From the sequence record NC_014260.1: 64,000 bases of DNA. One strand, given 5' to 3'. Every line of letters begins with the position of its first letter. Within the stretch, counting starts at the first letter, position 1. The notes beneath the pieces are model-generated. The model had not been told where the DNA came from. It ran no database searches and saw nothing but the letters and a program-made list of their open reading frames with translations. This DNA comes from Escherichia phage IME08. Positions 1 to 64,000 of this stretch are shown one piece after another. The translations under genes were made by a program, and so were the position numbers.

Positions 1-243
1 AACTTAAATTTCGGCAACGTAAGTGTTATGCAATTCCCACATATCATTGGAATTACTCTCAACGATAGGAATTATCTCATTAGAAATTTCTTCTGCATAA
101 GGGTCATTGATACAGTGAGCATCTTCAAAACGAACACCGTAATCAGACTTCTTATAAGCAAAGCCATAAATCTTTTTAAACTTGGCACGAGTAATGCGTA
201 CCGGTTCATTAGACTTATCGGACATCGGAGCGTAATACCACAT
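1..243 (-). CDS. hypothetical early protein, 3' end beyond window start
   Basis: ATG at 243 preceded by leader ...caaacatgaggagaacat; reading frame still open at position 1. Confidence 0.45.
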
Positions 244-270
244 ATGTTCTCCTCATGTTTGTGTAGGGTA

Positions 271-300
271 ATAGTAACACGTATTTTTAGAGTTGTACAT
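271..300 (-). promoter_or_regulatory. early-type promoter-like element, weak -35
   Basis: TACTATTA -10 as at 60625; leader about 90 percent identical to 60597..60660. Confidence 0.35.
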
Positions 301-616
301 CACTTCTGCAATATTCTAAAAATAATTTATCGTTGTCTACCGTATCCCAACGACGCCAAGATGGATTCCAGACCAGAGCGTTGTCACCACAATCATTGAG
401 CTTAAAATGGTCGTAGTACATAGCTATACGTCTAGTTTCGTCACCAGAGAACCCCAGTATAGGCTCGCCATGGGTGTGATACATATGATGGTGCATTGAG
501 AGGTCGCATTTGTAAAACATCTCACGTTTACCACGAACGAACAAGAAGGCTTGCCCATTCATATAGAATTCTTTATCTGTTTTCAAAAGATATTTGAATA
601 CTGAATCTTTATGCAT
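287..616 (-). CDS. hypothetical His-rich protein (HHHMYHTHGEP)
   Basis: ORF track 287..637; internal ATG at 616 has SD aggagga. Confidence 0.45.
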   Translation of the reverse strand: MHKDSVFKYLLKTDKEFYMNGQAFLFVRGKREMFYKCDLSMHHHMYHTHGEPILGFSGDETRRIAMYYDHFKLNDCGDNALVWNPSWRRWDTVDNDKLFLEYCRSDVQL

Positions 617-646
617 AAGTCCTCCTACCACATCCATGTGGTTAAA

Positions 647-874
647 TTATTTTCCTAACGAAACACGAGTAGGTTTTTTACCAAAATAGTCTTCGTAAGA
701 ACCATCTAAACGGCCTGCTTTAGACCGACAATACGAATCATACTTTTTGTAATAAGTCATCTCGGTATTATAACGTGGGTGTCTATCAGCCATAATAATA
801 CTTAGTGGCCAACCTTTGGCATAATCGCGAAGACCGTTTATTTTACGAATGTATCGTTTTTTCAATTTTAGCAT
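647..874 (-). CDS. hypothetical basic protein
   Basis: ORF track; ATG overlaps the Ser-Cys-stop codons of the upstream gene. Confidence 0.45.
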   Translation of the reverse strand: MLKLKKRYIRKINGLRDYAKGWPLSIIMADRHPRYNTEMTYYKKYDSYCRSKAGRLDGSYEDYFGKKPTRVSLGK

Positions 875-1092
875 GAGCTTGGGTACCAGATTTTACCATC
901 GGATCGAGCAACGAAGGTGCGACCAGCTTCTTCACCATAACAAGAGCTATTCAGCCAATCTTCGAGACGAACTTCACCGTCATAATCATCGAGCTCAACA
1001 CCAAAATCCTGAGCAGAAGCCATATCTTTTACTTTCTTATACAGTGCAGCCAGTTCAAGTGCCGCTTTTTCTAATTCATTAATATCAGTCAT
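868..1092 (-). CDS. small acidic protein, C-terminal WYPSSC; paralog family member
   Basis: ORF track 868..1221; start moved to internal ATG at 1092; shares C-terminal tail with 4 neighbours. Confidence 0.5.
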   Translation of the reverse strand: MTDINELEKAALELAALYKKVKDMASAQDFGVELDDYDGEVRLEDWLNSSCYGEEAGRTFVARSDGKIWYPSSC

Positions 1093-1102
1093 TTTTATCA
1101 CC

Positions 1103-1312
1103 TTAGCAAGACATAGAGGAGCTAAACCAGAAACCTTCACCTTCAGGAATACCGTAGTCATCACGGACCCATTCGTAATCATCATATTCCGGACTAGAAG
1201 CTGGAATATATTCTTCGCCACCAGCGTGGAAGTGCTGACCTGTTTCGTCAGCCACAGACTGGCCTTTACGTACTAATTCACGGATTTGTTTTTCAATTTC
1301 ATCAATAGTCAT
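1103..1312 (-). CDS. small acidic protein, C-terminal WFSSSMSC; paralog family member
   Basis: ORF track; conserved C-terminal tail; stop codon sits in SD of next gene. Confidence 0.55.
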   Translation of the reverse strand: MTIDEIEKQIRELVRKGQSVADETGQHFHAGGEEYIPASSPEYDDYEWVRDDYGIPEGEGFWFSSSMSC

Positions 1313-1321
1313 TTTATTTCC

Positions 1322-1519
1322 TTAGCATTCGTAAGAGGAGGACACCCAAGAGGTACCACTAATAGTAATACAACCGTTATAAAGCGTGATATGTCGTTCT
1401 AGGTCACGAACACCATCGATATAGATATCGGCTTCTTCGCGTTCTTCTTTACAAATCTGGATAACGTTTTCAATAGCTGCGGCTGCAGTACGGATTGCAC
1501 AATCTAATTCACGAGACAT
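1322..1519 (-). CDS. small acidic protein, C-terminal WVSSSYEC; paralog family member
   Basis: ORF track; conserved C-terminal tail. Confidence 0.55.
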   Translation of the reverse strand: MSRELDCAIRTAAAAIENVIQICKEEREEADIYIDGVRDLERHITLYNGCITISGTSWVSSSYEC

Positions 1520-1528
1520 AATAATTCC

Positions 1529-1810
1529 TTAACATTCAGAAGAAGAGGACACCCAACCACCATTTTCCAGGTCAGTTGTATAGTCATGAGTATTAACAAT
1601 AGCCCATTCAGGATGACCATCTTCTTCCCAGTGGGCCAGGTCAGCTTTCAGGGCGCCAGGAGAATAATAGTCACCGCCCATACCGCGAGCAGGGTATATA
1701 TTAAAATGAGTCTCATATTTGTCTGCAATTTCCTCAGCACGACGAATAGCTTCATGGATTTCTTTTACTGCGGCCAGAAGCTCCGGGTTGTTATGGTTAT
1801 CATTCATCAT
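1529..1810 (-). CDS. small acidic protein, C-terminal WVSSSSEC; paralog family member
   Basis: ORF track; conserved C-terminal tail; IADKY motif shared with 1820..2110. Confidence 0.55.
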   Translation of the reverse strand: MMNDNHNNPELLAAVKEIHEAIRRAEEIADKYETHFNIYPARGMGGDYYSPGALKADLAHWEEDGHPEWAIVNTHDYTTDLENGGWVSSSSEC

Positions 1811-1819
1811 AGCGTTTCC

Positions 1820-2110
1820 TTAGCACATTGCTGAAGAGGAGACCCAAGCACCAACTGTAACGACGCCGTTTTCAACTTCACCGCCGTTGTTTTCAATTTC
1901 ATCTTTAAACCACTGGGAGCATTCATAACCGACAGGATAATATGTACGGCCTGAACCATAATCACCGGTACCGAATTGGATACCATACTTATCGGCAATA
2001 GCTTCACATTCATGTTCGATGGTATTCACTTTATTCAGAAGAGCATAGATAGCCTTTTCTGCAGATTTCTCATCGTTGTGTTCTGGGATTTCGATTTCAA
2101 TTTTATTCAT
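1820..2110 (-). CDS. small acidic protein, C-terminal WVSSSAMC; paralog family member
   Basis: ORF track; C-terminal codons checked on DNA. Confidence 0.55.
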   Translation of the reverse strand: MNKIEIEIPEHNDEKSAEKAIYALLNKVNTIEHECEAIADKYGIQFGTGDYGSGRTYYPVGYECSQWFKDEIENNGGEVENGVVTVGAWVSSSAMC

Positions 2111-2460
2111 GATTTACATTCCTTAATAAAGATTTCAAGGTCATTACGTTTAGTTTGTTTTACATGCTCATTATAATTAGCCATCTCTAAAGCATATCTC
2201 TTACGGATGGGAGCATTCAAAGCGTTTGTATGGCAAATATCATACACAACAGGGATAAAATAAGCCACGACAGCCGGAGCGATTATCATATAAAAACCCA
2301 TCTCAATAGGCGTGACTCCTTCGATTGCCGCCATAACCGTGGTCATTACCAGACCAACCAAACCTCCTAGCATACCGGTGACAATTCCCATAAATAAGGA
2401 AATAGCAATATCATATTCAGCCAATTGATAAACATGTGATGAAAGACTAGGCCGTTCCAT
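2107..2460 (-). CDS. small membrane protein, 2 predicted TM helices
   Basis: ORF track 2107..2634; internal ATG at 2460 with SD aagagg; hydrophobic stretches GIVTGMLGGLVGLVMTTVMAAI and FYMIIAPAVVAYFIPVV. Confidence 0.5.
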   Translation of the reverse strand: MERPSLSSHVYQLAEYDIAISLFMGIVTGMLGGLVGLVMTTVMAAIEGVTPIEMGFYMIIAPAVVAYFIPVVYDICHTNALNAPIRKRYALEMANYNEHVKQTKRNDLEIFIKECKS

Positions 2461-2989
2461 TTTGAACCTCTTTAGCGTATTCGCGACATTCAGCAATAAA
2501 ACGATTAAGCTTCCGTTGTTGTTTTCGAATCTCTGATGTATACTCATTAGCCAAAATAATAAGCTCATCTTTATCGTAATTTTTAATATCCGAATAACTC
2601 GGGCGGCGGTCGACCATACCAAAGTGGTCACCATTTTCTAACATCAAATAGCATACTAAATGGTAATCATCGTCAGCATCAACAAGCTGTTTACAATCAC
2701 TTGGTTCATTTAAAGCGTATACTGAATAGCATAATCCAGCGAATTCCACTCGTTGAATACCCAGATTTACGTCAATAATTTCTAAAGCTTCTGCAAAAGA
2801 AAGGTCTTCAGCTAAAGCGAAGATAAAGGGCAATTTGGTAGTGTGTCCATGGCTACTTGTTCGACTTAAGAAATCATTGGAATAACCTAGGTCTTGGCGA
2901 ATTCTATAAAGAACTGCATTAGTTTCATGGGAAAGACCGCTATGTTTAAACCAATCAATATTTGATATCAGGTCATCATATAAACTCAT
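2447..2989 (-). CDS. hypothetical early protein
   Basis: ORF track; ATG at 2989 preceded by SD ggaggagag. Confidence 0.5.
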   Translation of the reverse strand: MSLYDDLISNIDWFKHSGLSHETNAVLYRIRQDLGYSNDFLSRTSSHGHTTKLPFIFALAEDLSFAEALEIIDVNLGIQRVEFAGLCYSVYALNEPSDCKQLVDADDDYHLVCYLMLENGDHFGMVDRRPSYSDIKNYDKDELIILANEYTSEIRKQQRKLNRFIAECREYAKEVQNGTA

Positions 2990-3012
2990 AATATTCTCCT
3001 CTCCTCCAAATA

Positions 3013-3030
3013 GGGAGACCGAAGTCTCCC
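3013..3030 (-). terminator. stem-loop GGGAGAC-UUCG-GUCUCCC
   Basis: Perfect 7-bp stem after 3038..3631; same hairpin at 40558. Confidence 0.5.
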
Positions 3031-3037
3031 GGTAACA

Positions 3038-3631
3038 TTACTTAAGTGAATTAATGTAGTCGTCGATATCAGCAGAAGTCGTATCCATTCCAACCTGTGG
3101 GCCTTTAAACGTTTCTACACGCAGCAGGGTATCTTCAATATCAATCTTAGTCAGTGCAGCGATTTCAACAACATCATCGGCAGTAGCAATACCAAGGGCA
3201 GCCATATTACGAGTTTCACGGATGTACTCGAGCTTAACAGCCAGTTCCTGACGAGAGTCATCAAGTTCCTTGACCTTCAGTTTAATTTCATTACGCATTT
3301 CGATATAATCATCGGCTTTCTTACGAAGCTGAGTAGCCGTACGACGATAAAGGAGGCCGAGTTTAGCATGTACCTGGACATCAGCGCCTTCGGCAATCAG
3401 TTTACGAATTTCACGTTCTTTAGAAGCAGCAAGCTGGTCTTTTTCATTAGCCAACGCACGAATACGTTTTTCTTCATTCACAGACTTAACATGAGCAGTC
3501 TGGAGTTCAGTGATTTTATCAATCAGGGTAGAAGCAGCTTTAGTATACTGGTCTTCGATTGACAGGTTCTGAGCCATTGCAGTACCCAGTTTAGAACGGA
3601 TGAATTCAACGATTTTCTTTAAAGTGTTCAT
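3038..3631 (-). CDS. coiled-coil protein
   Basis: ORF track; heptad-rich K/E/R sequence; GTTTAC-N18-TATAAT promoter upstream. Confidence 0.5.
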
Positions 3632-3673
3632 AGTATTTCCTTCAGTTGGTTAAGATTTATAATCCATGAGGAC

Positions 3674-3703
3674 ATTATACCCTGTCCTCTGAGGGATGTA
3701 AAC
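3674..3703 (-). promoter_or_regulatory. early-type promoter GTTTAC-N18-TATAAT
   Basis: Read on minus strand upstream of 3038..3631. Confidence 0.6.
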
Positions 3704-3706
3704 ATT

Positions 3707-4105
3707 TTATTTCATTTTTGCGAGGCAGATTTCATTGGCTTCCCATTGAGCTTGCTTAATAATAGCTTTGGATACAGGAGCCCTTTGGCCATAAGTTTTT
3801 GACGTTGAGAGAACAATATATTTGTTTGTCTCATTATGCCAGCCCCATGATTTTTCGCCATGGGTACCTTTAACTACAGCTGACACCTCAACAGAGCAAC
3901 CACCATCAGAAATCTTGGTTTCGACAATCCATTCATTTCTTTCGGCGGCTTCAAGTTCTAATCTAGTTTTTTCTTCATACATGGCAGCCCAATCAGTTTT
4001 TGCCAAGTTGAAAGTGAGAGCTTTCTCTAATTCTTTGGCAGCTTTTTGTTGTTCAGGCGTTAATGAATTGTACAACTCTTGCATTTCTTTATCTTCGATA
4101 TTCAT
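3707..4105 (-). CDS. hypothetical early protein
   Basis: ORF track; early-type promoter upstream. Confidence 0.5.
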   Translation of the reverse strand: MNIEDKEMQELYNSLTPEQQKAAKELEKALTFNLAKTDWAAMYEEKTRLELEAAERNEWIVETKISDGGCSVEVSAVVKGTHGEKSWGWHNETNKYIVLSTSKTYGQRAPVSKAIIKQAQWEANEICLAKMK

Positions 4106-4130
4106 TATGTTCTCCTCAAATTATGGGCTC

Positions 4131-4160
4131 ATAATATCTTAATCATGAGCCCATGTAAAC
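4131..4160 (-). promoter_or_regulatory. early-type promoter GTTTAC-N18-TATTAT within palindrome atgggctcat/atgagcccat
   Basis: Upstream of 3707..4105. Confidence 0.5.
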
Positions 4161-4162
4161 AA

Positions 4163-4426
4163 TTATTTCATATTATTGAAATACTCTTCCGCATCAAAAT
4201 CGTTATCATGATAAACTTTGGTAGACAATTTAACATAACCTTCGGCGGCAAACATATTAACCACAACCTTTACAGTATACCACTGTCCGTCATCATTACC
4301 CATTACTGCGTAAGTTTCAAATATAGGATGGTCATCACCTATAACCTTAATATCGTTAACAGTAGCACCAAATTCTTCAGGAACGCATTTCATAAAGAAA
4401 TTAAACAATTCACCATAATTATCCAT
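4163..4426 (-). CDS. hypothetical early protein
   Basis: ORF track start 4441 is GTG; ATG at 4426 has SD aaggagag. Confidence 0.5.
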   Translation of the reverse strand: MDNYGELFNFFMKCVPEEFGATVNDIKVIGDDHPIFETYAVMGNDDGQWYTVKVVVNMFAAEGYVKLSTKVYHDNDFDAEEYFNNMK

Positions 4427-4461
4427 TTTACTCTCCTTCACTCTGTTGTTTTGATAGGTCT

Positions 4462-4490
4462 ATAGTATCATGTTTAAAGGAGGTGTAAAC
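4462..4490 (-). promoter_or_regulatory. early-type promoter GTTTAC-N17-TACTAT
   Basis: Upstream of 4163..4426. Confidence 0.5.
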
Positions 4491-4524
4491 AACTTTGTGA
4501 AATTATTTTTAGTCTAAACCCCCA

Positions 4525-4546
4525 AAAGGAGACCGAAGTCTCCTTT
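4525..4546 (-). terminator. rho-independent terminator (GGAGAC-UUCG-GUCUCC + U run)
   Basis: Directly after IPIII-like stop. Confidence 0.65.
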
Positions 4547-4548
4547 CA

Positions 4549-5166
4549 TTATTTACGGGTCTTTTCGAACTGGGCCGCGTCACCAGCCAGACGACGAGCT
4601 TGACGAAGTTTGTTGTCGATTTCTTCGCGCATAGGCTGGGTATACTTAAGGCCTTCAACCGTCAGATAGAGGCGATAAAGGTCTGGGGTGTCTAGGTTGT
4701 TAATGTGCTGTCCGTTACGAAGAGTATTGAATTCACGAACAAGGTGTTTAGTTTCGGATTCGATTTCAGAAACCAAAGAAGCCAGTTGATTATATTTTTT
4801 AACTATAGTGCTGGTGTCAAACTTGATTTTAGGTTTAGGAGCTTCTTTTACCGGTTCGGCTTTAGGCGTCGGTTTCGGCGCTGCAACTTTGGCCTGGGCT
4901 GCAGGTTTAGCAACAGGAGCTTTAGCTGGTTTAGCAGGCTTAGTAGCGCCGCCAGCTACGATATCTTTAAAAGCTTTAGAAGCTTTGTAATATTCTTTCT
5001 GGTTACTAGTATCAAAACCATACATATCATAAACGTTTTTAAAGAATTCGGTGGTGGTTTTAGTCCCAGAAATTTTATCATAAGCCGCTTGCCACATATC
5101 TTTAGTCATGCGGACGCCGGCTTCGGTCAGAACGCTTTCGTTCAAAAATTCATTGTAAGTTTTCAT
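4549..5166 (-). CDS. internal head protein, IPIII-like, with capsid targeting sequence [10 protein letters not shown]
   Basis: N-terminus matches T4 CTS MKTYQEFIAE; basic Ala/Lys/Pro-rich core; minus-strand TATAAATA upstream. Confidence 0.7.
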   Translation of the reverse strand: MKTYNEFLNESVLTEAGVRMTKDMWQAAYDKISGTKTTTEFFKNVYDMYGFDTSNQKEYYKASKAFKDIVAGGATKPAKPAKAPVAKPAAQAKVAAPKPTPKAEPVKEAPKPKIKFDTSTIVKKYNQLASLVSEIESETKHLVREFNTLRNGQHINNLDTPDLYRLYLTVEGLKYTQPMREEIDNKLRQARRLAGDAAQFEKTRK

Positions 5167-5194
5167 TATTGTTTCCTGTGTTAATTAACTTATC

Positions 5195-5202
5195 TATTTA
5201 TA
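5195..5202 (-). promoter_or_regulatory. late promoter TATAAATA
   Basis: Exact octamer about 29 nt upstream of IPIII-like start. Confidence 0.6.
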
Positions 5203-5203
5203 C

Positions 5204-5234
5204 AAAAAAGGCCCAACCTTTCGGAAGGGCCTTT
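5204..5234 (-). terminator. rho-independent terminator after tRNA cluster
   Basis: ggccc...gggcc stem flanked by A6 and T3; same 25-nt sequence at 51611. Confidence 0.7.
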
Positions 5235-5400
5235 AACCTAGGGTAACCTTGTCGGGGTTCCACCTGCTAGGCAAGTGTTCGGTGCGCCGTTTCGGCTGTG
5301 AGATAAGGGACTTTAAGAGGAACTCATGTACGCCTTAAAGTCGGGTCTTATTCAGGGAACTTCAGTCCGACGACTTACCGGTAGCGACCCGGTTTCTTGT
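5232..5400 (-). ncRNA. candidate structured stable RNA next to tRNA cluster
   Basis: No ORF; nested stems (cgggtc...gacccg; ccgg...ccgg); sits between tRNAs and the strong terminator, where T4 has small stable RNAs. Confidence 0.3.
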
Positions 5401-5401
5401 T

Positions 5402-5477
5402 TGGCCGAGACAGTAGGGATCGAACCTACGACCCAGGACTTAGAAGGTCCTTGCTCTTCCTTCTGAGCTATGCCTCG
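5402..5477 (-). tRNA. tRNA-Arg (anticodon UCU)
   Basis: Hand-folded cloverleaf: 7-bp acceptor, 4-bp D stem, 5-bp anticodon stem, loop CTTCTAA, T loop TTCGATC, encoded CCA. Confidence 0.8.
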
Positions 5478-5481
5478 TATT

Positions 5482-5556
5482 TGGCGGACATGCATGGATT
5501 CGAACCATGGACCAATTGATTAACAGTCAACTGCTCTACCACTGAGCTACACATCC
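5482..5556 (-). tRNA. tRNA-Asn (anticodon GUU)
   Basis: Hand-folded cloverleaf: acceptor GGATGTG/CATGTCC, loop CTGTTAA, T loop TTCGAAT, encoded CCA. Confidence 0.8.
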
Positions 5557-5560
5557 AAAT

Positions 5561-5634
5561 TGGTGGCCCTGGGTGGAATCGAACCACCATCCAGCGATTA
5601 TGAGTCGCTCGCTTGACCGTCCAGCTACAGGGCC
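5561..5634 (-). tRNA. tRNA-Met (anticodon CAU; could be Ile2 if lysidinylated)
   Basis: Hand-folded cloverleaf: acceptor GGCCCTG/CAGGGCC, anticodon loop CTCATAA, T loop TTCGATT, encoded CCA. Confidence 0.75.
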
Positions 5635-5719
5635 TTAATTCTATTATGAAAGGCTCTTTGAGGGAAGAACCTTTGGTAATAGAGGGTATTAATGATAGAG
5701 TAATAATATCACATAATTC

Positions 5720-6004
5720 TTAAAGCATATTAATGTAATCAAGTTTAATAGAAGCAATCTTCAAAGGATTTTTAAAGATGTCGTATTCGACCAATCCATT
5801 TTCAGTTGCGGTATAAAAAGTAAAGTTAACAGAATTATAACGATGGCTGTTAACTTTGAGCTTAACATCGCTTGAACTACGTCCTATATTAACCTGTTGA
5901 ACATCAAGAACAGCATCTTTGCCATAATTGCGAATCAACAACTCAGCTGCAACCTGATCGGATTTATAGCCATTCTCTGGATTAGTAACCTTAACGTATA
6001 GCAT
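5720..6004 (-). CDS. hypothetical early protein
   Basis: ORF track. Confidence 0.5.
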   Translation of the reverse strand: MLYVKVTNPENGYKSDQVAAELLIRNYGKDAVLDVQQVNIGRSSSDVKLKVNSHRYNSVNFTFYTATENGLVEYDIFKNPLKIASIKLDYINML

Positions 6005-6406
6005 TTAACCCTCGTCTACAATTGTGTGGGTATTGGCATTAACAATCTGCCACCAGTCAAAACGATTAGAACCGTAACAAGGCTTATTCTCGTTATCTTT
6101 AATGATATTACGTAGTTCATCTTCAGTAGCAGCTTTTGCGATTAAGTCAGTGTATCCACCACGTGGATAATAGTTGTCACCGGCGAACAAAAGGAAATTT
6201 ACCTTTCCAGAAGGAATATATGCTTCCTTAGGATACTTGTTTCCTGCATGGTCTACCACTTCAATATAACGATAAGGGATATCAGTACTTTCAACCCATT
6301 GCCAAGCTGCAGCAGGAGAGTCAAAAGCATCAACACCTAAACGGTTATCTTCATCTTTAGACGGGTTATTTTCATAATCCGCATATACATAATATTCAAC
6401 GTTCAT
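6005..6406 (-). CDS. hypothetical early protein
   Basis: ORF track; directly follows upstream gene. Confidence 0.5.
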   Translation of the reverse strand: MNVEYYVYADYENNPSKDEDNRLGVDAFDSPAAAWQWVESTDIPYRYIEVVDHAGNKYPKEAYIPSGKVNFLLFAGDNYYPRGGYTDLIAKAATEDELRNIIKDNENKPCYGSNRFDWWQIVNANTHTIVDEG

Positions 6407-6591
6407 TATTCACCTTTAGAGATTTTATCCATTACGAAAGAGATTGAACCAATTAAAAATGCCACTACTAAAGAGATTATATTCTCGGAAGTTGAAAGCA
6501 TATCGAGCATGAATCCTGCAAACATACTAAAGCCAAAAGCAGTAACGGCTGCCAGTGCAGTAACATTTCTAATTAATTCACAACGTTTCAT
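6406..6591 (-). CDS. small membrane protein, 2 predicted TM helices
   Basis: ORF track start 6603 is TTG; ATG at 6591 with SD ggag; hydrophobic segments. Confidence 0.5.
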   Translation of the reverse strand: MKRCELIRNVTALAAVTAFGFSMFAGFMLDMLSTSENIISLVVAFLIGSISFVMDKISKGE

Positions 6592-6627
6592 TTTATTCTC
6601 CAATCACTCATTTGTTTTGATAGGGCT

Positions 6628-6657
6628 ATAGTACCATCACTAGAGCCCGTTGTAAAC
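6628..6657 (-). promoter_or_regulatory. early-type promoter GTTTAC-N18-TACTAT with palindrome
   Basis: Upstream of 6406..6591. Confidence 0.5.
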
Positions 6658-6659
6658 AA

Positions 6660-6932
6660 TTATTTTAAATAAATTGCATACTTTTTATAACCAGCCGTTT
6701 CGTGACGCAGCCCTTTTTCATTAGCAAAACGTTCAATATTGTTAATTTGATTCTGGTCGAGTTCTGAAGTATCAAATACAAAAAAGTTTCGCTTATTGCC
6801 TAAAGTTACATGATTAGTCAAATCGATGTTATAGAGATGATTTATATTATCAATCATAGTCTTAACAGATTTGTTAATTTTTACTTCTTCATTAAGAATA
6901 GATTCAGCGATAAATTCTTGATATGTTTTCAT
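6660..6932 (-). CDS. internal protein candidate with CTS MKTYQEFIAE
   Basis: N-terminal 10 aa identical to T4 internal-protein CTS; position matches T4 ipI locus next to 57B. Confidence 0.65.
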   Translation of the reverse strand: MKTYQEFIAESILNEEVKINKSVKTMIDNINHLYNIDLTNHVTLGNKRNFFVFDTSELDQNQINNIERFANEKGLRHETAGYKKYAIYLK

Positions 6933-6934
6933 TT

Positions 6935-7159
6935 TTATTCAGCGCCAGCGGCTTTCAAAAGTTTTTTAAGATTAGCGGTGCCTTGAGCAGAAAATGTGAC
7001 CTTGCCGTCTTTTTCGCCGATGCTCCCGGTCAATTTAGCGAGCTTATCACTAGGGACTTTTTTAAAATCAGCCAATGAACCGTCAAAGGTTTTTGTAACA
7101 ACCGGCAGTTGGTCTTCGTGTTTTTTAGCTTCGGTAATAAATTCTTGATAAGTTTTCAT
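6935..7159 (-). CDS. internal protein candidate with CTS MKTYQEFITE
   Basis: CTS-like N-terminus; early-type promoter upstream. Confidence 0.65.
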   Translation of the reverse strand: MKTYQEFITEAKKHEDQLPVVTKTFDGSLADFKKVPSDKLAKLTGSIGEKDGKVTFSAQGTANLKKLLKAAGAE

Positions 7160-7196
7160 TTTGATTTCCGTTTGGTTAGTTTGTTTTGATAGGTCT

Positions 7197-7225
7197 ATAG
7201 TATCATGCCTATAGACCTTGTAAAC
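7197..7225 (-). promoter_or_regulatory. early-type promoter GTTTAC-N17-TACTAT with 9-bp palindrome ggtctatag/ctatagacc
   Basis: Upstream of 6935..7159. Confidence 0.5.
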
Positions 7226-7237
7226 ACCTTTTTTAAA

Positions 7238-8121
<884 letters not shown>

Positions 8122-8129
<8 letters not shown>

Positions 8130-8883
8130 TTTTATTTCCTAATAATTTATCAATAGTAGTGTATAGTTCAGAAAGAGTGCCGTTATTTTCAACAACAACG
8201 TCACCAGGTAAAATTGGCAGACCCGCTTCAGTGATGTGCGAGTCTTGTACTTGACCGGTTTCAGAGCGAACTACATGAATAATCGTAGCACCCATCGCTC
8301 TGAGCGAATCAATTTCATGTGTTTGACGAACATCAGGTACGACATAGTATTTCGCATCAGAGTATATTTTATCAAAATAGTCTAAAGCGAACAACTTAAC
8401 CCAATACATCTTATCAAATTGGTTAACAATAATATCAGTCCCAAGGGTCTGCATGAGACGACGTACTGACCAATTGTTATTTTTATTTATTACTTCAAAC
8501 AGTTGGTCTTTTGTTTCTTCAGACAGATACTGGACTGGGGTAAGACCATAATGATATGCGGTACGAACATCAATTCCTGGAATAGGAAGGATATTATTCA
8601 GTTTGACAATAGCATTTTCAAAGATATCAATAACATCATATGGTTTTAAAGGAATGATTTCTTCACGGTCGTAACCGATACCTTCAAAACAGTTAAAATC
8701 GAGTTTAGGCATATAACTACGGTCGAATACAGGGTCATCAGAGATGTATTCATAGGCTTCAGCCAGATACTTTTTAATAGGACCCGCGAGCTGAAATTTT
8801 ACCGAATCCATATTTTCGATTACATAGTTAGCAACGGTATCCTTACCGCTACGTTTGATTCCTACAATTGATATTAGTTTCAT
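8122..8883 (-). CDS. 1: gp1 deoxynucleoside monophosphate kinase
   Basis: P-loop KRSGKDT; VRRLMQ.LGTD, MYWVKLFALDY and ATIIHVVR motifs match T4 gp1. Confidence 0.9.
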
Positions 8884-9473
8884 TATTTTCTCATAGATGG
8901 ATGCATAGACATACGAGCCACACGTTGTTCAGCGTACGAATCAATTTGTGGACGACCTGTAACTATTGTACCATCTATTTCTACAGCAAACGATTTGAAG
9001 TTGAATGTTGCGGTAGCGATTATCGCAGGGTCAGAATCTTCTTTATATGAATACTGGATTTCCGAGAGGTCGGATGGCCAACCACCGTAGTAATGAATGC
9101 TCATTACGATTTTCTGTTTGTTATTATCAAGAATATGGAGCGTAATTGCTTCAGGTAAGCCTTTAGGATGCCAAGCTTCGGATTCATGGGTTACGTAGTT
9201 GTTTAATGACAACATCCACTTATAAACGTCAAGCCATGATTTCAATTCACGGTCTACAAGAAAGTTCACGATCAATGGGTCGAATTCTACAGTAGAACCT
9301 GGCAGCTTAGCACGATGTATGCCCTGGGTCGATCCTGGGACGTCTGAGATCGGAATATGGATACCAGGTAGTGTTACATCTTGTACGTTCAATTTGAATG
9401 ACTGTGTCATTCCTGAGTCACTAACCTCTAAGATAAAGTTGGTGGTGTTAGTTTGGTTAAATAAACCGTTCAT
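8883..9473 (-). CDS. 3: gp3 tail completion / sheath stabiliser (start uncertain, 9473 or 9410)
   Basis: Position between 1 and 2; ORF track 8883..9635 overlaps gp2; ATG at 9473 has SD agga; ATG at 9410 gives T4-like 175 aa. Confidence 0.6.
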   Translation of the reverse strand: MNGLFNQTNTTNFILEVSDSGMTQSFKLNVQDVTLPGIHIPISDVPGSTQGIHRAKLPGSTVEFDPLIVNFLVDRELKSWLDVYKWMLSLNNYVTHESEAWHPKGLPEAITLHILDNNKQKIVMSIHYYGGWPSDLSEIQYSYKEDSDPAIIATATFNFKSFAVEIDGTIVTGRPQIDSYAEQRVARMSMHPSMRK

Positions 9474-9555
9474 AAGGTTCCTATATTGCTTAAGTCCCAG
9501 ACAGTGTATAATGGTCCTAGGTCTGTTCCATTCAATAACTGGCTGGGATAATAGA

Positions 9556-10383
9556 TTATGAATTCTTCCATACTTTCTGAGCTGAGTAACGCTTGCCTTT
9601 AGACATGAATTGCTGAAGTGGAAGCATGACCACATTAGCCCAATCAGATGGTTTTATCTCTACTAAAGGTCCCTTGATATTTCCAGGGATATAAGCCTTA
9701 ATCATCACGTCGGCTCCGGCGAATCCTTTTACCTTGCTCCAATCGATTTTTAATTTAGTCGAGTTCGTAATGGTAGGCGTACTCGCGTATTGCTTCAGCA
9801 ATTCTTCCAGAAATTGTTGTCGTGCTTTAGGCGGGATATAGTGTAAGTTCAGCCCGTACATTAAATTATGCTTACCTAACCCAAGATAAATGATTAAAGG
9901 ATATTTGTCCCAATACGGTAGGGTATCCTTGTGCTTGGCGTCATAGATATAAGCATAAAGCTTACCGGGAGATGGTTTAGATACCTGGTGTCCACGAATT
10001 CCTTTCTTTAATGTTTCTGTAAACCATTTAGCTGATTTATTGTTTACAGCAGCGCCTTCGTTAGCAATCTTATCACGAATACTCTTTCTAAAACTATTCA
10101 CCAAAATTAATTGACGTTCGGCTTTGGTTAATTTATTGCCAGGTTTATTCTGAAGTTTTTCAACCTGTACAGCAGTTTTAATTCGACTCGAGTATCGAGA
10201 CATCGCAGATGTAAAGCTAGAATACTTAATGCCTTTATCTTCAGCAAATTTCTTAGCCGAGACACCTTTAGCCTTAGCTTTAGCGTATTCAACACCTAAT
10301 GCTATCCATTGTTGTTCTGAACGGGTAGGCTTGGAACCCTTTGTGGTTTCAGTAGCCTCATTGATGTAGGAAAATATACTCAT
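9556..10383 (-). CDS. 2: gp2 DNA end protector
   Basis: Position; start placed at the ATGA overlap with gp4 stop, giving 275 aa vs T4 274 aa. Confidence 0.7.
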
Positions 10384-10829
10384 CCTTTCCATCCTAATTT
10401 TTTCAGTGAATGTTCGGTAATCAATCTAAAGGTGATACCCATTTTATCTGCTGTAGCTTTAGCTGCTTTCCACTTATCGGTATTAACAGACCAAGTATAG
10501 TGTTCGTTGATATATCTCTTTTTAGCAGCCGTAGTCATTTTAACAGGCGCCGCAGGAGCATGGGTTTCTTTAAAAGGTTTGACTTCAAAAAAGAATTGTT
10601 GACCTGTATCAAATTTAACCCAGAAGTCCATAAAATATCGTCTTTTCTTTCCTTCGGCATTGCAAAAGTATGGAATCACCACCTCTTCTGAATTCCACTG
10701 GACTACATTAGGATGGTTGTCAAGCCAACGCATAAACCATGCTTCCCAAGAGGAACGATATTGGATTTTCTTCCAGTCACCTTTATATTTTTGTAAGTTT
10801 GTAGGTTTAAATTTCCCTGAGTAAGCCAT
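10380..10829 (-). CDS. 4: gp4 head completion protein
   Basis: 149 aa vs T4 150 aa; position; minus-strand TATAAATA upstream. Confidence 0.75.
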
Positions 10830-10840
10830 AGTCGCCTCCT

Positions 10841-10863
10841 TATAAATATTAATATTATTTATA
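10841..10863. promoter_or_regulatory. divergent late promoters (TATAAATA on + for 53, on - for 4)
   Basis: Exact octamers on both strands in the 4/53 intergenic region. Confidence 0.65.
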
Positions 10864-10875
10864 CTCGGAGGCCCT

Positions 10876-11478
10876 ATGCTCTTCTCATTTTTCGATCCTA
10901 TCGATTACGAATCAAAAACAGTCAAGCCAGATTCCGGCTCATTAACAAATGCCGATGTATTGAGCGTGCCGATGACTGATATATTTAGAAATTATAAAGA
11001 ATATTTTGATAAAGTGGCTAAAAATTATACACTAAAGACTTATTATATCAATGGGGCCCCTCGTCCAGAAGAATTGGCTAATCAACTTTATGGCAACGTC
11101 CAATTATATTGGGTTTTATTGATGTGCAATAATATATACGACCCCTATTACGGCTGGATTACAGGTCAAGAAGCGGCCTACCAAGCGGCAATCCAAAGAT
11201 ATTCTACTGCAGGTGGTAATCAGGTTCTTTATCATGTTAATGAAAAGGGTGAGAAATTCTGGAATCTTGTTAATACTCCAGAAAACCCATATACTTGGTA
11301 TGATAAAGGCGATACAGAAAAACGTTATCCTCAATATGAGGGCCCTTTGGCCGCAGTAGATATTTACGAGGATGCTATTCGTAAAAATGAATATAAGCGC
11401 GAAATAAAGATTATAGACCCTAATGATATTGAGTCCTTTATTTCAGCCCTTATTCGTGAAATGGAGAAAGCCCTCTAA
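10876..11478 (+). CDS. 53: gp53 baseplate wedge protein
   Basis: MLFSFFDPIDYE..YYGWITGQEAAYQA matches T4 gp53; TATAAATA upstream. Confidence 0.9.
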   Translation: MLFSFFDPIDYESKTVKPDSGSLTNADVLSVPMTDIFRNYKEYFDKVAKNYTLKTYYINGAPRPEELANQLYGNVQLYWVLLMCNNIYDPYYGWITGQEAAYQAAIQRYSTAGGNQVLYHVNEKGEKFWNLVNTPENPYTWYDKGDTEKRYPQYEGPLAAVDIYEDAIRKNEYKREIKIIDPNDIESFISALIREMEKAL

Positions 11479-13220
11479 TGATTAACATGTCTGATAATGT
11501 AAGTTGGTTCGTCGGTGTAGTTGAAGACCGAATGGACCCACTCAAACAGGGTCGCGTGCGCGTACGTGTATGGGGTATGCATCCCTATGAAAAAGTACAG
11601 GGCCCTGTAAAAGGCCTTCGTACAGAAGATTTACCATGGATGTCGGTATTAATGCCTACATCTTCTGCCTCTGTTTCTGGTATACAAACCGCTATGACTG
11701 GTATGGTTCCAGGTACACAAGTTTATGGTCACTTTCTTGATAAGTGGAAACTAAACGGGCTTGTCCTCGGTACATACGGTTCTGCTTCAAAACAAAAAGC
11801 GAATCCTAATGAAGGTTTTAGTGACCCAACAGGCCAATATCCACTTTATTTAGGTAACGATGCCGCTGCACTAAACCGAGGTGGTGAAGTTGGATATGAT
11901 GCAACTTCTAACGTAATACAAGATGCAAACACTGATGTAGGTATTAATCCTGATGGTTTAGATTTAAGTCAAGTCAAGCCTGATGATAATCCCAATTTCA
12001 CAATAGAAAACATGCTTCATCGTGATGAGGGTCTTCGTCTTAAAGTATATTGGGACACCGAAGGATATCCAACTATAGGTATAGGCCACCTTATTACACC
12101 GCAACCTATTAGAGATATGAATCAGATAAACAAAATATTATCTAATCAGGTAGGACGGGAAGTTAAAGGTAACCCTGGTGCAATATCAATGGACGAGGCT
12201 TCTAAATTATTCCAAGAAGACCTTAAAAAAGTCCAAAACGATATAGGCAGGCATAGTGTTGTAGGTCCTGTTTACAATAAAGAAAACCGTTCAAGACAAA
12301 TGGCTCTTGAAAACATGGCTTTCCAAATGGGATTAGGTGGGCTTGCTAAATTCCGTGGAATGCTTAGTGCAATGTTAATAGGCGATTATAAAAAGGCATT
12401 TGAGGAAGCTCGTAATTCAGTATGGTTTAACCAAACTAAAGGCCGCGCATCAAGGGTGTCAATGATTATCCTTACAGGTAATATGGAATCGTACGGCATA
12501 ATGGCCCCTAAAGAAAGAGAATTTAAAGGGCGCTCATATAGAATGATTCAAACCTTTGCCGCTCCTACAAATTCAGACCCTGCCGACCCATGGACTCCAG
12601 AAGACACAAGGATTCTTTTTAAAGAACCCGATTCTAGTTATAAAGGCGAATATCCATATGTCCAAACCATGCAAACTGAAGGTGGACATGTCCAAGAATT
12701 TGATAACACCCCAGGTCAAGAACGTTATCGTTTAATCCATCCTACAGGTAGTTATGAAGAGGTTGCTCCTGACGGACGTAAAACTTCTAAGACGGTAGCC
12801 GATGGATATTATATGACCCAAGGCGATTCTAATACTTATGTTGGTGGTAATAATAAAGTCAACATAGGTGGTGATGAAACCTATTATAATATGGCAAACG
12901 TGCGCCGCCAAACTGACGGGTCCGAAAGCATCCATATTCGCGGTAATGAAACTAAAACTGTAGAAGGTGATGGAACCCTTATTGTTAAAGGAAACGTTAC
13001 GGTTATTGTCGAGGGTAATGCAGATATAACTGTTAAAGGTGATGCAAAAACATTAGTTGAAGGCAACCATGACTATACAGTAAATGGAAACGTTAAATGG
13101 TCGGTAAATGGAAACGTTGATATGACTGTTGCAGGCAATTGGTCCGAAACTATGTCAACCATGAGTTCTATCGCATCAGGTCAATATACTATTGATGGTT
13201 CGAGGATTGACATTGGCTAA
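11478..13220 (+). CDS. 5: gp5 baseplate hub / tail lysozyme
   Basis: VGVVEDRMDPLKQGRVRVRVWGMHP and lysozyme motif YWDTEGYPTIGIGHLI match T4 gp5. Confidence 0.95.
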   Translation: MINMSDNVSWFVGVVEDRMDPLKQGRVRVRVWGMHPYEKVQGPVKGLRTEDLPWMSVLMPTSSASVSGIQTAMTGMVPGTQVYGHFLDKWKLNGLVLGTYGSASKQKANPNEGFSDPTGQYPLYLGNDAAALNRGGEVGYDATSNVIQDANTDVGINPDGLDLSQVKPDDNPNFTIENMLHRDEGLRLKVYWDTEGYPTIGIGHLITPQPIRDMNQINKILSNQVGREVKGNPGAISMDEASKLFQEDLKKVQNDIGRHSVVGPVYNKENRSRQMALENMAFQMGLGGLAKFRGMLSAMLIGDYKKAFEEARNSVWFNQTKGRASRVSMIILTGNMESYGIMAPKEREFKGRSYRMIQTFAAPTNSDPADPWTPEDTRILFKEPDSSYKGEYPYVQTMQTEGGHVQEFDNTPGQERYRLIHPTGSYEEVAPDGRKTSKTVADGYYMTQGDSNTYVGGNNKVNIGGDETYYNMANVRRQTDGSESIHIRGNETKTVEGDGTLIVKGNVTVIVEGNADITVKGDAKTLVEGNHDYTVNGNVKWSVNGNVDMTVAGNWSETMSTMSSIASGQYTIDGSRIDIG

Positions 13221-13254
13221 TATTTTACCTATGAGCACAGATTTAGGAGACTCC

Positions 13255-13752
13255 ATGGAAGGAGCCTCAATCGATGTTACGTTTACTGCTCAATTAGAAA
13301 CAAACGAAACATTAGTTGAAATAAATATAACAGAATATGAGCCTACAGAAGGCATTATTGTCGATGGAGCCCATTTATATGGAACCTACGAATCGGTATT
13401 TGGATTCTCTGAGGATGCATTAAAATACCGATTAGGAGATGAATTTAAAACTGCAGGCTCATGGAAAGATTTACCAGAGGACGAGAGCACTCAATTATAC
13501 CTCTGGAAAGCCCCTAGCAATCTCCAGAAGACGTTTTCTTACACAGTCACATTAACCTATGACTTTCAAGAAGAGTCATCAGGAGGTGATACAGGGAACT
13601 CAGGCGGTAGTAACTCTAGAGCTGGCGCAGAAACCGATCCACCTCCGGCTCCTGTAAGAAAAACCCTTACTAAGGTTTATACCAAGGTTATAGTGGGTAA
13701 TTGGAGCAAATGGGCTTCACAATTAAGAGAATACGTATATGCGAGGCCATAA
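13255..13752 (+). CDS. 5.1: gp5.1-like protein
   Basis: Position after gene 5; ATG at 13255 has SD aggaga. Confidence 0.6.
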
Positions 13753-14045
13753 TGTCAGGCTTAAGTTACAACCAATGCGTAACGGCAGGTCATGAAGCAT
13801 GGCCTCCTACAGTAATAAATGCCACCCAAGGTAAAGTATTTACAGGTGGTATTCCTGTATTAGTTGCAGGAGACCCTATTACAGAACATACAGAAATTAA
13901 AAAACCATATGAAACCCACGGTGGGGTAACCCAACCTAGAACATCAAAGGTATATGTTACAGGCAAAAAGGCTGTCCAGATGGCAGACCCTATTTCATGC
14001 GGAGATACAGTCGCACAAGCCTCATCCAAAGTATTCATAAAATAG
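13752..14045 (+). CDS. 5.4: gp5.4 PAAR-type spike tip protein
   Basis: 97 aa; [18 protein letters not shown]...[19 protein letters not shown] matches T4 gp5.4. Confidence 0.9.
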
Positions 14046-14053
14046 GAATTAAA

Positions 14054-16012
14054 ATGGCTACTCCTACGAATTACCAATTAACAAGAACCGTTAACGCTAT
14101 CCCAAAAGTATTTGTGGGAGCTACGTTTGAAGAAATTAAAAAGAATATTATAGACTGGCTTTCTAGCCAGGACGAATTTAAGGATTATGATTTCGTTGGT
14201 TCTCGAATGAATATCCTTATTGATATGCTTGCTTATAATACCCTTTATATGCAACAATTTGCTAACACAGCTTTATACGAATCTTTTATAGGAACAGCAA
14301 ACCTTCGTTCTTCGGTTGTCCAGGCGGCACAAGATAATGGTTATCTTCCTAGTTCTAAATCAGCAGCAAAAACTACCGTAATGCTTACGTGTACTCAGGC
14401 CCTTAATGAAAAGAATATTCGTATTCCAAGAGGCACTAAATTCCTGGCTTATGCCCGTGATACATCCGCCGACCCGTATTCTTTTGTGACCACTGATAAC
14501 GTTATTGCAGTGCGTGATGTTAATAACCAATATTGGCCTATTGTTTCTCTGGCTCAAGGACGTATTATTCGTACCGAACTTAAATACGATCCTAAAACTC
14601 CTATTCTTATTCGTGACCAGGATATTGATAGACAAGAAGTTAAACTTTATGTTGATGGCGCGGAATGGATTAACTGGACCAATAAATCAATGGTTCACGC
14701 TGGTAGCACCTCGACAATTTATTATATGCGTGAAACCGTAGATGGTAATACTGAATTCTTCTTTGGTGAGGGTGAAGCCGAGAAATCTGTTGCGGGTGGA
14801 GTATTAGAAGCTAATTATATCGGCGGTCTAAAACCTGTTAAAGATTCTACCATTGTTATAGAATACCTTCGTACAGACGGTGAAGTTGCAAACGGTGCGG
14901 TTGACTTCAGTTATGCCGACTCCTTGGCTTATATTACTGTAGAAAAAATTACTGAAAACTATAACGATGACCCTGATTATGTTGGTGCCGATGGTGGTGG
15001 TGACCCTGAAGATATTGAACGTATTCGCGAATTGGCTGTAGTTAAGCGCGAAGCCCAGATGCGTGCTGTAACAGGAACCGACTACGATACATTCGTGTCC
15101 GAACGTTTTGGTTCTATTGTACAAGCAGTACAAACCTTTACAGACCCAAATAAGCCGGGTTATGCTTTTGTCACCATTAAACCTAAATCAGGGCTATATT
15201 TGACAGCAGTCCAACGTGAAGATATCCAAGACTACCTAAAAGAATTTAACTTGGCCCCTATTACCGCTTCTGTTATTTCTCCTGATTATTTGTTCTTAAA
15301 GCATAAAATTAAGGTGTCGTATGCCTTGAATAAATTACAGGAATCTGAACAGTGGTTATCGGCTCAAATTCTTTCTCAGATAGACCGTTATTATATTAAC
15401 GAAGTGGAAATTTTTAACCATGGGTTCGCTAAGTCAAAAATGCTGACTTATATTGATAATGCCGACCATAGTATTTTAGGCTCCTCTGCTACTATAACAA
15501 TGGTTCGTGAGGTATTGAACTTTTTCAAAACCCCTGAATCAGGTATTAAATACTATAATCAATACACTAACCGTTCTGTGGTTTCTAGTGAATTTGAGTT
15601 TGTCCCTACTATCGTTTCTGAAGACAGTCCGGCATATAATGTCAGAATTGCCGCTACAGATAAAGACGAACGTGGTGATGGTAAAATTGTTATTGGGCCA
15701 TTCCGTCCAGGAGATGTAATTGAAAACCAATATATTAAACCATATACAGGAAATGACTTTGATAAAATGCCTGCTCCTGCAGACCAATCCGTTTATTACG
15801 TTATAGGTGAAATTGATTATTATTCAGATTTCATTTTCTGGGACATTGCGGCTATCGGTTTAACGTCCGATCGTTTTGAAGTTCAATCTATAGAACTTTA
15901 TGCGGGACCCGACCAAGACAACATCTTTACAAAAGACGGTTCGTTAATCGTATTTGAAGATGACCTCCGCCCTCAATACACGACCATTGAATTAGAACCT
16001 ATTACAATATAA
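14054..16012 (+). CDS. 6: gp6 baseplate wedge protein
   Basis: Long collinear match to T4 gp6 (NYQLTRT.NAIP, GADGGGDPEDIERIREL). Confidence 0.95.
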   Translation: MATPTNYQLTRTVNAIPKVFVGATFEEIKKNIIDWLSSQDEFKDYDFVGSRMNILIDMLAYNTLYMQQFANTALYESFIGTANLRSSVVQAAQDNGYLPSSKSAAKTTVMLTCTQALNEKNIRIPRGTKFLAYARDTSADPYSFVTTDNVIAVRDVNNQYWPIVSLAQGRIIRTELKYDPKTPILIRDQDIDRQEVKLYVDGAEWINWTNKSMVHAGSTSTIYYMRETVDGNTEFFFGEGEAEKSVAGGVLEANYIGGLKPVKDSTIVIEYLRTDGEVANGAVDFSYADSLAYITVEKITENYNDDPDYVGADGGGDPEDIERIRELAVVKREAQMRAVTGTDYDTFVSERFGSIVQAVQTFTDPNKPGYAFVTIKPKSGLYLTAVQREDIQDYLKEFNLAPITASVISPDYLFLKHKIKVSYALNKLQESEQWLSAQILSQIDRYYINEVEIFNHGFAKSKMLTYIDNADHSILGSSATITMVREVLNFFKTPESGIKYYNQYTNRSVVSSEFEFVPTIVSEDSPAYNVRIAATDKDERGDGKIVIGPFRPGDVIENQYIKPYTGNDFDKMPAPADQSVYYVIGEIDYYSDFIFWDIAAIGLTSDRFEVQSIELYAGPDQDNIFTKDGSLIVFEDDLRPQYTTIELEPITI

Positions 16013-16040
16013 GCCTCTTAGGAGGCTTTGAGGAGATTTA

Positions 16041-19000
16041 ATGTCTGTGCAAGCGCCTTCCGTTACTAGTTTGAGAATCGATAAACTCTCGGCTAACCAT
16101 GTAAGTATTCTTTGGGATGACGTAGGCGCCAATTTCTATTATTTCGTAGAACTGGCCCAAACCAAGGATGCGGGTGAATCTATACCCGATGATAAGTTAT
16201 TTTGGAGAAATTTAGGTTACACCCCGAACAATAACTGGTTCGAAGAAAGATTTATTTCTCCTAATTCGTTTTATAAAATGCGTGTCGCTGTAGCTGCTCA
16301 AGGATTTGAACAATCTGACTGGGTTTATACAGAAGAATTCGAGACATTTTCTACTAACGCATATACCTTCGAGCATATGCGTGAATTCACTTTATCCAAT
16401 AAATTCATTGAAGAAAAATTTACCAAAAATAACCAGAGTTACGTGGATTTTAATAGTGATGCCATTATGGCTTCTATGATGACCGAAGATTTTACTTGGA
16501 CTCCGGCATATTCACACCTTTCTTCAATTTCCAATTATGTATTAAAGGCCGACCGCTTCCACGAGATTCAAGGAAGTATCCAAGCCGTTTGTAAAGACCC
16601 TAATCGTTCTATTTTAATGGAGCTTGGTGGCGTACTTTACCTTTTAGAAAGATTCCAGAACACCGCTAAGGTATCTAACGATAAGGCCCAGAACTGGCAT
16701 TATATCCGTTTGTTTAATGATAGAGTAGGTAATCCGGTTTCACGTACGGCTCATTATCAAACAGATACAACAACTTATGTTCTAGGTTATGACCGTATAT
16801 TTTACGGACGTAAATCGAGTGATATTCGTTGGTCGGCTGATGATGTACGTTTTAGCTCACAAGACGTGACATTTGCCAAAATTGGTAGTGATATCGACCT
16901 GGACTTCGAAATTGAAATTTTTGGTTCTTATGCGCGTTTACCATTAGCTATTTCTACTATCGCAGAAGCTATGTGTGCTTCGGATGATTTTATTTACGTT
17001 GCGGCTCGTGACAGAGTTTATAAAGCAAAAACTACTGATGCCCCTATTGATACCGACCCGGGTTCTCCTACTTATGGTGAAAAAATATTTGAAAGCGGAT
17101 ATTCGACTATAACCGGTAACCCTAAAGCAGTTTGTTATAAATTGGATTCTATCCAAGGAAATACCTTTGCCTTAATTACGGGTGAAGTTAAAGAAGAAAG
17201 AATGGACCCTACTAAAGAAGAAAACGTGGTTGATTCTGAATCTAAAGGTGTTTATTGGTTGGATGTCGAAACTGATACATGGACCCGAGTATTTGGTAAT
17301 ACTGAAGAAGAGAGACGTCGTATTGAGCATGGCTATACTAGCATGTCTACCGATGGCGAAGAAATATTCTTTAGCTCAAGTAACTTCAAATATGAAGTAG
17401 AAGTTGATAACGAATTACCTTTGGAATACCCTATTGTGGCCTCAGCGGTAAAATACGTTAAGGACGAACAGTGGATTCACGATAAACATTATCTGATGAT
17501 GAGCTTTAGAGCTAACAGTAAATCAGATTTTAAAGAATTCAAACCAGGTCGAATGGCCTATTATGCTGAACCATTCTTTAGTTGGTCTAGACGAGATGGG
17601 ACCCGTTCTTGGATTACCACAAGTAATCATGCAATGGTTGTTTATAACGACGCATTGTATCAGAAAATTATTGATTTAAACAGCGGTTCTTCTCCTGAAC
17701 GTATTATTCGCGAAATTTGGGATAAAGGCTTTTGTACCGTAACATGTCCTAACATCGAATTCAATGGATTTAAAAAATACTCTTCAGGTATAATGATTCA
17801 CAAATCATCAGGTGAATTGGTTGGATATTTCGAGTTCGACTACCGAGTTCGAGATGAAGTTAGAATAATTTGGAAGCCTAAAGAAATAATGTTTACGGCT
17901 GAACTTCAAAACCAAGAGCATGAAATTCCATGGACCCCTAAAGAGGAAACCGGTGAACAAGACCCAGATTTGCGTCCTTTATTGGTTAAAATGGTTCCTG
18001 ATAGTTATTTGCTTCAAGATTCTAACTTTGAAAAATTCTGCGAATATTATCTCCAGTTTATTAGTGATGGCTCCGGCACTCATTATAATAATCTATTAAA
18101 TCTTATTCGTAACCAATACCCTAGAGAAGAAGATGCGTGGGAATACTTATGGTCTGAAATCTATAAACGCAATATCTATTTGTCTAAAGAAAAACGCGAC
18201 GAAGTAGTTCGTTTCTTCCAAGCAAGACAATCGGATTTCTGGTCTACAAAAGGTACTGAAGCTTCATATAAATTCCTGTTTAAATTGCTTTATAACGAAG
18301 ACGTTGAAATTGACATCGAGTCCAAGAACTCGATTGAATATGATATCATCGTAGAATCCGACAATATCAGTGAAGATATCGTAGGTCAAACGATTTATAC
18401 CCCTACAGGAAGAAGTAATGTTACTTATATAGAACGAAATTACAAAGATGGTAAATTGCAATGGCGTTTAACCATCCACAATCTTTTAGGCCGTTTTATA
18501 GTCGGACAAGAGATTAAATCTGAACGCACCTCATTTAAAGGTATGATAGTGCAGGGTGTACGCGGTAAAGAATTGTTAAGTAACAATATCGATTATATTA
18601 ACCGTAACCGTTCTTATTATGTTATGACTATTAAATCCAACCTCCCTACTTCTCGATATCGTAATGACGTGTTGAGATTTGTTCACCCTGTAGGATTTGG
18701 TTTTATAGGGATTACGTTGCTTTCTATGTTTGTTAATGTTGGTTTGACATTAAAGCACACGGAAACCATTATTAATATACTTAAGAACTATAAGTGGGAC
18801 TCAGGTCTTCCGTCCGAGTGGTACGATAGAGTTGCTGTAATCGGATTTGATGGTAATATAGAAAGAGACCCTAGAACAGGACTTCCGGTTTATAACGTTG
18901 GACCTAAAGCAGGCGAACCGTTCCCTATTCCTGATGGTTATGATGCAGAAAATGATTTCTCTGTATTCCAAGGTCAATTACCTCATGAACGTATTAAAAA

Positions 19001-19133
19001 GCATAGTCCTTTATTTGACCAAAGTGCAGTAACATTTTCAAAATGGCGTGCTTTAGTTGATGACAGACTTAAAGCTGATATTGGAAACCCTAGAGACCCG
19101 CAAGACCCAACTCAGGTAAAAATTGATGATTAA
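16041..19133 (+). CDS. 7: gp7 baseplate wedge initiator
   Basis: 1030 aa vs T4 1032 aa; position. Confidence 0.9.
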   Translation: MSVQAPSVTSLRIDKLSANHVSILWDDVGANFYYFVELAQTKDAGESIPDDKLFWRNLGYTPNNNWFEERFISPNSFYKMRVAVAAQGFEQSDWVYTEEFETFSTNAYTFEHMREFTLSNKFIEEKFTKNNQSYVDFNSDAIMASMMTEDFTWTPAYSHLSSISNYVLKADRFHEIQGSIQAVCKDPNRSILMELGGVLYLLERFQNTAKVSNDKAQNWHYIRLFNDRVGNPVSRTAHYQTDTTTYVLGYDRIFYGRKSSDIRWSADDVRFSSQDVTFAKIGSDIDLDFEIEIFGSYARLPLAISTIAEAMCASDDFIYVAARDRVYKAKTTDAPIDTDPGSPTYGEKIFESGYSTITGNPKAVCYKLDSIQGNTFALITGEVKEERMDPTKEENVVDSESKGVYWLDVETDTWTRVFGNTEEERRRIEHGYTSMSTDGEEIFFSSSNFKYEVEVDNELPLEYPIVASAVKYVKDEQWIHDKHYLMMSFRANSKSDFKEFKPGRMAYYAEPFFSWSRRDGTRSWITTSNHAMVVYNDALYQKIIDLNSGSSPERIIREIWDKGFCTVTCPNIEFNGFKKYSSGIMIHKSSGELVGYFEFDYRVRDEVRIIWKPKEIMFTAELQNQEHEIPWTPKEETGEQDPDLRPLLVKMVPDSYLLQDSNFEKFCEYYLQFISDGSGTHYNNLLNLIRNQYPREEDAWEYLWSEIYKRNIYLSKEKRDEVVRFFQARQSDFWSTKGTEASYKFLFKLLYNEDVEIDIESKNSIEYDIIVESDNISEDIVGQTIYTPTGRSNVTYIERNYKDGKLQWRLTIHNLLGRFIVGQEIKSERTSFKGMIVQGVRGKELLSNNIDYINRNRSYYVMTIKSNLPTSRYRNDVLRFVHPVGFGFIGITLLSMFVNVGLTLKHTETIINILKNYKWDSGLPSEWYDRVAVIGFDGNIERDPRTGLPVYNVGPKAGEPFPIPDGYDAENDFSVFQGQLPHERIKKHSPLFDQSAVTFSKWRALVDDRLKADIGNPRDPQDPTQVKIDD

Positions 19134-20130
19134 TTCAACAGTAATATACCGTTCTATTGTTACTTCTAAATTTAGAACGGAAAAGATGTATAACTTTTAC
19201 AGAACAATCGGTGATGGTGAAGACCAGAACACAATGTATGTATCTTTCGGGAGAGCCCAACCATGGGCTCCTAACGAAAACGACCCAGGCTTTGCTCCAC
19301 CTTATCCTGTAGATGATTCTGAGGGCGTAGAAGACGTCTGGACAAACATGATGGGTTGTGTTAAGGTTTATAAGAGTATGTTGGATTGTGTTGTTCCTCG
19401 CAAAGACTGGGGCGATACCTCTTATCCTAACCCTTTCACTTTCCAAATCGGTGAAATTGTAGTGGCTAACAGCCAACCTCAAAACCGTACTGATGTTGGT
19501 GCAGGTTGGATGGTTTATCGTTGTGTAGACGTGCCTGAATCAGGAGCATGTTCTATTTTGTCCCTTGATAATAAAACCGAGTGTATTAAACTTGGTGGTA
19601 AATGGACTGCTAACGTTCCTTCAGTTAAAGCCCCGGCCGGACAAGGCGATACGGAAGGTATGGTAGACACCGGTGACGGTTACCTTTGGGAATATCTTTA
19701 TGAGATTCCACCTGATGTAAGTATCAACCGTTGCACTAACGAATATATTGTAGTACCATGGCCAGAAGAAATTGCCGAAGACCCTGAACGTTGGGGATAC
19801 GAGAATAACCTTACTTGGCAGCAAGACGATTATGGATTAATTTATCGTATTAAAGGCAATACTATTCGTTTTAAAGCATTCTTGGATTCGGTTTATTTCC
19901 CTGAATTTAGTCTGCCTGGTAACAAAGGGTTTAGACAGCTTTCGATAATTTCTAACCCGTTAGAAGCTAAAGCTCACCCATCCGATCCGATCATTAAAGC
20001 TGAAAAAGAGTACTATGATGTTATAGACCTCTCCCGCCATTCAGGTGAAATGATTTATATGGAAAACCGTCCTCCGGTTATTCGTTCCATGGACCAAACA
20101 GAAGAAATTAACATTATCTTCGAATTCTAA
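19126..20130 (+). CDS. 8: gp8 baseplate wedge protein
   Basis: 334 aa from ATG at 19126 (track start 19123 is TTG); VIYR.IVTSKFRTEKM matches T4 gp8. Confidence 0.95.
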   Translation: MINSTVIYRSIVTSKFRTEKMYNFYRTIGDGEDQNTMYVSFGRAQPWAPNENDPGFAPPYPVDDSEGVEDVWTNMMGCVKVYKSMLDCVVPRKDWGDTSYPNPFTFQIGEIVVANSQPQNRTDVGAGWMVYRCVDVPESGACSILSLDNKTECIKLGGKWTANVPSVKAPAGQGDTEGMVDTGDGYLWEYLYEIPPDVSINRCTNEYIVVPWPEEIAEDPERWGYENNLTWQQDDYGLIYRIKGNTIRFKAFLDSVYFPEFSLPGNKGFRQLSIISNPLEAKAHPSDPIIKAEKEYYDVIDLSRHSGEMIYMENRPPVIRSMDQTEEINIIFEF

Positions 20131-20131
20131 T

Positions 20132-20150
20132 AAGGGCCGCAAGGCCCTTT
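20132..20150 (+). terminator. stem-loop AAGGGCC-GCAA-GGCCCUU after gene 8
   Basis: Perfect stem with GNRA loop; same hairpin at 45609. Confidence 0.6.
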
Positions 20151-20156
20151 CGGGGG

Positions 20157-20164
20157 TATAAATA
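20157..20164 (+). promoter_or_regulatory. late promoter TATAAATA (gene 9)
   Basis: Exact octamer. Confidence 0.6.
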
Positions 20165-20190
20165 CATTATATCAATAATGAGGCATACCT

Positions 20191-21051
20191 ATGATTAAGC
20201 AAACTGGTAAGTTACTAATTGACGTCGGTGAGATTGGTAATGCCAGCACCGGCGACATCTTATATGACGGCGGTGTTAAACTGAACACCGACTTAAACAA
20301 CATCTATAATACTTTTGGTGACCAACGTAAAGCAGCCCTTACAGGTGAAACTACCGGTCAGAAATTACATGCCACTGGATACTATCAAAAATTCGGCGAT
20401 ACTGACCAAGCGGGTTCTGTTGACCTTGGCTCTTTGGTTGATATTGATGCCTCTACAGGTTCTATAGTTTTGACAACTGTAAAAGGAGCTGTGGGTGAAG
20501 GTATTGAAATAATTAACTCTAACGGAAGCATTTCAGCTACTAACTATCTTGAAATCCGTATATTGGATTCATTTTTAAATCACCCTACATCAACCCTAAG
20601 AATAGTAACTCCTTATACTCGAGTTCTGTTGTGGTGTGTAAGTGATATAAACGGTATAGCTGTATGGGATTATTCTATTGAGAGTATGTTTGGTGATAAG
20701 CGAGTACCATTAAATAGAACATATAATATTTCTAACGTACCTAGAGATATCCCAGTGGTTTTTTCAGGCCAATATTCTTTGGTTAAGCTTTTAGTTACGG
20801 CAGTAAATGCCAATGAAACCATTTATAAAGCTTCTGAATATCTTTTGTTTATGGATAACCAAGCTAAAAAAATATATTCTACAGAATACGCTGTTATCCG
20901 TCGTGGTCAGGCCACTGATGAAGACGAAATTTACAAACTCGATTTTAAATTTGATGCAACTAACTATATAGTGGCTACGGCATCATCTGAAATCCCTATG
21001 AGATTGGCAATTAAAGTCGTAGATACCCAAACTATTGGAGTCCCAGTATAA
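20191..21051 (+). CDS. 9: gp9 baseplate wedge / tail-fiber socket
   Basis: 286 aa vs T4 288 aa; position; TATAAATA upstream. Confidence 0.85.
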   Translation: MIKQTGKLLIDVGEIGNASTGDILYDGGVKLNTDLNNIYNTFGDQRKAALTGETTGQKLHATGYYQKFGDTDQAGSVDLGSLVDIDASTGSIVLTTVKGAVGEGIEIINSNGSISATNYLEIRILDSFLNHPTSTLRIVTPYTRVLLWCVSDINGIAVWDYSIESMFGDKRVPLNRTYNISNVPRDIPVVFSGQYSLVKLLVTAVNANETIYKASEYLLFMDNQAKKIYSTEYAVIRRGQATDEDEIYKLDFKFDATNYIVATASSEIPMRLAIKVVDTQTIGVPV

Positions 21052-22862
21052 TGAAACAAGAATTAAAAATCGGCCAGGCCGTTGACGATGGCTCCGGAGA
21101 TTACCTGCGCGCAGGTGGTCTAAAAATCAATAATAACTTTAATGAGTTATATTATCAATTAGGTGATGGAGATAATCCACATGCGGCCGGTGCCTGGAAA
21201 CAATATTCTACTGCAGACGGTCCTTTACTTAATGCCGTTATGGGTCATAGCTACACATTGAATACCCAAGGTGGAAGGATTAACGTTCAACTTCCTAAAG
21301 GCACCCCATCAGAATACAACTTTGTAATTCGTTTACGTGACGTTTATTCTTCTTGGCAAGCTAACCCTGTAACGATTATACCTGCTCCAGGTGATACAAT
21401 TAAAGGTTCTGCTGTACAGGTTGAAATAGCACGTAACTTTGCTGACCTTGAACTTGTTTACTGTGCTCCAGGACGTTGGGAATATGTTGAGAACAAACAA
21501 GTTAACCGTATCCCAAATAACGACCTCGCTACTGTAGCAACTAAACAGTTTATTGCCACTGAAGGTCAAACTGATTTCTTGGATATTTTCCCAGGTCTAA
21601 CCTATAATATTTCAAGTCTTAGCGTTATCCAACGTGGTAACACCTTGTTTTATGGTGTAGACGATATATTTGATGAAGCTACTTCCGAGTTTGGTAGCCC
21701 AGGTGCAAACCCAGGCGAATTGGTTGAATTGAACGGTAAAGATATCCGTTTGAAATATCCTTGTGAAGCTGGTGATACGGTAATTATTAAATCGTATAAC
21801 GATGGATTGGCCCAATGGCGTAGTTCTTATAACCGTCGTGATATTACCATTTTAGATAAAACCTTGACCCATGAAACCACAGTTAATGGTTCTAAAGTAG
21901 TATTAGACCTTTCTACCGTACAGACTATTACATCAGCAGAATTAAACGTTTCTCCTACAAGCCCTATTAACCCTAATGCTTGTCAGGTAATGCTTAACAG
22001 TACTTTATTGCACCAAGCTGGTACTGCCGGATTCCCTGCTTTCTATTGTGAAGGTGTTGATACGGATGATGCAGGCCTTTGTGCAGATTCAGGTGGTGTA
22101 TGGACCCAATCCAAATCTGATTATATTTTGAATATAGCAGATGATGACAAAATCGAGTCATTTGAATTTGGACGTAAACTGGAACATGGCGATATCCTTA
22201 CTGTAATTTGGTATAATAACGATATCGGTACCACTATGACTATTGATGAGATTTTAGATACAACAAACGATATCTATATTTCTCAAGGTCCTTCGGTATC
22301 TTTGACTGGCCAGGTTCGTATTACTGATGTGGATAATCCATTTTCTCCTAACTTTGAACCTGTAGCAGAATCTGAAGTTTCTATTAATACGGCCGCAGTG
22401 ATGTTTGATTTGTTCCACCCTATTGGAACCATTTATGAGAACACAGTGAACCCTAATAACCCTGCAACTTATATGGGTATGGGTAGTTGGAAACGATTGT
22501 CAGATAGTTTCCTTGTAGGTTGGTCTCCGGATGCCGATTCATTGTTCAATGCAAACAATAATGATTTAGATTCTTCTGGTATTCCTAAATCCACTGCCGG
22601 CGGAACAGGTGGTTCTCATAATATTTCCATTAAATATGAAAACGTTCCTGAACTTAATACAGATGACAAGGTATTAGTTGCTGATGATAACGGTCCTATT
22701 GTTATTGGTGGATGTTTGGTAGACCCGGATGCCCAAGGCCCTGCTTATACAAAATATCGTGAAGATAAAGCTACGATAAACAAGCAGCAATCTACAACGC
22801 CTATTCCTATTGATACTTTGCCTCCATATACAACCGTTTATCGCTGGGTGAGGATTGCGTAA
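21051..22862 (+). CDS. 10: gp10 baseplate wedge protein
   Basis: 603 aa vs T4 602 aa; position. Confidence 0.85.
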   Translation: MKQELKIGQAVDDGSGDYLRAGGLKINNNFNELYYQLGDGDNPHAAGAWKQYSTADGPLLNAVMGHSYTLNTQGGRINVQLPKGTPSEYNFVIRLRDVYSSWQANPVTIIPAPGDTIKGSAVQVEIARNFADLELVYCAPGRWEYVENKQVNRIPNNDLATVATKQFIATEGQTDFLDIFPGLTYNISSLSVIQRGNTLFYGVDDIFDEATSEFGSPGANPGELVELNGKDIRLKYPCEAGDTVIIKSYNDGLAQWRSSYNRRDITILDKTLTHETTVNGSKVVLDLSTVQTITSAELNVSPTSPINPNACQVMLNSTLLHQAGTAGFPAFYCEGVDTDDAGLCADSGGVWTQSKSDYILNIADDDKIESFEFGRKLEHGDILTVIWYNNDIGTTMTIDEILDTTNDIYISQGPSVSLTGQVRITDVDNPFSPNFEPVAESEVSINTAAVMFDLFHPIGTIYENTVNPNNPATYMGMGSWKRLSDSFLVGWSPDADSLFNANNNDLDSSGIPKSTAGGTGGSHNISIKYENVPELNTDDKVLVADDNGPIVIGGCLVDPDAQGPAYTKYREDKATINKQQSTTPIPIDTLPPYTTVYRWVRIA

Positions 22863-23527
22863 TGACTTTAACAGAAATGAAAAGCGGGTTAAAATCCCGC
22901 CTTGCTGACTTTTTAGAATTTTCTTTTACAACTAATCAACCTGCCGCAGTGGCAGGTCAACGTCCTATTGGCGGTCCATCGGCAAACCAAACCCAAAAAG
23001 GTGTTTATTACCCTACAGTCCAAAGTGCTATTGATGATATTGCTTTCCGTGCAGAACTTCCTGTTAATGCGGTGGTAACTACTACTGAAAACAGGGCACC
23101 TGGTTTTATTCAACAATCGGATAAATTAACTTTCTCTGGCTCCATTTCTTCTGGTGGCGAATTAGGCGATACGGTTATTATTAAGGTGTTCGGTTTGCCT
23201 GTTGAAGTTATTGTAGGCGATTCTTCGGTCCTGGTTGCTTCTAAAGTTAATGATGTTTTTATAAGCGCTATTGCCGATAGTTATATTTTGGCAGAAACGT
23301 CTATTGACCCTCTAGACCAATCTACTTTAAACATTAAATATAACGACTACCAAAACCATATTTTTGAGCCATTTAAACAAGCAGGATGCACCATTTCTCA
23401 GACTATAGTTCAAGAGCCTCGTGCAGGTTATGGATACTGGGAATATTTGGGTTCTACTACAGAATCTATGACAGGTGGAACCGTAAATGGAACAACAACC
23501 TTATATCACTATAAGCGAGTAAGTTAA
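22862..23527 (+). CDS. 11: gp11 baseplate wedge / short tail fiber connector
   Basis: 221 aa vs T4 219 aa; position. Confidence 0.85.
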   Translation: MTLTEMKSGLKSRLADFLEFSFTTNQPAAVAGQRPIGGPSANQTQKGVYYPTVQSAIDDIAFRAELPVNAVVTTTENRAPGFIQQSDKLTFSGSISSGGELGDTVIIKVFGLPVEVIVGDSSVLVASKVNDVFISAIADSYILAETSIDPLDQSTLNIKYNDYQNHIFEPFKQAGCTISQTIVQEPRAGYGYWEYLGSTTESMTGGTVNGTTTLYHYKRVS

Positions 23528-25059
23528 TGTCTACAAATACACTAAAACACATAAGTGATAAATCAGAATTTAAAACATTCGACCCTACCGGGTCGAATTT
23601 TGACCCCTCTATTACTAATGTCCAAGACGCATTGGCGTCTATTTCCGCTATAGGTGTTACAGGTAATATACCTTCGGCTTCTGAAACAGAACAGGGTATT
23701 ATTAGATTAGCGACCCAACAAGAAGTTATTGATGGTACTGATACTTTCTCTGCGGTAACTCCGGCCACTTTAAAAGGTCGTTTAGATATTCCTACTCAAG
23801 CAACAGAAACTTATGTAGGCATCACCCGTTATGCCACTAATGATGAAGCCATTGCTGGAACAGAAACCCAGGCTGCAATCGTAGCATCGTCTTTGAAAGC
23901 TACTATAGATTATACATTCACCAATCGTTTAGCCACAGAGAACACTACAGGCGTACTCAAGATTTCAACCCTGCCGGCTGCTCTAGCAGGTACAGATGAT
24001 ACAACAGCAATGACGCCTCTGAAAACTGCTCAGGCAATTGGTGCGGCTACATCGGCATTACCGACTTATGCCAGCGCTACCCAAACTGTTGAAGGTATTG
24101 TTAGAATCGCAACAAATGCCGAAGTGGCAAATGGTACATTGACCAATGGTGTGGCAATTTCTCCTTCCGGGTTAAAATCTTTAACTTCTACCCAAGGGCG
24201 AGCAGGTATTATTAGATTAGCCACCCCGCAAGAAGCTTCTGCCGGCAGCGATTCTAATATAGCTTTATCTCCTTCAACTCTTCTTTCTCGTACTGGTACT
24301 ACTGGAAGGTTGGGTGTTGTTAAATTATCGACTACGGTTGGTTCTGGTGATGGGAATACGGCATTGGCATATAATGCTAACGTTATTTCTACCACAGGCG
24401 GCACCATTAACGGTACTTTAAACGTTAATGGTAATTTGCGTCGCAATGGGCGTGATGTTGTTACTATCGACCAATTAAAAGATTCTGTCCCTATCGGTAC
24501 TATTGTTATGTGGGGAGGCCAGATTAATAATATCCCTGCAGGTTGGGCTGTTTGTGATGGTGGTAACTCTGGTGAACAAGGATTCCGAAATGTAGTTGGT
24601 AGTAAATGGGGTTCAACTGGTGCTCGTCCCGACTTCCGTGGATTATATCCGCGTGGAGCAAACCAGACTAATGACGGCGGATTAAGAGAATGGGATGCCA
24701 ACGTTAGAATTAGAGATGCCAAAGGTAATGATGCCAAAGGTAAACCAAGATTAGGCGTAGGCTGTGGTTCATATGGCCATGGTACAGTACAAGCCCAGCA
24801 ACTTCGTTTCCATAAACACGCTGGCGGCTTTGGTGAACACGACAATGCGGGTGCATTTGGTAATACCGTTCGTTCTAACTTTGCTGGTACTCGTAAAGGA
24901 CTGGACTGGGATAACCGTTCTTACTTTACAAACGAAGGATACGAAATTGATGGTTCAGGTTCACGAGATTCAAGAACTACCCTAAACAGTGAAGGGTTAA
25001 TTGGTAACGAAAACCGTCCTTGGACTATGTCCATCCTATTCATTATTAAAGTTGCTTAA
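23527..25059 (+). CDS. 12: gp12 short tail fiber
   Basis: 510 aa; position. Confidence 0.8.
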   Translation: MSTNTLKHISDKSEFKTFDPTGSNFDPSITNVQDALASISAIGVTGNIPSASETEQGIIRLATQQEVIDGTDTFSAVTPATLKGRLDIPTQATETYVGITRYATNDEAIAGTETQAAIVASSLKATIDYTFTNRLATENTTGVLKISTLPAALAGTDDTTAMTPLKTAQAIGAATSALPTYASATQTVEGIVRIATNAEVANGTLTNGVAISPSGLKSLTSTQGRAGIIRLATPQEASAGSDSNIALSPSTLLSRTGTTGRLGVVKLSTTVGSGDGNTALAYNANVISTTGGTINGTLNVNGNLRRNGRDVVTIDQLKDSVPIGTIVMWGGQINNIPAGWAVCDGGNSGEQGFRNVVGSKWGSTGARPDFRGLYPRGANQTNDGGLREWDANVRIRDAKGNDAKGKPRLGVGCGSYGHGTVQAQQLRFHKHAGGFGEHDNAGAFGNTVRSNFAGTRKGLDWDNRSYFTNEGYEIDGSGSRDSRTTLNSEGLIGNENRPWTMSILFIIKVA

Positions 25060-25069
25060 GGAAATAAAA

Positions 25070-27469
25070 ATGATTGACAAACTGAGTATTAAAGAACTTC
25101 CGTTTGTCGATGGTGTACCTGATGCATCCCAAGAGCGTATCCGTTGGATACGCAATGGAGAATGTATTGAAGGAGCCACGACTAAATACGGTCACGACGG
25201 TAATTTGAACGCCCCTGCTTTAGGAGTACAAACCAACGTAGTTAGATTAGAAGAAAACAGTATAGCTTCTAAAGACAAAATTAACGAGCTTGTGGATAAC
25301 GTTAATTTGATTAATGAAGCCCTAGATATTTCTACTGATACGGCGGTTATTCAGCAAATTGAAAAGAACCGTGTCGATATACTGGCTGTGGATGAAAAGG
25401 CTTCCGAAACTAAACAAGAATTAGGTGACTTAACCGTTAATTTTAATTTTTTAGAAGAAGATGTAGGTTATTATGGCCCGTCTTTAGATGGCCCATATCT
25501 CACCGTCAGAGAAAATATAAATCTTCTTAAATCTGAAATTGGTCACTATGCAAACCAGGACATAAACAGCCAGCCGCTTCCTCCAGGTGAAACCTCTGAA
25601 GCCACCGGCATGAAACGTCGCATTATGGATAATACCAGTGCTATTGTCGACCATTCACAACGTATAGATACCCTTGAAAAGAATTACGAAGATTCTGATG
25701 TAGGGCAACTTGGGCTTAAGATTAACGAAATTCGTGAAGAACTCGGTCCACATATTGATACAGTAGGTAAACAACCAGCATATACCAGGATTTCTGCTCT
25801 TGAAACTGCTGCTGAAAGCTTTAATGAATCAATAGATTCCATCAAGACCAGTATAGGTTTTGATAAAGGCTCTATTGATACAAGAGTAAGCACGCTGGAA
25901 ACTAAAACTTCCACTTTAGAAAACACGGTTAATAACGGTTTGGTTCCTAGAGTTACTGCGGTAGAGACCGCTATCGGTACTGCGGATACCCCTACTTCTA
26001 TTAACGGTAGATTAGGTGGCTTACGTACTGATGTTAATGAGCTAAAAAATATAGTTGGTGATAGTTCGTCTGAAGGGCTTCGTTTCCAGGTTTCTGATAT
26101 TGACCGTAAAATTGGTGCTGATGTAAGTCCGGCGGCAGGAACAATTAATAAACGTTTGAATGACCTTACAACTCAAGGTAATACTTCAGCCTCTACTATT
26201 CAGGACCTGCAGGCAGAGATTGGTAATAACCAAACAGGTATTAAGGGTTCTATTCTTAAAATTACCAACCAGATTGAAGGAACCAACCCTAACGGTAGTA
26301 CTGTAGAAGAACGAGGGTTAATAAACTCTGTTAAAGGCCTTGAAGCCCAAATGCCTACTAAATTGGGTGAAGCTCCTGCTGATGGTAAATTGTATGGGCG
26401 TAAGGATTCAGCTTGGTCTGAAATTATTGACGGCACCACAGAAATTGATGCAGTCAAAGCTTCTTTATTGGTTACAGACGGTAAAGTATCAGCTTTAACG
26501 GCAAGAGTCGATTCCAATGACACTTCAATTTCTTCTCTTGATACACGTACCGGAGCTTTAAACACTTCAGTAGGAGAAATTAAAGCCGATATCGTTTTGT
26601 TAAAATCTAAAGACACCGAGCAAGATAGTCGTATCACAGCTTTAGAAGAAAGTGATGTTACCGTTAATGGAAAAATAACGGCACTTGAATCTAAAACCGA
26701 TACCACTGATTCTGATGTTACTGCTTTGGCCTTAGATGTGAGTTCTATAGAATCGCAATTAACTCCTATTAAAGCTGATATAACTAAGAACAAAGGCGAT
26801 ATCGTTACTTTAACCGGACGAGTAGCTGCTAATGAAGGTGAAATTACCGATATTAAATTGGACACCGCTAAAATAGCTCCTTTAACCACCAGAGTCACTA
26901 CTGCTGAAGGTAAAATTGCCACCTTAGAAACCGGTTTAGCTGCTGTTAAAGTTGAATCTGATAAAGTTGCAGGAATTAATACCCGTTTAGGTACAGCTGA
27001 AGGTAAAATTACCACCTTAGAAACCGGTTTGGACGATGTTAAAGTTGAATCCGATAAAGTTGCAGGGATCGATACCCGTTTAGGTGTTGTTGAAGTTGAA
27101 TCTGGTAAAGTGGCTGGAATCAATACCCGCTTAGGCGTTGTTGAAGGTGAAGTTAGTACTCTTGAAACCGGGTTGGCAGCAGTTAAAGTTGAATCCGATA
27201 AAGTTGCAGGAATCAATACCCGTTTAGGTACGGTAGAAGGTAAAGTTGGTACTCTTGAAACAGGTTTAGCGGCGGTTAAAGTTGAATCTGATAAAGTTGC
27301 TGATTTAGGAACCCGTTTAACTGCGGCTGAAGGTAAAATCACTGCACTAGAAACTGAGTTGGCTAAACGCCCTCCTGTTGCTCCTGCAGCTGATGGACTT
27401 CCGTATGTTCTGGTTGATAATGCATGGGTTCTATTGTCAGATTTTGTGACTTTAAACTCAGCACCATAA
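25070..27469 (+). CDS. wac: fibritin (whiskers), expanded coiled coil
   Basis: N-terminus LPFVDG.P...RI.WI.NGE and C-terminal foldon-like tail match T4 wac; start moved to ATG 25070. Confidence 0.9.
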   Translation: MIDKLSIKELPFVDGVPDASQERIRWIRNGECIEGATTKYGHDGNLNAPALGVQTNVVRLEENSIASKDKINELVDNVNLINEALDISTDTAVIQQIEKNRVDILAVDEKASETKQELGDLTVNFNFLEEDVGYYGPSLDGPYLTVRENINLLKSEIGHYANQDINSQPLPPGETSEATGMKRRIMDNTSAIVDHSQRIDTLEKNYEDSDVGQLGLKINEIREELGPHIDTVGKQPAYTRISALETAAESFNESIDSIKTSIGFDKGSIDTRVSTLETKTSTLENTVNNGLVPRVTAVETAIGTADTPTSINGRLGGLRTDVNELKNIVGDSSSEGLRFQVSDIDRKIGADVSPAAGTINKRLNDLTTQGNTSASTIQDLQAEIGNNQTGIKGSILKITNQIEGTNPNGSTVEERGLINSVKGLEAQMPTKLGEAPADGKLYGRKDSAWSEIIDGTTEIDAVKASLLVTDGKVSALTARVDSNDTSISSLDTRTGALNTSVGEIKADIVLLKSKDTEQDSRITALEESDVTVNGKITALESKTDTTDSDVTALALDVSSIESQLTPIKADITKNKGDIVTLTGRVAANEGEITDIKLDTAKIAPLTTRVTTAEGKIATLETGLAAVKVESDKVAGINTRLGTAEGKITTLETGLDDVKVESDKVAGIDTRLGVVEVESGKVAGINTRLGVVEGEVSTLETGLAAVKVESDKVAGINTRLGTVEGKVGTLETGLAAVKVESDKVADLGTRLTAAEGKITALETELAKRPPVAPAADGLPYVLVDNAWVLLSDFVTLNSAP
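26903..27360 (+). repeat. intragenic tandem repeat in wac, period about 93 bp (31 aa), about 5 copies
   Basis: Repeated unit AEGKI.TLETGLAAVKVESDKVAGINTRLGT read on DNA and protein. Confidence 0.8.
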
Positions 27470-27470
27470 T

Positions 27471-27493
27471 AAAAGGGCTTCGGCCCTTTTTTG
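27471..27493 (+). terminator. rho-independent terminator after wac (GGGC-UUCG-GCCC + U6)
   Basis: Read on DNA. Confidence 0.8.
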
Positions 27494-27494
27494 C

Positions 27495-27502
27495 TATAAA
27501 TA
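27495..27502 (+). promoter_or_regulatory. late promoter TATAAATA (gene 13)
   Basis: Exact octamer just after wac terminator. Confidence 0.6.
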
Positions 27503-27523
27503 CGGTTATTAGAGGAATAAAAT

Positions 27524-28456
27524 ATGGCAAGTGAATCATTTAACCCTAAGCAACTCAAGGACGCTATTCTGCGCCGCCTGGGTGCGCCAATTACAAATAT
27601 TGAAGTAACTACAGACCAAGTATACGATTGCATCCAGCGGGCCCTAGAGCTCTACGGTGAGTATCATTATAACGGGTATAACAAAGGTTATCAGGCTTTT
27701 TATATCGGTCATGGCGATGAAGAAAAATTCCGTAATGGAGTATTTGACCTTAAAGGCCGTAATATATTTGCAGTGACACAAATTTTGAGAACCAATGTAG
27801 GTTCTTTAACATCTATGGATGGGCAAGCAACTTATCCGTGGTTTACTGATTTTGTATTAGGCTTAGCAGGTATTAATGGCGGGTTAGGGTCTTCGTGTAA
27901 CAGTTTTGGACCTAATGCCTTCGGTGCTGACCTTGGTTATTTTACCCAGTTAATGCAATATCGTTCTATGATGCAGGACCTTTTGGTTCCACTACCTGAT
28001 TATTGGTATAACGACGCCACCGAACAGTTGAAGGTAATGGGTAACTTTGTTAAAGGCGATTTTATTGTAATTGAAGTTTATACTCACTCTTTTAATGGGG
28101 TCGATTCTATGGTAGGAAATACTGTAGGATATGGTTATGCTTCAGCTTGCGGTGAAGATGCATGGAGCCCGGGTGCTGTTTGGGATAACCCATCACGTCG
28201 TATTTCTGGTATGCGTGTAGGTGAGGACCTAGGTCTTCAAGATGGTGCATATAATAACCGTTGGGTTAAAGATTATGCCACTGCATTGGTTAAAGAAGTC
28301 AATGGTAATATTTTAGCCAAACACCAAGGCATGCAACTTGCAGGTGGAACCACCGTAGATGGTATTCGATTGATTGAAGAGGCTCGTTTAGAAAAAGAAC
28401 GTCTTCGTGAAGAATTAGATTTACTCGACCCACCAACACCTATTTTAATTGGATAA
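27524..28456 (+). CDS. 13: gp13 neck protein
   Basis: 310 aa vs T4 309 aa; position; TATAAATA upstream. Confidence 0.85.
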
Positions 28457-28458
28457 TT

Positions 28459-29232
28459 ATGGCTACTTTCGATTCGAGTTTATTCGCTAAGCTGGAAGAT
28501 AATACTGGCTATGCTAATACGAACGAAACTGAAATAATGAACCCTTTCGTCAACTTTTACAAGCATGAGAATACCCAAACATTGGCTGATGCTTTAGTTG
28601 CTGAGTCTATTCAAATGCGTGGTATTGAGCTTTATTATATACCACGCGAATACGTTAAACCTGACCAGCTATTTGGCGAAGACCTTCAGAACAAATTTAC
28701 TAAAGCCTGGAAATTCGCAGGTTATTTGGATTCCTTTGAAGGTTATTCCGGTGACAATACTTATTTCAGTAAGTTCGGTATGATGGTTAATGATGAAGTA
28801 ACAATCACAATTAACCCTAACCTTTTTAAACACCAATGCAATGGCACTGAACCTGTTTCAGGTGACTTGATTTATTTCCCAATGGACAATAGCCTATTCG
28901 AAATTAACTGGGTACAACCTTACGACCCGTTCTATCAAGTAGGTGCTAACGTCCAGCGTCGAATCACTGCTACCAAGTTCATTTACAACGGTGAAGAACT
29001 TCGTCCTGAATTACAGAGAAATGAAGGTATTAATATTCCTGAATTCAGTGAGCTTGATTTAATGCCTGTTAAGAATATCGACGGGTTGGCTGATATCTCT
29101 GACATTCAATACGAAGAGGTCAATGAGATTAATGCCGAAGCTGCAGAATTCGTACACCCTTATGTTGTAATTAATGGACGAGGAGAAGATGCTCCTCCTA
29201 CAGCATTTGATGATGCTTTTTTAGATGATTAA
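28459..29232 (+). CDS. 14: gp14 neck protein
   Basis: 257 aa vs T4 256 aa; position. Confidence 0.85.
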
Positions 29233-29239
29233 ATAATAC

Positions 29240-29258
29240 ATGGCGCATGGTGCGCCAT
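29240..29258 (+). terminator. stem-loop between genes 14 and 15
   Basis: 8-bp stem atggcgca/tgcgccat just upstream of gp15 SD. Confidence 0.4.
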
Positions 29259-29270
29259 TTAGGAGGTTTG

Positions 29271-30133
29271 ATGTTTGGACATTGGTATAATAGTTCGCTA
29301 CGTCGCTATATTGTTTTGATGGGTGATTTATTTTCCCATGTTCAAGTAGCACGTCAAAGAGAAGATACAGGGCTTAAATTTATTAAAGTTCCTATTACGT
29401 ATGCTTCTAAAGAAAGATTTATGGCAAATTTGGGTAAATGGACTGCTGTTCAAAATATTCCAAACCCTAATATGTCTCCTAAAGAACGAGCTGAACAAAA
29501 GGCTAAAGTGGAAACAGTTCTTCCACGTATGAACCTTCAAATGGTTGATATGCTTTATAACTCACAATACAAAACAGCTCTTCAGAACAGAACACAAATT
29601 CAATTTGAGAATGGTGACCCTAGAAAACGAGTTAGCCAATATTCTCCTACTCCGGTTAAAATGATTTTCGAACTGGGTATTTACACTAGAACCCAAGATG
29701 ATATGTTCCAAATTGTGGAACAGATTATGCCTTATTTCCAACCTCACTTTAATACAACAATCACTGAACTCTATACAAACGAGATTAAATTCGACCGAGA
29801 TATTCGTATTGTGTTTCAGTCTATTGCTATGGATGAACAACTTGAAGGCGATACCGCTTCACGTCGTCGTTTAGAATGGTCTATGATGTTTGAGGTTAAC
29901 GGATGGTTATATCCTCCGGTGAAAGAAATGGAAGGCGAAATTAAAACCATTTATCTTGATTTCTTTGCTAACTCAAAGGAACTCGCTCCTGAAGGTAATT
30001 TCGAATCGGTTGATAGCGAAGTGGTTCCGAGAGGTGTAGAACAAACAGAATGGGATGGAAGTTCCGTTCAAACATATTCACAAGATATTCCAGTGCCTGT
30101 CGAGCCAGCGCCTCCAGCACCAAGGAGAAACCC

Positions 30134-30137
<4 letters not shown>
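29271..30137 (+). CDS. 15: gp15 tail sheath stabiliser / tail terminator
   Basis: MFG..YNSS.RRY..LMGDLFS matches T4 gp15; ATG 29271 with SD aggagg. Confidence 0.9.
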
Positions 30138-32447
<2,310 letters not shown>

Positions 32448-32476
32448 ACAATAAAGCATAACCAAGAGGATTCAAA

Positions 32477-34459
32477 ATGGCTTTATTATCACCGGGCATT
32501 GAGCTCAAAGAAACGTCCGTACAGAGTACTGTCGTTCGTAACGCAACGGGTCGTGCAGCGCTGGTTGGTAAATTCCAGTGGGGCCCTGCTTTCCAGGTAA
32601 CTCAAATTACTAACGAAGTTGAACTGGTGGATTTGTTTGGAGGTCCTAATAACGAAGTAGCAGATTATTTTATGTCTGGTATGAACTTCCTCCAGTATGG
32701 TAACGACCTTCGTACAGTTCGTGTTGTTAGTCGTGAGTTTGCTAAAAACGCATCTCCTGTTGCAGGTAATATCGAAACCACTATTACTACGGCTGGTTCT
32801 AACTATGCGGTAGGCGATAAAATCAATATTAAATATAACCAAACTGTAATCGAATCTGAAGGCCGTGTGACTTCTGTAGATACGGATGGTAAAATTCTTT
32901 CCGTGTTTATTCCATCGGCAAAAATTATTGCTTATGCACGTTCTTTAAACCAGTATCCTACCCTGGGTCCGGCTTGGACTGCTGAAGTTACTTCCGCTTC
33001 TTCTGGTGTTTCTGGTACTATTACTGTAGGCAAAATTGTTACCGATTCCGGTATTCTTTTGACCGAAGCCGAGAATAGTGAAGAAGCTATTACTTCTCTG
33101 GAATTCCAGGCCTCCCTTAAACAATTCGCTATGCCTGGCGTAGTCGCTCTTTATCCTGGCGAAATTGGTAGTACTCTAGAAGTTGAAATTGTTTCTAAAG
33201 CCGCTTATGATGCTGGTTCTACTAAAATGTTGGATATTTATCCAAATGGTGGTACGCGTGCTTCTGTTGCTAAAGCGGTATTCAACTACGGCCCACAATC
33301 AGAAGACCAATACGCTATTATTGTTCGTCGTGATGGCGCTATCGTAGAATCTGTAGTACTTTCTACCAAAGAAGGCGAAAAAGACGTTTACGGTAATAAC
33401 ATTTATCTCGATGACTATTTCGCTAAAGGCACTTCTAATTATATTTTTGCTACCTCTTTGAACTGGCCTAAAGGCTTCAGCGGTATCATTAATCTGATGG
33501 GCGGTGTTTCTGCCAACGATAAAGTTACCGCAGGTGATTTGATGCAGGGTTGGGATTTGTTTGCCGACCGCGAAGCATTACATATCAACCTTTTGATTGC
33601 CGGTGCTGTTGCTGGTGAAGGTGACGAAGTTGCTTCTACCGTTCAGAAACACGTGGTGAGCATTGCCGATGAACGTCAGGATTGCTTGGCATTTATTTCT
33701 CCTCCTAAAGGCCTGTTGGTTAACGTTCCATTGACTCGTGCAGTAGATAACCTTATCGACTGGCGTACAGGTTCTGGTAATTTTGATACCAACAACATGA
33801 ACATTAGCACCACTTATGCTGCTATTGATGGTAACTATAAATATCAGTATGACAAATATAATGACGTAAACCGTTGGGTGCCTCTGGCCGCCGATATGGC
33901 TGGTTTGTGTGCACGTACTGATGATGTTTCTCAGCCTTGGATGTCTCCAGCTGGTTATAACCGTGGCCAGATTCTTAACGTTCTGAAATTGGCAATTGAA
34001 CCTCGTCAAGCTCAACGTGACCGCATGTACCAAGAAGCTATTAACCCAGTTGTAGGTTTTGCCGGCGGTGATGGCTTCGTATTGTTTGGTGATAAGACTG
34101 CAACTAAAGTTCCATCTCCGATGGACCACATTAACGTTCGCCGTCTGTTCAACATGCTTAAGAAAAATATCGGCGATGCCTCTAAATATAAACTGTTTGA
34201 ATTGAACGACAACTTCACTCGTTCAAGCTTCCGTATGGAAGTTTCTCAGTACTTAGATGGTATTAAGGCACTTGGTGGGATTTATGAAGGACGTGTGGTT
34301 TGTGATACTACAGTGAACACCCCTGCGGTTATCGACCGTAATGAGTTTATTGCTAATATATACATCAAACCGGCGAGATCGATAAATTATATCACTCTTA
34401 ATTTCGTGGCTACTTCTACCGGTGCAGATTTTGACGAGTTGATTGGACCTTTAGTATAA
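32477..34459 (+). CDS. 18: gp18 tail sheath protein
   Basis: 660 aa vs T4 659 aa; position; TATAAATA upstream. Confidence 0.9.
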   Translation: MALLSPGIELKETSVQSTVVRNATGRAALVGKFQWGPAFQVTQITNEVELVDLFGGPNNEVADYFMSGMNFLQYGNDLRTVRVVSREFAKNASPVAGNIETTITTAGSNYAVGDKINIKYNQTVIESEGRVTSVDTDGKILSVFIPSAKIIAYARSLNQYPTLGPAWTAEVTSASSGVSGTITVGKIVTDSGILLTEAENSEEAITSLEFQASLKQFAMPGVVALYPGEIGSTLEVEIVSKAAYDAGSTKMLDIYPNGGTRASVAKAVFNYGPQSEDQYAIIVRRDGAIVESVVLSTKEGEKDVYGNNIYLDDYFAKGTSNYIFATSLNWPKGFSGIINLMGGVSANDKVTAGDLMQGWDLFADREALHINLLIAGAVAGEGDEVASTVQKHVVSIADERQDCLAFISPPKGLLVNVPLTRAVDNLIDWRTGSGNFDTNNMNISTTYAAIDGNYKYQYDKYNDVNRWVPLAADMAGLCARTDDVSQPWMSPAGYNRGQILNVLKLAIEPRQAQRDRMYQEAINPVVGFAGGDGFVLFGDKTATKVPSPMDHINVRRLFNMLKKNIGDASKYKLFELNDNFTRSSFRMEVSQYLDGIKALGGIYEGRVVCDTTVNTPAVIDRNEFIANIYIKPARSINYITLNFVATSTGADFDELIGPLV

Positions 34460-34584
34460 TCTATTATCCCAGGCTGTAATATAAAGAACCTAAAACCATT
34501 ATACCATGAGTTTGGTTACAGCGTACATCACGCAGAATTGCGCCTGGGATTGATTATTCTCTCAGAATATGATTTATCAACTGT

Positions 34585-34592
34585 TATAAATA
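34585..34592 (+). promoter_or_regulatory. late promoter TATAAATA (gene 19)
   Basis: Exact octamer. Confidence 0.55.
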
Positions 34593-34644
34593 AATTAATC
34601 AGAACGTTCCTGGTGTGTCCAGGAACTGACTTATGAGGCATCCC

Positions 34645-35136
34645 ATGGAGTTGACAGATATCACTCGTGCATTTGAGTCAGGTGACTTTGCACGCCCTAA
34701 CCTTTTCGAAGTGGAAATTCCATTTCTTGGTAAAAACTTTAGCTTTAAATGTAAAGCAGCACCTATGCCAGCAGGCATTGTAGAAAAAGTACCGGTTGGC
34801 TACATGAACCGTAAAATTAACGTAGCTGGTGACCGTACGTTTGATGATTGGACCATTACCATTTATAACGATGATGCACATGACACTCGTCAAGCAATTG
34901 TTGATTGGCAGAATCTCTGCCATGGTATGACCAATGAAATTACGGGCGCAGCACCTGCAGAATATAAGAAACAAGCAGTAGTTCGCCAGTTCCATCGTGA
35001 CGGCAAGACTGTGACCAAAGAAGTTACAATTTACGGCTTATGGCCTACTAACGTTGGTGAAGTCCAGATGGATTGGGATTCGAACAACGAAGTTGAAACG
35101 TTTGAAAGTACGTTCGCTATCGATTGGTGGGAATGA
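34645..35136 (+). CDS. 19: gp19 tail tube protein
   Basis: TRAFESGDFARPNLF and C-terminal motifs match T4 gp19; ATG 34645 with SD. Confidence 0.95.
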   Translation: MELTDITRAFESGDFARPNLFEVEIPFLGKNFSFKCKAAPMPAGIVEKVPVGYMNRKINVAGDRTFDDWTITIYNDDAHDTRQAIVDWQNLCHGMTNEITGAAPAEYKKQAVVRQFHRDGKTVTKEVTIYGLWPTNVGEVQMDWDSNNEVETFESTFAIDWWE

Positions 35137-35137
35137 G

Positions 35138-35145
35138 TATAAATA
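35138..35145 (+). promoter_or_regulatory. late promoter TATAAATA (gene 20)
   Basis: Exact octamer. Confidence 0.55.
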
Positions 35146-35153
35146 GAATTATC

Positions 35154-35171
35154 AAGGAGCTTCGGCTCCTT
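35154..35171 (+). terminator. stem-loop AGGAGC-UUCG-GCUCCU between genes 19 and 20
   Basis: Lies downstream of the gene 20 late promoter, so may be a 5' UTR structure. Confidence 0.4.
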
Positions 35172-35193
35172 ATCCCATTCATCGGAGACTCTA

Positions 35194-36768
35194 ATGGCAA
35201 ACTTTAATACAATATTAAGTTTTCTTAAGCCATGGGCTAATGAAGACGAAAAAGAATATAAACAACAAATTAATAACAATTTAGAGTCTGTCACCGCACC
35301 TAAGCTTGATGATGGCGCTCGCGAAATTGAGACACAAGAGCAAAATATTCCTTATAATGCTCTTATGCAACAGATGTTTGGTAGTAATGAGCCTGAAGTT
35401 AAAAATACCAGGGAACTTATTGATACCTACCGTAATTTAATGAACAACTATGAAGTCGACAACGCCGTACAGGAAATTGTGTCTGACGCTATTGTCTATG
35501 AGGATGATAAAGAAGTAGTTGCATTGAATTTAGACGGGACAGAATTTAGCCAAGCAATTAAAGATAAAATCTTGGCCGAATTCAGTGAAGTTTTAAACCT
35601 TTTAAATTTCCAACGTAAAGGCACTGACCATTTCCAACGCTGGTATGTAGACTCAAGAATTTTCTTTCATAAAATTATAAACCCTAAAAAAATGAAAGAT
35701 GGCGTACAAGAGCTTCGTCGCTTAGACCCGCGCCAAGTCCAATATATTCGTGAAATCGTTACACGTATGGAAGATGGTGTTAAAATTGTAGACGGATATC
35801 GTGAGTTTTTCGTTTACGACACAGGTCATGAAAGCTATTGCGCAGATGGACGCATTTATTCAGCCGGGACTAAAGTTAAAATTCCTCGTGCTGCTGTGGT
35901 TTATGCCCATTCAGGATTATTAGATTGTTGTGGTAAAAACATCATTGGCTATTTGCAACGTGCTATTAAGCCTGCAAACCAGCTTAAATTGATGGAAGAC
36001 GCAATGGTCATCTACCGTATTACCCGTGCTCCTGACCGTCGTGTATTTTATATCGATACAGGTAATATGCCTTCACGTAAGGCTGCAGCACAAATGCAAC
36101 ATATAATGAACACGATGAAAAACCGTGTAGTGTATGATGCTTCGACAGGTAAAATTAAAAACCAACAACACAATATGTCCATGACTGAAGACTATTGGTT
36201 GCAACGTCGTGACGGTAAAGCGGTTACAGAAGTTGATACAATGCCAGGTGCTACTGGTATGAGTGATATGGATGACGTTCTTTATTTCCGCACAGCACTT
36301 TACCGTGCACTGCGTATTCCAGAATCACGTATCCCTAGTGAATCTAATTCAGGTGTTATGTTTGATGCCGGTACAGCTATAACTCGTGACGAGTTGAAAT
36401 TTGCTAAATGGATTCGCCAGCTCCAAAATAAATTTGAAGAAATTTTCTTAGACCCATTAAAAACAAACCTCATTCTTAAAAAGATTATTACAGAAGATGA
36501 GTGGGAAAGAGAAATAAATAATATTAAAGTTACGTTCAATCGTGATAGCTATTTCAGTGAAATGAAAGATGCGGAAATCATGGAACGCAGAATCAATATG
36601 CTAACGATGGCTGAACCATTTATTGGTAAGTACATTTCACATCAAACGGCTATGAAAGATTTCCTTCAGATGACTGACGAAGAAATTAATCAAGAAGCTA
36701 AGCAAATTGAAGAAGAGTCTAAAGAGGCTCGTTTCCAAAACCCAGATGAAGAAGAAGAGGATTTCTAA
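35194..36768 (+). CDS. 20: gp20 portal protein
   Basis: 524 aa as in T4; position. Confidence 0.9.
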
Positions 36769-37037
36769 TGGAAGATTTAATCGAAGCTATTAAATCAAAC
36801 GACCTCGTAGCAGTTCGTAAAGCAGCAGCCCCGCTTATCGAATCTCGAGTAGCCGCTTTGATTGAAGCCCGTAAAGCAGAAATTGCTCGCTCCGTTATGA
36901 TTGAAGGCGAAGAAGCTGACGAAGATGACGAAGACGAAGATGACAAAAAATCCGATAAAGCAGATAAGAAAGACAAAAAAGAATCTGACGACGCGGATGA
37001 AGGTGATGATGGCGATGACGACGAGGACGATGAATAA
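36768..37037 (+). CDS. 67: gp67 prohead core protein
   Basis: Small protein with acidic D/E-rich tail; position after gene 20. Confidence 0.75.
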
Positions 37038-37465
37038 TGTTCCTTATCCCTGATGATTACGAATTAACTCTTGAAAGCGTAGAGGCCAAAATTCTAGAAG
37101 CACAGGGACGTTTTGCTATTCTTTCTGAAGCACTCGAGAAAAGCGATATAAATAATCTTGTAGAGAACATGATTGCTGATGGTGATATCGATACAGCTAT
37201 TGCCATTGCTTCTTTGAATGAAAATATGGCTCTTAACGAATTTATCGTTAAGCATGTCTCCTCTAAAGGTGAGCTTACTCGTACTAAAGATATTAAAACC
37301 CGTCAACGCAATGCTTATCAAACGACTGGGTTATCTAAAGCAAAACGCCGTCAGATTGCTCGCAAAGCATCTAAAACCAAACGTGCTAATCCGTCTACTC
37401 AAGTACGTGCTGAACGTAAGCGTAAAAAAGCTCGTTCTAAACGTAAAGCCTTTGGACTTAACTAA
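37037..37465 (+). CDS. 68: gp68 prohead core protein
   Basis: 142 aa vs T4 141 aa; basic C-terminus; position. Confidence 0.75.
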
Positions 37466-38100
37466 TGAAACCTGAATTGCTCATCGAACATTGGGGACAA
37501 CCAGGTGAAATTATCGATGGGGTTCCTATGTTGGAATCTCATGATGGGAAAGATTCTGGACTTGCCCCAGGCCTTTATATAGAAGGCATTTTCATGCAAG
37601 CCGAAGTAGTTAACCGTAATAAACGTCTTTACCCAAAACCTATTTTGGAAAAAGCCGTTGCCGATTATATGGCAGAACAAGTTGCTACTAAACAAGCTTT
37701 AGGAGAATTAAATCATCCGCCTCGTGCTAACGTCGACCCTATGCAAGCCGCTATTATTATAGAAGATATGTGGTGGAAAGGTAATGACGTTTATGGACGT
37801 GCACGTATCATCGAAGGTGACCATGGTCCAGGTGATAAACTAGCTGCAAATATTCGAGCAGGTTGGGTTCCTGGTGTTAGTTCTCGTGGTCTTGGTTCTT
37901 TAACCGAAACCAACAAAGGATATAAGCGTGTAAACGAAGGTTATAAATTAACCGTCGGTGTTGATGCAGTATGGGGACCATCTGCTCCTGATGCTTATGT
38001 AACTCCAAAGCAAATTACAGAATCACAAACGGTAGAAACCGATACCAGTGCCGATGACGCCTTTATGGCTCTCGCAGAGGCCATGAAAAAAGCGTTATAA
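37465..38100 (+). CDS. 21: gp21 prohead core protease
   Basis: 211 aa vs T4 212 aa; position. Confidence 0.85.
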   Translation: MKPELLIEHWGQPGEIIDGVPMLESHDGKDSGLAPGLYIEGIFMQAEVVNRNKRLYPKPILEKAVADYMAEQVATKQALGELNHPPRANVDPMQAAIIIEDMWWKGNDVYGRARIIEGDHGPGDKLAANIRAGWVPGVSSRGLGSLTETNKGYKRVNEGYKLTVGVDAVWGPSAPDAYVTPKQITESQTVETDTSADDAFMALAEAMKKAL

Positions 38101-38103
38101 ATA
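38096..38103 (+). promoter_or_regulatory. late promoter TATAAATA (gene 22)
   Basis: Exact octamer. Confidence 0.55.
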
Positions 38104-38130
38104 TTATTATCTAAACAACAGGACTACAAA

Positions 38131-38946
38131 ATGCTTAAAGAACAACTGATTGCCGAAGCACAGAATATTGATGCTTCCGTTGCTCTTGATAGTATTTTCG
38201 AATCAGTTAATATTTCTCCGGAAGCAAAAGAAACTTTCGGCACTGTATTCGAAGCTACCGTCAAGCAACACGCCGTGAAACTGGCTGAATCTCACATCGC
38301 TAAAATCGCTGAAAAAGCGGAAGAAGAAGTTGAGAAAAATAAAGAAGAAGCTGAAGAAAAAGCCGATAAGAAAATCCAAGAAGCTGCCGGTCGTTTCCTT
38401 GACCACGTTGCTAAAGAATGGATGGCTGAAAACCAGCTGGCTGTTGATAAAGGTATTAAAGCCGAACTGTTCGAATCCATGTTGATGGGTATGAAAGAAC
38501 TGTTTGTTGAACACAATGTGGTTGTTCCAGAAGAAGCAGTAGATGTTGTTGCTGAAATGGAAGAAGAATTGGCTGAACAGAAAGCCGAAACCGCTCGCCT
38601 GTTCGAAGAAGTTGGTAAGCGTGATTCTTATATCAATTACGTACAGCGTGAAGTTGCTGTTACGGAAGCAACCAAAGACCTGACCGAATCTCAGAAAGAA
38701 AAAGTTAGTTCTCTGGTAGAAGGCATGGATTATTCCGATGCATTTGGTAAAAAAATTAGCGCTATCGTTGAAATGGTTAAAGGTCAGTCTGACGTTGAAA
38801 AACCAATCACCGAAGCCGCTATAAATAAAACTGAAGACGATGCTGCAGCACTGAATTACATTTCGGAAGCAGTTGAAGAAAAAGGCGCTAAGCCTACCCT
38901 GTCCTTCGCGGACCTGTCTGCAATCGCAGCATCACGAATTTCTTAA
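38131..38946 (+). CDS. 22: gp22 prohead core scaffold
   Basis: 271 aa, E/K-rich helical; position; TATAAATA upstream. Confidence 0.85.
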   Translation: MLKEQLIAEAQNIDASVALDSIFESVNISPEAKETFGTVFEATVKQHAVKLAESHIAKIAEKAEEEVEKNKEEAEEKADKKIQEAAGRFLDHVAKEWMAENQLAVDKGIKAELFESMLMGMKELFVEHNVVVPEEAVDVVAEMEEELAEQKAETARLFEEVGKRDSYINYVQREVAVTEATKDLTESQKEKVSSLVEGMDYSDAFGKKISAIVEMVKGQSDVEKPITEAAINKTEDDAAALNYISEAVEEKGAKPTLSFADLSAIAASRIS

Positions 38947-38967
38947 TTTAATAAGGTTATACAACAC

Positions 38968-40527
38968 ATGAAAAAGAATGCATTAGTTCAAAAATGGTCC
39001 GCTCTGCTGGAAAACGAAGCTCTTCCTGAAATCGTTGGTGCTTCTAAACAAGCTATCATCGCTAAAATTTTCGAAAACCAGGAACAAGACATCCTGACTG
39101 CTCCAGAATATCGTGACGAAAAAATCTCCGAAGCATTTGGTTCTTTCCTGACTGAAGCTGAAATCGGTGGTGACCACGGTTATGATGCTACCAATATCGC
39201 AGCTGGCCAGACCTCTGGTGCTGTAACTCAGATTGGGCCGGCAGTAATGGGTATGGTTCGTCGTGCTATTCCTCATCTGATTGCTTTTGATATTTGTGGT
39301 GTTCAGCCTCTGAATAACCCTACTGGTCAGGTATTTGCACTGCGTGCAGTATACGGTAAAGACCCTATCGCTGCAGGCGCTAAAGAAGCTTTCCATCCGA
39401 TGTATGCTCCGAACGCTATGTTCTCTGGTCAGGGTGCTGCTGAAACTTTCGAAGCACTGGCTGCAAGCAAAGTTCTGGAAGTTGGTAAAATTTATTCTCA
39501 CTTCTTCGAAGCTACCGGTGCTGCACACTTCCAGGCTGTTGAAGCTGTGACCGTTGATGCAGGCGCTACTGATGCCGCTAAACTGGATGCTGCTGTTACC
39601 GCTCTGGTTGAAGCTGGTCAACTGGCTGAAATCGCTGAAGGTATGGCTACTTCTATCGCTGAACTTCAGGAAGGTTTCAACGGTTCTACCGATAACCCGT
39701 GGAACGAAATGGGCTTCCGCATCGACAAACAAGTTATCGAAGCTAAATCCCGTCAGCTGAAAGCAAGCTACTCTATCGAACTGGCACAGGACCTTCGTGC
39801 AGTACACGGTATGGATGCAGATGCTGAACTGTCCGGTATCCTTGCTACCGAAATTATGCTCGAAATCAACCGTGAAGTTATCGATTGGATTAACTACTCT
39901 GCACAGGTTGGTAAATCTGGTATGACCAACACCGTTGGCGCTAAAGCTGGTGTGTTTGACTTCCAGGACCCGATTGATATCCGTGGTGCTCGTTGGGCCG
40001 GTGAGAGCTTTAAAGCCCTTCTGTTCCAGATTGATAAAGAAGCAGCCGAAATCGCTCGTCAGACCGGTCGTGGTGCTGGTAACTTCATCATCGCTTCCCG
40101 TAACGTAGTTAACGTACTGGCTGCAGTTGATACTTCTGTAAGTTATGCAGCTCAAGGTTTGGGTCAGGGTTTCAACGTTGACACAACCAAAGCAGTATTT
40201 GCCGGTGTTCTTGGTGGTAAATATCGTGTTTACATCGACCAGTATGCTCGTTCCGATTACTTCACCATCGGTTATAAAGGTTCTAACGAAATGGACGCAG
40301 GTATCTACTATGCTCCGTACGTTGCACTGACTCCGCTGCGTGGTTCCGATCCGAAGAACTTCCAACCGGTAATGGGCTTCAAAACTCGTTACGGTATCGG
40401 TATTAACCCGTTCGCTGACCCAGCTGCTCAGGCGCCTACCAAACGTATTCAGAATGGTATGCCTGACATCGTTAACAGCCTCGGTCTGAATGGTTACTTC
40501 CGTCGCGTTTACGTTAAGGGAATTTGA
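38968..40527 (+). CDS. 23: gp23 major capsid protein
   Basis: 519 aa vs T4 521 aa; position. Confidence 0.95.
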   Translation: MKKNALVQKWSALLENEALPEIVGASKQAIIAKIFENQEQDILTAPEYRDEKISEAFGSFLTEAEIGGDHGYDATNIAAGQTSGAVTQIGPAVMGMVRRAIPHLIAFDICGVQPLNNPTGQVFALRAVYGKDPIAAGAKEAFHPMYAPNAMFSGQGAAETFEALAASKVLEVGKIYSHFFEATGAAHFQAVEAVTVDAGATDAAKLDAAVTALVEAGQLAEIAEGMATSIAELQEGFNGSTDNPWNEMGFRIDKQVIEAKSRQLKASYSIELAQDLRAVHGMDADAELSGILATEIMLEINREVIDWINYSAQVGKSGMTNTVGAKAGVFDFQDPIDIRGARWAGESFKALLFQIDKEAAEIARQTGRGAGNFIIASRNVVNVLAAVDTSVSYAAQGLGQGFNVDTTKAVFAGVLGGKYRVYIDQYARSDYFTIGYKGSNEMDAGIYYAPYVALTPLRGSDPKNFQPVMGFKTRYGIGINPFADPAAQAPTKRIQNGMPDIVNSLGLNGYFRRVYVKGI

Positions 40528-40557
40528 TAACATAAGTTATTAATTCTTAAATTATTT

Positions 40558-40575
40558 GGGAGACTTCGGTCTCCC
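40558..40575. terminator. bidirectional stem-loop between gene 23 and segD-like gene
   Basis: GGGAGAC-UUCG-GUCUCCC between convergent genes. Confidence 0.65.
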
Positions 40576-40585
40576 ATTCTTGTTT

Positions 40586-41257
40586 CTATAACTTATAGCA
40601 ATCGTCAAATTGAGGCCTTGTTTCTTTAATCCAATTACGAATGGTAGCTCCGGTAACATTAAAAAATTCGGCGGCGGTTTCGTATCTGTCAAATCTATAT
40701 CCTTTAATCATTATATCAACAAATACAAATTTCTTACCTTTATTAGAGTTCTCTCTAATTTTGGCTTTATGTTCTTCCGATAGTTTCCTACCTTTAAGAT
40801 GAGAATCCCTATTCTCATAAAACTTTTTATTAGCTATAGATTTGTTTTCTCGGTGCTCTTTGGATTCTTTAGAACCTGTTTTCGATTTAGACATTTTGGC
40901 CCTTACTTCCTTGGTCATACCTGCCTTGGTCTTTTCGGATAACATCTCACGATACCCAGGTTCCTGTAAAGCTACTATAACAGGATTACCCTTACCACCT
41001 AAAGCTGCATTATAAGTATCTGTTCTCATAACAAAAGCCTCGTCAACTAGTTCGGCTTCCTTAGCATACATCTCTTCAGATGTTTCGAAATTGAAAAGGA
41101 TTTCCTTTTTAAAATTCTCTAAGCCGTATTTCTTTATGGATTTTACTATGTTAACCCCGGAGCCCATATAAGAATCATTAACATCTGTAGTGGCATGGGC
41201 TCCAACATAAATCTTGTTATTAATGAGATTGGTTATTTTGTAAATTAAATAATTCAT
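40586..41257 (-). CDS. GIY-YIG homing endonuclease, SegD-like
   Basis: N-terminal IYKITNLINNKIYVGAH; 223 aa; sits between genes 23 and 24 as T4 segD does. Confidence 0.8.
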   Translation of the reverse strand: MNYLIYKITNLINNKIYVGAHATTDVNDSYMGSGVNIVKSIKKYGLENFKKEILFNFETSEEMYAKEAELVDEAFVMRTDTYNAALGGKGNPVIVALQEPGYREMLSEKTKAGMTKEVRAKMSKSKTGSKESKEHRENKSIANKKFYENRDSHLKGRKLSEEHKAKIRENSNKGKKFVFVDIMIKGYRFDRYETAAEFFNVTGATIRNWIKETRPQFDDCYKL

Positions 41258-41260
41258 ATT

Positions 41261-41527
41261 TTACGCTGCTTTGACACGACGGTTGATGATATCACGGAAG
41301 TCAATACGATTTTCTTGGATTTTCAGCCAGTTACCAGATTTGTCTTTGGTATGGGTAGAGTATTCACCGTTCCACCAGAAGTCGGTAGCATAAGCCATGG
41401 CTTCGTATTTCTTAACTAGTGCATTCACTGCATTACCGTTAGGATTGGAACCATATTTTTCTACCAGGGCTTTGATGTCTTTATCAAGAGCGGAAAGAGT
41501 AGTACGAATAAAGTTTAACTTGTTCAT
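41261..41527 (-). CDS. hypothetical protein with its own early-type promoter
   Basis: ORF track 41261..41542; first ATG lies inside the SD, so start moved to 41527. Confidence 0.5.
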   Translation of the reverse strand: MNKLNFIRTTLSALDKDIKALVEKYGSNPNGNAVNALVKKYEAMAYATDFWWNGEYSTHTKDKSGNWLKIQENRIDFRDIINRRVKAA

Positions 41528-41556
41528 TTTTAATCTCCTCATGTTTTGATAGGTCT

Positions 41557-41586
41557 ATAGTAACATGTGATAACCTTGCTGTAAAC
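41557..41586 (-). promoter_or_regulatory. early-type promoter GTTTAC-N18-TACTAT
   Basis: Upstream of 41261..41527. Confidence 0.5.
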
Positions 41587-41592
41587 AACTTT

Positions 41593-41600
41593 TATAAATA
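41593..41600 (+). promoter_or_regulatory. late promoter TATAAATA (gene 24)
   Basis: Exact octamer. Confidence 0.6.
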
Positions 41601-41628
41601 AACATATACCCTCAATAAGGAAAGCGCA

Positions 41629-42909
41629 ATGGCAAAGATTAACGAATTACTGCGCGAGTCAACAACTACTTCTAGCAACTCATTGGGTCGCCCTAATCTT
41701 GTTGCTTTGACCCGTGCTACAACCAAATTGATTTACCGTGATATTATTGCTGAACAACGTACTAGCCAGCCTATTGCTGCATTGTATGGTGTCAAATATC
41801 TTACCCCTGATAATGAATTCAGTTTCCAAACTGGTGCTGTTTATGGCGGTGAAGTTGGTTCTAAAGACCGTGAAACTATCCCAGAACTCACAGATAAGGC
41901 CCAGGCGATTGCCAAGGGTGAATATTTCAAGTATCAGAATATTGTTTATAAGGCTCTTCAAGCAAGCCCACTCGCATCCACTAGCGCTACAGAATTGGCT
42001 GATGCCCTTCAAGAAGGTTTGGTGTCATTAACATGTCGTCTGGTTCCTGATGCGGCTCACACAGAGAAATTCGAAGCAGGTGATGTTGAAATTAGCAATG
42101 CAGTATTCCAGGTTAATAAATGGAACGCACCTGTTAAGTCTCGTAAACTTAAAACCGCTTTGACTGTAGAACTAGCCCAAGACATGGAATCCAATGGCTT
42201 CGACGCCCCTGCATTCTTAGAAGACCTCCTGGCTACAGTAATGGCAGATGAAATTAATAAAGACGTTCTGCAGTCTCTAATAACTGTATCTAAACGCTAT
42301 AAAGTTACCGGTGTATCTGATAACGGTATTGTCGATTTGTCTTATGACAGTGCTCCGGAATCTGCACGTAAACTTTATGAAATGGTTTGTGAGATGAATT
42401 CTGAAATTCAGAAAACCACTTCTTATTCAGGTACGTTTGTTGTCGCATCTAGTCGTGTAGCTGCAATGCTTGCTGGTTCAGGTTGGTTGAAACATAAACC
42501 AGAAGATGAAGCTTGGCTCCCAGAAACCGCTTATGGTTATTTGATTAACGGATTGCCTGTATTCTGTGATGTTAATAGTCCTTTAGATTATGTTATCGTG
42601 GGCGTTAAAGAAGATTACGGCGGTAATGAAGTGGTTGGTTCTATTTTCTATGCTCCGTATACCGAAGGTCTGGATTTAGACGACCAAGAACATGTTGGTG
42701 CCTATAAAGTTATTGTAGACCCTGATAGTTTGCAACCGGCTATTTCTCTGATGGTTCGTTATGCACTTTCAGCAAACCCATATACCGTTGCTAAAGATGA
42801 TAAAGAAGCTCGTGTTATAGACGCAACTAATATGGATTTAATGGCAGGGCAGAGTAACATGTCTTATCTGCTTGGTGTTAAACTTCCTCCAATTATTTAC
42901 GAGGCATAA
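41629..42909 (+). CDS. 24: gp24 capsid vertex protein
   Basis: Collinear match to T4 gp24 (MAKINELLRESTTT, KSRKLKT..TVELAQD, NPYTVAKD.KEAR); TATAAATA upstream. Confidence 0.95.
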   Translation: MAKINELLRESTTTSSNSLGRPNLVALTRATTKLIYRDIIAEQRTSQPIAALYGVKYLTPDNEFSFQTGAVYGGEVGSKDRETIPELTDKAQAIAKGEYFKYQNIVYKALQASPLASTSATELADALQEGLVSLTCRLVPDAAHTEKFEAGDVEISNAVFQVNKWNAPVKSRKLKTALTVELAQDMESNGFDAPAFLEDLLATVMADEINKDVLQSLITVSKRYKVTGVSDNGIVDLSYDSAPESARKLYEMVCEMNSEIQKTTSYSGTFVVASSRVAAMLAGSGWLKHKPEDEAWLPETAYGYLINGLPVFCDVNSPLDYVIVGVKEDYGGNEVVGSIFYAPYTEGLDLDDQEHVGAYKVIVDPDSLQPAISLMVRYALSANPYTVAKDDKEARVIDATNMDLMAGQSNMSYLLGVKLPPIIYEA

Positions 42910-44193
42910 ATGAAAAAGATTAATGCATTAATACAAGAATCAACTTTGACGGCGGCCAACCAGGTCGCCCGTCCTAATCTTCTTTCATATACCCAGGCAA
43001 CTAATAAAAGAATTTTTAAAGCCCTTGTTGCTGAACAAAAAACTACTCAACCTGTTGCAGCATTATATGGTGTCCGTGTTTTAAACCCAGACGATAAAAT
43101 GACTTATCTCGGCGGAGCCACTTTTGCAGGCGAAATTGGTATGTTCGAACGTAAAAACATTCCTGAATTCACCGATAAAGACGAAGCATATGCTGTTGGT
43201 GATATGTTCCAATTCGAAAGTGTGGTTTTCAAGGTATTAGAAGCTTCTCCGTTTGCAGGAACAACTGAAACCGATTTGGGCGAAGTTATTTCAGAAGCTA
43301 TTGCCGCAGGCCATATTCGTATGATGTCTGATGCAGCCTTTACCAATAAATTTGAAAAAGGCCATCCTGAGATTGCTGAAGCAGGATTCCGTATTGATAA
43401 GTGGCAGACTGAAGTTAAATCGCGTAAACTTAAAACTTCTTTGACTGTAGAACTGGCCCAGGATTTAGAATCCAACGGGTTTAATGCACCAGACTTTATA
43501 GACAATATTTTGGCTATTCAAATGGCCGAAGAAATTAATAAAGACGTATTACAGTCCTTAATTACGGTAAGTTCTCGTTTTAAAGTCCAAGGAGTTTCCG
43601 AGAAAGGCGTCTTGAACTTAACAGACCCACAATATGATAACGCCCAAGACCGAGCGCGTACCTTGTATTACTATATGTGTGAAATGAATTCTGCTGTTCA
43701 ACGCCAGACTTCGTTTGCAGGTACTTATGCAGTAGCTTCTTCTCGTTGCGCCGCTATTTTAGCTGCATCCGGTTGGGTTGAGAAAAAAGAAGACCAAGAC
43801 GAATTAGCTTATGGCATATTAAAGAACGGTCTACCACTTTATGCTGATATGAATAGTCCGTGTGATTATGTTATTGTCGGTGTAAATGCTCAGATGGGTG
43901 AAGGGCAGACGGTCGCATCTTTGTATTATGCGCCTTATACGGAAGGGCTCGAAGAAGTTGATGATGAAGGTGATACTTCAGTAGGTGAATTCAAGGTTAT
44001 TGTAGACCCAGATTCATTGCAACCTACCATATCTTTATTGGCTCGGTATGCATTGACTGCGAATCCTTATACCGTCGCTAAAGACGACAAAGAAGCTCGT
44101 ATTATTGACGGTGCGGATATGGACAAAATGGCTAATCAAAGTCAATTGAGTTCTTATCTTGGTGTTAAACTTCCTCCACTTGAAAAAAGCTAA
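42910..44193 (+). CDS. gp24 paralog (second vertex-protein copy)
   Basis: 427 aa; same conserved blocks as gp24 but diverged; starts 1 nt after gp24 stop. Confidence 0.85.
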   Translation: MKKINALIQESTLTAANQVARPNLLSYTQATNKRIFKALVAEQKTTQPVAALYGVRVLNPDDKMTYLGGATFAGEIGMFERKNIPEFTDKDEAYAVGDMFQFESVVFKVLEASPFAGTTETDLGEVISEAIAAGHIRMMSDAAFTNKFEKGHPEIAEAGFRIDKWQTEVKSRKLKTSLTVELAQDLESNGFNAPDFIDNILAIQMAEEINKDVLQSLITVSSRFKVQGVSEKGVLNLTDPQYDNAQDRARTLYYYMCEMNSAVQRQTSFAGTYAVASSRCAAILAASGWVEKKEDQDELAYGILKNGLPLYADMNSPCDYVIVGVNAQMGEGQTVASLYYAPYTEGLEEVDDEGDTSVGEFKVIVDPDSLQPTISLLARYALTANPYTVAKDDKEARIIDGADMDKMANQSQLSSYLGVKLPPLEKS

Positions 44194-44205
44194 TAGGAGA
44201 AATAT

Positions 44206-44412
44206 ATGGTAGATGAAACCCTGTTTGGTCATGACGGAAGAGGCAACTTTAGTGGCAAATCCTTAATTCAGCCAGAAGAGTCTATTATAATTCCGTTTTC
44301 GAACATCAGAATTTCTACAGAAAAGATAAAGTTAAATGAAGTTGAAGTTAACAATTTAGCAAAAAGTATTTTAGAATCAACAACCCAAGAAGAGGTTCAT
44401 AGTGTGTTTTAG
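44206..44412 (+). CDS. 68-aa ORF, likely N-terminal segment of the collagen-like protein
   Basis: ATG with SD aggaga; ends HSVF-TAG in a T4 run; LFGHDGRG motif shared with mini-ORF at 47032. Confidence 0.5.
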
Positions 44413-45602
44413 GAATAAACAATTCCCAGATAGAGCCAATAGAGGGTCCGCCGGGCCCTCAAGGAGACCCGGGCCCACAAGGTATTCAAGGCCCGCCCGG
44501 CCCTCAAGGAGACCAAGGTCCACAAGGTATTCAAGGCCTTAAAGGAGATAAAGGAGATACAGGTCCACAAGGTATTCAGGGCCTACAAGGACCCAAAGGA
44601 CCTAAAGGAGACCAGGGTCCACAAGGCATTCAAGGGCCTATAGGTCCTATAGGTCCCGCAGGGCTAATATGGAAAGGAGAATGGGATGTAGATACACTTT
44701 ACTCTGTCGATGATGCTGTTGGATATGCAGGTGCATCATATTTTTGTATAGCCGAAAATACCGGTAATATACCCACAGAATCGCCGGAAAACTGGGCCTT
44801 ATTAGCATCGCAAGGAGCTAGAGGAGAATCAGGGGCCCAGGGCCTACAAGGACCCAAAGGGGATAAAGGAGATACGGGTCTTCAAGGTATTCAAGGACCC
44901 AAAGGGGATAAAGGAGATACAGGTCTTCAAGGACCTATAGGGCCTATAGGACCTAAAGGAGACCAGGGTCCTCAAGGTTCTAGAGGTATTCAAGGTATTC
45001 AAGGTCCCCAAGGAGACCAGGGCCCACAAGGTTCTAGAGGTATTCAAGGTATTCAAGGACCTCAAGGAGACCAAGGTCCGCAAGGCCTTCAAGGACCCCA
45101 AGGAGATAAAGGAGAGGATGGATTCGGAATTGATTCTAAAATAAGTGGGGTATATAAAATTCCTGCATCCGGAACCAAAGGACAATTTTATATAAACTTA
45201 CCTGGGGCAGGTGGTCTTAGATTGATTGTATCAACGGCTGGGACAGGTAATGCTGTTAAAATAGGATACGGAGGTAACTCTAGCACTGTTCAAAGAACAT
45301 TTACTATAGGATATAATTTAACAGCTAATTATACCGATTTGGCAAAAATAAAAACCGGTAGGATAAATTATACAGGGTATACTTCGGTTTCATATAGTAG
45401 CGATACAACGGCTCTAGTCGGATATGGGGATATGTATACAGCAATAGCCTCTAATAAAGATACTTTAGATTCATGGCATATAGTAATATCAGGCGTAGTG
45501 GCAAAATCATCTGCTTCGGCCACTGATGGAAGATTACTTATATCTGTAACTAAAGTTTTTGATTCCGAAACTCAACAGATTCAAACAGGTGAAATATATT
45601 AA
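44403..45602 (+). CDS. collagen-like fiber protein with embedded carbohydrate-binding-like motif; no in-frame start, -1 frame relative to 44206 ORF
   Basis: About 400 open codons with two G-X-Y blocks, a W...Y..D.V.Y.G..Y.C...TG..P....P..W motif and a globular C-terminus; first usable start is TTG at 45222. Confidence 0.55.
44445..45122 (+). repeat. collagen-like G-X-Y triplet repeat region, two blocks
   Basis: Read directly: [16 protein letters not shown]... and [19 protein letters not shown]... Confidence 0.85.
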
Positions 45603-45608
45603 AACATA

Positions 45609-45626
45609 AAGGGCCGCAAGGCCCTT
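45609..45626. terminator. bidirectional stem-loop between collagen-like gene and rnlB
   Basis: AAGGGCC-GCAA-GGCCCUU between convergent genes. Confidence 0.65.
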
Positions 45627-45631
45627 ATCAT

Positions 45632-46639
45632 TTATTTGGATACTAGTTCAATCCAAACATGTCTTAATGTTTCTTTTACACACTCAATGAGCTGCTTTTT
45701 AACTTCAACAGGATTTTCAGCGTCAGTTAATTCTAATTCTTCACGGGCAGCTTCTTCAAGGATATCTTGGACCGTCAAGCCCATTACCTTTCCAAAATCC
45801 TTTTTGGAAACTTCGCCAATCTTACTGATAACATTGTTAATACGGTTAACAGTCACATAATCAGTGAATTGCCACATCAAATCCATATCGTCTTGGGATA
45901 AAACTACCGCAGCCTTAATAGGCTTATCAGACTTTTTCTTCTCGCTGAATTTAGAGTTCTTACATTTAATCGCTACACGATTTCCGTTTGGAAGCCAGGT
46001 AGGAATATCAGGTTTAAGTACAAAGCCTTCAGCCGTGAATACTTTACCTTCTACCTTAGGAATAAAGTCTGTAGAGTTTGCAATAGTTAGGCCGGCGTTA
46101 TCCACCGCAAAATTATAATCAGGAATAACTGAATCAAAGTCATTAGGTAATTTAATAAGGTCTTCAAAGCTACCTGTAGCCAGACATGGGGCTACCTTAA
46201 ACTTATGGATAATACAGAAGGCTTCCATCAATGTATCGGTTAGAACAGATTCTGAACCGTCTTCCTTAGTAACTCGGATATCGAACACATAAAAGTCTTT
46301 ATCACCGTAGTCCACATTCTTCTGGATACCTGGTCCAGCGAATTCGCCATAAATCTGGTACGACTGATAATTAATCGATTCAATTAGATGTTGAACAGAT
46401 TTAATAGAATCAGCATAGTTCTTAAGTACAATTTCATAACCATAGAAATCTTCAGCAGGGAGGATAGGGCCAGTGCGCTTGGCGCATGTGACTGCGTCAC
46501 GTTCTATGATTAAACTAAAGTTGGTCCCGTGAATCTTCTCACGTGCAACCCATTCACCACCAGTCAAACCGTTGATACGGAGTTTTTCGATAAACTTACT
46601 GTTGTAGTGGTTTTCGAGACTGCTATATTTCTTGAACAT
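45632..46639 (-). CDS. rnlB: RNA ligase 2
   Basis: N-terminus [21 protein letters not shown] matches T4 Rnl2; 335 aa. Confidence 0.95.
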
Positions 46640-46753
46640 AAATCACCATAATAAATATAATTAAATAGAAGAGCTAGTATTCTTCTGTCACCAAGCCAAA
46701 TGGTTTAACGGAAGGACCTAGACCCATTATAACACATCTAAATTTAAAGCATA

Positions 46754-46963
46754 TTACTTTGAACTAGAACGCGCTTTGCGCCGAACCTTGTTGTTCAATC
46801 TTTTACGATAGACAATCTTTTCTTTCGCTTTAAATTTGGCCTTAGCATTCTCAACTTCGGTCCAAGCTTTAGCCATATCTCTGGCGGTTCCGCCAATCTT
46901 TTTAGCAATATCAATAAAATTCATACCCGATTCATGTAAAAAATGTACTTTAATCTTATCCAT
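46754..46963 (-). CDS. small basic protein with HTH-like segment
   Basis: ORF track; segment MNFIDIAKKIGGTARDMAKAW; K/R-rich tail. Confidence 0.45.
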   Translation of the reverse strand: MDKIKVHFLHESGMNFIDIAKKIGGTARDMAKAWTEVENAKAKFKAKEKIVYRKRLNNKVRRKARSSSK

Positions 46964-47031
46964 AACAATTCTCTTGTGATTTGACTATTCAATAATAACA
47001 TGAGAATTTTAACTTGTAAACAGGAGATTTT

Positions 47032-47106
47032 ATGCCAGACAATCCATTATACGGGCATGACGGTAGAGGTGTATCATTAGAACTCACTAGTGAAAGCACC
47101 TTTTAA
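47032..47106 (+). CDS. 24-aa upstream mini-ORF (MPDNPLYGHDGRG...)
   Basis: ATG with SD aggag; stop lies in SD of next gene; N-terminus resembles 44206 ORF. Confidence 0.4.
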   Translation: MPDNPLYGHDGRGVSLELTSESTF

Positions 47107-47115
47107 GGAGGTTAA

Positions 47116-47982
47116 ATGATTGCACTTAAAATAAATGGTCCTAGATATGAATTGGTTGGTAAGACTGTAACGTTGTATACCGCATTTGTATTACCAGCAG
47201 GTTTGACTCTAGATGATATAGAAATTAATTGGTATAAAAATAATGTCCATGTCCCACAACTTCCTATTGAAGACCCTTTTGAATTGAATTTATGGGATGT
47301 TGGATATCCGGCGGCAGGAACATTTTATGCAACTATAACAAACAAGAAAAGTGGTGAAATAACAAAGAGTAATGAAATAGAACTTGAAATAGGTGTCATT
47401 CCAAGAAGAGTAATCCTGGATATAAGCTCTAGGGAATTAATATATGCCGATATAGGAGAAACCGTTTCACTTCGCCCGTCGTGTAGAGTAGAACCTACTT
47501 ATGCCGTACGTGATTGTAGATGGTATAGAAATGGAGTAGAATTATCTAACGATGAAGATATTGATATAACAATAGATAGTTCTGATAAATTCGGTACATA
47601 CATGTTGAAATCTATAGCGACCTGCGAAGGAGCGTATATCCCTGCTTCTGAAGAACTTTTAGTTGAAATAAAACCTAGAGGGGGTGTATTGCAGTGCCCG
47701 TTCATATATGATAACGACCTTAATGCCTATTTACCATATGGCGGCGGAAGAAATGAATCTTATATGTGGATAGGTTGGTGGGTGTGGGACGAAATAAGAG
47801 AAGCCGTTAGATTAGGAGAAGATTGGACGTTGGATATAAACAACAGCCGTTACAAGTATAAATGTGAGTTACAAAAAGTAGCCGACCTTTTGTCTAAGTA
47901 TCATGAAGTAGAGATACAAGAATCTAGAAACGGATATATTCTGGGGCGTAAAGACTTGCTTTATGTTCCGCCTGTACCATAA
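47116..47982 (+). CDS. Hoc-like capsid decoration protein paralog (2 Ig-like domains + Hoc C-terminal domain)
   Basis: C-terminus YMWIGWWVWDEIR...EVEIQESRNGYI parallels Hoc capsid-binding domain; two N-terminal repeats of about 90 aa. Confidence 0.75.
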   Translation: MIALKINGPRYELVGKTVTLYTAFVLPAGLTLDDIEINWYKNNVHVPQLPIEDPFELNLWDVGYPAAGTFYATITNKKSGEITKSNEIELEIGVIPRRVILDISSRELIYADIGETVSLRPSCRVEPTYAVRDCRWYRNGVELSNDEDIDITIDSSDKFGTYMLKSIATCEGAYIPASEELLVEIKPRGGVLQCPFIYDNDLNAYLPYGGGRNESYMWIGWWVWDEIREAVRLGEDWTLDINNSRYKYKCELQKVADLLSKYHEVEIQESRNGYILGRKDLLYVPPVP

Positions 47983-47987
47983 AAAAA

Positions 47988-48013
47988 TAAAGGGACCCGA
48001 AGGTCCCTTTTTA
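47988..48013. terminator. bidirectional rho-independent terminator between Hoc-like gene and hoc
   Basis: A-run, AGGGACC-CGAA-GGUCCCU, T-run. Confidence 0.8.
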
Positions 48014-48014
48014 A

Positions 48015-49148
48015 TTAATAAACGTAATCGTAAATAATTCCAGCATCCAAAGCGGTTCTGTGAATAATTCTACCATTACGAGATTCCTGTACATCAACCT
48101 CCGGATAGTCAGTAATCATTTTTTGAAGAGTATAACGATGGAGATAGAAATCACTATCAGGGTCATCGGTTTTCCAGTCTTTGCCTTCAAGAGTCATTTT
48201 CTGGATTTCGTCCATAACCCACCAACCACACCAGATATAAGCTGAATTGCGAACTGGTAGCGGATGAACGTAAGGTAGTTCGCCCTCTGGAACTGGTGCG
48301 ACTTTAGCCGTGACTGTTACATTACCAGTTTTGGTAACAGTCGTAGGGTTATAATCGGCGGCCGAAACAACAGCAGAAACTTCAATAACCTGTGAACCTT
48401 CAGCGCTTGTGTCAATTACTAATGTATCTGTAGCACCCACAACAGGTGAACCGTCTTTCTTCCAAGAATAAGCAAAAGTGGCACCACTAGGCGCACCTGC
48501 TACGGTAGCTTTAAAAGAAGCCGGAGTTCCTTCAGGTACATTAATAGAGGCTGGCGTTAAATTAACAGAAACCCCAGACATTGTTTTCTTAACAAAAGAA
48601 ACCGTTACGCCTTTAGCAGCAGTTGCTGAACCGTATTCCGGAGAGGTAACAGTAACTTCACAATTCAAGGTATAATTTGCTTCGGCTGCTTCAGTTAGTG
48701 TAATAGTTTTAGAGGTTTGGCCTGAAATTACGGTGGTATTTCGTTTCCAAACATAATTAATTGTTGCACCAGCAGGAGCACCGGTTACATTAGCCGTAAC
48801 AACTTGGGATTGGCCGACTTCTTTAGAAACGGAAGTAGGGTCCAAAGCCAAAGAGATATCCATAGTTTTATTAGATACAGTAACTTCAAAGGTGTCTTCG
48901 GCTGTCTCAAGAGGACCCGCATCGCCAGGGTCAGAAGTTACTACTACTTTTATAACTTTCTTACCCGCAGGAGCAGCACCCGTATATCTCAAAACATTAG
49001 TGGTTTCTGGGTTAGCAGCTCCATCAACGGTCCATACATATGCAATGGTTCCACCTGTTACAACTGCGTCGGTTGCGGTAGCAGTGTAGTTAGCGCTTTC
49101 GCCTATTTTCATAGACGCTGCGCCGGCTATACTTACAGTAAAGGCCAT
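48015..49148 (-). CDS. hoc: Hoc highly immunogenic outer capsid protein
   Basis: 377 aa; C-terminal half near-identical to T4 Hoc (TGNVTVTAKVAP.PEGELPYVHPLP...WCGWWVMDEIQKMT). Confidence 0.95.
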   Translation of the reverse strand: MAFTVSIAGAASMKIGESANYTATATDAVVTGGTIAYVWTVDGAANPETTNVLRYTGAAPAGKKVIKVVVTSDPGDAGPLETAEDTFEVTVSNKTMDISLALDPTSVSKEVGQSQVVTANVTGAPAGATINYVWKRNTTVISGQTSKTITLTEAAEANYTLNCEVTVTSPEYGSATAAKGVTVSFVKKTMSGVSVNLTPASINVPEGTPASFKATVAGAPSGATFAYSWKKDGSPVVGATDTLVIDTSAEGSQVIEVSAVVSAADYNPTTVTKTGNVTVTAKVAPVPEGELPYVHPLPVRNSAYIWCGWWVMDEIQKMTLEGKDWKTDDPDSDFYLHRYTLQKMITDYPEVDVQESRNGRIIHRTALDAGIIYDYVY

Positions 49149-49157
49149 AGTTTACCC

Positions 49158-49835
49158 TTATTTTAAAGTGACAAAAGATGAATTACGCGTTTCACGTACT
49201 AATACTGAGCCATTACGATTGATGTAATAAATCAGACTGAATAATGTTTGGTGGGCTGAAGGATGTTGGAAATCTTTAGGACGTTCTTTCCAATCAGGGG
49301 TTTCAGAAATCCATTGATAAATCCACCAAGGAACAGTACAGTAACCTGGGTTTTTACCAATAAGCAAAAGATTGGGACTAAAGTTTTCAGGGAGTTCAAA
49401 TTTAGGTTTTTCTGATTCTTTAACCAAGGTTATAGCTTGATTGAATTTCTCTTCGACAAACGGAACAACTTCTTCAATAATCTCGACCTTAGGAAGTTCG
49501 ACTACCTCAACGACTTCAACTACAGCCTCAGGGGCATCGAACAACAGGGTTGCTTCTTCTTTAGCAGGTTCGGCTCCATCAATAAATTCATTAGAACCTG
49601 TAAGTTCGTCAGCAGCATCAATCAAATCAGAAATGGACAAACCTTCGGTTTCTGGAAGTGGTTCGTCGGCCAGGGCTTTAAGACCTTCAGTGATATCGAT
49701 AATCAAATTATCAAACGAACGGGTTTTCTTAAGTTTTAAACCGAACTGTTCGCCGTATTCGATTAACTTAGCTTTAGCTTCTTTTTTATCTTCGAGTGCA
49801 CGAAGCTCTTCAATATATTGGCGGTCCATAATCAT
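49158..49835 (-). CDS. inh: Inh, inhibitor of prohead protease
   Basis: 225 aa vs T4 226 aa; position upstream of hoc; minus-strand TATAAATA. Confidence 0.7.
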   Translation of the reverse strand: MIMDRQYIEELRALEDKKEAKAKLIEYGEQFGLKLKKTRSFDNLIIDITEGLKALADEPLPETEGLSISDLIDAADELTGSNEFIDGAEPAKEEATLLFDAPEAVVEVVEVVELPKVEIIEEVVPFVEEKFNQAITLVKESEKPKFELPENFSPNLLLIGKNPGYCTVPWWIYQWISETPDWKERPKDFQHPSAHQTLFSLIYYINRNGSVLVRETRNSSFVTLK

Positions 49836-49849
49836 TCTCTTTTCTAGTG

Positions 49850-49871
49850 TATAAATATAACTATATTTATA
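49850..49871. promoter_or_regulatory. divergent late promoters (TATAAATA on + for uvsW, on - for inh)
   Basis: Exact octamers on both strands. Confidence 0.6.
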
Positions 49872-49885
49872 ACTGAGAATTACTT

Positions 49886-51382
49886 ATGCAAATTCAAGTA
49901 CATTTCGATAATTTTAGTCATGTTCGTATTGAGTGTGATGAATCCACATTCTACGAACTCAGAGACTATTTTAGCTTTGAAGCTGATGGATATAAATTCA
50001 ACCCTAAATTTCGTTATGGTCAATGGGACGGACGTATTCGCCTTCTGGATTATAATCGTAAACTTCCTTATGGATTGGTTCCGCAGATTAAAAAATTCGC
50101 TGAACAATTTGAATACTCTCTGTGGATTGACCCACGTATTCTTGAACAGGAAGATATTTCTCGTGAAGATTTTGACTCATGGGTGGCATCTCAAGAAATT
50201 TATTCAGGGTCTACCAAGATTGAGCCCCATTGGTATCAGAATGAAGCCGTATACAACGGTCTAACAAAACGTCGCGCAATTCTGAATTTACCTACATCTG
50301 CAGGTAAATCATTAATCCAGGCGCTCCTGAGTCGATACTACGTTGAGAACTATGAAGGTAAAATTCTTATCTTAGTTCCTACTACTGCACTCGTTGACCA
50401 GATGATTAATGACTTCATCGATTATCGGTTGTTCCCTAAAGCCGCAATGCTTGGAATTCGTTCAGGTACTGCTCGTGATTCTGATGCAATGATTTACGTT
50501 TCGACTTATCAAACTGCTATTAAGCAACCTAAAGAATGGTTTGCTCAGTTTGGTATGTTTATGAACGATGAATGTCATTTGGCTACAGGTAAATCTATTT
50601 CTACCATCATCGAAGGCCTAACCAACTGTATGTTTAAATTCGGTTTGTCTGGTTCTTTAAAAGATGGTAAAGCTAATTTAATGCAATATATGGGTTTGTT
50701 TGGTGATGTGTTTAAACCTGTTTCCACCTCCCAATTGATGGAAGAAGGACAGGTTACAGACCTTAAAATCAACAGTATTTTCCTTCGATACCCAGACGAA
50801 TTCACTGTTAAGATGAAAGGTAAAGATTACCAATCAGAAATTAAAGTCATTACTAAGGCTACTCGTCGTAATAAATGGGTTGCTAATTTAGCTGTTAAAC
50901 TCGCTAAGAAAGAAGAGAACGTATTCCTGATGTTTAAAAACATCGAACACGGTAAAACTCTTTTTGAAATGGTTAAAGAGCAACATAAAGAAGTTTATTA
51001 CGTATCAGGTGAAGTTAATACCGAAACGCGTAATGCTCTGAAAGTAATGGCGGAAAATGGTAAGGGTATTATTGTTGTGGCAAGTTATGGTGTGTTCTCT
51101 ACTGGTATTTCTGTTAAGAACCTTCATCACGTTGTATTTGCTCACCCAGTAAAATCCAAAATCATTGTACTCCAGACAATTGGTCGTGTACTCCGTAAAC
51201 ATGCTTCCAAATCAACAGCGCAAGTATGGGATATCATCGACGACATGGGTGTTAAGCCTAAATCAGCTACGGCTAAAAAGAAATATGTTCATTTGAACTA
51301 CGCCCTCAAACACGCTTTAGAACGTATTCAACGTTATGCTGATGAGAAATTTAATTACGTAATGAAACAGGTGGATTTATGA
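49886..51382 (+). CDS. uvsW: UvsW helicase
   Basis: Walker A PTSAGKS, DECH box; 498 aa; TATAAATA upstream. Confidence 0.9.
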   Translation: MQIQVHFDNFSHVRIECDESTFYELRDYFSFEADGYKFNPKFRYGQWDGRIRLLDYNRKLPYGLVPQIKKFAEQFEYSLWIDPRILEQEDISREDFDSWVASQEIYSGSTKIEPHWYQNEAVYNGLTKRRAILNLPTSAGKSLIQALLSRYYVENYEGKILILVPTTALVDQMINDFIDYRLFPKAAMLGIRSGTARDSDAMIYVSTYQTAIKQPKEWFAQFGMFMNDECHLATGKSISTIIEGLTNCMFKFGLSGSLKDGKANLMQYMGLFGDVFKPVSTSQLMEEGQVTDLKINSIFLRYPDEFTVKMKGKDYQSEIKVITKATRRNKWVANLAVKLAKKEENVFLMFKNIEHGKTLFEMVKEQHKEVYYVSGEVNTETRNALKVMAENGKGIIVVASYGVFSTGISVKNLHHVVFAHPVKSKIIVLQTIGRVLRKHASKSTAQVWDIIDDMGVKPKSATAKKKYVHLNYALKHALERIQRYADEKFNYVMKQVDL

Positions 51383-51606
51383 AAACCTTTAAAGAAGTTA
51401 TTCAGGAAGCATCTATTGAAAGCTTCATGTCTAAAATTAGTTCGTGTCAGACCATGGAAGGTCTGGAGGAATTAGAGAAGTATTACAAAACTCGTAGTAA
51501 GGAAGCCGAACTTCGTGATTCGGATGATATCAGCGTACGCGATGCATTGGCTGGTAAGAGAGCTGAATTGGAGTCGATGGACGACGAGGAAGAGGAAGAT
51601 TTCTAA
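51379..51606 (+). CDS. uvsW.1: UvsW.1-like small protein
   Basis: 75 aa; ATGA overlap with uvsW; acidic C-terminus. Confidence 0.7.
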   Translation: MKTFKEVIQEASIESFMSKISSCQTMEGLEELEKYYKTRSKEAELRDSDDISVRDALAGKRAELESMDDEEEEDF

Positions 51607-51608
51607 AC

Positions 51609-51637
51609 AAAAAAGGCCCAACCTTTCGGAAGGGCCA
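51609..51637. terminator. bidirectional terminator between uvsW.1 and the 55-aa ORF
   Basis: Same sequence as 5204..5231. Confidence 0.65.
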
Positions 51638-51666
51638 ATAACCATAAAATGGCTATACACACTAGA

Positions 51667-51834
51667 CTAAATTAATAATTGGGTTTCGTTCAGCTGTTCT
51701 TCAGTGTTTTCCGTAACCGGCAAGCTTTGAACGTAATTATAGCATGGACCCGGGTGAACCGGACCTTTTTCTGTTTCAACAACCAATGCAGCATCGATTG
51801 GAGTTTTACAGACAACGCAAATCTTATCTGACAT
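51667..51834 (-). CDS. 55-aa conserved small protein (uvsY.-2 position)
   Basis: Hand-translated, below track cutoff: MSDKICVVCKTPIDAALVVETEKGPVHPGPCYNYVQSLPVTENTEEQLNETQLLI. Confidence 0.45.
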   Translation of the reverse strand: MSDKICVVCKTPIDAALVVETEKGPVHPGPCYNYVQSLPVTENTEEQLNETQLLI

Positions 51835-51862
51835 GATTGTCTCCTTAGTTTAACTTACATAT

Positions 51863-52531
51863 CTATTTATTAGCCAAATTCTTTTCAAATGTTTTAACCA
51901 TATAACCTACATCTAAATCAGGAAATCCATTCTCAACTATTATGCGTTGAAATTTCCTTCTTTTAGGCATTCCTTCCTTTATCCAAAGTTCACGGATTTC
52001 CTTTTCAAATTCCCATAATTTACTTCTCATAGAAAGCTTAGGCTGTGAATGTTTACCTATATGGGCCTCATTAGCCTCTTTGGTACGTTTCTTACCTAAT
52101 TTGGCTAATGACATAGCTTTTTTAGCTTCTTCTGTATGAGAATATGGATTTCTTTTATGACCCGCACTTATGGCTTGTTTGGTGGATTCAGACCTTGGAA
52201 TACCTCGTATTTTCGACGCACTCTTTTCAATAGATTCAGGAGAACGAGTAGTACAACTACCTCCTTCACCACCAGGTTTCATATTCATACAGCGAATACC
52301 TTTACCAAACTTATCCCAAGCCTCTTCTATCAAAAGCTCTTCGAATTCATAAGCAAGTTGTTCGGTATCGAAAAAAGTCCTATCGACTATTTCAATTCGG
52401 TATTTTAATCTTTTTGCATAATAGATGTAATTACCAGACCCTACATACTTGTCAGATATTTTATCAGAAGAATGCTTACCAAAATATCGCCTAGTTCCGT
52501 TAGGCGAGTATACTAAAGTTTGGTAGCACAT
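51863..52531 (-). CDS. GIY-YIG homing endonuclease (Seg-like)
   Basis: N-terminal VYSPNGTRRYFGKH...YVGSG; basic C-terminus; start may be 52561. Confidence 0.75.
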   Translation of the reverse strand: MCYQTLVYSPNGTRRYFGKHSSDKISDKYVGSGNYIYYAKRLKYRIEIVDRTFFDTEQLAYEFEELLIEEAWDKFGKGIRCMNMKPGGEGGSCTTRSPESIEKSASKIRGIPRSESTKQAISAGHKRNPYSHTEEAKKAMSLAKLGKKRTKEANEAHIGKHSQPKLSMRSKLWEFEKEIRELWIKEGMPKRRKFQRIIVENGFPDLDVGYMVKTFEKNLANK

Positions 52532-52541
52532 ATGGTACTTT

Positions 52542-52979
52542 TTATTTTTCACCTGCTTCAAATTTCCTGAGCTCCAACATATTCTTTAATGAGAAACCTC
52601 TGGCTTTGACTGCGTCTAAAGCCGAACTACAGAAGTCCTGTAATAAAGCCCAATACTGGATTGACGTATCGATTTTAATTACACTAGAATCTGCAGCCAT
52701 TACGGTCTTTAATTCAGACTTCTCATATTGGTCCATACAAACCTCATCACCAGGCTCTCCACGTCCCGTGTAGAAATCTAATCGCTTCTTAAGTGAGGTC
52801 TTTTTCTGGATTTCTAATCTCATTATTTCTTTCTTACAATTCGTATACAGTCTTAGCCATTTGCTGTGCAGCAAAACGTTGTTCTGTACTTCATACTGTA
52901 AACGAGTCCCATCAATCTTCAAATCTTCATCCAAAGCATCTTGAAACGACTCTAATTTATATTCAATCTCTTTACTCAT
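52542..52979 (-). CDS. uvsY: UvsY recombination mediator
   Basis: LQYEV.NNV, RLDFYTGRG, YEKSELKTV, QYWALLQDFCS.ALDA motifs match T4 UvsY; start moved to ATG 52979. Confidence 0.9.
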   Translation of the reverse strand: MSKEIEYKLESFQDALDEDLKIDGTRLQYEVQNNVLLHSKWLRLYTNCKKEIMRLEIQKKTSLKKRLDFYTGRGEPGDEVCMDQYEKSELKTVMAADSSVIKIDTSIQYWALLQDFCSSALDAVKARGFSLKNMLELRKFEAGEK

Positions 52980-53037
52980 CGCATGTTTCCTGTGTAATAA
53001 CCATAGGACCATTATACACTATTCATTTGAACAGCAA

Positions 53038-53427
53038 TTAACCACTCTGGGAGAGCTGAATTCTAATTTGCTCTAATGTATCCGGGTCATCAACGATACT
53101 AAACTGAACAGTCACGATAATCGAGTTATCATCGTACACAGGTGTCACACCTACAGCCAGGGCAGAAATTCTGGGTTCGAAGTTCCGCACAGCGGAAACT
53201 ATATTACGCTTAATGGTGTCTGTGATTAATGGAGTAATATTCTCAAACAATTGGTTGCTGATGTCACAACCGAATTCAGGCATAAAAGGGCGTGAACCTT
53301 TGCGAGTAGTAATAATACCTAACAAGCTATTTTTTACTGCACGAGCGCCTATAGCTTTAGCAACGTCTCTATTCCAAGACGTCCTCATTTCAGGGTCTAA
53401 ATCCGAATACATTTTATTGATATTCAT
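53038..53427 (-). CDS. 25: gp25 baseplate wedge protein
   Basis: NINK.YSD.DPEM...LLGIITTRKGSRPF.PEFGCD matches T4 gp25. Confidence 0.95.
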   Translation of the reverse strand: MNINKMYSDLDPEMRTSWNRDVAKAIGARAVKNSLLGIITTRKGSRPFMPEFGCDISNQLFENITPLITDTIKRNIVSAVRNFEPRISALAVGVTPVYDDNSIIVTVQFSIVDDPDTLEQIRIQLSQSG

Positions 53428-54050
53428 TACATCACCTTAAAGAACTCTTTAAGTCCCTCAATAACGTGGACAGTATGTTCACCACATTCACAAGAAATAG
53501 GTATGGCCAAAATAGGCTTAGGGGCAACTAGTGCATCATAAACTTCTTTTATATCTTTTTCTGTTATCACAGAATAAAGGTCATCAAGTTCCACATCGCT
53601 TAAATCTGAAAGAAAAAGCTTTTCGCCTGTAGAAGTTAAAATATAATCGATACACCCTGCGACCATCATAGCCCTATTTTTATCTTCAAAGAGTTTAGGG
53701 TATCTGAAAACAATTTTAAAGTTGCCAAAGTCTTTAATAACATCAGGCTCTTTACCCAATGTTGCGCGAGTTAGTGTCATAGGGACAACCTGTGAGCGAC
53801 CACAACTACAAACCCACTCACGTTCTATATTCACTTCAGCTAATGAATGGGCCCACAGGTTTATCACTAGGAGCTCAGATTCTTGCTTGTTTAAATCACG
53901 AGCATCTGTGCAATTCGAAATGAGTTCATTGATAAAGGACTCTATTCTGCCTTCTAATTTAGCTTGGAGCAAGTCCTTATACTCTCTGAGGGTAAATGCT
54001 CTGCATTTTATGGTTTTGTTTTTAATTTTTACGTCAAAAGTATAATTCAT
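53427..54050 (-). CDS. 26: gp26 baseplate hub protein
   Basis: 207 aa vs T4 208 aa; position; minus-strand TATAAATA. Confidence 0.8.
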   Translation of the reverse strand: MNYTFDVKIKNKTIKCRAFTLREYKDLLQAKLEGRIESFINELISNCTDARDLNKQESELLVINLWAHSLAEVNIEREWVCSCGRSQVVPMTLTRATLGKEPDVIKDFGNFKIVFRYPKLFEDKNRAMMVAGCIDYILTSTGEKLFLSDLSDVELDDLYSVITEKDIKEVYDALVAPKPILAIPISCECGEHTVHVIEGLKEFFKVM

Positions 54051-54068
54051 TGTCTTCTCCTTTAAGCT

Positions 54069-54080
54069 TATTTATAAATA
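54069..54080. promoter_or_regulatory. overlapping divergent late promoters (gene 26 on -, gene 51 on +)
   Basis: ttaTTTATAAATAc holds the octamer on both strands. Confidence 0.65.
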
Positions 54081-54100
54081 CATCAATAAGAGGACACCCT

Positions 54101-54853
54101 ATGGCTAATATCGTACGTTGTGAAATGCCTGATGGAGTCCACCGATTTAAACCTTTTACAGTAGCTGATTATCGTGATTTTATTTTGATTCGAAATGACA
54201 TGAATAATAAATCGCCTGAAGAGCAAAAACAAATTTTAGATGAGTTACTGGAAGAATACTTCGGTGAATATCCTATGTCATGGCGCCCGTATATGTTCAT
54301 TGAACTTTACACGTCATCACTCGGCAAGACCAAAATTCCTATCCGATACACTTGCAGTAAGTGTGAAAAGGATAGACAAGTTTTATTCAATTTGAAACAG
54401 GCCAAGTTAGATAATCCCACAATTGAAGTGGCAGGCTTGAAGCTAACATTCAAATTTCCGGAAATAGAATATCAAGACAAATCTGAATTGATTTTGAACA
54501 CCCTCCAAACCGTAGAAGATGAAAACGGAAAATATAATTGGACTGACCTTTCTGAAGAAGACCAATTAGCCGTAATAGATGCTATAGACTTATCCACTTT
54601 AGAGGATATAGTCAAACAAACCGGCCCTATCCACTTTGAGCTTAAATATGGGTGCTGTAATCGTAGAACAATTATGTATACCGATATTTTAGAGGTGTTT
54701 AAGCTTATAGTCAATCCGGATGAGATATTTTTATTTTACCAAATAAACCATTTATTGGTAAAGAACAATTATTCATTAGAAAGCATTATGCAGATGATTC
54801 CAATCGAACGCGGTATTGCTTTGTCTTTGGTTGAAAAGGACCTTAAGAAATGA
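54101..54853 (+). CDS. 51: gp51 baseplate hub assembly protein
   Basis: Track start 54050 is TTG; ATG 54101 with SD aagagga gives 250 aa vs T4 249; TATAAATA at 54073. Confidence 0.8.
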
Positions 54854-56019
54854 GTTCAAAAACTATGCAACGTGAAGGCTTTCCTAATATTAGTATACGC
54901 CTTTACGAAGATTATGACGCCTGGTTAGAGCATCGTTTTGTTGAACTAGGCGCAACATTTACTACCCTAACAATGAGGGATGGACTTTACGGTAGTAATG
55001 AAGGATTACTCCAGTTTTATGATGCAAAAAACCTTCATACTAAAATGGATGGCGAGCAGATTATCCAAGTTTCCGTTAAGAACGCTAACTCAGAACGTAC
55101 CCAATCAAGAATTTATGGAAGCAAACACTTTGCTGTAGGAGTGGATTCGAAGGGCGACAATATCATAACAATACAACTCGCCCCAATCCACTTTTTAGAA
55201 AATCTTAAATTCGGACGTATGTTCTTCCCTAGTGTTCAAGAAACATTAACAGAAATGATTGGTGTTATTTACCAAGACCGACCACTTCTTGCACCTCCGT
55301 TGAACGGAATAAACGTTTACGTTCCTAATGTTCCTTGGTGTGATTCAATGGACCGTTATATGGAATTTGTACGAGAAGTAGGTATGGCAGTTGAATCTGA
55401 TAAATTTGTATTTGTCTGGGAAGATATAGATGGTATTTCTATCATGGACTACGAATTTATGGTTAATCAAGAGCCAATTAATTTTGTGGTAGGTGAGCCT
55501 CGTTTAATAGGCCAATACGTCCAAGATATGGACACCCCTATCGCATTTGATTTTGAATGGCTAACTAAAGCTAACCAGCATACCAGAAAGCCGTACGAAA
55601 ATGCTACAGTATATGCCCATTCCTTCTTGGATAAAAACGCCACACGAATTACTTTTGGTGATGGACAAAACAGTATATTAGTTTCTCGTTCAGGTGGATA
55701 TTCTGATTATACCTACCGAAACGGATTTGAAGAAGCTGATAGATTGGTTACTATGGCTCAGTATGATGGTTATGCTCATTGCAAAGTATATGGGAACTTT
55801 GAATTAACCCCAGGTGATAAGATTAATTTCTATGACCCTAAAAACCAGTTCCAATACGATTTTTATGTAGACGAAGTTATTCACGAAGTGAGTAACAATA
55901 CATCAATTACAAACCTTTATATGTTTACTAATGGTAAGCCTATTAAGATTGAAGAACCACCGAAGGTTAAAAATGAACTTAAAACTGATACTCCCGATCA
56001 AGAAAATAACGCTGGGTGA
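54850..56019 (+). CDS. 27: gp27 baseplate hub protein
   Basis: 389 aa vs T4 391 aa; position. Confidence 0.85.
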
Positions 56020-56500
56020 TAAAGAGATTTCTATTCCTAAATTGGGCCTTAAACACCAGAAACTGGTTAAAGATGAAAAAGACCCTTATAAGGCTCTTCA
56101 CATATTAATGAATTCCATTTATAAAGGTTTATCCGCGGCAGAGACCGATTTTGCCGCTCTTCATCTTTTAGAATTCAATGGAAGATTAAAAAGTAAAGTA
56201 ACCAAAGACGGGTTTACTTATAATTTAAACGACCTTTATATTTGTCAACGACTTGAATTCCAGTTCCAAGGTAAAACGTTTAAATTTAAATCACACGAAC
56301 CATTTCAAACATTTGGCCCTGTTGATAGTGTATTACAATCTCTTTACCTTGGTGATGATGTACCAGATTTTCTGGATATGCCTGCCTTTGTTGCTACATG
56401 GGCCGACGATATAACTTCTACTGTAGCTATCCCTGGTCCTAATGGTCCTATCAAAGGATTGCTTAAAATCATGGATATCTTAAATGAAGAACGAATCTAA
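55973..56500 (+). CDS. 28: gp28 baseplate hub distal protein
   Basis: 175 aa from internal ATG; overlaps gp27 end. Confidence 0.75.
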
Positions 56501-58220
56501 TCAGAATAGTTTTCGTCGCAATAAACTGATTGAAGAAATGGCTCCTCAGCGTCGTGCTGAGGCGCTAGCCCAAACTCAGAACGACGAATTAGGAAATATA
56601 TCAGATGTTTTATCCGATTCCCAGGCGGCGTCTGAATTGCTCTCTGAAGTGGTTGAGACAAAGTCTAATCAGATTATTAGTTCTGTAGACCGAGTAGATA
56701 AAAGCGTCCAAGATGTTGTCGCTGGAACAGAATTAACAGCTGAAGCTATATCAGAACAAACCCAACAATCTAAAGCTCTTTCGGACGCATTAAACGAAAA
56801 GATTAATAAGCTTTCTAATATGTTGGAGGCTAAATTTTCTGGTATTTCTATTCCACCTGAAGGGAGCTCATTAAAGGTTATTGAAGACTCTATTCCGGAA
56901 GAACCTAAGGCCGAAACTCCTAAAGTTCCTGCTGTTGTTGAAGATATTCTTCCACCGGAAGACAATAAACCTGACGCTGAATTTGTTCCCGAGCCTCCTA
57001 AAAATTCAGATGAAGGTAAAGAAGGCGCTAAGTCTCCTCTTTCCGAGAAAATTGAAGCCCTTACTAAAATAACTGAAAAGGGATTTAAAGCTTCTGTAGG
57101 CGTTGCTGATAGAATTTCAGGTATGCTTTTTAAGTATACCATTACTGCCGCCGCTGAAGCTGCTAAACTCGCTGCAGGTTTAGTTCTTTTAATATTTGGT
57201 ATAGATGCTATTCGTGTTTACTTCCAATATTTCATGGACCAATTTGAGGCAGGGTGGAAAGAATTTAACGATAAGTTTAAAGAGTGGGGCCCGTTACTTG
57301 AAGGGCTAATGACATGGGCCAAGAATGCCGAGGCTATGTTTAGTGAAGGGAACTGGTTAGGCCTGGCCGAAGCTATTATTCGCGGTATGGTTAATCTTAC
57401 TAAAAATATGGCTCAGCTTTTAATGGTCGGTATTTCTAAGTTGATTTCTGCTATTTTAAGCAAAATACCTGGTATGGGTGAGTTGGCTGAAAACGTAGAG
57501 GCTTCCGCTTTAATGTCATATCAGCAAAATACTGGAGCCACTTTAGATGACGAAGACCAAACTAAAGTAGCCAAGTACCATGATAGACGTTCTGCTGAGG
57601 CTTTAGAAACAGCCGAGAAAATGAATAAGAAGTATAAGAATAAACCTGAGCTTATAAACCAGGCAGAGAAATACGGTAATCTTACTAAAGAACAAGCTGA
57701 CCAATTACGCGCAGGTGGAATTGACACAAGCTTCCGTGACCTCCCTGAAGAAGAACGTTTGGAGTATTTCAAGAAACGTGATAAAGCCCAGGCCGATATT
57801 ATTCGTTTGACTCAAACTGCTGATAATATAATGAAGCCTGATTCTAAAGATATCGAAAATGCTAAAGCATATAAAGCTGATATCGAGAAACAATTGGCTG
57901 ACCCTATTATGGCTAAAGGTGGAGCACCGAAGGACCTTAATATCCAGCAATTACTTGATAAGATGAATAAATCTTTAGAGAAATTTAACGAAGCCGAAAA
58001 GCCTAAACCTGCCTCTGTAGCGGAATCCCCTGAAAATACTCAGGTTAAAAAGGTTGACGAACAAATGAGAGCAAAGGAAAATGCTAAATATAGTCAGCAA
58101 GCTCCAACTCAAATAAATCAGCAAACGAATATCAAGAAAACGAGTAAGACCAGTTATAATTTACCTCCACAGTCTTCTACTCCTGCTCCTGGTATGCGTC
58201 AAGCTACTAAAGTTAATTAG
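56484..58220 (+). CDS. 29: gp29 tail length tape measure / hub protein
   Basis: 578 aa vs T4 590 aa; position. Confidence 0.8.
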   Translation: MKNESNQNSFRRNKLIEEMAPQRRAEALAQTQNDELGNISDVLSDSQAASELLSEVVETKSNQIISSVDRVDKSVQDVVAGTELTAEAISEQTQQSKALSDALNEKINKLSNMLEAKFSGISIPPEGSSLKVIEDSIPEEPKAETPKVPAVVEDILPPEDNKPDAEFVPEPPKNSDEGKEGAKSPLSEKIEALTKITEKGFKASVGVADRISGMLFKYTITAAAEAAKLAAGLVLLIFGIDAIRVYFQYFMDQFEAGWKEFNDKFKEWGPLLEGLMTWAKNAEAMFSEGNWLGLAEAIIRGMVNLTKNMAQLLMVGISKLISAILSKIPGMGELAENVEASALMSYQQNTGATLDDEDQTKVAKYHDRRSAEALETAEKMNKKYKNKPELINQAEKYGNLTKEQADQLRAGGIDTSFRDLPEEERLEYFKKRDKAQADIIRLTQTADNIMKPDSKDIENAKAYKADIEKQLADPIMAKGGAPKDLNIQQLLDKMNKSLEKFNEAEKPKPASVAESPENTQVKKVDEQMRAKENAKYSQQAPTQINQQTNIKKTSKTSYNLPPQSSTPAPGMRQATKVN

Positions 58221-58228
58221 GATTAATA

Positions 58229-59317
58229 ATGAAAGTAAAAGAACTTGACTTTGATGTAGCCTCCTTGTTTAAAGGAGGTTCAAAGACCTCCGCCGGCCAG
58301 TCTAAAGCTAAACCGATACAAACTACAGTAACGGCCCAATACCCGGCAGAAAGGGCCTCCGGTAATGACACCTCTACAGATATGGTGTTAAGCGATTTAT
58401 ATAAAAATGGCTTACTTTTTACGGCATATAATTTTAGCTCTCGTGTATCACCTGATTTGCGTAACGACCGTTCAAGTCAAATGACTAAAAAGTTTTCAAA
58501 GGCTACTGGTAAACTTACCGGTAATACCGGAGGATTCAGTGCGGTTAAAAACTTGTTTAGTAATAACTCCAAGGGAGTTAAATTTGACAACCAAGCTTTG
58601 GCAAATATTTTACTCCCACGTTCTAAATCTGACGTAGATTCGGTCACCCATAAATTTAATGATGTCGGTGAATCATTAATTACTAAAGGTGGTGGTACTG
58701 CTACGGGTATTTTAAGTAACGTTGCCAGTACTGCTGTATTTGGTGCGTTGGAATCCGTGACTAATGGCGTAATGGCCGATTCAGGTGAGCAGATATACAC
58801 TACCGCCCGTAGTATGTACGCAGGTCCGGATAACCGTACTAAGGTATTCACTTGGGAAATGACCCCGCGAAACGCCCAAGACCTTATTCAGATTATTAAA
58901 ATATATGAAATCTTTAACTACTATTCTTACGGCGAAACAGGCAACTCGGCCTTCGCTGGCGAATTAAAAGAGAAGATTGATACTTGGTATCGTTCTACGT
59001 TTAAAAAAGAAGCTATTGACAAGTTTGACGGTAAGCTATTAGGGGAAAGTATTACAAGCTTCCTTTCTAATGTTATTGTGGTAAGTAACCCGACCATTTG
59101 GTATATCAGAAACTTTGGCGATAGCAGTTCATATGATGGTCGTGAAGATATTTTTGGTCCATGCCAAATCCAGAGTATCCGTTTTGATAAAACTCCGGAT
59201 GGCCATTTTAACGGATTGGCTATTGCTCCTAACTTACCATCTACATTTAGTTTAGAAGTTACTTTCCGTGAAATCATTACTCTGAACCGTGGCTCACTTT
59301 ATACGGAAGGATTCTAA
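58229..59317 (+). CDS. 48: gp48 baseplate tail-tube junction protein
   Basis: 362 aa vs T4 364 aa; position. Confidence 0.85.
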   Translation: MKVKELDFDVASLFKGGSKTSAGQSKAKPIQTTVTAQYPAERASGNDTSTDMVLSDLYKNGLLFTAYNFSSRVSPDLRNDRSSQMTKKFSKATGKLTGNTGGFSAVKNLFSNNSKGVKFDNQALANILLPRSKSDVDSVTHKFNDVGESLITKGGGTATGILSNVASTAVFGALESVTNGVMADSGEQIYTTARSMYAGPDNRTKVFTWEMTPRNAQDLIQIIKIYEIFNYYSYGETGNSAFAGELKEKIDTWYRSTFKKEAIDKFDGKLLGESITSFLSNVIVVSNPTIWYIRNFGDSSSYDGREDIFGPCQIQSIRFDKTPDGHFNGLAIAPNLPSTFSLEVTFREIITLNRGSLYTEGF

Positions 59318-60270
59318 TGTATACTTTACAAGAATTTCAGAACCAGGCAATTAATATTGACCTACAGAGGAATAATCTGTTTAGTGTAGTATTTGCTACA
59401 GTTCCTTCTTCTAAATCCCAAGCGCTCCTCGACCAGTTCGGTGGAGCTTTATTTAACAATATCCCATTGAATAGCGATTTGTTTGGTATTACACAAGGAG
59501 AGTTGACCCAAGGTGTTACGACATTAGTGACAGCGGGCACTCAGAAGCTCATTCGTAAGTCAGGCATAAGTAAATATCTGATTGGAGCTATGTCATCCAG
59601 GGTTGTGCAGAGCTTACTAGGAGAGTTTGAAGTAGGTACATATCTGATGGATTTTTTCAATATGGCTTATCCTACAGCAGGTCTTTTAGTCCATGCCGTT
59701 AAAATCCCGGATAATACTTTGAACTATGAAATGGATTTGAACCACAACTCGCCTAATATCAAAATTACCGGAAGAGAATATTCTCCTCTGGTATTAAGCT
59801 TCCGTATGGATTCTGAAGCTGCCAACTACCGTGCTTTTAATGATTGGGTCAATAGTGTCCAAGACCCTATTACACAATTAAGAGCATTACCCGAGGATGT
59901 TGAAGCTGATATTCAAGTCAACCTTCATTCTCGTAATGGGCTACCTCATACAGTAGTAATGCTTAACGGTTGTGTTCCTGTGGGTGTTTCATCGCCTGAA
60001 TTATCTTATGACGGTGATAACCAAATTGCTTCGTTTGATGTTACATTTGCTTATAGAAGTGTGCAGACGGGTGCAGTTGGTAAACAGGCTGCTTACGAAT
60101 GGCTGGAAGATAAAGTCCTTAAAGGAGTGGCGGGCATAAGTGAGAGTAATTCACTGAGTTCTTCAGTAGCTAAATTAAGCCGACTTTCAGGAGCTTCTAG
60201 TGGATTGACCGGATTGGTTAACACATTTGGCGGGCGTACTATTAATAATGGAATATCGAGGTTGTTATAA
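59317..60270 (+). CDS. 54: gp54 baseplate tail-tube initiator
   Basis: 317 aa vs T4 320 aa; position. Confidence 0.85.
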   Translation: MYTLQEFQNQAINIDLQRNNLFSVVFATVPSSKSQALLDQFGGALFNNIPLNSDLFGITQGELTQGVTTLVTAGTQKLIRKSGISKYLIGAMSSRVVQSLLGEFEVGTYLMDFFNMAYPTAGLLVHAVKIPDNTLNYEMDLNHNSPNIKITGREYSPLVLSFRMDSEAANYRAFNDWVNSVQDPITQLRALPEDVEADIQVNLHSRNGLPHTVVMLNGCVPVGVSSPELSYDGDNQIASFDVTFAYRSVQTGAVGKQAAYEWLEDKVLKGVAGISESNSLSSSVAKLSRLSGASSGLTGLVNTFGGRTINNGISRLL

Positions 60271-60275
60271 CAAAA

Positions 60276-60299
60276 AAGGAGAGCGTATGCTCTCCTTTA
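60276..60299. terminator. bidirectional terminator between gene 54 and 60306..60596
   Basis: A-run, GGAGAGC-GUAU-GCUCUCC, T-run. Confidence 0.75.
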
Positions 60300-60305
60300 G
60301 GGGGT

Positions 60306-60596
60306 TTACTTACGGAACGAAATGAAACCTGCCGCCGTCATTAGCGGTTGCTTTTTAACAAATACCGTAACTGAAATAGGAGCTTCGGATTCAAGCTGAC
60401 CAGTCACTACACCATTAAAGATATTTTCAGTTTGTTCCGGCTGAGAAAAGTTCTCAACAGGGCGGATATCAAATTGCTTATCTTCACCGAAAACTCGACG
60501 CAATTCATTACCAATGGCACTGTCAAACTCTTCGGAAGCAGGGATAACGTTTTCAACTACCAGTTCTTGACCATTAAAACGGAATGCAGATTTCAT
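60306..60596 (-). CDS. hypothetical early protein
   Basis: ORF track; leader/promoter nearly identical to that of the gene at 1..243. Confidence 0.5.
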   Translation of the reverse strand: MKSAFRFNGQELVVENVIPASEEFDSAIGNELRRVFGEDKQFDIRPVENFSQPEQTENIFNGVVTGQLESEAPISVTVFVKKQPLMTAAGFISFRK

Positions 60597-60624
60597 AATG
60601 TTCTCCTCATGTTTGTGTAAGGTA

Positions 60625-60654
60625 ATAGTACCACATCCATGTGGTGTTGTAAAC
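60625..60654 (-). promoter_or_regulatory. early-type promoter GTTTAC-N18-TACTAT
   Basis: Upstream of 60306..60596. Confidence 0.5.
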
Positions 60655-62777
60655 TACATTTTGAATTTATTTGGCAGAGCAGAGATATCCAAAGATGCAG
60701 CAAGGATTTCCATAGCCTCGTTGCTTTCAGAAACAGATTCACTAACCAAGAACTGTTTAAAGCCATCCATCGGACGAACTTCACCGGTTTCCATCAGATG
60801 GTCGCCGTCATAAACAGATTCACTGAGCTCTGAAGGAGACATCACAGTAGCTTCCATAAGATATTTGTGAGATACCCTATCATTCATAGCAAAAGCCGCT
60901 ACTTTATCAACCTTCATCAATAATCCGCGCGGAAGGATAATTTCTGCTTCTTCAGCGTATTCTGTAAGGTCACCAGGAGCGATAACTTTAACTGCTTCAG
61001 CACCTCGAATAACCATACCAATTTCAGCAATTCTATCCGCAGGGCCTTCAGGTGCAATTGGATTACCAAACTCGTCTTCTTCCCATTCTACCTCTTCATC
61101 GTCGACTTCACCTACATCAGATGAACTACCGCTAGCCAATTTAAACAACTCATCAGCGGAGGATAAAGAACCTTCACCACCAACAAAAACGGCTTGGTTG
61201 TCGAGGGCCATATAATTTTTACCGAATTCACCAAAGATGTTAGGCTTTAGTGAGGCGGACACAAAGTTCTTAAAGTAAAATGTTTTGTTATCGATATTAT
61301 GACGCAGAATTTTGTATGGCAAATCCTGACCACGATACAAAATAGTACCCTTAGGAAGTTTAATACCCTTAGTAAATGCCGAGTCTAAATCCTTAATCAA
61401 TCTAATAGCCGTTGTATTGTTTTCGGATTCAGGTTTACCTAAAAGGAATAAGTTCATAGGAGCATATTCAGCTGCGCAATATTCAATAATAGCATTGCTT
61501 TCGTCTTTGGTTAGGTCCTTAGGTTTAATGAGCTCGCCTGAATAAGCATATGCATCACCAATAGAATCGTTAATCAGTTTATAAACGGCTTCCATAGCGA
61601 AAGCAATTCGAGATGCCTTTTCTGAAGGGGAGCCATTAAAACGGGCACTCAGGTTATTAACAATTCTCTTAATAATATCCAGACTATTGGTAGTATTGAT
61701 TTGCGAAAGGCCGCTTAAAAGTCTATCGACTTCTGTATTAAAAAATGCCATATTTTTAGAGTAAATTTCAAACCCTTGTTTATCTCTATTAGCATAATTT
61801 AGTTTAAATTTACTATCAGTCATTAAAGCATGTGTGAGAGCAATAGTGTATCTAAAGTTAGCAAGGTCCTCGCTCTTAGATTTAAACTGAGAAGCCTGGC
61901 GCATTTTGGTAATAGCACCTTTTTTAAAGTTCTGACTAATCTGTTCAATACCTTCGTTCTCAGGGCCTTCGGCAGTGTGAACCGGTACAGAAGCTTCAAA
62001 CTCGTTATAAACCTGCAATTCTTTAGGGGACAAAGTTTCAGGCTCAGCAGTAGAATACTGCGCGGCAGCCGCCATACGACGGGAAATCTTAGTACGAGTA
62101 ATGACAGCCTTATCGGTACGTTTCTCTTCAACCTGTGCAATAGATGCCGCTACGGCTTCGACCTTACTTACGGCCTGGCCGGTTTTCTTAGAAACATACA
62201 CTTCGCCGACTTTAGAATCGACTTTGGTATAAAGGTCGGCATCAATTTCAGGCATGCCTTTGATATCTTCGATATTGGAACCACGACGTACTAAAAGAAC
62301 GTAGGTATGTTTTCCACTGAACTGGAACATGCTATCAACAACTTTAAACTTACCGCCAGTACGAGCCATCGCTAAACGTGCCAATACGCGCTGAACAGTA
62401 GGACCCTTACCTTTCATTTTCTTGGTAGGGAAACGGAATAAAACTGCATCCATTTTAAGTTTGTTTACTTGTTCGTATACAGTATCGAAAATGGTATTCA
62501 GTGTACCAAGTGGGTCAGAACCAAGGCCACCCTTAAGTTCAGCCGGAGCACCCTTGCTTGACAAACTCATTAGAATAACATGAATGTATTTGTCGCCTGG
62601 CTTAACCATTTTAATAGCGTCTCCTTGAGACGCATAAGATACCATACGAGCAACCAGGTTATCATTACCTGGTGCATGGATAGAGAAAATCTGTGGAATA
62701 CCGGAACCCGGTTTAAGATTTGTTACTGGATAGTTTTTAGCGGAATCACTATCAAAAACCTCGTTTAAATTTTCCAT
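60654..62777 (-). CDS. Alt-family ADP-ribosyltransferase paralog
   Basis: 707 aa; N-terminus resembles T4 Alt; C-terminal half has LYRGQ, FYFKNFVSASL, EIILPRGL, DGDHLMETGE blocks. Confidence 0.8.
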   Translation of the reverse strand: MENLNEVFDSDSAKNYPVTNLKPGSGIPQIFSIHAPGNDNLVARMVSYASQGDAIKMVKPGDKYIHVILMSLSSKGAPAELKGGLGSDPLGTLNTIFDTVYEQVNKLKMDAVLFRFPTKKMKGKGPTVQRVLARLAMARTGGKFKVVDSMFQFSGKHTYVLLVRRGSNIEDIKGMPEIDADLYTKVDSKVGEVYVSKKTGQAVSKVEAVAASIAQVEEKRTDKAVITRTKISRRMAAAAQYSTAEPETLSPKELQVYNEFEASVPVHTAEGPENEGIEQISQNFKKGAITKMRQASQFKSKSEDLANFRYTIALTHALMTDSKFKLNYANRDKQGFEIYSKNMAFFNTEVDRLLSGLSQINTTNSLDIIKRIVNNLSARFNGSPSEKASRIAFAMEAVYKLINDSIGDAYAYSGELIKPKDLTKDESNAIIEYCAAEYAPMNLFLLGKPESENNTTAIRLIKDLDSAFTKGIKLPKGTILYRGQDLPYKILRHNIDNKTFYFKNFVSASLKPNIFGEFGKNYMALDNQAVFVGGEGSLSSADELFKLASGSSSDVGEVDDEEVEWEEDEFGNPIAPEGPADRIAEIGMVIRGAEAVKVIAPGDLTEYAEEAEIILPRGLLMKVDKVAAFAMNDRVSHKYLMEATVMSPSELSESVYDGDHLMETGEVRPMDGFKQFLVSESVSESNEAMEILAASLDISALPNKFKM

Positions 62778-62780
62778 TAT

Positions 62781-63998
62781 TTACCCTTGGATGAATTTTT
62801 CTGGGATGTCATAGAGGTCTATGCATGAAGCCAAAAGAGGCAGTACATCAAACCGTGTAGATTTGACAAATGAATCAAAAGATACAGGGCTTTCGGAAGT
62901 ATCGAAGTCATCTTGATATACGACCAACTCGCCGGTTTCCATTAGTACGTCACCATCATACACCACAGATTCTTGAAGCTCATCTGTCGTCATAACTTCA
63001 GCTTGGATGAGTTTTGTATTATTAGATGTTGTTCCGTCATTATTAGAAGCATCTGTTATTTTATTAACTTTGACCATCAATCCGCGCGGTAGAATAACTT
63101 CAGCTTCTGTTGCTATTCCGAGACTTCCTGGATATACAACATTGACTTTATGAGCCCCATCAATCGCCCATCCTATTTGAACTTTAACGTAATCAGGATT
63201 TTCTTTATACGCTCTTATTTCATTAGGATTAATAGTTATTCCTTCTTCATTTTTATCGACTGTCAATTCATCGCGAACTTCCGGTTCTAAAAGACCAATA
63301 CCAGCGTGTGTAACACCAAATCGTCCAAAAATGATAGGGGTTAAAGAAGTAGATACAAAATTTCTGAAATAGAACACTTTATTTTTAACTAGTGCTTCGT
63401 ATATAGGAGCAGTCATACTCTGTGCACGATAAACTGTGATGCCTTCTGGTATACGGTCACCGTTTTCAAAAGCAGAATCCAAATTATTGACTGCAGATTC
63501 AATAGATTTTTCGTTCATTACATCATAGTTATGAGGATTATAGCGTCCTAAAAGAAGATTATTGATGTCTGTATATCCAGAACCACAATATTCTCTGATG
63601 CCGCGCTTTTGTGATGGGGTATATTTAGAGCCCTCACGAGCAATAGTAATATCGACCATAATACCGCCGCCCACACCAGCAAAACTATATACGCGTTTTT
63701 TAATGAATTTGGTCTTGGCTGCTTTCCACTTGGACTCGGTCAATTCATTCCAGAGGTCGTCGGGTTGGCCTTTACGAGTTTTGTTATGCTGGGCCAACCA
63801 TTCGCCTTTGTATTCTTCGAAAACGGTATTAATAACAGAGGCATATTTTTCTAGAGCTTTAACAGATGTCAAAGGTTCGTTTTTGATGGCTGTAAGAATT
63901 TTCTCTTTAATTTTCTCTTGGATTTCACCTATACCATGAAGAGGAAACATTTTATAATCGTAATGCAACTCTTCAGCAGTGCCTTCGGCTACTATATT
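62781..63998 (-). CDS. alt: Alt ADP-ribosyltransferase, 5' end beyond window
   Basis: Near-collinear with T4 Alt C-terminal half (YTP.QKRGIREY.GSGY.DINN, FYFRNFVSTSL, VKVNKITDAS.NDGT, ASCIDI); frame open to window edge. Confidence 0.85.
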   Translation of the reverse strand, partial: NIVAEGTAEELHYDYKMFPLHGIGEIQEKIKEKILTAIKNEPLTSVKALEKYASVINTVFEEYKGEWLAQHNKTRKGQPDDLWNELTESKWKAAKTKFIKKRVYSFAGVGGGIMVDITIAREGSKYTPSQKRGIREYCGSGYTDINNLLLGRYNPHNYDVMNEKSIESAVNNLDSAFENGDRIPEGITVYRAQSMTAPIYEALVKNKVFYFRNFVSTSLTPIIFGRFGVTHAGIGLLEPEVRDELTVDKNEEGITINPNEIRAYKENPDYVKVQIGWAIDGAHKVNVVYPGSLGIATEAEVILPRGLMVKVNKITDASNNDGTTSNNTKLIQAEVMTTDELQESVVYDGDVLMETGELVVYQDDFDTSESPVSFDSFVKSTRFDVLPLLASCIDLYDIPEKFIQG

Positions 63999-64000
63999 AG

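What the first reader, a model, noticed from the sequence alone, without database searches (positions are those of the whole stretch)
41629..44193. Tandem duplication of the gene 24 vertex protein
Two adjacent ORFs (426 and 427 aa) both carry gp24 hallmark blocks (KSRKLKT..TVELAQD, NPYTVAKDDKEAR, LGVKLPP). The first is T4-like; the second is clearly diverged. T4 has one gene 24, itself an ancient duplicate of gene 23. Two vertex paralogs could mean mixed vertices or an alternative vertex type.
Basis: partly seen in the sequence, partly recalled or inferred. Interest (0 to 1): 0.5.

Follow-up and report, generated by a model that had tools for sequence, protein, structure and literature searches.

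The report
Two capsid vertex genes in tandem
This T4-like coliphage carries two adjacent, intact genes for the protein that caps the corners of its head; the pair is real, ancient, conserved in several phage genera and already annotated in GenBank (JS98 genes 24a/24b), but what the second copy does has never been tested.

Summary
Window 41629-42909 (24a, 426 aa) and 42910-44193 (24b, 427 aa) are abutting, intact gp24-type genes, 56% identical to each other. The window is a JS98-like coliphage (Dhakavirus; 98% to IME341). The JS98 GenBank record already names these genes 24a and 24b, and about 90 phage records carry the pair, so the feature is known by annotation.

24b is not a recent local copy. 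It belongs to a monophyletic family (bootstrap 100) about as old as the split between Acinetobacter-phage and enterobacterial-phage gp24, and it is not rate-accelerated. In 14 loci examined it always lies directly 3' of a canonical gp24 gene and never occurs alone.

Both copies are under strong purifying selection (dN/dS 0.02-0.10). Both keep the Glu10|Ser11 maturation site, and 24b models as a gp24 fold. 24b has no late promoter of its own and is translationally coupled to 24a.

Seven of its 14 fixed substitutions cluster in residues 26-68, the intra-pentamer contact segment in T4 (p=8e-4). The best reading is a specialised second vertex subunit, probably forming its own pentamers. Virion incorporation and placement are untested. 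Interest is modest.

The parts
38968..40527 (+). Gene 23 (major capsid protein, 519 aa). It is the distant paralogue of both vertex genes and forms the upstream flank of the vertex module.
   Evidence: ORF. It is 28% identical to 24a and 24b over the C-terminal ~250-284 residues. The JS98 record annotates the equivalent gene as gp23.
40557..40576 (+). Terminator-like hairpin after gene 23. It separates the gene 23 transcript from the gene 24 unit.
   Evidence: Hairpin of 8 pairs (5 G-C) followed by a T-rich tail. This is a consensus match only.
41593..41600 (+). T4-type late promoter box TATAAATA. It starts 36 nt upstream of the 24a ATG.
   Evidence: 18 boxes in the window against 7.9 expected. 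The same box sits at -34 to -37 in 12 of 14 pair-bearing loci. That TATAAATA is the T4 late promoter consensus is established knowledge.
41629..42909 (+). Gene 24a, the canonical T4-type capsid vertex protein (426 aa).
   Evidence: - Sequence matches: 659 bits to PDB 1yue; 70% identical to T4 gp24; PF07068 at 331 bits.
- Selection: dN/dS 0.035-0.107.
- Only one fixed difference from single-copy gp24.
42901..42904 (+). GAGG Shine-Dalgarno of 24b, embedded in the last codons of 24a. It lies 5 nt before the ATG, and the TAA stop of 24a abuts that ATG.
   Evidence: Sequence read. GAGG is conserved in Dhakavirus, Gaprivervirus and Kanagawavirus junctions. The stop-to-start spacing is -4 to +1 nt in all 14 loci.
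42910..44193 (+). Gene 24b, the second, diverged vertex-protein paralogue (427 aa).
   Evidence: - Sequence matches: 503 bits to 1yue; PF07068 at 329 bits.
- Structure: AF2 model (pLDDT 75) best matches T4 gp24* 5vf3_a at TM 0.83-0.85, against 0.52-0.60 for gp23 chains.
- Phylogeny: monophyletic family, bootstrap 100.
- Selection: dN/dS 0.022-0.102.
- Glu10/Ser11 invariant.
44206..45602 (+). Downstream gene on the same strand: a collagen-like, tail-fibre-like protein, split by a frameshift at the T-run 44407-44410. It is not part of the duplication but probably shares the late transcript.
   Evidence: No terminator lies between 24b and this gene.
45609..45626 (.). Bidirectional terminator-like hairpin between the collagen-like gene and the convergent rnlB. 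It is the probable 3' end of the 24a-24b late transcript.
   Evidence: 7 pairs, 5 G-C, found on both strands.

Best explanation
24a and 24b are an ancient, co-maintained pair of gp24-type capsid vertex proteins. 24a is the canonical T4-type vertex subunit and 24b is a specialised extra subunit.

Proposed mechanism:
1. Both are made late in infection from one mRNA that starts at the late promoter at 41593. 24b is translated by coupling to 24a.
2. Both are trimmed by the prohead protease gp21 after Glu10.
3. Both are built into five-fold vertices of the prolate head.
4. 24b most probably assembles into its own homopentamers, which take a subset of the 11 non-portal vertices.

Shown here: gene integrity, family and fold membership, age of the lineage, invariable a-then-b synteny, purifying selection on both copies, conserved processing site, operon layout, and clustering of 24b-specific substitutions in the pentamer-contact segment.

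Inferred, not shown: expression level, cleavage, incorporation into virions, homo- versus hetero-pentamers, and which vertices are occupied.
For: - Integrity and selection: both ORFs are intact in every genome examined. dN/dS is 0.035-0.107 for 24a and 0.022-0.102 for 24b across 8 genomes of three genera. Of the aligned positions, 131 are universally conserved gp24 positions kept in 24b, and only one position conserved elsewhere is relaxed in 24b.
- Fold: both pass PF07068 with equal scores of 331 and 329 bits. The 24b model best matches capsid-embedded T4 gp24* (5vf3_a, TM 0.83-0.85, E=4e-50), well above gp23 chains. Its low-confidence segments (1-33, 67-71, 348-358) coincide with the flexible segments of T4 gp24 (PMC9546572).
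- Processing site: Glu10 and Ser11 are invariant in 56 sequences, including all 24b types. T4 gp24 is cut by gp21 after residue 10 (PMC9958956 and PMC9546572).
- Operon: a late box precedes 24a in 12 of 14 loci and none lies inside 24a. The stop-to-start gap is -4 to +1 nt in 14 of 14 loci. No terminator separates the genes.
- Age and co-inheritance: the 24b clade has bootstrap 100. Its distance to the outgroups equals that of 24a (0.99 vs 0.98), so the lineage is old and not accelerated. Core-versus-Erwinia divergence is similar for both copies, 0.40 for 24b and 0.49 for 24a.
- Never alone: 24b is always preceded by a canonical gp24 gene in 8 isolates and 6 metagenomic contigs.
- Specialisation: 24b has 14 fixed differences from all other gp24. 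Seven of these fall among the 23 co-conserved columns of residues 26-68, against 7 of 141 elsewhere (Fisher p=8e-4). In T4, residues 26-29 pair with the I-domain linker of the neighbouring subunit of the same pentamer, and I-linker 1 starts near residue 60 (PMC9546572). 24a of pair-bearing phages has only one conservative fixed change relative to single-copy gp24.
Against: - No experimental evidence was found that 24b is in virions. The open literature held nothing, and the JS98 genome paper could not be read.
- In T4 all 55 gp24* subunits are conformationally alike in all vertex classes (PMC9546572), so there is no known structural need for position-specific vertex proteins.
- Most Tevenvirinae, including close relatives with the same head shape, manage with one gene. 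One example is PEi20, which shares its genus with the pair-bearing Q7622.
- The homopentamer inference rests on where substitutions cluster along the sequence. It does not rest on a modelled interface, since no multimer modelling or coordinates were available.
- The Shine-Dalgarno of 24b is weak in some lineages, so the amounts made may be unequal.
Confidence: 0.5

Rival explanations
1. Mixed vertices: 24a and 24b co-assemble into heteropentamers, in fixed or random ratios, at all 11 vertices. 24b would modulate vertex stability or surface chemistry.
For: - Tight translational coupling would deliver both subunits together.
- 24b is never found without 24a.
- The two copies sometimes move together between backbones. 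Q7622 has PEi20-like flanks but a Dhakavirus-like pair.
- 131 shared conserved positions include most of the core of the fold.
Against: - The 24b-specific fixed substitutions concentrate in the segment that forms the subunit-subunit contact within a pentamer. That is what one expects if 24b pairs with itself.
- Five-fold vertices cannot hold a symmetric a/b alternation.
- Partners are not strictly co-inherited. The 24a of L014 is T4/Karamvirus-like, while its 24b belongs to the core family.
Confidence: 0.2
2. Alternative or insurance vertex protein: either copy can build all the vertices. The second copy is kept because host defences or different hosts and conditions disable or sense one of them.
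For: - The vertex protein can be required for immune sensing. [quoted passage not shown]
- gp24 contributes to capsid resistance to acid, heat and proteases (PMC10580926), so variants could suit different environments.
- The vertex module is frequently exchanged between phage backbones.
Against: - Sensing of a trigger protein is dominant. Adding a second copy while still expressing the first would not hide it.
- Both genes lie in one coupled operon with no sign of separate regulation.
- Pure redundancy predicts frequent loss or decay of one copy, yet no pseudogenised copy was seen and 24b never stands alone.
- Ala380 is conserved in both copies.
Confidence: 0.13
3. 24b is not a shell subunit of the mature virion. 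It would act during assembly, for example by triggering gp21 protease activation or capping proheads transiently, or it would have some other non-structural role.
For: In T4, attachment of gp24 to prohead vertices is thought to trigger protease activation (PMC9958956). A paralogue could therefore specialise in a transient step. No proteomic evidence of 24b in particles was found.
Against: - The whole gp24 architecture is conserved, including the N-arm, I domain, linkers and C-terminal strand that make capsid contacts.
- The maturation cleavage site is invariant.
- Conservation within the 24b family is as high as within canonical gp24 in all regions.
Confidence: 0.1
4. Decaying or neutral duplicate: 24b is a redundant copy drifting towards loss.
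For: It is the more diverged copy relative to T4, and most relatives lack it.
Against: - dN/dS is 0.02-0.10, the same as 24a.
- The gene is intact in about 90 records and across family members down to 66% identity.
- The family is very old.
- 16 positions are conserved only in 24b.
Confidence: 0.02

Closest known systems
T4 gp24 capsid vertex protein (PDB 1YUE, 5VF3, 7VS5/7VRT)
   Same: Both window proteins are full-length, colinear homologues of similar length (426 and 427 aa against 427). They share the Glu10|Ser11 processing site, the late promoter and the genomic position between gene 23 and rnlB. The fold is HK97 with an insertion domain.
   Different: T4 has a single copy. 24a is 70% identical to it and 24b only 56%. 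24b carries 14 family-specific fixed substitutions, and most members have a 3-residue acidic insertion in the 347-360 loop.
Annotated gene pairs 24a/24b of phages JS98 and JS10 (EF469154, EU863409); 'capsid vertex protein I/II' of VR5; 'head vertex protein I/II' of Salmonella phage CGG4-1; the S16 group
   Same: This is the same locus, order and spacing. The window's 24a-24b region is 97-98% identical in DNA to JS98 and IME341, and 24b is 99.5% identical in protein to that of IME341.
   Different: The pair itself does not differ. The window differs around it: it has a GIY-YIG endonuclease gene upstream, which JS98 lacks, and a collagen-like gene downstream, which JS98 and IME341 lack.
The older gp23-to-gp24 duplication of T4-like phages (major capsid protein giving rise to a dedicated vertex protein)
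   Same: The principle is the same. A capsid-shell gene is duplicated next to its parent and one copy specialises (PMC9958956).
   Different: That event separated hexamer and pentamer formers, which are about 20-28% identical. Here both copies are pentamer-type proteins, 56% identical, and the division of labour is unknown.
Paired Hoc-like decoration genes in the same window (47116-47982 and 48015-49148)
   Same: This is another head-surface protein present as two diverged paralogues in this genome.
   Different: Hoc is a non-essential decoration protein, not a shell subunit. The second Hoc-like gene is absent from JS98 and IME341.

Membership tests
T4 gp24-type capsid vertex protein (Pfam PF07068 Gp23 family) | Sequence matches the family profile above the curated threshold | tested here: met
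   PF07068 scores 331.1 bits for 24a and 329.1 bits for 24b, against a cut-off of 24.4. Both match phrog_138, E=4e-132 and 2e-123.
T4 gp24-type capsid vertex protein (Pfam PF07068 Gp23 family) | gp24-type rather than gp23-type: end-to-end colinearity with T4 gp24, ~427 aa, no 65-residue gp23 propeptide | tested here: met
   Residues 1-424 align to 1yue residues 1-425 (24a) and 1-423 (24b), E=1.7e-197 and 5.3e-150. gp23 chains match only at about E=1e-11 over residues ~153-390.
T4 gp24-type capsid vertex protein (Pfam PF07068 Gp23 family) | HK97 fold with insertion domain; closest structure is gp24* | tested here: met
   24b AF2 model: pLDDT 75.1, pTM 0.72. Foldseek top hit is 5vf3_a at TM 0.83-0.85; gp23 chains score 0.52-0.60 and HK97 about 0.38. 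24a was not modelled; it is 70% identical to 1yue.
T4 gp24-type capsid vertex protein (Pfam PF07068 Gp23 family) | Prohead-protease (gp21) cleavage site after Glu10, in the context (L/I)-x-E|S | tested here: met
   24a has LRE|S and 24b has IQE|S. E10 and S11 are invariant in 56 sequences. Actual cleavage cannot be tested here.
T4 gp24-type capsid vertex protein (Pfam PF07068 Gp23 family) | Late gene located between gene 23 and rnlB | tested here: met
   TATAAATA lies at 41593-41600. Synteny matches T4 and JS98. 24b has no box of its own and depends on the 24a promoter.
T4 gp24-type capsid vertex protein (Pfam PF07068 Gp23 family) | Forms pentamers occupying the non-portal vertices of the virion | not testable with these tools
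   This needs virion proteomics or cryo-EM. No solved structure closer than T4 exists in the PDB copy.
Recent in-situ tandem duplication | The two copies are each other's closest relatives, with residual nucleotide identity | tested here: not met
   24a groups with T4, CC31 and others (bootstrap 98), while 24b forms a separate deep clade (bootstrap 100). Proportion of synonymous differences is 0.60-0.75, which is saturated. The longest shared nucleotide run is 21 nt. There is no rate acceleration.
Pseudogene / decaying duplicate | Frameshifts, stops or relaxed constraint (dN/dS near 1) | tested here: not met
   All copies are intact. dN/dS for 24b is 0.022-0.102. 16 positions are conserved only in the 24b family.

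The most novel reading that the evidence does not exclude
The two paralogues form distinct homopentamers that occupy geometrically non-equivalent vertices of the prolate head, for example the apical vertex opposite the portal versus the two rings of five. That would make these phages the first tailed phages known to use position-specific penton proteins. In some lineages the 24b vertices might additionally anchor the collagen-like fibre encoded immediately downstream.
Probability: 0.15. Interest if true: 0.7.

Novelty: already known. Interest (0 to 1): 0.3.

Why it matters
T4 is the reference system for how large prolate capsids are built, and its single gp24 is taken as the model of a dedicated vertex protein. 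A second vertex paralogue has been kept under strong selection across several genera of therapeutic-candidate phages (JS98-like coliphages, S16-like Salmonella phages). That implies these heads are built differently from T4 at their corners, or that the vertex does something more than close the shell.

The point bears on capsid stability, since gp24 is a major determinant of acid, heat and protease resistance (PMC10580926). It bears on immune sensing of vertex proteins (PMC13243611). It also bears on engineering T4-type capsids.

The feature itself is not new, because it has been annotated for years. The open question is functional, and it is directly testable with virion proteomics and vertex-focused cryo-EM.

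Tried and rejected
- Literature: ten full-text searches with many phrasings (JS98 + gp24 + duplication; 'two gp24'; gp24a/gp24b; 'vertex protein I/II'; genus names + proteomics) found no paper that discusses the duplication or reports both proteins in virions. Neither the JS98 genome paper (PMC2168658) nor the gp24 crystal-structure paper (PMC1129118) is held in the library. Proteomics papers that did turn up concern single-copy genera: Jiaodavirus and Morganella phage MP1.
- Recent duplication or gene conversion: rejected.
- Fast evolution as the cause of 24b's deep branch (long-branch artefact): rejected. 24b and 24a are equally distant from the outgroups.
- 24b as a stand-alone vertex gene: looked for in six metagenomic contigs chosen because no partner was obvious. 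All had a canonical gene directly upstream.
- Subfunctionalisation visible in 24a: rejected. Only one conservative fixed change was found.
- The Thoeris-escape position A380 as a difference between the copies: rejected. Ala is conserved in both.
- Exact placement of the 24b clade relative to Jiaodavirus, Tegunavirus and the Acinetobacter-phage gp24: unresolved (bootstrap 16-37, neighbour-joining only). I therefore cannot distinguish an ancient in-genome duplication followed by many losses from capture of a foreign gp24 next to the resident one.
- Interface analysis in three dimensions: not possible, because no coordinates or multimer prediction were available.
Full report
**Observation**

24a is 41629-42909 (426 aa) and 24b is 42910-44193 (427 aa), both on the + strand, with the TAA of 24a abutting the ATG of 24b. 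They are 56% identical and 76% similar over their full length (E=6e-180), and both carry the quoted motif blocks. Each aligns end to end with T4 gp24 (PDB 1yue): 659 bits for 24a and 503 bits for 24b. On a trimmed alignment that is 70% and 56% identity. Each resembles the window's own gp23 (38968-40527) only over the C-terminal ~250-284 residues, at 28% identity. Both pass Pfam PF07068 with practically equal scores of 331 and 329 bits.

**Identity of the genome and prior knowledge**

The region is 98% identical in DNA to Enterobacteria phage IME341 and 97% identical to JS98, both Dhakavirus. The JS98 GenBank record (EF469154) already names the genes 24a and 24b, 'gp24 head vertex protein'. JS10 does the same. 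VR5 uses 'capsid vertex protein I/II' and Salmonella phage CGG4-1 uses 'head vertex protein I/II'. About 90 records in the phage collection carry a 24b at 80% identity or more, out of roughly 1,400 records with a full-length gp24 homologue.

Pair-bearing phages include:
- Dhakavirus and Gaprivervirus (PSD2001)
- Kanagawavirus (Q7622)
- Gelderlandvirus (S16, STML-198, STP4-a, Melville, CGG4-1)
- the Erwinia phages Cronus, IT22 and FBB1

The feature is therefore known by annotation. In ten full-text searches I found no open paper that discusses it or reports both proteins in particles, and the JS98 genome paper is not in the library.

**24b is an old lineage, not a local copy of 24a**

I built a neighbour-joining tree of 94 representatives (420 columns, 200 bootstraps), rooted on Krischvirus, Biquartavirus and Slopekvirus gp24.
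- The 24b-type proteins form a clade with bootstrap 100 on a long stem (0.18).
- 24a lies inside a clade with bootstrap 98, together with T4, CC31, Merlin, PEi20 and others.
- The exact attachment point of the 24b clade is unresolved (bootstrap 16-37).

24b is no further from the outgroups than 24a is (0.99 vs 0.98), so its depth reflects age and not acceleration. Its distance to all enterobacterial gp24 (0.57-0.72) equals the distance between Acinetobacter-phage and enterobacterial-phage gp24. Synonymous sites between the paralogues are saturated (proportion of synonymous differences 0.60-0.75). The longest shared nucleotide run is 21 nt, so there is no gene conversion.

**Synteny and inheritance**

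I examined 8 isolates and 6 metagenomic contigs that span the whole 24b family, down to 66% identity. In all of them the 24b gene is immediately preceded by a canonical gp24 gene, between gene 23 and rnlB. The stop-to-start spacing is -4 to +1 nt. 24b was never found alone.

The core-versus-Erwinia divergence is similar for both copies (0.40 for 24b, 0.49 for 24a), which fits long co-inheritance. The module also moves between backbones:
- Contig L014 has a Jiaodavirus backbone (gp23 97% and RnlB 92% identical to pzk-kv19). It carries a pair where pzk-kv19 has a single gene.
- Q7622 has flanks like Edwardsiella phage PEi20 (88% and 88%) but a Dhakavirus-like pair (86% and 82%). PEi20 has a single gene.

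Recombination in the conserved flanks therefore adds, removes or swaps the vertex module. I cannot decide between one ancient duplication followed by many losses and capture of a foreign gp24 beside the resident one.

**Both copies are functional genes**

Pairwise dN/dS across eight genomes is 0.035-0.107 for 24a and 0.022-0.102 for 24b. The one outlier, 0.28, comes from a nearly identical pair with dS of 0.011.

Site-by-site comparison of the 24b family with all other gp24 gave these counts:
- 131 alignment columns are conserved at 90% or more with the same residue in both groups.
- 16 columns are conserved only in 24b.
- Only 1 column is conserved elsewhere and relaxed in 24b.

Glu10 and Ser11 are invariant in 56 sequences. 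In T4 the prohead protease gp21 removes the first 10 residues of gp24 (PMC9958956 and PMC9546572). A conserved processing site is hard to explain unless 24b enters proheads.

An AlphaFold2 model of 24b (pLDDT 75, pTM 0.72) best matches gp24* from the mature T4 capsid (5vf3_a, TM 0.83-0.85, E=4e-50). That is well above gp23 chains at TM 0.52-0.60. Its low-confidence stretches (1-33, 67-71, 348-358) are the same stretches that are flexible or disordered in T4 gp24.

**Expression design**

A T4-type late box, TATAAATA, lies at 41593-41600, starting 36 nt before the 24a ATG. The same box sits at -34 to -37 in 12 of 14 loci, and no box occurs inside 24a in any locus. 24b has a GAGG Shine-Dalgarno (42901-42904) inside the last codons of 24a. 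Terminator-like hairpins lie after gene 23 (40557-40576) and at 45609-45626, and none lies between or just after the vertex genes. The layout predicts one late mRNA with translational coupling. That is an inference from sequence.

**Where 24b differs**

Fourteen positions are fixed differently in 24b than in all other gp24 (T4 numbering): A26S, T32N, L34R, Y36F, K56R, Y57V, T68G, T204I, I261V, Y267F, L288V, K328N, E335Q and L415Y. Among columns conserved in both groups, 7 of 23 in residues 26-68 differ, against 7 of 141 elsewhere (Fisher p=8e-4). In the expanded T4 head, residues 26-29 form a parallel beta contact with an I-domain linker of the adjacent subunit of the same pentamer, and I-linker 1 begins near residue 60 (PMC9546572).

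Most 24b proteins also have a 3-residue insertion in the 347-360 loop, which makes the loop more acidic. By contrast, 24a of pair-bearing phages has only one conservative fixed change (L340I) relative to single-copy gp24. So 24a is the canonical vertex protein and 24b is the specialised one. Its signature lies in the subunit-subunit contact segment.

**Interpretation**

The best-supported reading is that both are structural vertex subunits, and that 24b forms its own pentamers at a subset of vertices (confidence about 0.5 overall; the homopentamer step is the weakest). The rivals are:
- heteropentamers (0.2)
- an alternative or insurance vertex protein linked to host range, environment or immune sensing (0.13). 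T6 gp24 A380V escapes type IV Thoeris (PMC13243611), but Ala380 is conserved in both copies and a second copy would not hide a dominant trigger.
- a non-virion assembly role (0.1)
- a decaying duplicate (0.02), effectively excluded

Two facts count against any positional model. All 55 gp24* subunits in T4 are conformationally alike, and close relatives manage with one gene.

**Verdict**

The feature is real and well conserved, but it is already annotated. The word 'duplication' misleads as to age and origin. The proposed functional consequences remain untested. Interest is modest (0.3). The open functional question is attractive and cheap to test by virion proteomics and vertex-focused cryo-EM.

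Noticed in passing
window 44206-45602 (+): A collagen-like, tail-fibre-like gene lies directly after 24b and is split by a frameshift. A 68-aa ORF (44206-44412) and a ~400-codon open frame (from 44403) would fuse into a 465-aa protein if the TTTT run at 44407-44410 had one more T. The fused protein aligns from residue 1, across the break, to intact homologues that follow 24b in FBB1-like contigs (E=1e-33 to 1e-36). Family matches are Pfam Collagen at 1e-28, a weak CBM_5_12 hit and phrog_5073 'tail fiber' at 1e-105. The DNA has no megablast match in the phage collection and is absent from JS98 and IME341. The break could be a sequencing error, a pseudogene or a slip site; this is undecided.
   Followed up: partly
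window 47116-47982 (+) and 48015-49148 (-): There are two Hoc-like head-decoration genes in convergent orientation. The extra 288-aa one (phrog_1149, E=2e-42) is absent from JS98 and IME341. It resembles small Hoc-like genes that follow the collagen-like gene in contigs L013, L017 and L019, so a 'collagen-like + small Hoc-like' cassette travels next to the vertex pair in the Erwinia-phage-like lineage.
   Followed up: partly
window 40586-41257 (-): A GIY-YIG/NUMOD3 homing-endonuclease-like gene (weak SegE_GIY-YIG and NUMOD3 hits) lies between gene 23 and gene 24. It is present at the same place in IME341, UP19 and T4 but absent from JS98. A mobile endonuclease at the edge of the vertex module could promote the module swaps seen between phage backbones.
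   Followed up: no
L014 (3224-5778) vs L003; L002 vs L020: The vertex module is mosaic. A contig with a Jiaodavirus backbone (gp23 97% and RnlB 92% identical to pzk-kv19) carries a 24a+24b pair in place of the single Jiaodavirus gene. Kanagawavirus Q7622 has PEi20-like flanks but a Dhakavirus-like pair, while PEi20 is single-copy.
   Followed up: yes
window 41261-41542 (-): A 93-aa ORF lies between the endonuclease gene and 24a, on the opposite strand, with no Pfam family. It is conserved as a 'hypothetical protein' in JS98, IME341, VR5 and UP19 but is absent from Kanagawavirus Q7622.
   Followed up: no
24a and 24b, T4 position 380: Ala380 is the residue whose change to Val lets T6 escape type IV Thoeris (PMC13243611). 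It is conserved in 96% of 24b-type and 97% of other gp24 sequences, so neither copy looks like a pre-adapted escape variant.
   Followed up: yes
protein P0041 (3,016-bp metagenomic contig): An orphan gp24 homologue on a long branch (0.27) attaches without support (bootstrap 16) next to the 24b clade. It may represent an unsampled intermediate lineage relevant to the origin of 24b.
   Followed up: no

Follow-up and report, generated by a model that had tools for sequence, protein, structure and literature searches.

Two open frames between gene 24 and rnlB

The window analysed here is a 64,000-nucleotide stretch of the genome of Escherichia phage IME08 (Dhakavirus). The stop codon of gp24 at 44191-44193 is directly followed by the Shine-Dalgarno (SD) sequence of a 68-codon ORF, and a much longer open frame, one base behind, takes over where this ORF ends. 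The locus comprises the following features:

44195..44199, plus strand: SD sequence AGGAG, read from the sequence, with a 6-nt spacer to ATG 44206
44206..44412, plus strand: 68-codon ORF from the ORF list, encoding the N-terminal (anchor) domain of a fibre family and ending with TAG 44410-44412
44403..44410, plus strand: interval that necessarily holds the frame change, bounded by TAG 44400-44402 in the -1 frame and TAG 44410-44412 in the 0 frame
44409..45602, plus strand: rest of the gene, read in the -1 frame (397 codons and a stop), by translation
44445..44660, plus strand: collagen-like block 1 (Pfam Collagen and triplet count)
44661..44813, plus strand: CBM5/12-like module between the collagen blocks (Pfam CBM_5_12, sub-threshold)
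44814..45122, plus strand: collagen-like block 2 (Pfam Collagen and triplet count)
45123..45599, plus strand: C-terminal globular domain of ~159 aa, a predicted all-beta sandwich
45609..45626, no strand assigned: hairpin AAGGGCC-GCAA-GGCCCTT, a bidirectional terminator separating the fibre gene from rnlB
45632..46639, minus strand: rnlB, convergent to the fibre gene

A sequence-only reading of this locus had described a well-initiated ORF with an SD sequence that starts at ATG 44206 and ends 10 nt into a start-less frame of about 400 codons (44403..45602), and our analysis bears out each element. The downstream frame, immediately preceded by TAG 44400-44402, is open from 44403 to TAA 45600-45602 (399 sense codons) and contains no ATG, GTG or TTG until TTG 45222; the two frames overlap by 10 nt, in GUGUUUUAG (44404-44412). 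The open downstream frame is not due to chance. Its 483-nt non-collagen C-terminal part remained stop-free in 0 of 20,000 shuffles, and stops number 27 and 31 in the region's other two frames. In GenBank, positions 44415-45602 are annotated as a 395-aa 'tail fiber-like protein' starting at ATA; the corresponding entry (P0001), which begins MNNSQIEP, is 100% identical to the downstream product. With an E-value of 1.2e-105, residues 76-449 match PHROG 5073, 'tail fiber protein'.

In the -1 frame, the end of the N-domain leads into two collagen stretches with a CBM-like module between them, and the C-terminal domain closes the protein. The two G-X-Y blocks that had been called perfect are indeed uninterrupted runs, of 24 and ~35 triplets, respectively (Pfam PF01391 Collagen, 99.2 bits, E 1.1e-28, cut-off 27.2). 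The segment between them, previously likened to a small carbohydrate-binding module, resembles CBM5/12, though below the Pfam threshold (PF02839 CBM_5_12, 16.7 bits against a gathering cut-off of 26.2, the match spanning only positions 1-29 of the 44 in the profile). A PF02839 match is precomputed for many homologs, and the CBM5/12-like module is visible in every relative, being conserved family-wide. The C-terminal domain is probably the distal tip of the fibre. A structural model of the domain, with a moderate pLDDT of 71.5, hit the C-termini of family members in Foldseek (E ~1e-6) and gave no jelly-roll match to the C1q/TNF structures found in BclA and other collagen-tailed proteins. In sequence searches of the PDB, the N-domain profile had no match, and the C-terminal domain matched only light-harvesting-complex entries, which were rejected as spurious.

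The fibre gene is probably co-transcribed with gene 24, because the nearest T4 late promoter TATAAATA is no closer than 41593. The segment ~44194-45615 is absent from the closest relatives of IME08, such as IME341 and JS98, in which gp24 is followed by the terminator and rnlB; IME341 has a variant terminator hairpin at the equivalent place. The earlier statement that T4 has no such gene here is supported, in that T4-type relatives lack a gene at this position.

The fibre family and its hoc-2 neighbour

In tblastn searches, the 68-aa ORF matched fibre genes of Cronus, Aeromonas phage 65, ABTNLsp5, JS10 and others at their N-termini. It aligns along the whole N-domain of this family and stops ~11 residues short of the domain end, and the first codons of the -1 frame, TTA GGA ATA, supply the G-I that is invariant in the [L/I]GI motif. 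We built a family HMM from 25 relatives, leaving IME08 out. The 68-aa ORF alone scored 56.2 bits (HMM positions 1-66 of 88), compared with 72.5 bits for a join with 1 nt added and 77.6 bits, gapless, for a join with 2 nt (GT or TT) removed; these joined sequences cover HMM positions 1-87. The score was 57.2 bits for the join to the +1 frame and 2.5 bits for the GenBank product starting at ATA. The complete ~78-aa N-domain is present in IME08 solely across the frame junction. Judged by these comparisons, a single collagen-like fibre gene is divided between the 68-aa ORF and the collagen frame. The sequence-only reading had regarded the two ORFs as fusible, and a one-base repair does give a fibre protein of ~465 aa with a higher HMM score than the ORF alone.

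An exhaustive HMMER search of 1.84 billion representative proteins yielded ~25 family members, all with the N-domain at residues 1-78 and with protein lengths of 155-610 aa; the sole N-domain-only protein in this library that is not an evident fragment or remnant is the IME08 ORF itself (P0121). Alignment to related T4-like genomes, suggested earlier as a check on fusion, found the N-domain and the collagen part fused in one frame in 10 phage genomes. Each of these 10 phage genes and 1 metagenomic gene (L016) is one uninterrupted ORF, and the split arrangement is absent from the ~25 cluster representatives, the 10 phage genes and the metagenomic gene alike. In IMG/VR, an exact 21-mer beside the junction had 0 matches, a peptide-pattern scan with the C-terminal domain found no relatives, and a scan with the N-domain profile returned just 4 isolates, all already known. 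A degenerate-motif scan of a metagenome collection gave 36 loci, among them 1 true family member, the distant, single-frame L016. A word-indexed protein search with the 81-aa N-terminus retrieved only IME08's own ORF, and one with the C-terminal domain retrieved nothing. Since none of these searches found a relative of the IME08 fibre gene at >50% identity, the ancestral junction nucleotides are not directly readable. A literature search on collagen-like or Hoc-associated fibres of T4-like phages turned up nothing on this fibre family.

Two further features, beyond rnlB, belong to the same family context:

47032..47106, plus strand: 24-codon remnant MPDNPLYGHDGRGVSLELTSESTF, followed by its stop, of a second, resident fibre gene, from alignment with CLB_P2
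47116..47982, plus strand: hoc-2, a second, shorter Hoc-like head decoration gene of 288 aa, from the ORF list and blastp

The remnant occupies the canonical position of the family, directly upstream of hoc-2. Its 5' UTR and first 13 codons are near-identical to those of CLB_P2, differing only by a Ser-to-Pro change at codon 2, and its last codons, together with the SD and start of hoc-2, also match CLB_P2; by this alignment, it arose by an in-frame internal deletion of the resident fibre gene. The IME08 hoc-2 matches the gene 3' of the fibre gene in 9 phages (blastp E-values from 1e-17 to 0). Fibre gene and hoc-2 co-occur in 22 of 22 phage records, and a Hoc-2-like gene lies immediately 3' on the same strand in 9 of 9 intact relatives, at a gap of -11 to +11 nt, and in some of them the fibre stop and hoc-2 start codons overlap. 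The frame-broken IME08 copy has no adjoining hoc-2, which is 1.5 kb off, beyond rnlB. Because the resident copy is reduced to a 24-codon remnant, and the closest relatives IME341 and JS98 carry neither a fibre gene nor hoc-2, the fibre function is being lost in the IME08 lineage. The fibre copies of AP1 and PspYZU05 have decayed independently.

The frame change and its possible origins

The interval that must hold the frame change contains most of a (GT)3 repeat (44402-44407) and all of a T4 run (44407-44410), and the deposited sequence at the junction is GTGTGTTTTAGG. Its codons are GTG TTT TAG GAA TA, compared with GCA TTT ATA GGA ATT in ABTNLsp5 and GGT ATT TTA GGA ATA in Aeromonas phage 65. 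We favour, with a probability of about 0.6, the explanation that the fibre gene was split by a simple one- or two-base indel and is consequently a pseudogene in IME08 as sequenced; we infer that this indel is real and not an assembly error. One base may have been lost (TTT[A/T]TAGGA to TTTTAGGA), or a GT or TT dinucleotide may have been gained, a GT gain within (GT)3 fitting equally well. Either indel would place TAG 44410-44412 in frame. The strong SD and ATG would then yield only the 68-aa N-domain fragment, and the 397 downstream codons would go without a useful level of translation. The intact protein, as seen in relatives, would start with the ~78-aa N-terminal anchor domain ending in ...LGI, followed by a collagen triple-helix spacer, a CBM5/12-like knob, a second collagen spacer and a ~160-aa beta-sandwich tip. 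This intact product would be a trimeric collagen-like accessory fibre.

A pseudogene and a sequence error had both been named as alternatives in the sequence-only reading, and these are the readings that the evidence favours. Of the repair proposed there, a single T insertion, it stands that one added base restores the frame, but the lost base need not have been T (TTT ATA GGA AT in ABTNLsp5 versus TTT TAG GAA T in IME08). Some other routes to the observed layout were dismissed. A recombination scar at the junction would break the protein inside a domain rather than between modules, the N-domain extending 11 residues beyond the junction; reading through the amber codon TAG 44410 would lead to a TAA two codons later in the 0 frame; and the four-T run is too short for transcriptional slippage.

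The headline of the sequence-only reading, a -1 slip at UUU-UAG, is not supported. Such a programmed or functionally relevant frameshift at the G_UUU_UAG 'shifty stop' would provide some full-length fibre along with the 68-aa product, and the layout has points in its favour: the stop comes right after a U-rich codon, within the sole 7-nt interval that would permit a -1 shift, the downstream frame has been kept perfectly, and UUU is preceded, at a distance of 10 nt, by an SD-like GAGGT (44392-44396). In dnaX, an SD-like sequence at a spacing of ~10 nt stimulates -1 shifting. The IME08 GAGGT, at chance level, falls in GAA-GAG-GTT codons for Glu-Glu-Val. The case for programmed frameshifting fails to find support, because the site lacks a slippery heptamer and a clear stimulatory RNA structure, and none of the homologs has the split. 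X_XXY_YYZ is missing at the site, and tRNA-Phe would face GUU after the slip, with a first-position mismatch; among the usable codons AGU, GUG and UUU (44401-44409; contexts U_AGU, U_GUG and G_UUU), none re-pairs fully. The slip that does re-pair perfectly, UUU_U, is a +1 slip into the third frame, a dead end that stops after 46 codons and adds only 1 bit to the HMM score of the ORF alone. The fold of 44410-44500 is unexceptional (z = -1.24, with 28 of 200 shuffles folding at least as well), the sole nearby RNA feature is a 5-bp AU-rich hairpin 2 nt past the site, and no Rfam element was matched (a greA-leader hit at 21 bits against a threshold of 60 was dismissed). Moreover, the two-frame layout is unique to IME08 among ~35 homologs, whereas genuine recoding sites are conserved. 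We therefore regard recoding as very improbable. Scarcely credible is independent translation of the collagen part from ATA 44415, as annotated in GenBank, which would give a 395-aa fibre devoid of the N-domain and a separate 68-aa protein. The GenBank/RefSeq CDS does begin MNNSQ, with ATA read as Met, and the upstream stop is 3 nt away, so that termination-reinitiation is conceivable. However, ATA is a very poor initiator in E. coli, the sole SD-like sequence (AGGA, 44411-44414) abuts the ATA and leaves no spacer, the product would begin in the middle of the last motif of the anchor domain and thus lack this conserved part, as its N-domain HMM score reflects, and no homolog begins there.

A sequencing or assembly error would mean that the true IME08 genome has an intact gene for the ~465-aa fibre and that the deposited sequence is 1 nt short or 2 nt long at 44403-44410. 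This is unlikely in our view, though far from negligible. Apart from the frame change, the gene is flawless, with its SD, 397 stop-free codons and terminator intact, and a single lesion in such a setting is exactly what a sequence or assembly error, or a very recent mutation, would leave. The assembly was an early one (2010), made with Velvet from 73-75-nt reads of a ~20x subset; the site, where the (GT)3 repeat meets the T4 run, has highly repetitive collagen DNA ~40 nt downstream, and annotators had no homolog by which to spot a break and began the CDS at ATA instead. Furthermore, deletion of the resident copy could mean that the inserted copy replaced it and is under selection, which would argue for an intact gene. 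On the other hand, the IME08 genome was determined by Illumina GA sequencing at ~4,300x coverage (PMC3105952). Of the earlier suggestion of a homopolymer sequencing error, a sequence error is still possible, but the homopolymer cause is weakened, because the data are Illumina reads at this depth, a chemistry with no homopolymer indel bias, and not pyrosequencing. When 84 IME341 ORFs were mapped on the 64-kb window, 0 frame breaks were found in real genes, so no other gene is frame-broken relative to IME341, and the fibre function is demonstrably decaying in IME08 and its clade. In the annotation of IME08, the CDS starting at ATA should give way to a frameshifted or pseudogene feature that links 44206-44412 with the -1 frame. 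More generally, a start-less ORF one frame off can be resolved independently of reads, from a domain that runs across the junction and from whether homologs share the split.

A fibre-Hoc-2 pair and comparison with known systems

The fibre gene and Hoc-2 constitute a strictly linked, previously undescribed gene pair in a minority of T4-like phages. The pair has changed repeatedly, by gain, loss, relocation and swapping (a Vequintavirinae-type tip in the case of IME08). Because of the co-occurrence in all 22 records, the adjacency in all 9 intact relatives and the location among head genes (24, hoc, inh), we tentatively suggest on these genomic grounds, as a rather doubtful reading, that the pair may form a two-gene module by which some T4-like phages equip their capsid with collagen-like fibres that bind glycans. 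Hoc-2 would be the capsid-binding adaptor and the conserved N-domain its ligand, and IME08 would represent a lineage losing its head fibres, with one copy deleted and one frameshifted. Should the head indeed be where the fibre sits, the T4 group would gain a new type of capsid appendage.

The two-frame layout recalls dnaX (A_AAA_AAG) and the tail assembly chaperone G/GT of long-tailed phages, with which IME08 shares overlapping frames, a start-less -1 downstream frame and an SD-like sequence ~10 nt upstream. Unlike these systems, IME08 has no slippery heptamer, clear stimulatory structure, conserved arrangement or second functional product that could be rationalised.

In overall architecture, the IME08 fibre is similar to SPP1 gp12 and Bacillus BclA, in which a G-X-Y triple helix likewise links an N-terminal anchor to a globular C-terminal domain, but outside the collagen repeat they have no sequence relationship to it. 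Of the two, SPP1 gp12 forms a collagen-like trimer and binds to hexamers of the capsid (PMC7602432).

The closest counterparts of the N-terminal part are encoded by T4-like (Straboviridae) myoviruses, the group to which IME08 itself belongs. The 'tail fiber protein' AWD90325.1 (337 aa) of Erwinia phage Cronus and its T4-like relatives (Aeromonas phage 65 p147, JS10 EpJS10_0176, ABTNLsp5 QPI13310.1, CLB_P2 UNI73282.1, CGG4-1 and dhabil) share with IME08 the N-domain LFGHDGRGN ... LGI and the module order collagen, CBM5/12-like, collagen, C-terminal beta-sandwich, and in Cronus the fibre gene also directly follows gene 24. These relatives are single ORFs with a Hoc-2-like gene immediately next to them, whereas the IME08 copy is frame-broken and distant from hoc-2. 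The C-terminal domain of IME08 has no detectable sequence similarity to the Cronus-type C-termini; only the predicted fold matches.

The C-terminal domain instead matches, at 36-45% identity over ~155 aa, the C-termini of the 'tail fiber proteins' of Vequintavirinae (Cronobacter phage CR8 YP_009042248.1, Escherichia phage LTH01 WWT49286.1 and Pectobacterium phage POP15 QPI18060.1) and of a metagenomic protein (P0014). These proteins have the same collagen, CBM-like, collagen body as IME08, and there is a weak resemblance (11-14 bits) between their first ~35 residues and the start of the N-domain, but their N-terminus is shorter and lacks the ...LGI repeat half, and their genes stand at the end of the tail-fibre cluster of rV5-like phages, with no Hoc-like neighbour. 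Judging from the similarities of its parts, the IME08 fibre gene is a chimera, in which the N-domain of T4-like phages is combined with a body and tip closest to those of Vequintavirinae, inserted between gene 24 and rnlB.

Two reading frames of one fibre gene

Re-reading the locus confirmed the sequence-only description of a well-initiated ORF followed by a start-less collagen frame, in which TTG 45222 is the first ATG, GTG or TTG codon.

Features of the fibre and hoc-2 loci
44195-44199, +: ribosome-binding site AGGAG
ATG 44206 to TAG 44410-44412, +: 68-codon ORF with a good ribosome-binding site
after TAG 44400-44402 to TAA 45600-45602, +: frame one base behind (-1), 399 open codons
44415-45602, +: public IME08 CDS, 395-aa 'tail fiber-like protein', ATA start
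47032-47106, +: 24-codon mini-ORF (MPDNPLYGHDGRGVSLELTSESTF-stop) with its own SD, directly upstream of hoc-2, at the canonical family position
47116-47982, +: hoc-2, a second, shorter Hoc-like head decoration gene and conserved partner of the fibre gene

The -1 frame encodes two collagen blocks of 24 and about 35 uninterrupted G-X-Y triplets (Pfam Collagen, 99.2 bits), a module between them and a non-repetitive C-terminus of ~159 aa. The module, previously taken for a carbohydrate-binding one, does resemble CBM_5_12, but only below threshold (16.7 bits, cut-off 26.2). The 483-nt C-terminal part was stop-free in none of 20,000 shuffles, and the remaining two frames of the region contain 27 and 31 stops; thus, the open frame is not a chance product. 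A 46-codon GTG ORF in the third frame (44402-44542, +) is collagen DNA read out of frame, and is the destination of an easy +1 slip on UUU_U.

In tblastn searches, the 68-aa ORF matched the N-terminal ends of proteins annotated as 'tail fiber' or hypothetical in other T4-like phages, including Erwinia phage Cronus, Aeromonas phages 65, GomatiRiver_11 and AS4, Salmonella phage CGG4-1 and the Dhakaviruses JS10, ABTNLsp5, CLB_P2 and dhabil. Whether the two frames are fused in such genomes had been posed as a check, and each matched relative indeed has a single ORF encoding a ~78-aa N-terminal anchor domain (N-domain, ending LGI), collagen, the same CBM-like module as in IME08, collagen and a C-terminal domain. 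The 68 IME08 residues span the N-domain as far as its last motif, and the family-invariant G-I of [L/I]-G-I is encoded directly past the junction by the first -1-frame codons, TTA GGA ATA. Alternative readings were scored with a family HMM built from 25 relatives, IME08 left out.

Family HMM scores of alternative readings
68-aa ORF alone: 56.2 bits
-1 join, one base added (…HSVFLGIN…): 72.5 bits
join after removal of one GT or TT (…HSVLGIN…): 77.6 bits, gapless
+1 join: 57.2 bits
GenBank ATA-start product: 2.5 bits

The rise from 56.2 to 72.5-77.6 bits on joining, together with the G-I motif beyond the junction, bears out the earlier one-gene proposal, and sequence comparison thus confirms the 68-aa ORF and the -1 frame as parts of one gene.

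The second half of the N-domain (residues ~40-72, window 44320-44440) corresponds to a single unit of the repeat …YGxSLLxxxDAxxARxxLG[LI]G…, for which Pfam has no model. It occurs in 5-15 copies in long phage fibre/spike proteins (P0131, P0137, P0143 and P0145), one repeat-bearing protein also having a Peptidase_S74 chaperone domain. The frame break sits just ahead of the closing LG[I/L].

The public IME08 annotation masks the frameshift. The -1 frame product is 100% identical to the 395-aa protein, whose N-terminus, MNNSQIEP, places the depositors' start at ATA 44415, read as Met; the 68-aa ORF is listed separately in one protein collection (metaclust). Translation from this ATA is implausible: ATA is a poor initiator, no spacer follows AGGA, and the product, at 2.5 bits, would be without the anchor domain.

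Acquisition and loss of fibre genes

IME08 is a JS98-like T4-type phage (Dhakavirus). In its closest relatives, JS98 and IME341 (the closest on the flanks, at 98% identity), only a terminator hairpin lies between gene 24 and the convergent rnlB gene, so the ~1.4-kb segment 44194-45615 is an IME08-specific insertion. It brings an SD of its own and a variant terminator. A scan for T4 late promoters found none closer to the fibre gene than 41593; the gene is therefore probably on the gene 24 late transcript. Elsewhere in the window, downstream of uvsW, a 232-aa TTG-started ORF (51863-52561, -) has no Pfam match and lacks an annotated counterpart at this position in IME341; it may be mobile or accessory.

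In its C-terminal domain, the fibre protein shares 36-45% identity with the metagenomic protein P0014 and with the C-termini of Vequintavirinae 'tail fiber proteins' (LTH01, CR3/CR8/PBES 02, POP15-18), whose genes close the tail-fibre cluster. The IME08 gene is thus chimeric, pairing a T4-like N-domain with a body and tip of Vequintavirinae type. AlphaFold2 models the tip as all-beta (pLDDT 71.5, pTM 0.71), and Foldseek matches this model to the C-termini of sequence-unrelated family members (E ~1e-6, TM 0.53-0.62), the pattern expected of a diversifying distal binding domain. If intact, the protein would be a trimeric fibre in which collagen spacers link an N-terminal anchor, a central, predicted glycan-binding knob and a variable tip.

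The mini-ORF at 47032-47106 still has the 5' UTR, initial 13 codons and final codons of a fibre gene of CLB_P2 type, and is an in-frame internal-deletion remnant of a second fibre gene. IME08 would therefore have two fibre-gene copies, both inactivated, and with the second reduced to 24 codons, fibre function is visibly being lost. IME341 and JS98 have neither the fibre gene nor hoc-2; at the site of the module in other Dhakaviruses, IME341 has ~420 nt of unannotated DNA, in the interval between hoc and the 24.3-like gene (L011 16662-18713). Independently decayed copies are seen in Aeromonas phage AP1, a 78-aa stump divergent after residue ~45 (L055 3995-4231), and in Pseudomonas phage PspYZU05, where a 34-codon stump is fused to the C-terminal two-thirds of a Hoc-2 homolog (L009 4001-4647).

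The frame break

The frame change is confined to 44403-44410 by the upstream -1-frame stop and the downstream stop in the frame of the 68-aa ORF. Because the N-domain extends 11 residues past it, the break is best read as an indel within a domain, and a recombination joint at this point was rejected. At the junction, ABTNLsp5, of the same genus, has the codons GCA TTT ATA GGA ATT (AFIGI), and IME08 TTT TAG GAA T may be this sequence minus one A or a TTT TTA ancestor minus one T. An equally simple event would be a gain of GT in the IME08 (GT)3 repeat (44402-44407), which fits the match of the Aeromonas phage 65 codons, GGT ATT TTA GGA ATA (GILGI), to the IME08 -1 frame, TGT GTT TTA GGA ATA. A close relative of the IME08 fibre gene was not found in any collection searched, and we therefore leave one-base loss and GT gain unranked.

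We favour a real inactivating indel, with a probability of about 0.6. Illumina Genome Analyser reads covered the genome at ~4,300x, with Velvet as the assembler (PMC3105952), and such high-depth data carry no homopolymer bias. Furthermore, when 84 IME341 ORFs of at least 80 aa were mapped on the 64-kb window, no real gene proved to be frame-broken; the one ORF flagged is antisense and spans the gp13/wac intergenic region. A real lesion also agrees with the ongoing loss of fibre function, given the remnants in IME08, AP1 and PspYZU05 and the absence of the module from IME341 and JS98. These same observations weigh against an error in the deposited sequence, with the gene intact in the actual phage, which we regard as possible but distinctly less probable; it would account for a fibre gene free of any second lesion, and no reference existed for checking this gene in the 2010 assembly. 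Thus, the pseudogene and sequencing-error alternatives raised at first reading are the ones favoured, the latter with its homopolymer rationale weakened, and the locus holds an accessory fibre gene with a disrupted frame, or a sequence error there, in a lineage that also deleted its other copy.

Functional -1 recoding, proposed earlier as a slip at UUU-UAG, is very unlikely. Its sole support is GAGGT, an SD-like sequence that precedes UUU by 10 nt and is unremarkable in Glu-Glu-Val codons. The three -1-usable codons stand in the contexts U_AGU, U_GUG and G_UUU, none with full re-pairing, and the only perfectly re-pairing slip, +1 on UUU_U, enters the third frame and ends after 46 codons. The downstream 91 nt fold no better than shuffles (z -1.24), the lone local hairpin is AU-rich, 5 bp long and 2 nt from the site, and an Rfam search returned nothing relevant. 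Decisively, the split is not conserved: about 25 family members (155-610 aa), all carrying the N-domain at residues 1-78, emerged when 1.84 billion representatives were searched exhaustively with HMMER. The sole true metagenomic member is likewise in one frame. Evident fragments and remnants aside, the IME08 ORF alone is domain-only. With no slippery site, no stimulatory RNA structure found downstream and a split unique to IME08, the proposed slip is unsupported.

Linkage to hoc-2

A hoc-2 homolog is the next same-strand gene for every one of the 9 intact family genes whose flanks are long enough (L001, L002, L004, L005, L006, L010, L052, L053 and L054), at a distance of -11 to +11 nt; in Aeromonas phages 65, GomatiRiver_11 and AS4, stop and start overlap as ATGA. 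These downstream genes match IME08 hoc-2 in blastp with E values of 1e-17 to 0, and the short Cronus protein consists of one Ig-like domain and the Hoc capsid-binding C-terminus. The N-terminal part of Hoc-2 is present in 22 of 50,697 phage records, and all 22 also encode the fibre N-domain. Four records have the fibre only, namely Phynn (with a divergent Hoc-2), AP1 and two of PspYZU05 (decayed fibre copies). IME08 alone has a full-length fibre copy apart from hoc-2.

Such linkage and the location among head genes (24, hoc, inh) raise the possibility, on purely genomic grounds, that Hoc-2 carries the fibre as an appendage of the head. We found no literature on this family among reports of collagen-like or Hoc-associated fibres of T4-like phages, and consider the fibre and Hoc-2 module a modest lead worth structural follow-up. 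The proposed Hoc-2-borne head fibre would be analogous to the collagen-like gp12 of SPP1 (PMC7602432), whereas in Vequintavirinae the homologous body is encoded in a tail-fibre cluster.

What the first reader, a model, noticed from the sequence alone, without database searches (positions are those of the whole stretch)
47032..49148. Second Hoc-like decoration protein, convergent with hoc, preceded by a mini-ORF
47116..47982 encodes 288 aa with two Ig-like repeats and a C-terminal block (YMWIGWWVWDEIR...EVEIQESRNGYILGRK) that parallels the Hoc capsid-binding domain of the adjacent hoc gene (WCGWWVMDEIQKMT...EVDVQESRNGRIIHR). The two genes converge on one bidirectional terminator. A 24-aa mini-ORF upstream (MPDNPLYGHDGRG...) shares its N-terminal motif with the 68-aa ORF before the collagen-like gene ([13 protein letters not shown]...), pointing to a duplicated N-terminal module. 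T4 has a single hoc.
Basis: partly seen in the sequence, partly recalled or inferred. Interest (0 to 1): 0.65.

Follow-up and report, generated by a model that had tools for sequence, protein, structure and literature searches.

The report
Orphaned second Hoc head-decoration gene
This T4-like coliphage carries a real second copy of the Hoc capsid-decoration gene, of a type already annotated in related phages. The tiny ORF in front of it is the scar of a deleted collagen-like fibre gene that precedes this type of Hoc gene in nearly every other phage genome examined.

Summary
ORF 47116-47982 (288 aa) is a genuine Hoc-family protein with two Ig-like domains and the Hoc capsid-binding domain. [quoted passage not shown] Thirteen T4 Hoc residues named as capsid contacts or loop structure are identical.

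A second hoc is not new. Orthologues are annotated in phages dhabil, CLB_P2, JS10, CGG4-1 and Aeromonas phage 65 ("hoc-2"). Fokine et al. 2023 describe two-Hoc phages.

The new point is context. This Hoc subfamily normally follows a collagen-like fibre gene with a conserved N-terminus (L[FY]GHDGRG), usually 9 nt upstream. The 24-aa mini-ORF is that gene after in-frame deletions of 12, 39 and 1380 nt. It is a scar, not a duplicated module.

The 68-aa ORF begins a second, diverged family member (465 aa if one T is restored). That gene is inserted between gp24b and rnlB.

hoc2 stays under purifying selection in the lineage carrying the deletion (omega 0.15). It most likely binds gp23* hexamer centres alongside canonical Hoc. 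Whether it anchors the collagen fibre is plausible but unproven.

Verdict: new member of a known kind, moderate interest.

The parts
47022..47026 (+). Shine-Dalgarno AGGAG of the former collagen-like partner gene, now serving the mini-ORF
   Evidence: Read from the sequence. The block is conserved with dhabil, JS10 and L006 upstream regions. It overlaps the -35 of a minus-strand early-type promoter at 47020..46992.
47032..47106 (+). 24-aa mini-ORF, the in-frame deletion scar of the collagen-like fibre gene (dhabil_240 type, 501 aa). It keeps codons 1-13, small pieces of the N-terminal module, and the last codon plus stop.
   Evidence: Alignment to dhabil L001 5337-6842 gives three in-frame gaps of 12, 39 and 1380 nt. 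Junctions lie at about 47063/47064, 47080/47081 and 47101/47102, the last inside the microhomology AGCACnTT. The same scar is present in an independent Logan contig, L013, at about 98-99% identity.
47105..47111 (+). Shine-Dalgarno AAGGAGG of hoc2, overlapping the stop codon of the mini-ORF
   Evidence: Read from the sequence. Most intact cassettes have the same 9-nt spacing; the others have overlapping genes.
47116..47982 (+). hoc2: 288-aa Hoc-family decoration protein (pI 4.7)
   Evidence: phrog_1149 'Hoc-like head decoration' at E=1.9e-42 over residues 6-281. BLASTP to the adjacent Hoc at E=1e-17. T4 Hoc PDB sequence at E=4e-13. Between the window and L013, omega is 0.15.
47116..47397 (+). 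Ig-like domain 1 (residues 1-94), carrying the subfamily-specific conserved block WYK...PQLPxEDPxxLxLxDVG[YF]PAAGT[FY]YA
   Evidence: AF2 model, Foldseek top hit RB49 Hoc Ig domains 3SHS at E=5e-13, and conservation in alignment A3. The motif occurs only in Hoc-like proteins paired with a GHDGRG-type partner.
47398..47676 (+). Ig-like domain 2 (residues 95-187)
   Evidence: AF2 model with pLDDT above 88. Weak Pfam I-set and Ig_2 hits.
47692..47979 (+). Hoc capsid-binding domain (residues 193-288), with R212, Y216, W218, W221, W222, D225 and Q268-ESRNG-Y274
   Evidence: [quoted passage not shown] That hit has E=2.6e-6 and TM 0.67; the next hit has E=0.56. Residue mapping comes against the contacts listed in PMC10385173.
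47989..48010 (.). Shared hairpin between the convergent hoc2 and hoc genes; a plausible bidirectional intrinsic terminator
48015..49148 (-). Canonical hoc (377 aa, three Ig domains plus capsid-binding domain), probably co-transcribed with inh from the late-promoter motif TATAAATA at 49871 (-)
   Evidence: phrog_1149 at E=1e-108. TATAAATA positions are listed.
44206..45602 (+). Second member of the same collagen-like fibre family (phrog_5073). It is read in two frames, 44206-44412 and then about 44403-45602, and gives 465 aa if one T is added.
   Evidence: phrog_5073 at E=8e-106 and Pfam Collagen at E=3e-29. Three-frame translation. Restoring one T gives an uninterrupted ORF with the conserved LGI motif. 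The gene is a clean insertion relative to IME341.
44407..44410 (+). T4 run where the reading frame of the collagen-like gene breaks (-1 relative to the ATG frame)
   Evidence: An identical 68-aa product is on record in metaclust.
45609..45626 (.). Hairpin between the collagen-like gene and the convergent rnlB, the same layout as at hoc2/hoc

Best explanation
ORF 47116-47982 is an intact paralogue of hoc. It belongs to an old 'hoc-2' subfamily with two Ig-like domains and the Hoc capsid-binding domain.

Its most likely action is inferred, not shown. After capsid expansion, one monomer would dock through its C-terminal domain into the centre of a gp23* hexamer, using the same contacts as T4 Hoc. 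It would therefore share or compete for the roughly 155 hexamer sites with the canonical Hoc encoded convergently next to it. The virion surface would then carry two kinds of acidic Ig fibres.

In nearly every other genome examined, this subfamily is the second gene of a two-gene cassette. The first gene encodes a collagen-like fibre protein with a conserved N-terminal module, M-x-D-x-x-L[FY]GHDGRG-x-[FY]-x-G.

In the window, that first gene has been removed by in-frame internal deletions. What remains is its ribosome-binding site, start codon, 24 codons and native stop codon. That remnant is the 'mini-ORF'.

The 68-aa ORF at 44206 is the N-terminus of another, diverged member of the same fibre family. 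That gene is inserted between gp24b and rnlB and is interrupted by a one-base frame change.
For: Shown by tools:
- Family membership by sequence: phrog_1149 at E=2e-42, T4 Hoc residues 299-364 at E=4e-13, and the adjacent Hoc at E=1e-17.
- Fold: two Ig domains whose top hit is RB49 Hoc 3SHS. The capsid-binding domain model matches only 8t1x_X, at E=2.6e-6 and TM 0.67.
- Contacts: thirteen T4 Hoc residues named as gp23* contacts or loop structure are identical in hoc2. They are R300, Y304, W306, W309, W310, D313, Q354, E355-G359 and Y360 (alignment).
- Docking site: the window's gp23 keeps the Hoc-binding segment G326-R344 at 18 of 19 positions, including D336, P337 and R344.
- Scar origin: alignment to dhabil_240 shows deletions of 12, 39 and 1380 nt, with the microhomology AGCACnTT at the large junction. 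The same scar occurs in the independent contig L013.
- Cassette: 11 intact GHDGRG-type cassettes were found in 10 non-redundant loci, against none upstream of 39 other Hoc-CBD ORFs. The N-terminal module occurs in 26 of 50,697 phage records, once per record. Where I checked, it lies just upstream of a hoc2-type gene; AP1 keeps only a stub.
- Still functional: 9 synonymous against 5 non-synonymous differences between the two deletion-bearing sequences, omega 0.15, binomial P=6.5e-4.
Against: There is no direct evidence that the protein is in virions.

No canonical T4 late promoter (TATAAATA) lies within 3 kb upstream on the + strand, so timing of expression is unknown. Cassettes in L009 and L012 do have one at -63.

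Two T4 contact residues, Y293 and H295, fall in a region where hoc2 has a 9-residue insertion and align ambiguously. H299 is Gly in hoc2.

The selection estimate rests on only 14 substitutions.
Confidence: 0.8

Rival explanations
1. Hoc-2 is mainly an adaptor. Its Ig1 domain would dock the conserved N-terminal module of the collagen-like trimer, so the cassette would build a two-component head fibre. In this phage, the fibre would be supplied in trans by the gene at 44206-45602, which has the same N-terminal module and a different distal domain. Alternatively, it is not supplied at all if that gene's frameshift is real.
For: - Near-perfect co-occurrence and tight spacing of the two genes across Tevenvirinae, Emmerichvirinae and unclassified Straboviridae.
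- The fibre family has a conserved N-terminus and variable C-terminal domains, the usual polarity of an anchored fibre.
- Ig1 of hoc2 is unusually conserved for a Hoc Ig domain, and its motif occurs only with GHDGRG-type partners. Cassettes whose partner has another N-terminus (VR5, VR26) carry a different Ig1.
- Cronus keeps Ig1 but lacks Ig2 and still has a partner.
- In PspYZU05, VR5 and IME341 the losses affect both genes.
- The window is the only genome seen with hoc2 lacking an intact adjacent partner, and the only one with a GHDGRG-type gene elsewhere.
- SPP1 gp12 is a precedent for a collagen-like trimer at hexamer centres.
Against: The co-variation of Ig1 and the partner N-terminus can be explained by inheritance of the cassette as one unit, without any physical contact.

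No complex prediction could be run. There is a monomer-to-trimer symmetry mismatch.

The trans partner is frameshifted as sequenced.

hoc2 stays under purifying selection without an adjacent partner, which argues for at least some partner-independent role.
Confidence: 0.35
2. hoc2 is a functionless relic that will decay, now that its cassette partner is lost.
For: The cassette is visibly decaying in several lineages. IME341 keeps only scraps, VR5 a 17-aa scar, PspYZU05 a truncated pair and AP1 a stub. No late promoter was found upstream.
Against: The 288-codon ORF is intact and has a strong Shine-Dalgarno sequence. All 13 mapped contact or structural residues are kept. Omega is 0.15 among sequences that already carry the deletion, P=6.5e-4.
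Confidence: 0.1
3. The mini-ORF is itself functional. It could be a retained peptide carrying the GHDGRG motif, or a leader whose translation is coupled to hoc2.
For: All three deletions are in frame and preserve the native start, ribosome-binding site and stop codon next to the hoc2 Shine-Dalgarno sequence. VR5's scar is also in frame. N-terminal stubs recur in PspYZU05 and AP1.
Against: The only difference between the two known copies of the mini-ORF is a Gly8-to-Arg change in the most conserved motif. IME341's remnant is out of frame. hoc2 has its own strong Shine-Dalgarno sequence. The conserved DNA upstream is explained by the divergent early promoter of gene 24.3.
Confidence: 0.1
4. One reading: a recent duplication within this genome produced a second hoc and a duplicated N-terminal module, which would be a peculiarity of this phage.
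For: Two Hoc-CBD genes and two LxGHDGRG starts do exist in the window.
Against: hoc2 is 88.5% identical to dhabil_241 and 38-62% identical to orthologues in other genera, but only 29% identical to its neighbour Hoc. The two N-terminal regions share 25 of 39 nt. One of them is about 95% identical to the 5' end of dhabil's gene. The other resembles the partners in TH15 and ABTNLsp5, at 75% over 24 aa.
Confidence: 0.03

Closest known systems
[quoted passage not shown]
   Same: It has the same C-terminal capsid-binding fold and the same contact residues (WW, R300, D313, the ESRNG loop). It also has N-terminal Ig-like domains and an acidic pI of 4.7.
   Different: It has two Ig domains rather than three, and a 9-residue insertion before the conserved Arg. 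Identity is only about 29-43%, confined mainly to the capsid-binding domain. It is encoded on the opposite strand as an additional copy.
Annotated second hoc genes: dhabil_241 and CLB_P2 UNI73281, JS10 EpJS10_0177, CGG4-1 'Hoc I', ABTNLsp5 'Hoc I', Aeromonas phage 65 hoc-2
   Same: These are orthologues at 88.5%, 48%, 62%, 43% and 38% identity respectively. They share the two-Ig plus capsid-binding architecture. Within Dhakavirus and Gelderlandvirus they occupy the same position, convergent with hoc.
   Different: All of these have an intact collagen-like gene directly upstream. The window has only a 24-codon scar.
Second short Hoc of Serratia phage Muldoon (314 aa, two Ig plus C-terminal domain) and the two Hoc-like proteins of Enterobacter phage PG7 (Fokine et al. 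2023, PMC10385173)
   Same: This is the published recognition that some T4-like phages encode two Hoc proteins, and that the capsid-binding domain is used to display other modules.
   Different: That paper does not mention a collagen-like neighbour. I did not examine the Muldoon locus.
SPP1 gp12 (collagen-like trimer binding the centre of capsid hexamers; reviewed in PMC7602432)
   Same: It is a precedent for a collagen-like fibre displayed at hexamer centres. This is what the hoc-2 cassette might build.
   Different: gp12 binds the capsid directly and has no Hoc-like adaptor. No sequence relationship was tested or claimed.
phrog_5073 collagen-like 'tail fiber proteins' (JS10 EpJS10_0176; Cronobacter phages CR3 and CR8; Escherichia phage LTH01)
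   Same: The window gene 44206-45602 matches this family at E=8e-106. Its C-terminal domain is 36-42% identical to those of LTH01, CR3 and CR8.
   Different: CR8-type proteins have another N-terminus (VYFGYALYD). Their neighbours show no similarity to Hoc.

Membership tests
Hoc family (T4 Hoc; phrog_1149) | C-terminal domain homologous in sequence to T4 Hoc residues 281-376 | tested here: met
   phmmer against the PDB gives T4 Hoc 299-364 versus hoc2 211-278 at E=4e-13. phrog_1149 scores E=1.9e-42. BLASTP to the neighbouring Hoc gives E=1e-17.
Hoc family (T4 Hoc; phrog_1149) | C-terminal domain adopts the fold of the capsid-bound T4 Hoc domain | tested here: met
   The AF2 model of residues 193-288 (pLDDT 84.4) has 8t1x_X as its only significant Foldseek hit, at E=2.6e-6, TM 0.67 and 32% identity. 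The next hit has E=0.56.
Hoc family (T4 Hoc; phrog_1149) | Conserved capsid-contact residues: ESRNG loop, W309/W310, R300, D313 and the aromatic base | tested here: met
   Thirteen of 13 residues mapped are identical, against the list in PMC10385173. Y293 and H295 align ambiguously. H299 is Gly.
Hoc family (T4 Hoc; phrog_1149) | String of N-terminal Ig-like domains | tested here: met
   Two beta-sandwich domains in the model. The top structural hit is RB49 Hoc 3SHS at E=5e-13.
Hoc family (T4 Hoc; phrog_1149) | A matching docking site on the phage's own major capsid protein | tested here: met
   The window's gp23 matches T4 gp23 at 18 of 19 positions in G326-R344, including D336, P337 and R344.
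Hoc family (T4 Hoc; phrog_1149) | Protein present on mature capsids, one per gp23* hexamer | not testable with these tools
   This needs virion proteomics, cryo-EM or in vitro binding.
Hoc family (T4 Hoc; phrog_1149) | Late-gene expression (TATAAATA promoter) | tested here: inconclusive
   No TATAAATA lies at 44100-47116 on the + strand; the best matches have one mismatch. Related cassettes L009 and L012 have a perfect motif at -63.
hoc-2 / collagen-like fibre cassette (informal grouping defined here) | hoc2-type Ig1 with the conserved block ...DVG[YF]PAAGT[FY]YA | tested here: met
   Residues 61-72 of hoc2. With the strict pattern, the motif was found in 10 Hoc-like ORFs next to a GHDGRG-type partner and in none of 39 unpartnered ORFs. 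dhabil and L006 differ only at the first residue.
hoc-2 / collagen-like fibre cassette (informal grouping defined here) | Intact collagen-like gene with GHDGRG N-terminus immediately upstream on the same strand | tested here: not met
   Only a 24-codon remnant remains at 47032-47106. An unlinked, frameshifted family member lies at 44206-45602.
Collagen-like fibre family phrog_5073 (for the 68-aa ORF plus the downstream frame) | N-terminal module, Gly-X-Y repeats, internal GLxWKGxW...GASYFC domain and a C-terminal globular domain in one reading frame | tested here: inconclusive
   All modules are present (phrog_5073 at E=8e-106; Pfam Collagen), but they are split over two frames at the T run 44407-44410. 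One added T restores a 465-aa ORF. I cannot tell a sequencing error from a real mutation.

The most novel reading that the evidence does not exclude
The hoc-2 cassette encodes a two-component head fibre that has not been described. Hoc-2 would be a capsid-anchored adaptor whose conserved Ig1 domain holds the N-terminal GHDGRG module of a collagen-like trimer. The trimer's exchangeable C-terminal domain would point outward.

The window phage would then be a natural 'split cassette'. The anchor sits at the hoc locus, and a fibre with a new distal domain sits at the gp24b/rnlB site. The region as a whole would be a hotspot where such fibres are swapped and lost, leaving in-frame scars.
Probability: 0.35. 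Interest if true: 0.6.

Novelty: new member of a known kind. Interest (0 to 1): 0.35.

Why it matters
In itself this is one more example of a second Hoc, which databases and one structural paper already recognise.

Its value lies in what the comparison exposes. One Hoc subfamily is almost always paired with a collagen-like fibre gene across distant T4-like phages. I found no paper in the searchable library that mentions the pairing.

If Hoc-2 really anchors that fibre, T4-like capsids would carry a modular, exchangeable surface fibre. That bears on how phages adhere to mucus or cells. It also bears on the T4 Hoc display platform used for vaccines and delivery.

The window phage, with the anchor kept and the adjacent fibre deleted, would be a ready-made natural control for testing this.

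Tried and rejected
- **Whole-protein Foldseek against the PDB.** It was dominated by Ig-domain hits, so the capsid-binding domain was invisible. A domain-only model solved this.
- **Late promoter upstream of hoc2.** None was found. The sigma-70-like matches are no more numerous than in shuffled sequence.
- **Programmed -1 frameshift at 44403-44412.** Rejected as unlikely. The overlap window (GTG TTT TAG) has no X XXY YYZ slippery heptamer, and the T run is only 4 nt long. A lost T from a T5 run fits the conserved ..LGI.. motif.
- **Intact copies of the window's collagen-like gene.**
  - Megablast against phages found nothing.
  - A protein search with the C-terminal domain found nothing.
  - Pattern scans of viral and metagenome contigs across the T run found nothing.
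  - The N-terminal query returned only an identical 68-aa entry.
- **Hoc-like neighbours of the CR8 fibre.** I tested whether the neighbours of the CR8 (rV5-like) collagen fibre resemble Hoc-like Ig domains, which would have supported the adaptor idea. There was no similarity.
- **Link between gp24 duplication and hoc2.** Rejected. I first misread the collagen-like gene as replacing gp24b. The window has both gp24a and gp24b, and IME341 has both without hoc2.
- **Literature searches.** Searches for JS10 or JS98 hoc, Dhakavirus plus Hoc, 'hoc-2', and 'Hoc-like' plus collagen found nothing relevant. Sathaliyawala 2010 and Fokine 2011 are not held in the library.
Full report
**What the window is**

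The window is part of a T4-like coliphage of the genus Dhakavirus.
- The block from gp20 to rnlB is 99% identical to phage IME341 and about 96% identical to JS98.
- The gene order around the finding is as follows:

| Feature | Coordinates | Strand |
|---|---|---|
| gp23 | 38968-40527 | + |
| homing-endonuclease-like ORF | 40586-41257 | - |
| gp24a | 41629-42909 | + |
| gp24b | 42910-44193 | + |
| collagen-like gene | 44206-45602 | + |
| rnlB | 45632-46639 | - |
| gene 24.3 homologue (DUF2774) | 46754-46963 | - |
| mini-ORF | 47032-47106 | + |
| hoc2 | 47116-47982 | + |
| hoc | 48015-49148 | - |
| inh | 49158-49835 | - |
| uvsW | 49886-51382 | + |

**Checking the observation**

- hoc2 is a 288-codon ORF with a strong Shine-Dalgarno sequence, AAGGAGG, at 47105-47111.
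- It aligns with the neighbouring Hoc at E=1e-17 over 176 residues. The WIGWWVWDEI and QESRNGYI blocks are included.
- The two genes converge on one hairpin at 47989-48010. It is stable on both strands (-13.8 and -15.2 kcal/mol, with no shuffle of 200 as good). U-rich tails follow in both directions.
- The mini-ORF and the 68-aa ORF both begin M-x-D-x-x-L-[YF]-GHDGRG.

**Is hoc2 really a Hoc?**

Yes, by every test I could run.
- *Sequence.* phrog_1149 'Hoc-like head decoration' matches at E=1.9e-42 over residues 6-281. The T4 Hoc sequence from PDB entries 5VF3 and 8T1X matches residues 211-278 at E=4e-13.
- *Whole-protein structure.* The AlphaFold2 model built on 13 subfamily sequences has mean pLDDT 86.9. 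It shows two beta-sandwich domains (residues 1-94 and 95-187) and an alpha/beta C-terminal domain. Its best PDB match is the Ig-domain crystal structure of RB49 Hoc, 3SHS, at E=5e-13.
- *C-terminal domain alone.* A separate model of residues 193-288 (pLDDT 84.4) has exactly one significant PDB match. That match is 8t1x_X, 'T4 Hoc C-terminal domain bound to the vertex-proximal gp23* capsomer', at E=2.6e-6, TM 0.67 and 32% identity. The next hit has E=0.56.
- *Contact residues.* Fokine et al. 2023 (PMC10385173) list the T4 Hoc residues that touch gp23* or hold the binding loop. On the alignment, R300, Y304, W306, W309, W310, D313, Q354, E355-S356-R357-N358-G359 and Y360 are all identical in hoc2. 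They correspond to R212, Y216, W218, W221, W222, D225, Q268, E269-G273 and Y274. H299 is Gly. Y293 and H295 fall next to a 9-residue insertion and align ambiguously.
- *Docking site.* The gp23 segment G326-R344 is identical in the window's gp23 at 18 of 19 positions, including D336, P337 and R344.
- *Charge.* Both Hoc proteins of the window have pI 4.7. That is the acidic character emphasised for Hoc in the same paper.

**Is a second hoc new?**

No.
- The tblastn search found 1142 phage records with a Hoc-CBD match and 1179 places, so a small minority of genomes carry more than one.
- Full-length orthologues of hoc2 are already annotated as a second Hoc:
  - dhabil, dhaeg, CLB_P2 and Ec2-ASingh at 88.5% identity;
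  - CGG4-1 'Hoc I' at 62%;
  - JS10 'hoc head outer capsid protein' at 48%;
  - TH15 and ABTNLsp5 at 43%;
  - Aeromonas phage 65 'hoc-2, second copy of the hoc gene' at 38%.

- Fokine et al. 2023 also describe a second, two-Ig Hoc in Serratia phage Muldoon and two Hoc-like proteins in Enterobacter phage PG7.
- hoc2 is much closer to these orthologues than to its own neighbour (29%). The paralogy is therefore old and not a recent duplication in this genome.

**What the mini-ORF is**

In most of those relatives, the hoc2-type gene is preceded on the same strand by a collagen-like gene, usually with a 9-nt gap. The partner sizes are:

| Phage or locus | Partner length (aa) |
|---|---|
| dhabil, CLB_P2 | 501 |
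| CGG4-1 | 539 |
| JS10 | 335 |
| phage 65 | 354 |
| ABTNLsp5 | 609 |
| GomatiRiver_11 | 469 |
| metagenomic loci L006, L009, L012 | 488-586 |

All of these partners begin with the motif seen in the mini-ORF. Aligning the window to dhabil shows the following.
- Window 47000-47063 equals the dhabil 5' UTR plus codons 1-10.
- 12 nt are then missing, between two TAGAGG repeats.
- 17 nt match, then 39 nt are missing.
- 21 nt match, then 1380 nt are missing. The junction lies inside the microhomology AGCACnTT.
- The last codon, the stop codon and the hoc2 Shine-Dalgarno sequence follow.

The deletions total 1431 nt, or 477 codons, which leaves 24 of 501. The mini-ORF is therefore a deletion scar.

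It is not an assembly artefact. An independent Logan contig (L013, run SRR27732225) has the same scar at about 98-99% identity. Its single difference inside the mini-ORF changes Gly8 of the conserved motif to Arg.

**What the 68-aa ORF is**

- The three-frame translation shows that the 68-aa ORF and the collagen-like ORF overlap by a few codons in different frames.
- The frame changes at a T4 run, 44407-44410.
- Adding one T gives an uninterrupted 465-aa protein with the conserved ...LGI... junction. It has Gly-X-Y repeats, the internal GLxWKGxW...GASYFC domain, more Gly-X-Y repeats and a globular C-terminal domain.
- The downstream frame matches phrog_5073 at E=8e-106, the same family as dhabil_240.
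- The C-terminal domain is 36-42% identical to the 'tail fiber' proteins of LTH01, CR3, CR8 and related phages.
- Relative to IME341, the whole gene plus a hairpin (45609-45626) is a clean 1414-nt insertion between the stop codons of gp24b and rnlB.
- Its first 24 residues are 75% identical to the partners in TH15 and ABTNLsp5.
- At the DNA level its first 13 codons share 25 of 39 nt with the mini-ORF.

The two 'modules' are therefore diverged family members. I could not decide whether the frame change is a sequencing error or a mutation. An identical 68-aa product is on record in metaclust, and no intact copy was found.

**The cassette**

I scanned all fetched loci for Hoc-CBD ORFs and their upstream neighbours.
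- 11 intact cassettes with a GHDGRG-type collagen partner were found in 10 non-redundant loci. One locus, L012, carries two in tandem.
- Three cassettes (VR5, VR26 and a relative) have a collagen partner with a different N-terminus, VFYGYSLYD. That N-terminus resembles the CR8 fibre. These cassettes also have a different Ig1.
- 39 other Hoc-CBD ORFs have no such neighbour.
- Two further cassettes are divergent. FBB1's partner has collagen repeats but does not match the GHDGRG pattern. Phynn's 239-aa partner matches the module only weakly, at E=0.05.

In the other direction, tblastn with the 68-aa N-terminal module finds it in only 26 of 50,697 phage records, once per record. For the records I checked by coordinates or annotation, it lies just upstream of the hoc2-type gene. 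Aeromonas phage AP1 is the exception and keeps only a 78-aa stub.

In FBB1 and Cronus the whole cassette sits between gp24 and rnlB. That is the site where the window has its lone collagen gene.

The cassette is also visibly unstable.
- IME341 keeps only scraps of the partner's 5' end and has no hoc2.
- VR5 has a 17-aa scar, MPDILERKDLLYIPLVP. It consists of the first three codons of the partner fused in frame to the last 14 codons of hoc2.
- PspYZU05 has a 49-aa stub and a Hoc-like gene truncated in Ig2.

**Is hoc2 still functional here?**

The window and L013 both carry the scar, so their divergence post-dates the deletion. In hoc2 they differ by 9 synonymous and 5 non-synonymous changes. 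This gives omega 0.15, with binomial P=6.5e-4 against neutrality. Against dhabil, omega is 0.08 in the capsid-binding domain, 0.21 in Ig1 and 0.37 in Ig2. hoc2 is therefore maintained without an adjacent partner.

**How it most likely works**

*Inferred from T4.* Hoc-2 binds as a monomer to the centre of expanded gp23* hexamers through the conserved base and ESRNG loop. It therefore shares the sites with the canonical three-Ig Hoc, and virions would display a mixture of the two.

*Hypothesis, about 0.35.* Ig1 of Hoc-2 docks the N-terminal module of the collagen-like trimer, so the cassette builds a head fibre with an exchangeable tip. Several observations favour this:
- the tight linkage of the two genes;
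- the conserved-N, variable-C polarity of the fibre family;
- the unusual conservation of Ig1, and its restriction to GHDGRG-type partners;
- the retention of Ig1 but not Ig2 in Cronus;
- the window's reciprocal 'half cassettes' at the two known cassette sites.

Several points count against it:
- all the co-variation can be explained by descent of the cassette as a unit;
- no complex model could be run;
- the trans partner is frameshifted as sequenced;
- hoc2 is conserved without an adjacent partner.

**Open points**

No TATAAATA late promoter lies upstream of hoc2, although L009 and L012 cassettes have one at -63. The conserved DNA just upstream of the mini-ORF is explained by a minus-strand early-type promoter for gene 24.3, TTTACA-17-TATTAT with TG, at 47020..46992.

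**Verdict**

The 'duplicated module' reading is replaced by 'deletion scar plus a second, frameshifted family member'. The gene is a new member of a known kind. The cassette association is the only part that goes beyond existing annotation. No paper in the searchable library contains both 'Hoc-like' and 'collagen', and Fokine et al. 2023 never use the word 'collagen'.

Noticed in passing
window 44206-45602 (frame break at 44407-44410): A collagen-like fibre gene of phrog_5073 is split over two reading frames at a T4 run. Adding one T restores a 465-aa ORF. Relative to the 99%-identical phage IME341, it is a clean 1414-nt insertion between gp24b and rnlB. Its C-terminal domain resembles the fibres of rV5-like phages (LTH01, CR3, CR8).
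   Followed up: yes
window 45609-45626: A second GC-rich hairpin lies between convergent genes, here the collagen-like gene and rnlB. The layout mirrors the hoc2/hoc hairpin.
   Followed up: partly
L056 (IME341) 13995-14313: The closest relative lacks hoc2 but keeps scraps of the partner gene's 5' end. These are a 7-codon ORF after the same ribosome-binding site, then ..LTMLGSSQSYGREL.., matching dhabil_240 residues 43-56. A terminator and a small minus-strand membrane-protein-like ORF follow.
   Followed up: partly
L020 (phage VR5), about 80-30 nt upstream of the collagen gene start at 2090: A 17-aa scar ORF, MPDILERKDLLYIPLVP, joins the first 3 codons of a GHDGRG-type partner in frame to the last 14 codons of a hoc2. 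A whole cassette was deleted in frame. Directly downstream lies a different cassette, with a VFYGYSLYD-type fibre and a Hoc-like gene.
   Followed up: partly
L012 1892-6861 (Logan SRR10097265 contig): Two fibre plus hoc2 cassettes lie in tandem (488 aa + 278 aa, then 586 aa + 286 aa). They are convergent with a 932-aa Hoc.
   Followed up: no
L017 (Pseudomonas phage PspYZU05) 3873-4534; L061 (Aeromonas phage AP1) 4495-4731: These are further decayed cassettes. PspYZU05 has a 49-aa N-terminal stub and a Hoc-like gene that begins inside Ig2. AP1 has a 78-aa 'tail fiber like' stub with no Hoc-like gene after it.
   Followed up: partly
L059 (Erwinia phage FBB1) 1082-2912; L032 (Erwinia phage Cronus) 2986-4498: In these Erwinia phages (FBB1 is a Roskildevirus) the whole cassette sits between gp24 and rnlB, the site of the window's lone collagen gene. 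The Cronus Hoc-like protein has only one Ig domain, of the Ig1 type.
   Followed up: partly
window 48015-49148 compared with L056 14349-15767: The canonical hoc has three Ig domains (377 aa) here, against about 470 aa in IME341, dhabil and JS10. Its 3' part is 89% identical to IME341 and the rest is far more diverged. KIT01 is the best DNA match at 92.8%. The hoc gene itself is mosaic.
   Followed up: no
window 46992-47020 (-): An early-type promoter (TTTACA, 17 nt, TG-TATTAT) points toward the DUF2774 (24.3) gene. It overlaps the ribosome-binding region of the mini-ORF, which explains why that DNA is conserved among Dhakavirus genomes.
   Followed up: partly
window 49850 (+) and 49871 (-): Perfect late-promoter motifs (TATAAATA) lie back to back between inh and uvsW. 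They would drive inh-hoc on one strand and uvsW on the other.
   Followed up: no
window 40586-41257 (-) and 51863-52561 (-): The first is a 223-aa ORF between gp23 and gp24a with a weak SegE GIY-YIG match (E=2e-4). The same ORF is annotated as a homing endonuclease in IME341. The second is a 232-aa ORF after uvsW.1 with no Pfam hit that looks like another mobile endonuclease. This was not verified.
   Followed up: partly

Follow-up and report, generated by a model that had tools for sequence, protein, structure and literature searches.

The window (the whole stretch of 64,000 nt that was analysed) belongs to a Dhakavirus, a T4-type coliphage of the JS10/JS98 group, and ends in two adjacent genes, altA and altB, which encode Alt-family ADP-ribosyltransferases (Table 1). 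The initial annotation had proposed two tandem Alt-family paralogs at this place, and both open reading frames match the relevant profiles: E-values against Pfam PF03496 (ADPrib_exo_Tox) are 5e-18 for AltB and 2e-36 for AltA, with the entire profile covered, and those against PHROG 802, "Alt-like RNA polymerase ADP-ribosyltransferase", are 4.5e-251 for AltB over its full length and 8.4e-124 for AltA. These scores far exceed chance. In a large protein database PF26846 is precomputed on all AltB homologs listed. No NCBIfam model matches AltA or AltB, a local copy of Pfam gave nothing for the N-terminal or middle regions of AltB, and a PDB sequence search with full AltB, its N-domain and its catalytic part gave no significant match.

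As altA lies on the minus strand, the window cuts off its N-terminus and not its C-terminus. Translation of 62781..63998 on this strand gives 405 residues and a terminal stop codon, with the start codon some 865 nt past the end of the window. The start of altA and its presumed late promoter, both outside the window, were read solely in relatives that are 96-99% identical, and full-length AltA was taken from relatives in which the C-terminal 405 aa match those of the window at 98.5-99.8% identity. In IME341, AltA has a full length of 694 aa.

Table 1. Features of the alt cluster and its products, with positions in the window
Feature	Position	Strand	Description
alt.-3 homolog	60306..60596	-	96 aa, DUF5498; PF17602, E 6e-34; PHROG 1739
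altB	60654..62777	-	intact 707-aa Alt-family ADP-ribosyltransferase gene, ATG start; ORF list, PF03496, PHROG 802
altB stop codon	60654..60656	-	
AltB C-terminal tail	60657..60836	-	aa 648-707; conserved L-S-E653 ... YDGDHLMETGE block
AltB catalytic domain	60837..61520	-	aa 420-647; predicted R-S-E / C3-VIP2-type ADP-ribosyltransferase
AltB E610-A-E612 (E-x-E motif)	60942..60950	-	E610 and E612 invariant in 61 homologs
AltB insertion between S-x-S and E-x-E	61032..61232	-	aa 516-582; strongly acidic, part disordered
AltB S507-A-S509 (S-T-S motif, middle Ala)	61251..61259	-	S507 invariant; S-A-S also in JS10 AltB (P0001) and the more distant P0013
AltB Arg482 in LYRGQ	61332..61334	-	catalytic; invariant in 9-sequence alignment, at least 90% of 61 homologs
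AltB middle region	61521..62072	-	aa 236-419; lineage-specific, all-helical in model, without Pfam match
AltB N-terminal domain	62073..62777	-	aa 1-235; common to all Alt proteins
altA-altB spacer	62778..62780	-	3 nt, altA stop to altB ATG: ..GGG TAA ATA ATG..
altA	62781..>64000	-	3' 58% in window: C-terminal 405 aa and stop
AltA E-A-E-V-I-L-P-R-G (E-x-E motif)	63081..63107	-	alignment
AltA F-V-S-T-S (S-T-S motif)	63345..63359	-	alignment
AltA V-Y-R-A-Q (catalytic Arg)	63420..63434	-	alignment

Genes 29, 48 and 54, the last a baseplate gene, lie upstream in the window together with alt.-3, and alt.1 and the DNA ligase gene 30 were read in relatives that are 92-96% identical to the window at the DNA level. 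The pair thereby occupies the conserved Alt position between gene 54/alt.-3 and alt.1/gene 30, with the gene order gene 54 - alt.-3 - altB - altA - alt.1 - gene 30 as in JS10, ABTNLsp5, IME341, AnYang, T4 and AR1; alt.-3 is conserved on the downstream side of the alt genes and has the same place in JS10, T4 and AR1. Opposite altB there are also long open reading frames, such as 61830..62294 on the plus strand, which were taken as by-products of the coding strand.

The nearest genomes are those of Salmonella phage ABTNLsp5 (96% DNA identity) and IME341 (99.6% amino acid identity for AltB and 99.8% for the AltA C-terminus). The altA and altB genes of JS10/JS98 (EU863409; ACL78420, ACL78419) share locus, order and strand, with lengths of 694 and 707 aa, and the JS10 proteins differ from those of the window solely in an allelic manner (96% identity for AltB, 97% for the C-terminal part of AltA, about 92.5% at the nucleotide level). 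The JS10 record already names the genes "alta" and "altb: Alt RNA polymerase ADP-ribosylase". The tandem arrangement is real, ordinary and already annotated in JS10, JS98, AR1, T6 and hundreds of genomes, and tandem alt duplications were noted as early as 2006 (PMC1524935). A literature search for "altA/altB" found nothing, and the genes are not discussed in the JS98/JS10 papers searched. What is new is the context: the orthology of AltA and AltB, the loss of altB in T4, the grouping of the N-domains by genome and the acidic loop of AltB.

Neither the late-promoter octamer (N)ATAAATA nor TATAAATA nor NATAAATA occurs on either strand of 60600..64000, and sigma-70-like matches in the region are no commoner than in shuffled sequence, which rules out a separate altB promoter. 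As the altA-altB junction is devoid of a promoter, co-transcription can be inferred. Upstream of altA in IME341, a hairpin and CATAAATA match the position of the hairpin and TATAAATA that precede T4 alt. Both altA and altB are probably late genes on a common transcript.

Active sites and the acidic insertion

AltB is predicted to adopt the ADP-ribosyltransferase fold of the R-S-E clade (C3/VIP2-like), in which the strand with the arginine is followed by S-T-S and, after the ARTT loop, by E/Q-x-E; around the active site the model has a pLDDT of 86-96. The blocks that the initial annotation had pointed out in AltB were recovered at aa 480-484 (LYRGQ), in a stretch that includes aa 505-509 (FYFKNFVSASL) and at aa 610-619 (EAEIILPRGL). 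The initial annotation had also named an alignment of the catalytic residues among its checks, with the loss of Arg or Glu in one copy counting against the proposal. In this alignment of nine sequences neither copy has lost these residues, and the Arg, S-x-S and E-x-E are the same in AltA, AltB and T4 Alt, and are conserved across the 61 homologs as well. Both genes are under strong purifying selection, with a dN/dS of 0.05-0.07 for altB and of 0.04-0.15 across the two genes, and motif conservation and dN/dS speak against an inactive copy. The conserved active site suggests an NAD+-dependent ADP-ribosylation of host proteins. The E-x-E motif is typical of arginine-specific transferases, and by homology with T4 Alt the same specificity would be expected of AltA and AltB. 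In the tail of AltB, E653 is invariant in the 61 homologs, with an (L/I)xE at 651-653 in 57 and at 661-663 in 43 of them; beyond aa 665 the model is of low confidence.

Between the S-x-S and E-x-E motifs, AltB departs from the rest of the family. This segment is 100 aa long with a net charge of -17, making it the longest and most acidic among the 61 members; in the 59 members that are not Dhakavirus AltB proteins it measures 57-91 aa with a net charge of -10 to +2. The insertion itself (67 residues) contains 18 D/E and 3 K/R, and aa 552-578 have a pLDDT below 50. The residues directly before E-x-E, DLTEYAEEAE in AltB and SLGIATEAE in AltA, differ as well, as does the ARTT-loop region; these divergent parts would face the substrate. 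Toxins of the R-S-E type such as C3, VIP2, Vis, Certhrax and iota share just 13-26% sequence identity with the Alt proteins, which, unlike the C3/VIP2-type toxins, carry a sizeable insertion behind the S-x-S strand and phage-specific N-terminal and middle regions. They would also differ in delivery, as Alt proteins should enter from the phage head whereas the toxins are secreted.

Two Alt lineages and the T4 remnant

Overall identity is 47% between AltA and T4 Alt, 32% between AltB and T4 Alt and 40% between AltA and AltB, so that the second open reading frame of the pair is indeed the one nearer to T4 Alt, as had been supposed. AltA and T4 Alt are 35% identical in the middle and 61-62% in the catalytic part, while the catalytic domains of AltA and AltB are only 37% identical. 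T4 Alt (gpAlt, NP_049811), a packaged and injected NAD+:arginine mono-ADP-ribosyltransferase, shares with AltA and AltB the three-part architecture, the R/S-x-S/E-x-E residues and the genomic position, but the middle region of AltB is unrelated (16%) and its 100-aa acidic segment is its own. The closest relative of AltB outside Dhakavirus (47.8% overall) is the downstream alt copy of AR1/T6/RB32-like phages (e.g. YP_009168012), which sits at the altB position. To this copy AltB is 45% identical in the middle and 60% in the catalytic part, compared with 14-17% to the middle of AltA, T4 Alt and the AnYang middle copy and 37-40% to the catalytic part of AltA/T4 Alt. P0005, the nearest of the 61 homologs to the AR1-type downstream copy, has an S-x-S to E-x-E segment of 86 aa with a net charge of -8. 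In a neighbour-joining tree the AltA and AltB lineages form separate clades. These comparisons make AltA the ortholog of T4 Alt and place AltB in a second, old Alt lineage that predates the Dhakavirus/Tequatrovirus split.

The second lineage is intact, at 90% identity or more, in about 400 AR1-related (Tequatrovirus) records including T6, and close relatives have between one and three Alt copies. At the altB position T4 holds just a 128-codon remnant, alt.-1/alt.-2, which shares 95-97% identity with aa 1-116 of the downstream copy in AR1. Since this remnant matches the start of the second lineage, T4 must have lost its altB. The initial annotation had set the gene pair against a T4 with one alt and small alt.-n ORFs; T4 does carry alt plus alt.-1, alt.-2 and alt.-3, but the contrast is misleading as alt.-1/alt.-2 are what is left of the second lineage. 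Having two genes is a common and ancient condition, and T4 is the exception in which the second copy decayed. This makes T4, the source of all knowledge on Alt, an untypical case, its second alt having shrunk to alt.-1/alt.-2. An intact altB lineage has been kept under purifying selection in two genera, with its own middle and active-site loops; a search of the literature found no experimental characterisation of the AR1-type downstream copy.

The N-terminal domain follows a different pattern. Its ~235 aa cluster by genome, in contrast to the middle and catalytic parts, which follow the lineages. The Alt-like N-terminal region that the first reading had seen in AltB aligns over aa 1-235 with T4 Alt at 42% identity, but is 66-67% identical to the AltA of the same genome; likewise, the N-domain of the AR1-type downstream copy is 67% identical to that of the companion Alt in the same phage and 44% to that of AltB. 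Recent gene conversion was rejected as the cause, as the DNA is just 70-81% identical and without long identical tracts. Older homogenisation or a co-adaptation to the phage's own head may be the cause.

This domain presumably serves for packaging into the head. In T4, and known for T4 only, about 40 copies of Alt reside in the head, are processed by gp21 and are injected with the DNA (PMC9958956), with gp21 cutting a small N-terminal peptide off gpAlt (PMC9958956). L4-N-E6 of AltB fits the (L/I)xE motif of the T4 prohead protease, and L-x-E is found at aa 4-6 in 59 of the 61 homologs. The Alt-type N-domain with its (L/I)xE site is present in AltB and in the AltA of IME341.

Proposed roles of AltA and AltB

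The best explanation of the whole, to which we assign a probability of about 0.85, is a Dhakavirus two-gene alt cluster in which AltA corresponds to T4 Alt as its ortholog and AltB represents a second lineage with, most likely, partly different targets. Each protein of ~700 aa combines the Alt N-domain (~235 aa) and a helical middle with a C-terminal R-S-E mono-ADP-ribosyltransferase carrying E-x-E. By homology with T4 Alt, both would be incorporated into the core of the prohead, be cut by the prohead protease at the L-x-E site conserved near the N-terminus, and enter the cell along with the injected DNA. There they would draw on host NAD+ to modify arginine residues of host proteins by ADP-ribosylation in the first minute of infection. 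The known targets of T4 Alt include Arg265 of the RNA polymerase alpha subunit, MazF and EF-Tu, among others; for the targets of the Dhakavirus proteins, too, homology with T4 Alt is the basis. The host proteins modified by AltB would in part be different ones, which is plausible and in line with the lineage-specific middle, the different ARTT-loop region and the unique acidic insertion. If its targets are distinct, most T-even-type phages modify a broader set of host proteins in the first seconds than the T4 model implies.

AltA and AltB could also be redundant or dosage copies with essentially the same host targets, RNA polymerase alpha among them, the second one adding dose or robustness across host strains. 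They share their architecture, catalytic motifs and presumed packaging domain, copy number varies among close relatives, and T4 thrives without an intact second copy. T4 Alt is moreover a promiscuous enzyme that has at least 27 targets (PMC8120803), and with about 27 reported targets an overlapping specificity of paralogs would be no surprise. Simple dosage copies, on the other hand, would not be expected to differ as much in their catalytic domains or to form lineages that are distinct across two genera, and the strong purifying selection on both genes and the lineage-specific middle and loops flanking the active site also speak against redundancy. We therefore regard redundancy as unlikely, at well under even odds.

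Two further explanations concern AltB alone. It may be made late and act inside the cell in the manner of ModA/ModB, with AltA alone being injected, as the packaging signals of Alt are undefined at the sequence level. This is improbable: AltB has kept the full Alt N-domain, at its high identity to the AltA of the same genome, together with the L-x-E site, and its gene follows altA after only 3 nt without a promoter of its own. ModA and ModB come from the same group of phages and are likewise R-S-E ADP-ribosyltransferases; they are small early proteins that are made after infection, are not packaged and have neither the N-terminal nor the middle regions of Alt. ModA too targets Arg265 of RNA polymerase alpha (PMC2988021, PMC8120803). 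We give about as little credence to an AltB that has become inactive and is kept on, either in a structural role inside the head or as an acidic-loop binder, for instance a decoy for basic nucleic-acid-binding host proteins. The S-A-S in place of S-T-S and the unusually long, disordered and highly acidic insertion within the catalytic domain would fit such a role, but the middle residue of S-x-S varies elsewhere in the family, with S-A-S in P0013 and S-C-S in P0101; R482, S507, S509, E610, E612 and the ILPRG block are all retained, and the fold at the active site is predicted with high confidence.

The two-gene cluster with partly different targets can be extended to a more specific proposal, which is put forward tentatively and which we consider somewhat more likely to be wrong than right. 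AltB would be an old, widespread and never-characterised second injected ADP-ribosyltransferase with a principal target unlike that of Alt, such as a defence protein or a basic protein that binds nucleic acids, contacted through the hyper-acidic active-site loop, and would have gone unstudied because T4 lost it. As part of the same proposal, the shared Alt N-domain may have a (pseudo-)GNAT (acyl-CoA N-acyltransferase) fold, a connection made in no paper found in the literature search. The domain contains a conserved L81-K-G-G84-L-G86 loop before helix 89-106, in which L81 and G86 are invariant and G84 is conserved in at least 90% of sequences. It was compared with the acetyl-CoA pyrophosphate-binding motif of GNAT proteins, Q/R-x-x-G-x-G/A, which lies between strand 4 and helix 3; the loop lacks the leading Q/R.

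Gene layout and catalytic residues

In this window of a T4-type coliphage, a Dhakavirus of the JS10/JS98 group, two Alt-family genes lie in tandem, as the initial annotation had claimed from the sequence alone. Their products are recognised by Pfam PF03496 (ADP-ribosyltransferase exoenzyme), with E 5e-18 for AltB and 2e-36 for AltA, and by PHROG 802, "Alt-like RNA polymerase ADP-ribosyltransferase", with E 4.5e-251 along the whole of AltB and 8.4e-124 for AltA. This confirms the observation, including the coordinates of both genes, which agree with the ORF list, and the LYRGQ, FYFKNFVSASL and EIILPRGL blocks quoted for the 707-aa product; the interpretation holds to the extent that it is testable. 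Both genes lie on the minus strand, with altA upstream and altB downstream, so it is the N-terminus that the truncated ORF lacks. They are separated by a spacer of 3 nt (..GGG TAA ATA ATG..).

The names altA and altB are adopted here for the window genes. JS10 (GenBank EU863409) has the same two genes, with equal lengths and positions, as "alta: Alt RNA polymerase ADP-ribosylase" and "altb", flanked by gene 54/alt.-3 and alt.1/gene 30. Over 6 kb around the alt genes, identity is 92% with JS10 and 96% with Salmonella phage ABTNLsp5 and IME341, in which the arrangement is like that of JS10, while AnYang, C6, MX01, QL01 and fDHCT2 have three alt copies. The tandem feature is already annotated and common, not new.

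In an alignment of AltA and AltB of the window with sequences from JS10, AnYang and ABTNLsp5 and with T4 Alt, the catalytic arginine (AltB R482, in LYRGQ/VYRAQ), two serines (S507 and S509, in a motif that reads S-A-S in AltB and S-T-S in the other aligned sequences) and both E-x-E glutamates (E610 and E612) are invariant, and all of these are likewise kept across 61 family members from a large protein database. Both copies thus retain the catalytic Arg and Glu residues, the loss of which from one copy had been named as evidence against the claim. The dN/dS values of altA and altB within Dhakavirus (0.04-0.15) point to strong purifying selection on both genes.

Positions of the alt genes and other features (L003, L004 and L005 are the AnYang, T4 and AR1 records)
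Feature	Position	Strand	Basis or remark
altA	62781..>64000	-	last 405 codons and stop inside the window, N-terminus missing (translation)
altB	60654..62777	-	ATG ORF, 707 aa (ORF list)
C-terminal L-x-E block, altA	62928..62978	-	alignment
C-terminal L-x-E block, altB	60780..60827	-	alignment
Hyper-acidic insertion, AltB aa 516-582	61032..61232	-	within catalytic domain, partly predicted disordered
Early-type promoter-like site of alt.-3	60653..60625	-	TTTACA-17-TACTAT + TG
alt.-3 homolog, DUF5498	60306..60596	-	domain match
10-bp hairpin	60275..60298		between alt.-3 homolog and convergent gene 54
516-aa ATG ORF	38983..40533	-	almost exactly antisense to major head protein gene 38968..40527 (+)
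477-aa ORF	26200..27633	-	antisense to fibritin (wac-like) gene 25001..27469 (+)
Three-tRNA cluster	5402..5634	-	Arg(TCT), Asn(GTT), Met(CAT); both ARAGORN and Rfam
AnYang middle alt copy	L003:8782-10827		between altA and altB
T4 alt.-1/alt.-2	L004:5066-5451		compared with AR1 downstream alt, L005:4001-6058

Two Alt lineages and a mosaic protein

AltA, taken at full length from close relatives, is 40% identical to AltB and 47% identical to T4 Alt, to which AltB is 32% identical; the second gene is indeed the closer one to T4 Alt. AltB resembles the downstream alt of AR1, a Tequatrovirus with two full-length tandem alt genes, at 45% identity over aa 236-419 (the middle region) and 60% over aa 420-707 (the catalytic part). 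For AltA, the corresponding partners are T4 Alt and the upstream copy of AR1, at 35% and 61-62%. Across the lineages identity is only 13-17% in the middle region and 35-40% in the catalytic part, and a neighbor-joining tree of the latter places AltA and AltB in separate clades. The duplication is therefore older than the split between Dhakavirus and Tequatrovirus.

The pattern is reversed in the N-terminal 235 aa, where within-genome paralogs share 66-67% in both genera and orthologs 42-45%. This module has been either homogenised within genomes or co-adapted to each phage's own head. As the paralogs are 70-81% identical here at the DNA level, without long identical tracts, any gene conversion is not recent. 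Alt can be described as a mosaic in which the N-terminal domain tracks the genome and the effector part tracks the lineage. The middle copy of AnYang looks like a chimera, with 91% identity to AltB in the N-terminal 235 aa and a third type beyond them (14-23% in the middle region and 35-46% in the catalytic part to AltA or AltB), which points to modular exchange with a swapped effector part.

An AR1-type downstream alt is found at an identity of at least 90% in about 400 phage records, T6 among them; Alt-like places number 1765 in 1220 records overall. Alt paralogs have been listed for RB49, 44RR and T4 (Nolan et al. 2006, PMC1524935), and the T4 GenBank note already treats alt.-1/alt.-2 as an ancient duplicate of the beginning of alt. 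Translation of this T4 segment in two frames gives a sequence that shares 95-97% with residues 1-116 of the downstream alt product of AR1, against just 56-61% with T4 Alt, so T4 has lost a gene of the altB lineage, through truncation and frameshift. The two-gene state of the window is the common one, and the small T4 ORFs are what is left of a wrecked altB. T4 is the exception, and altB is a conserved, uncharacterised second Alt lineage absent from this model phage.

Proposed packaging and possible targets

T4 Alt is a component of the prohead core with about 40 copies, from which the gp21 protease removes a small N-terminal peptide (PMC9958956). Injected along with the DNA, it modifies Arg265 on one of the RNA polymerase alpha subunits by ADP-ribosylation; EF-Tu and MazF are among its further targets (PMC2988021, PMC8120803). 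AltB starts with M-E-N-L-N-E|V, and 59 of 61 homologs share this N-terminal (L/I)xE site, its Glu being invariant. No late-promoter octamer occurs anywhere in 60600..64000; in IME341 a hairpin and then CATAAATA lie just upstream of altA, and the hairpin recurs, with TATAAATA after it, at the matching position upstream of T4 alt. From the T4 precedent, the N-terminal site and this promoter layout we infer that altA and altB would share a single late transcript and that both products would be packaged, trimmed at the N-terminal site and injected, with arginine ADP-ribosylation of host proteins to follow. Near the C-terminus, the block L-x-E-S-V-x-Y-D-G-D-x-L-M-E-T-G-E hardly varies across all Alt copies; two (L/I)xE motifs inside it (57 and 43 of 61 homologs) may be further prohead-protease sites or structural elements.

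Indirect evidence favors different targets for the two enzymes, as the initial annotation proposed, and distinct principal targets are given roughly even odds. The two lineages have remained separate and been preserved in two genera, which would fit distinct targets, and the helical middle regions of AltA and AltB are unrelated in sequence. In C3-like toxins, loops in the segment from S-x-S to E-x-E determine substrate choice. The AltB proteins of Dhakavirus (window and JS10) have the longest and most acidic segment, with 100 aa and a net charge of -17 in AltB against 57-91 aa and -10 to +2 in the other 59 family members compared; the insertion in AltB has 18 D/E against 3 K/R in 67 aa. The residues before E-x-E are also unlike (DLTEYAEEAE in AltB, SLGIATEAE in AltA). 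Overlapping specificities are nevertheless a serious rival to distinct targets, because T4 Alt is already promiscuous, T4 has dispensed with the second copy, and the number of alt copies ranges from one to three.

N-terminal domain and other features of the window

Conserved glycine-rich loops in the N-terminal domain of AltB (L81-K-G-G-L-G86 before helix 89-106 and K118..G124 before helix 125-139) accompany a modest fold similarity that makes a GNAT-like reading a weak lead rather than a finding; the CoA motif lacks its canonical Q/R, and Pfam gives no sequence-profile support. The promoter-like site of alt.-3 lies directly past the altB stop codon, and the hairpin beyond the alt.-3 homolog is probably a bidirectional terminator.

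The two long antisense ORFs have no PHROG match. The frame corresponding to the 516-aa ORF is closed in T4, where the longest ORF is 132 aa, and this ORF is probably not a gene but a consequence of codon bias. The fibritin ORF opposite the 477-aa ORF, as mechanically called, has 822 aa and a putative TTG start; aa 24-627 match the PHROG fibritin family, which leaves a C-terminal extension.
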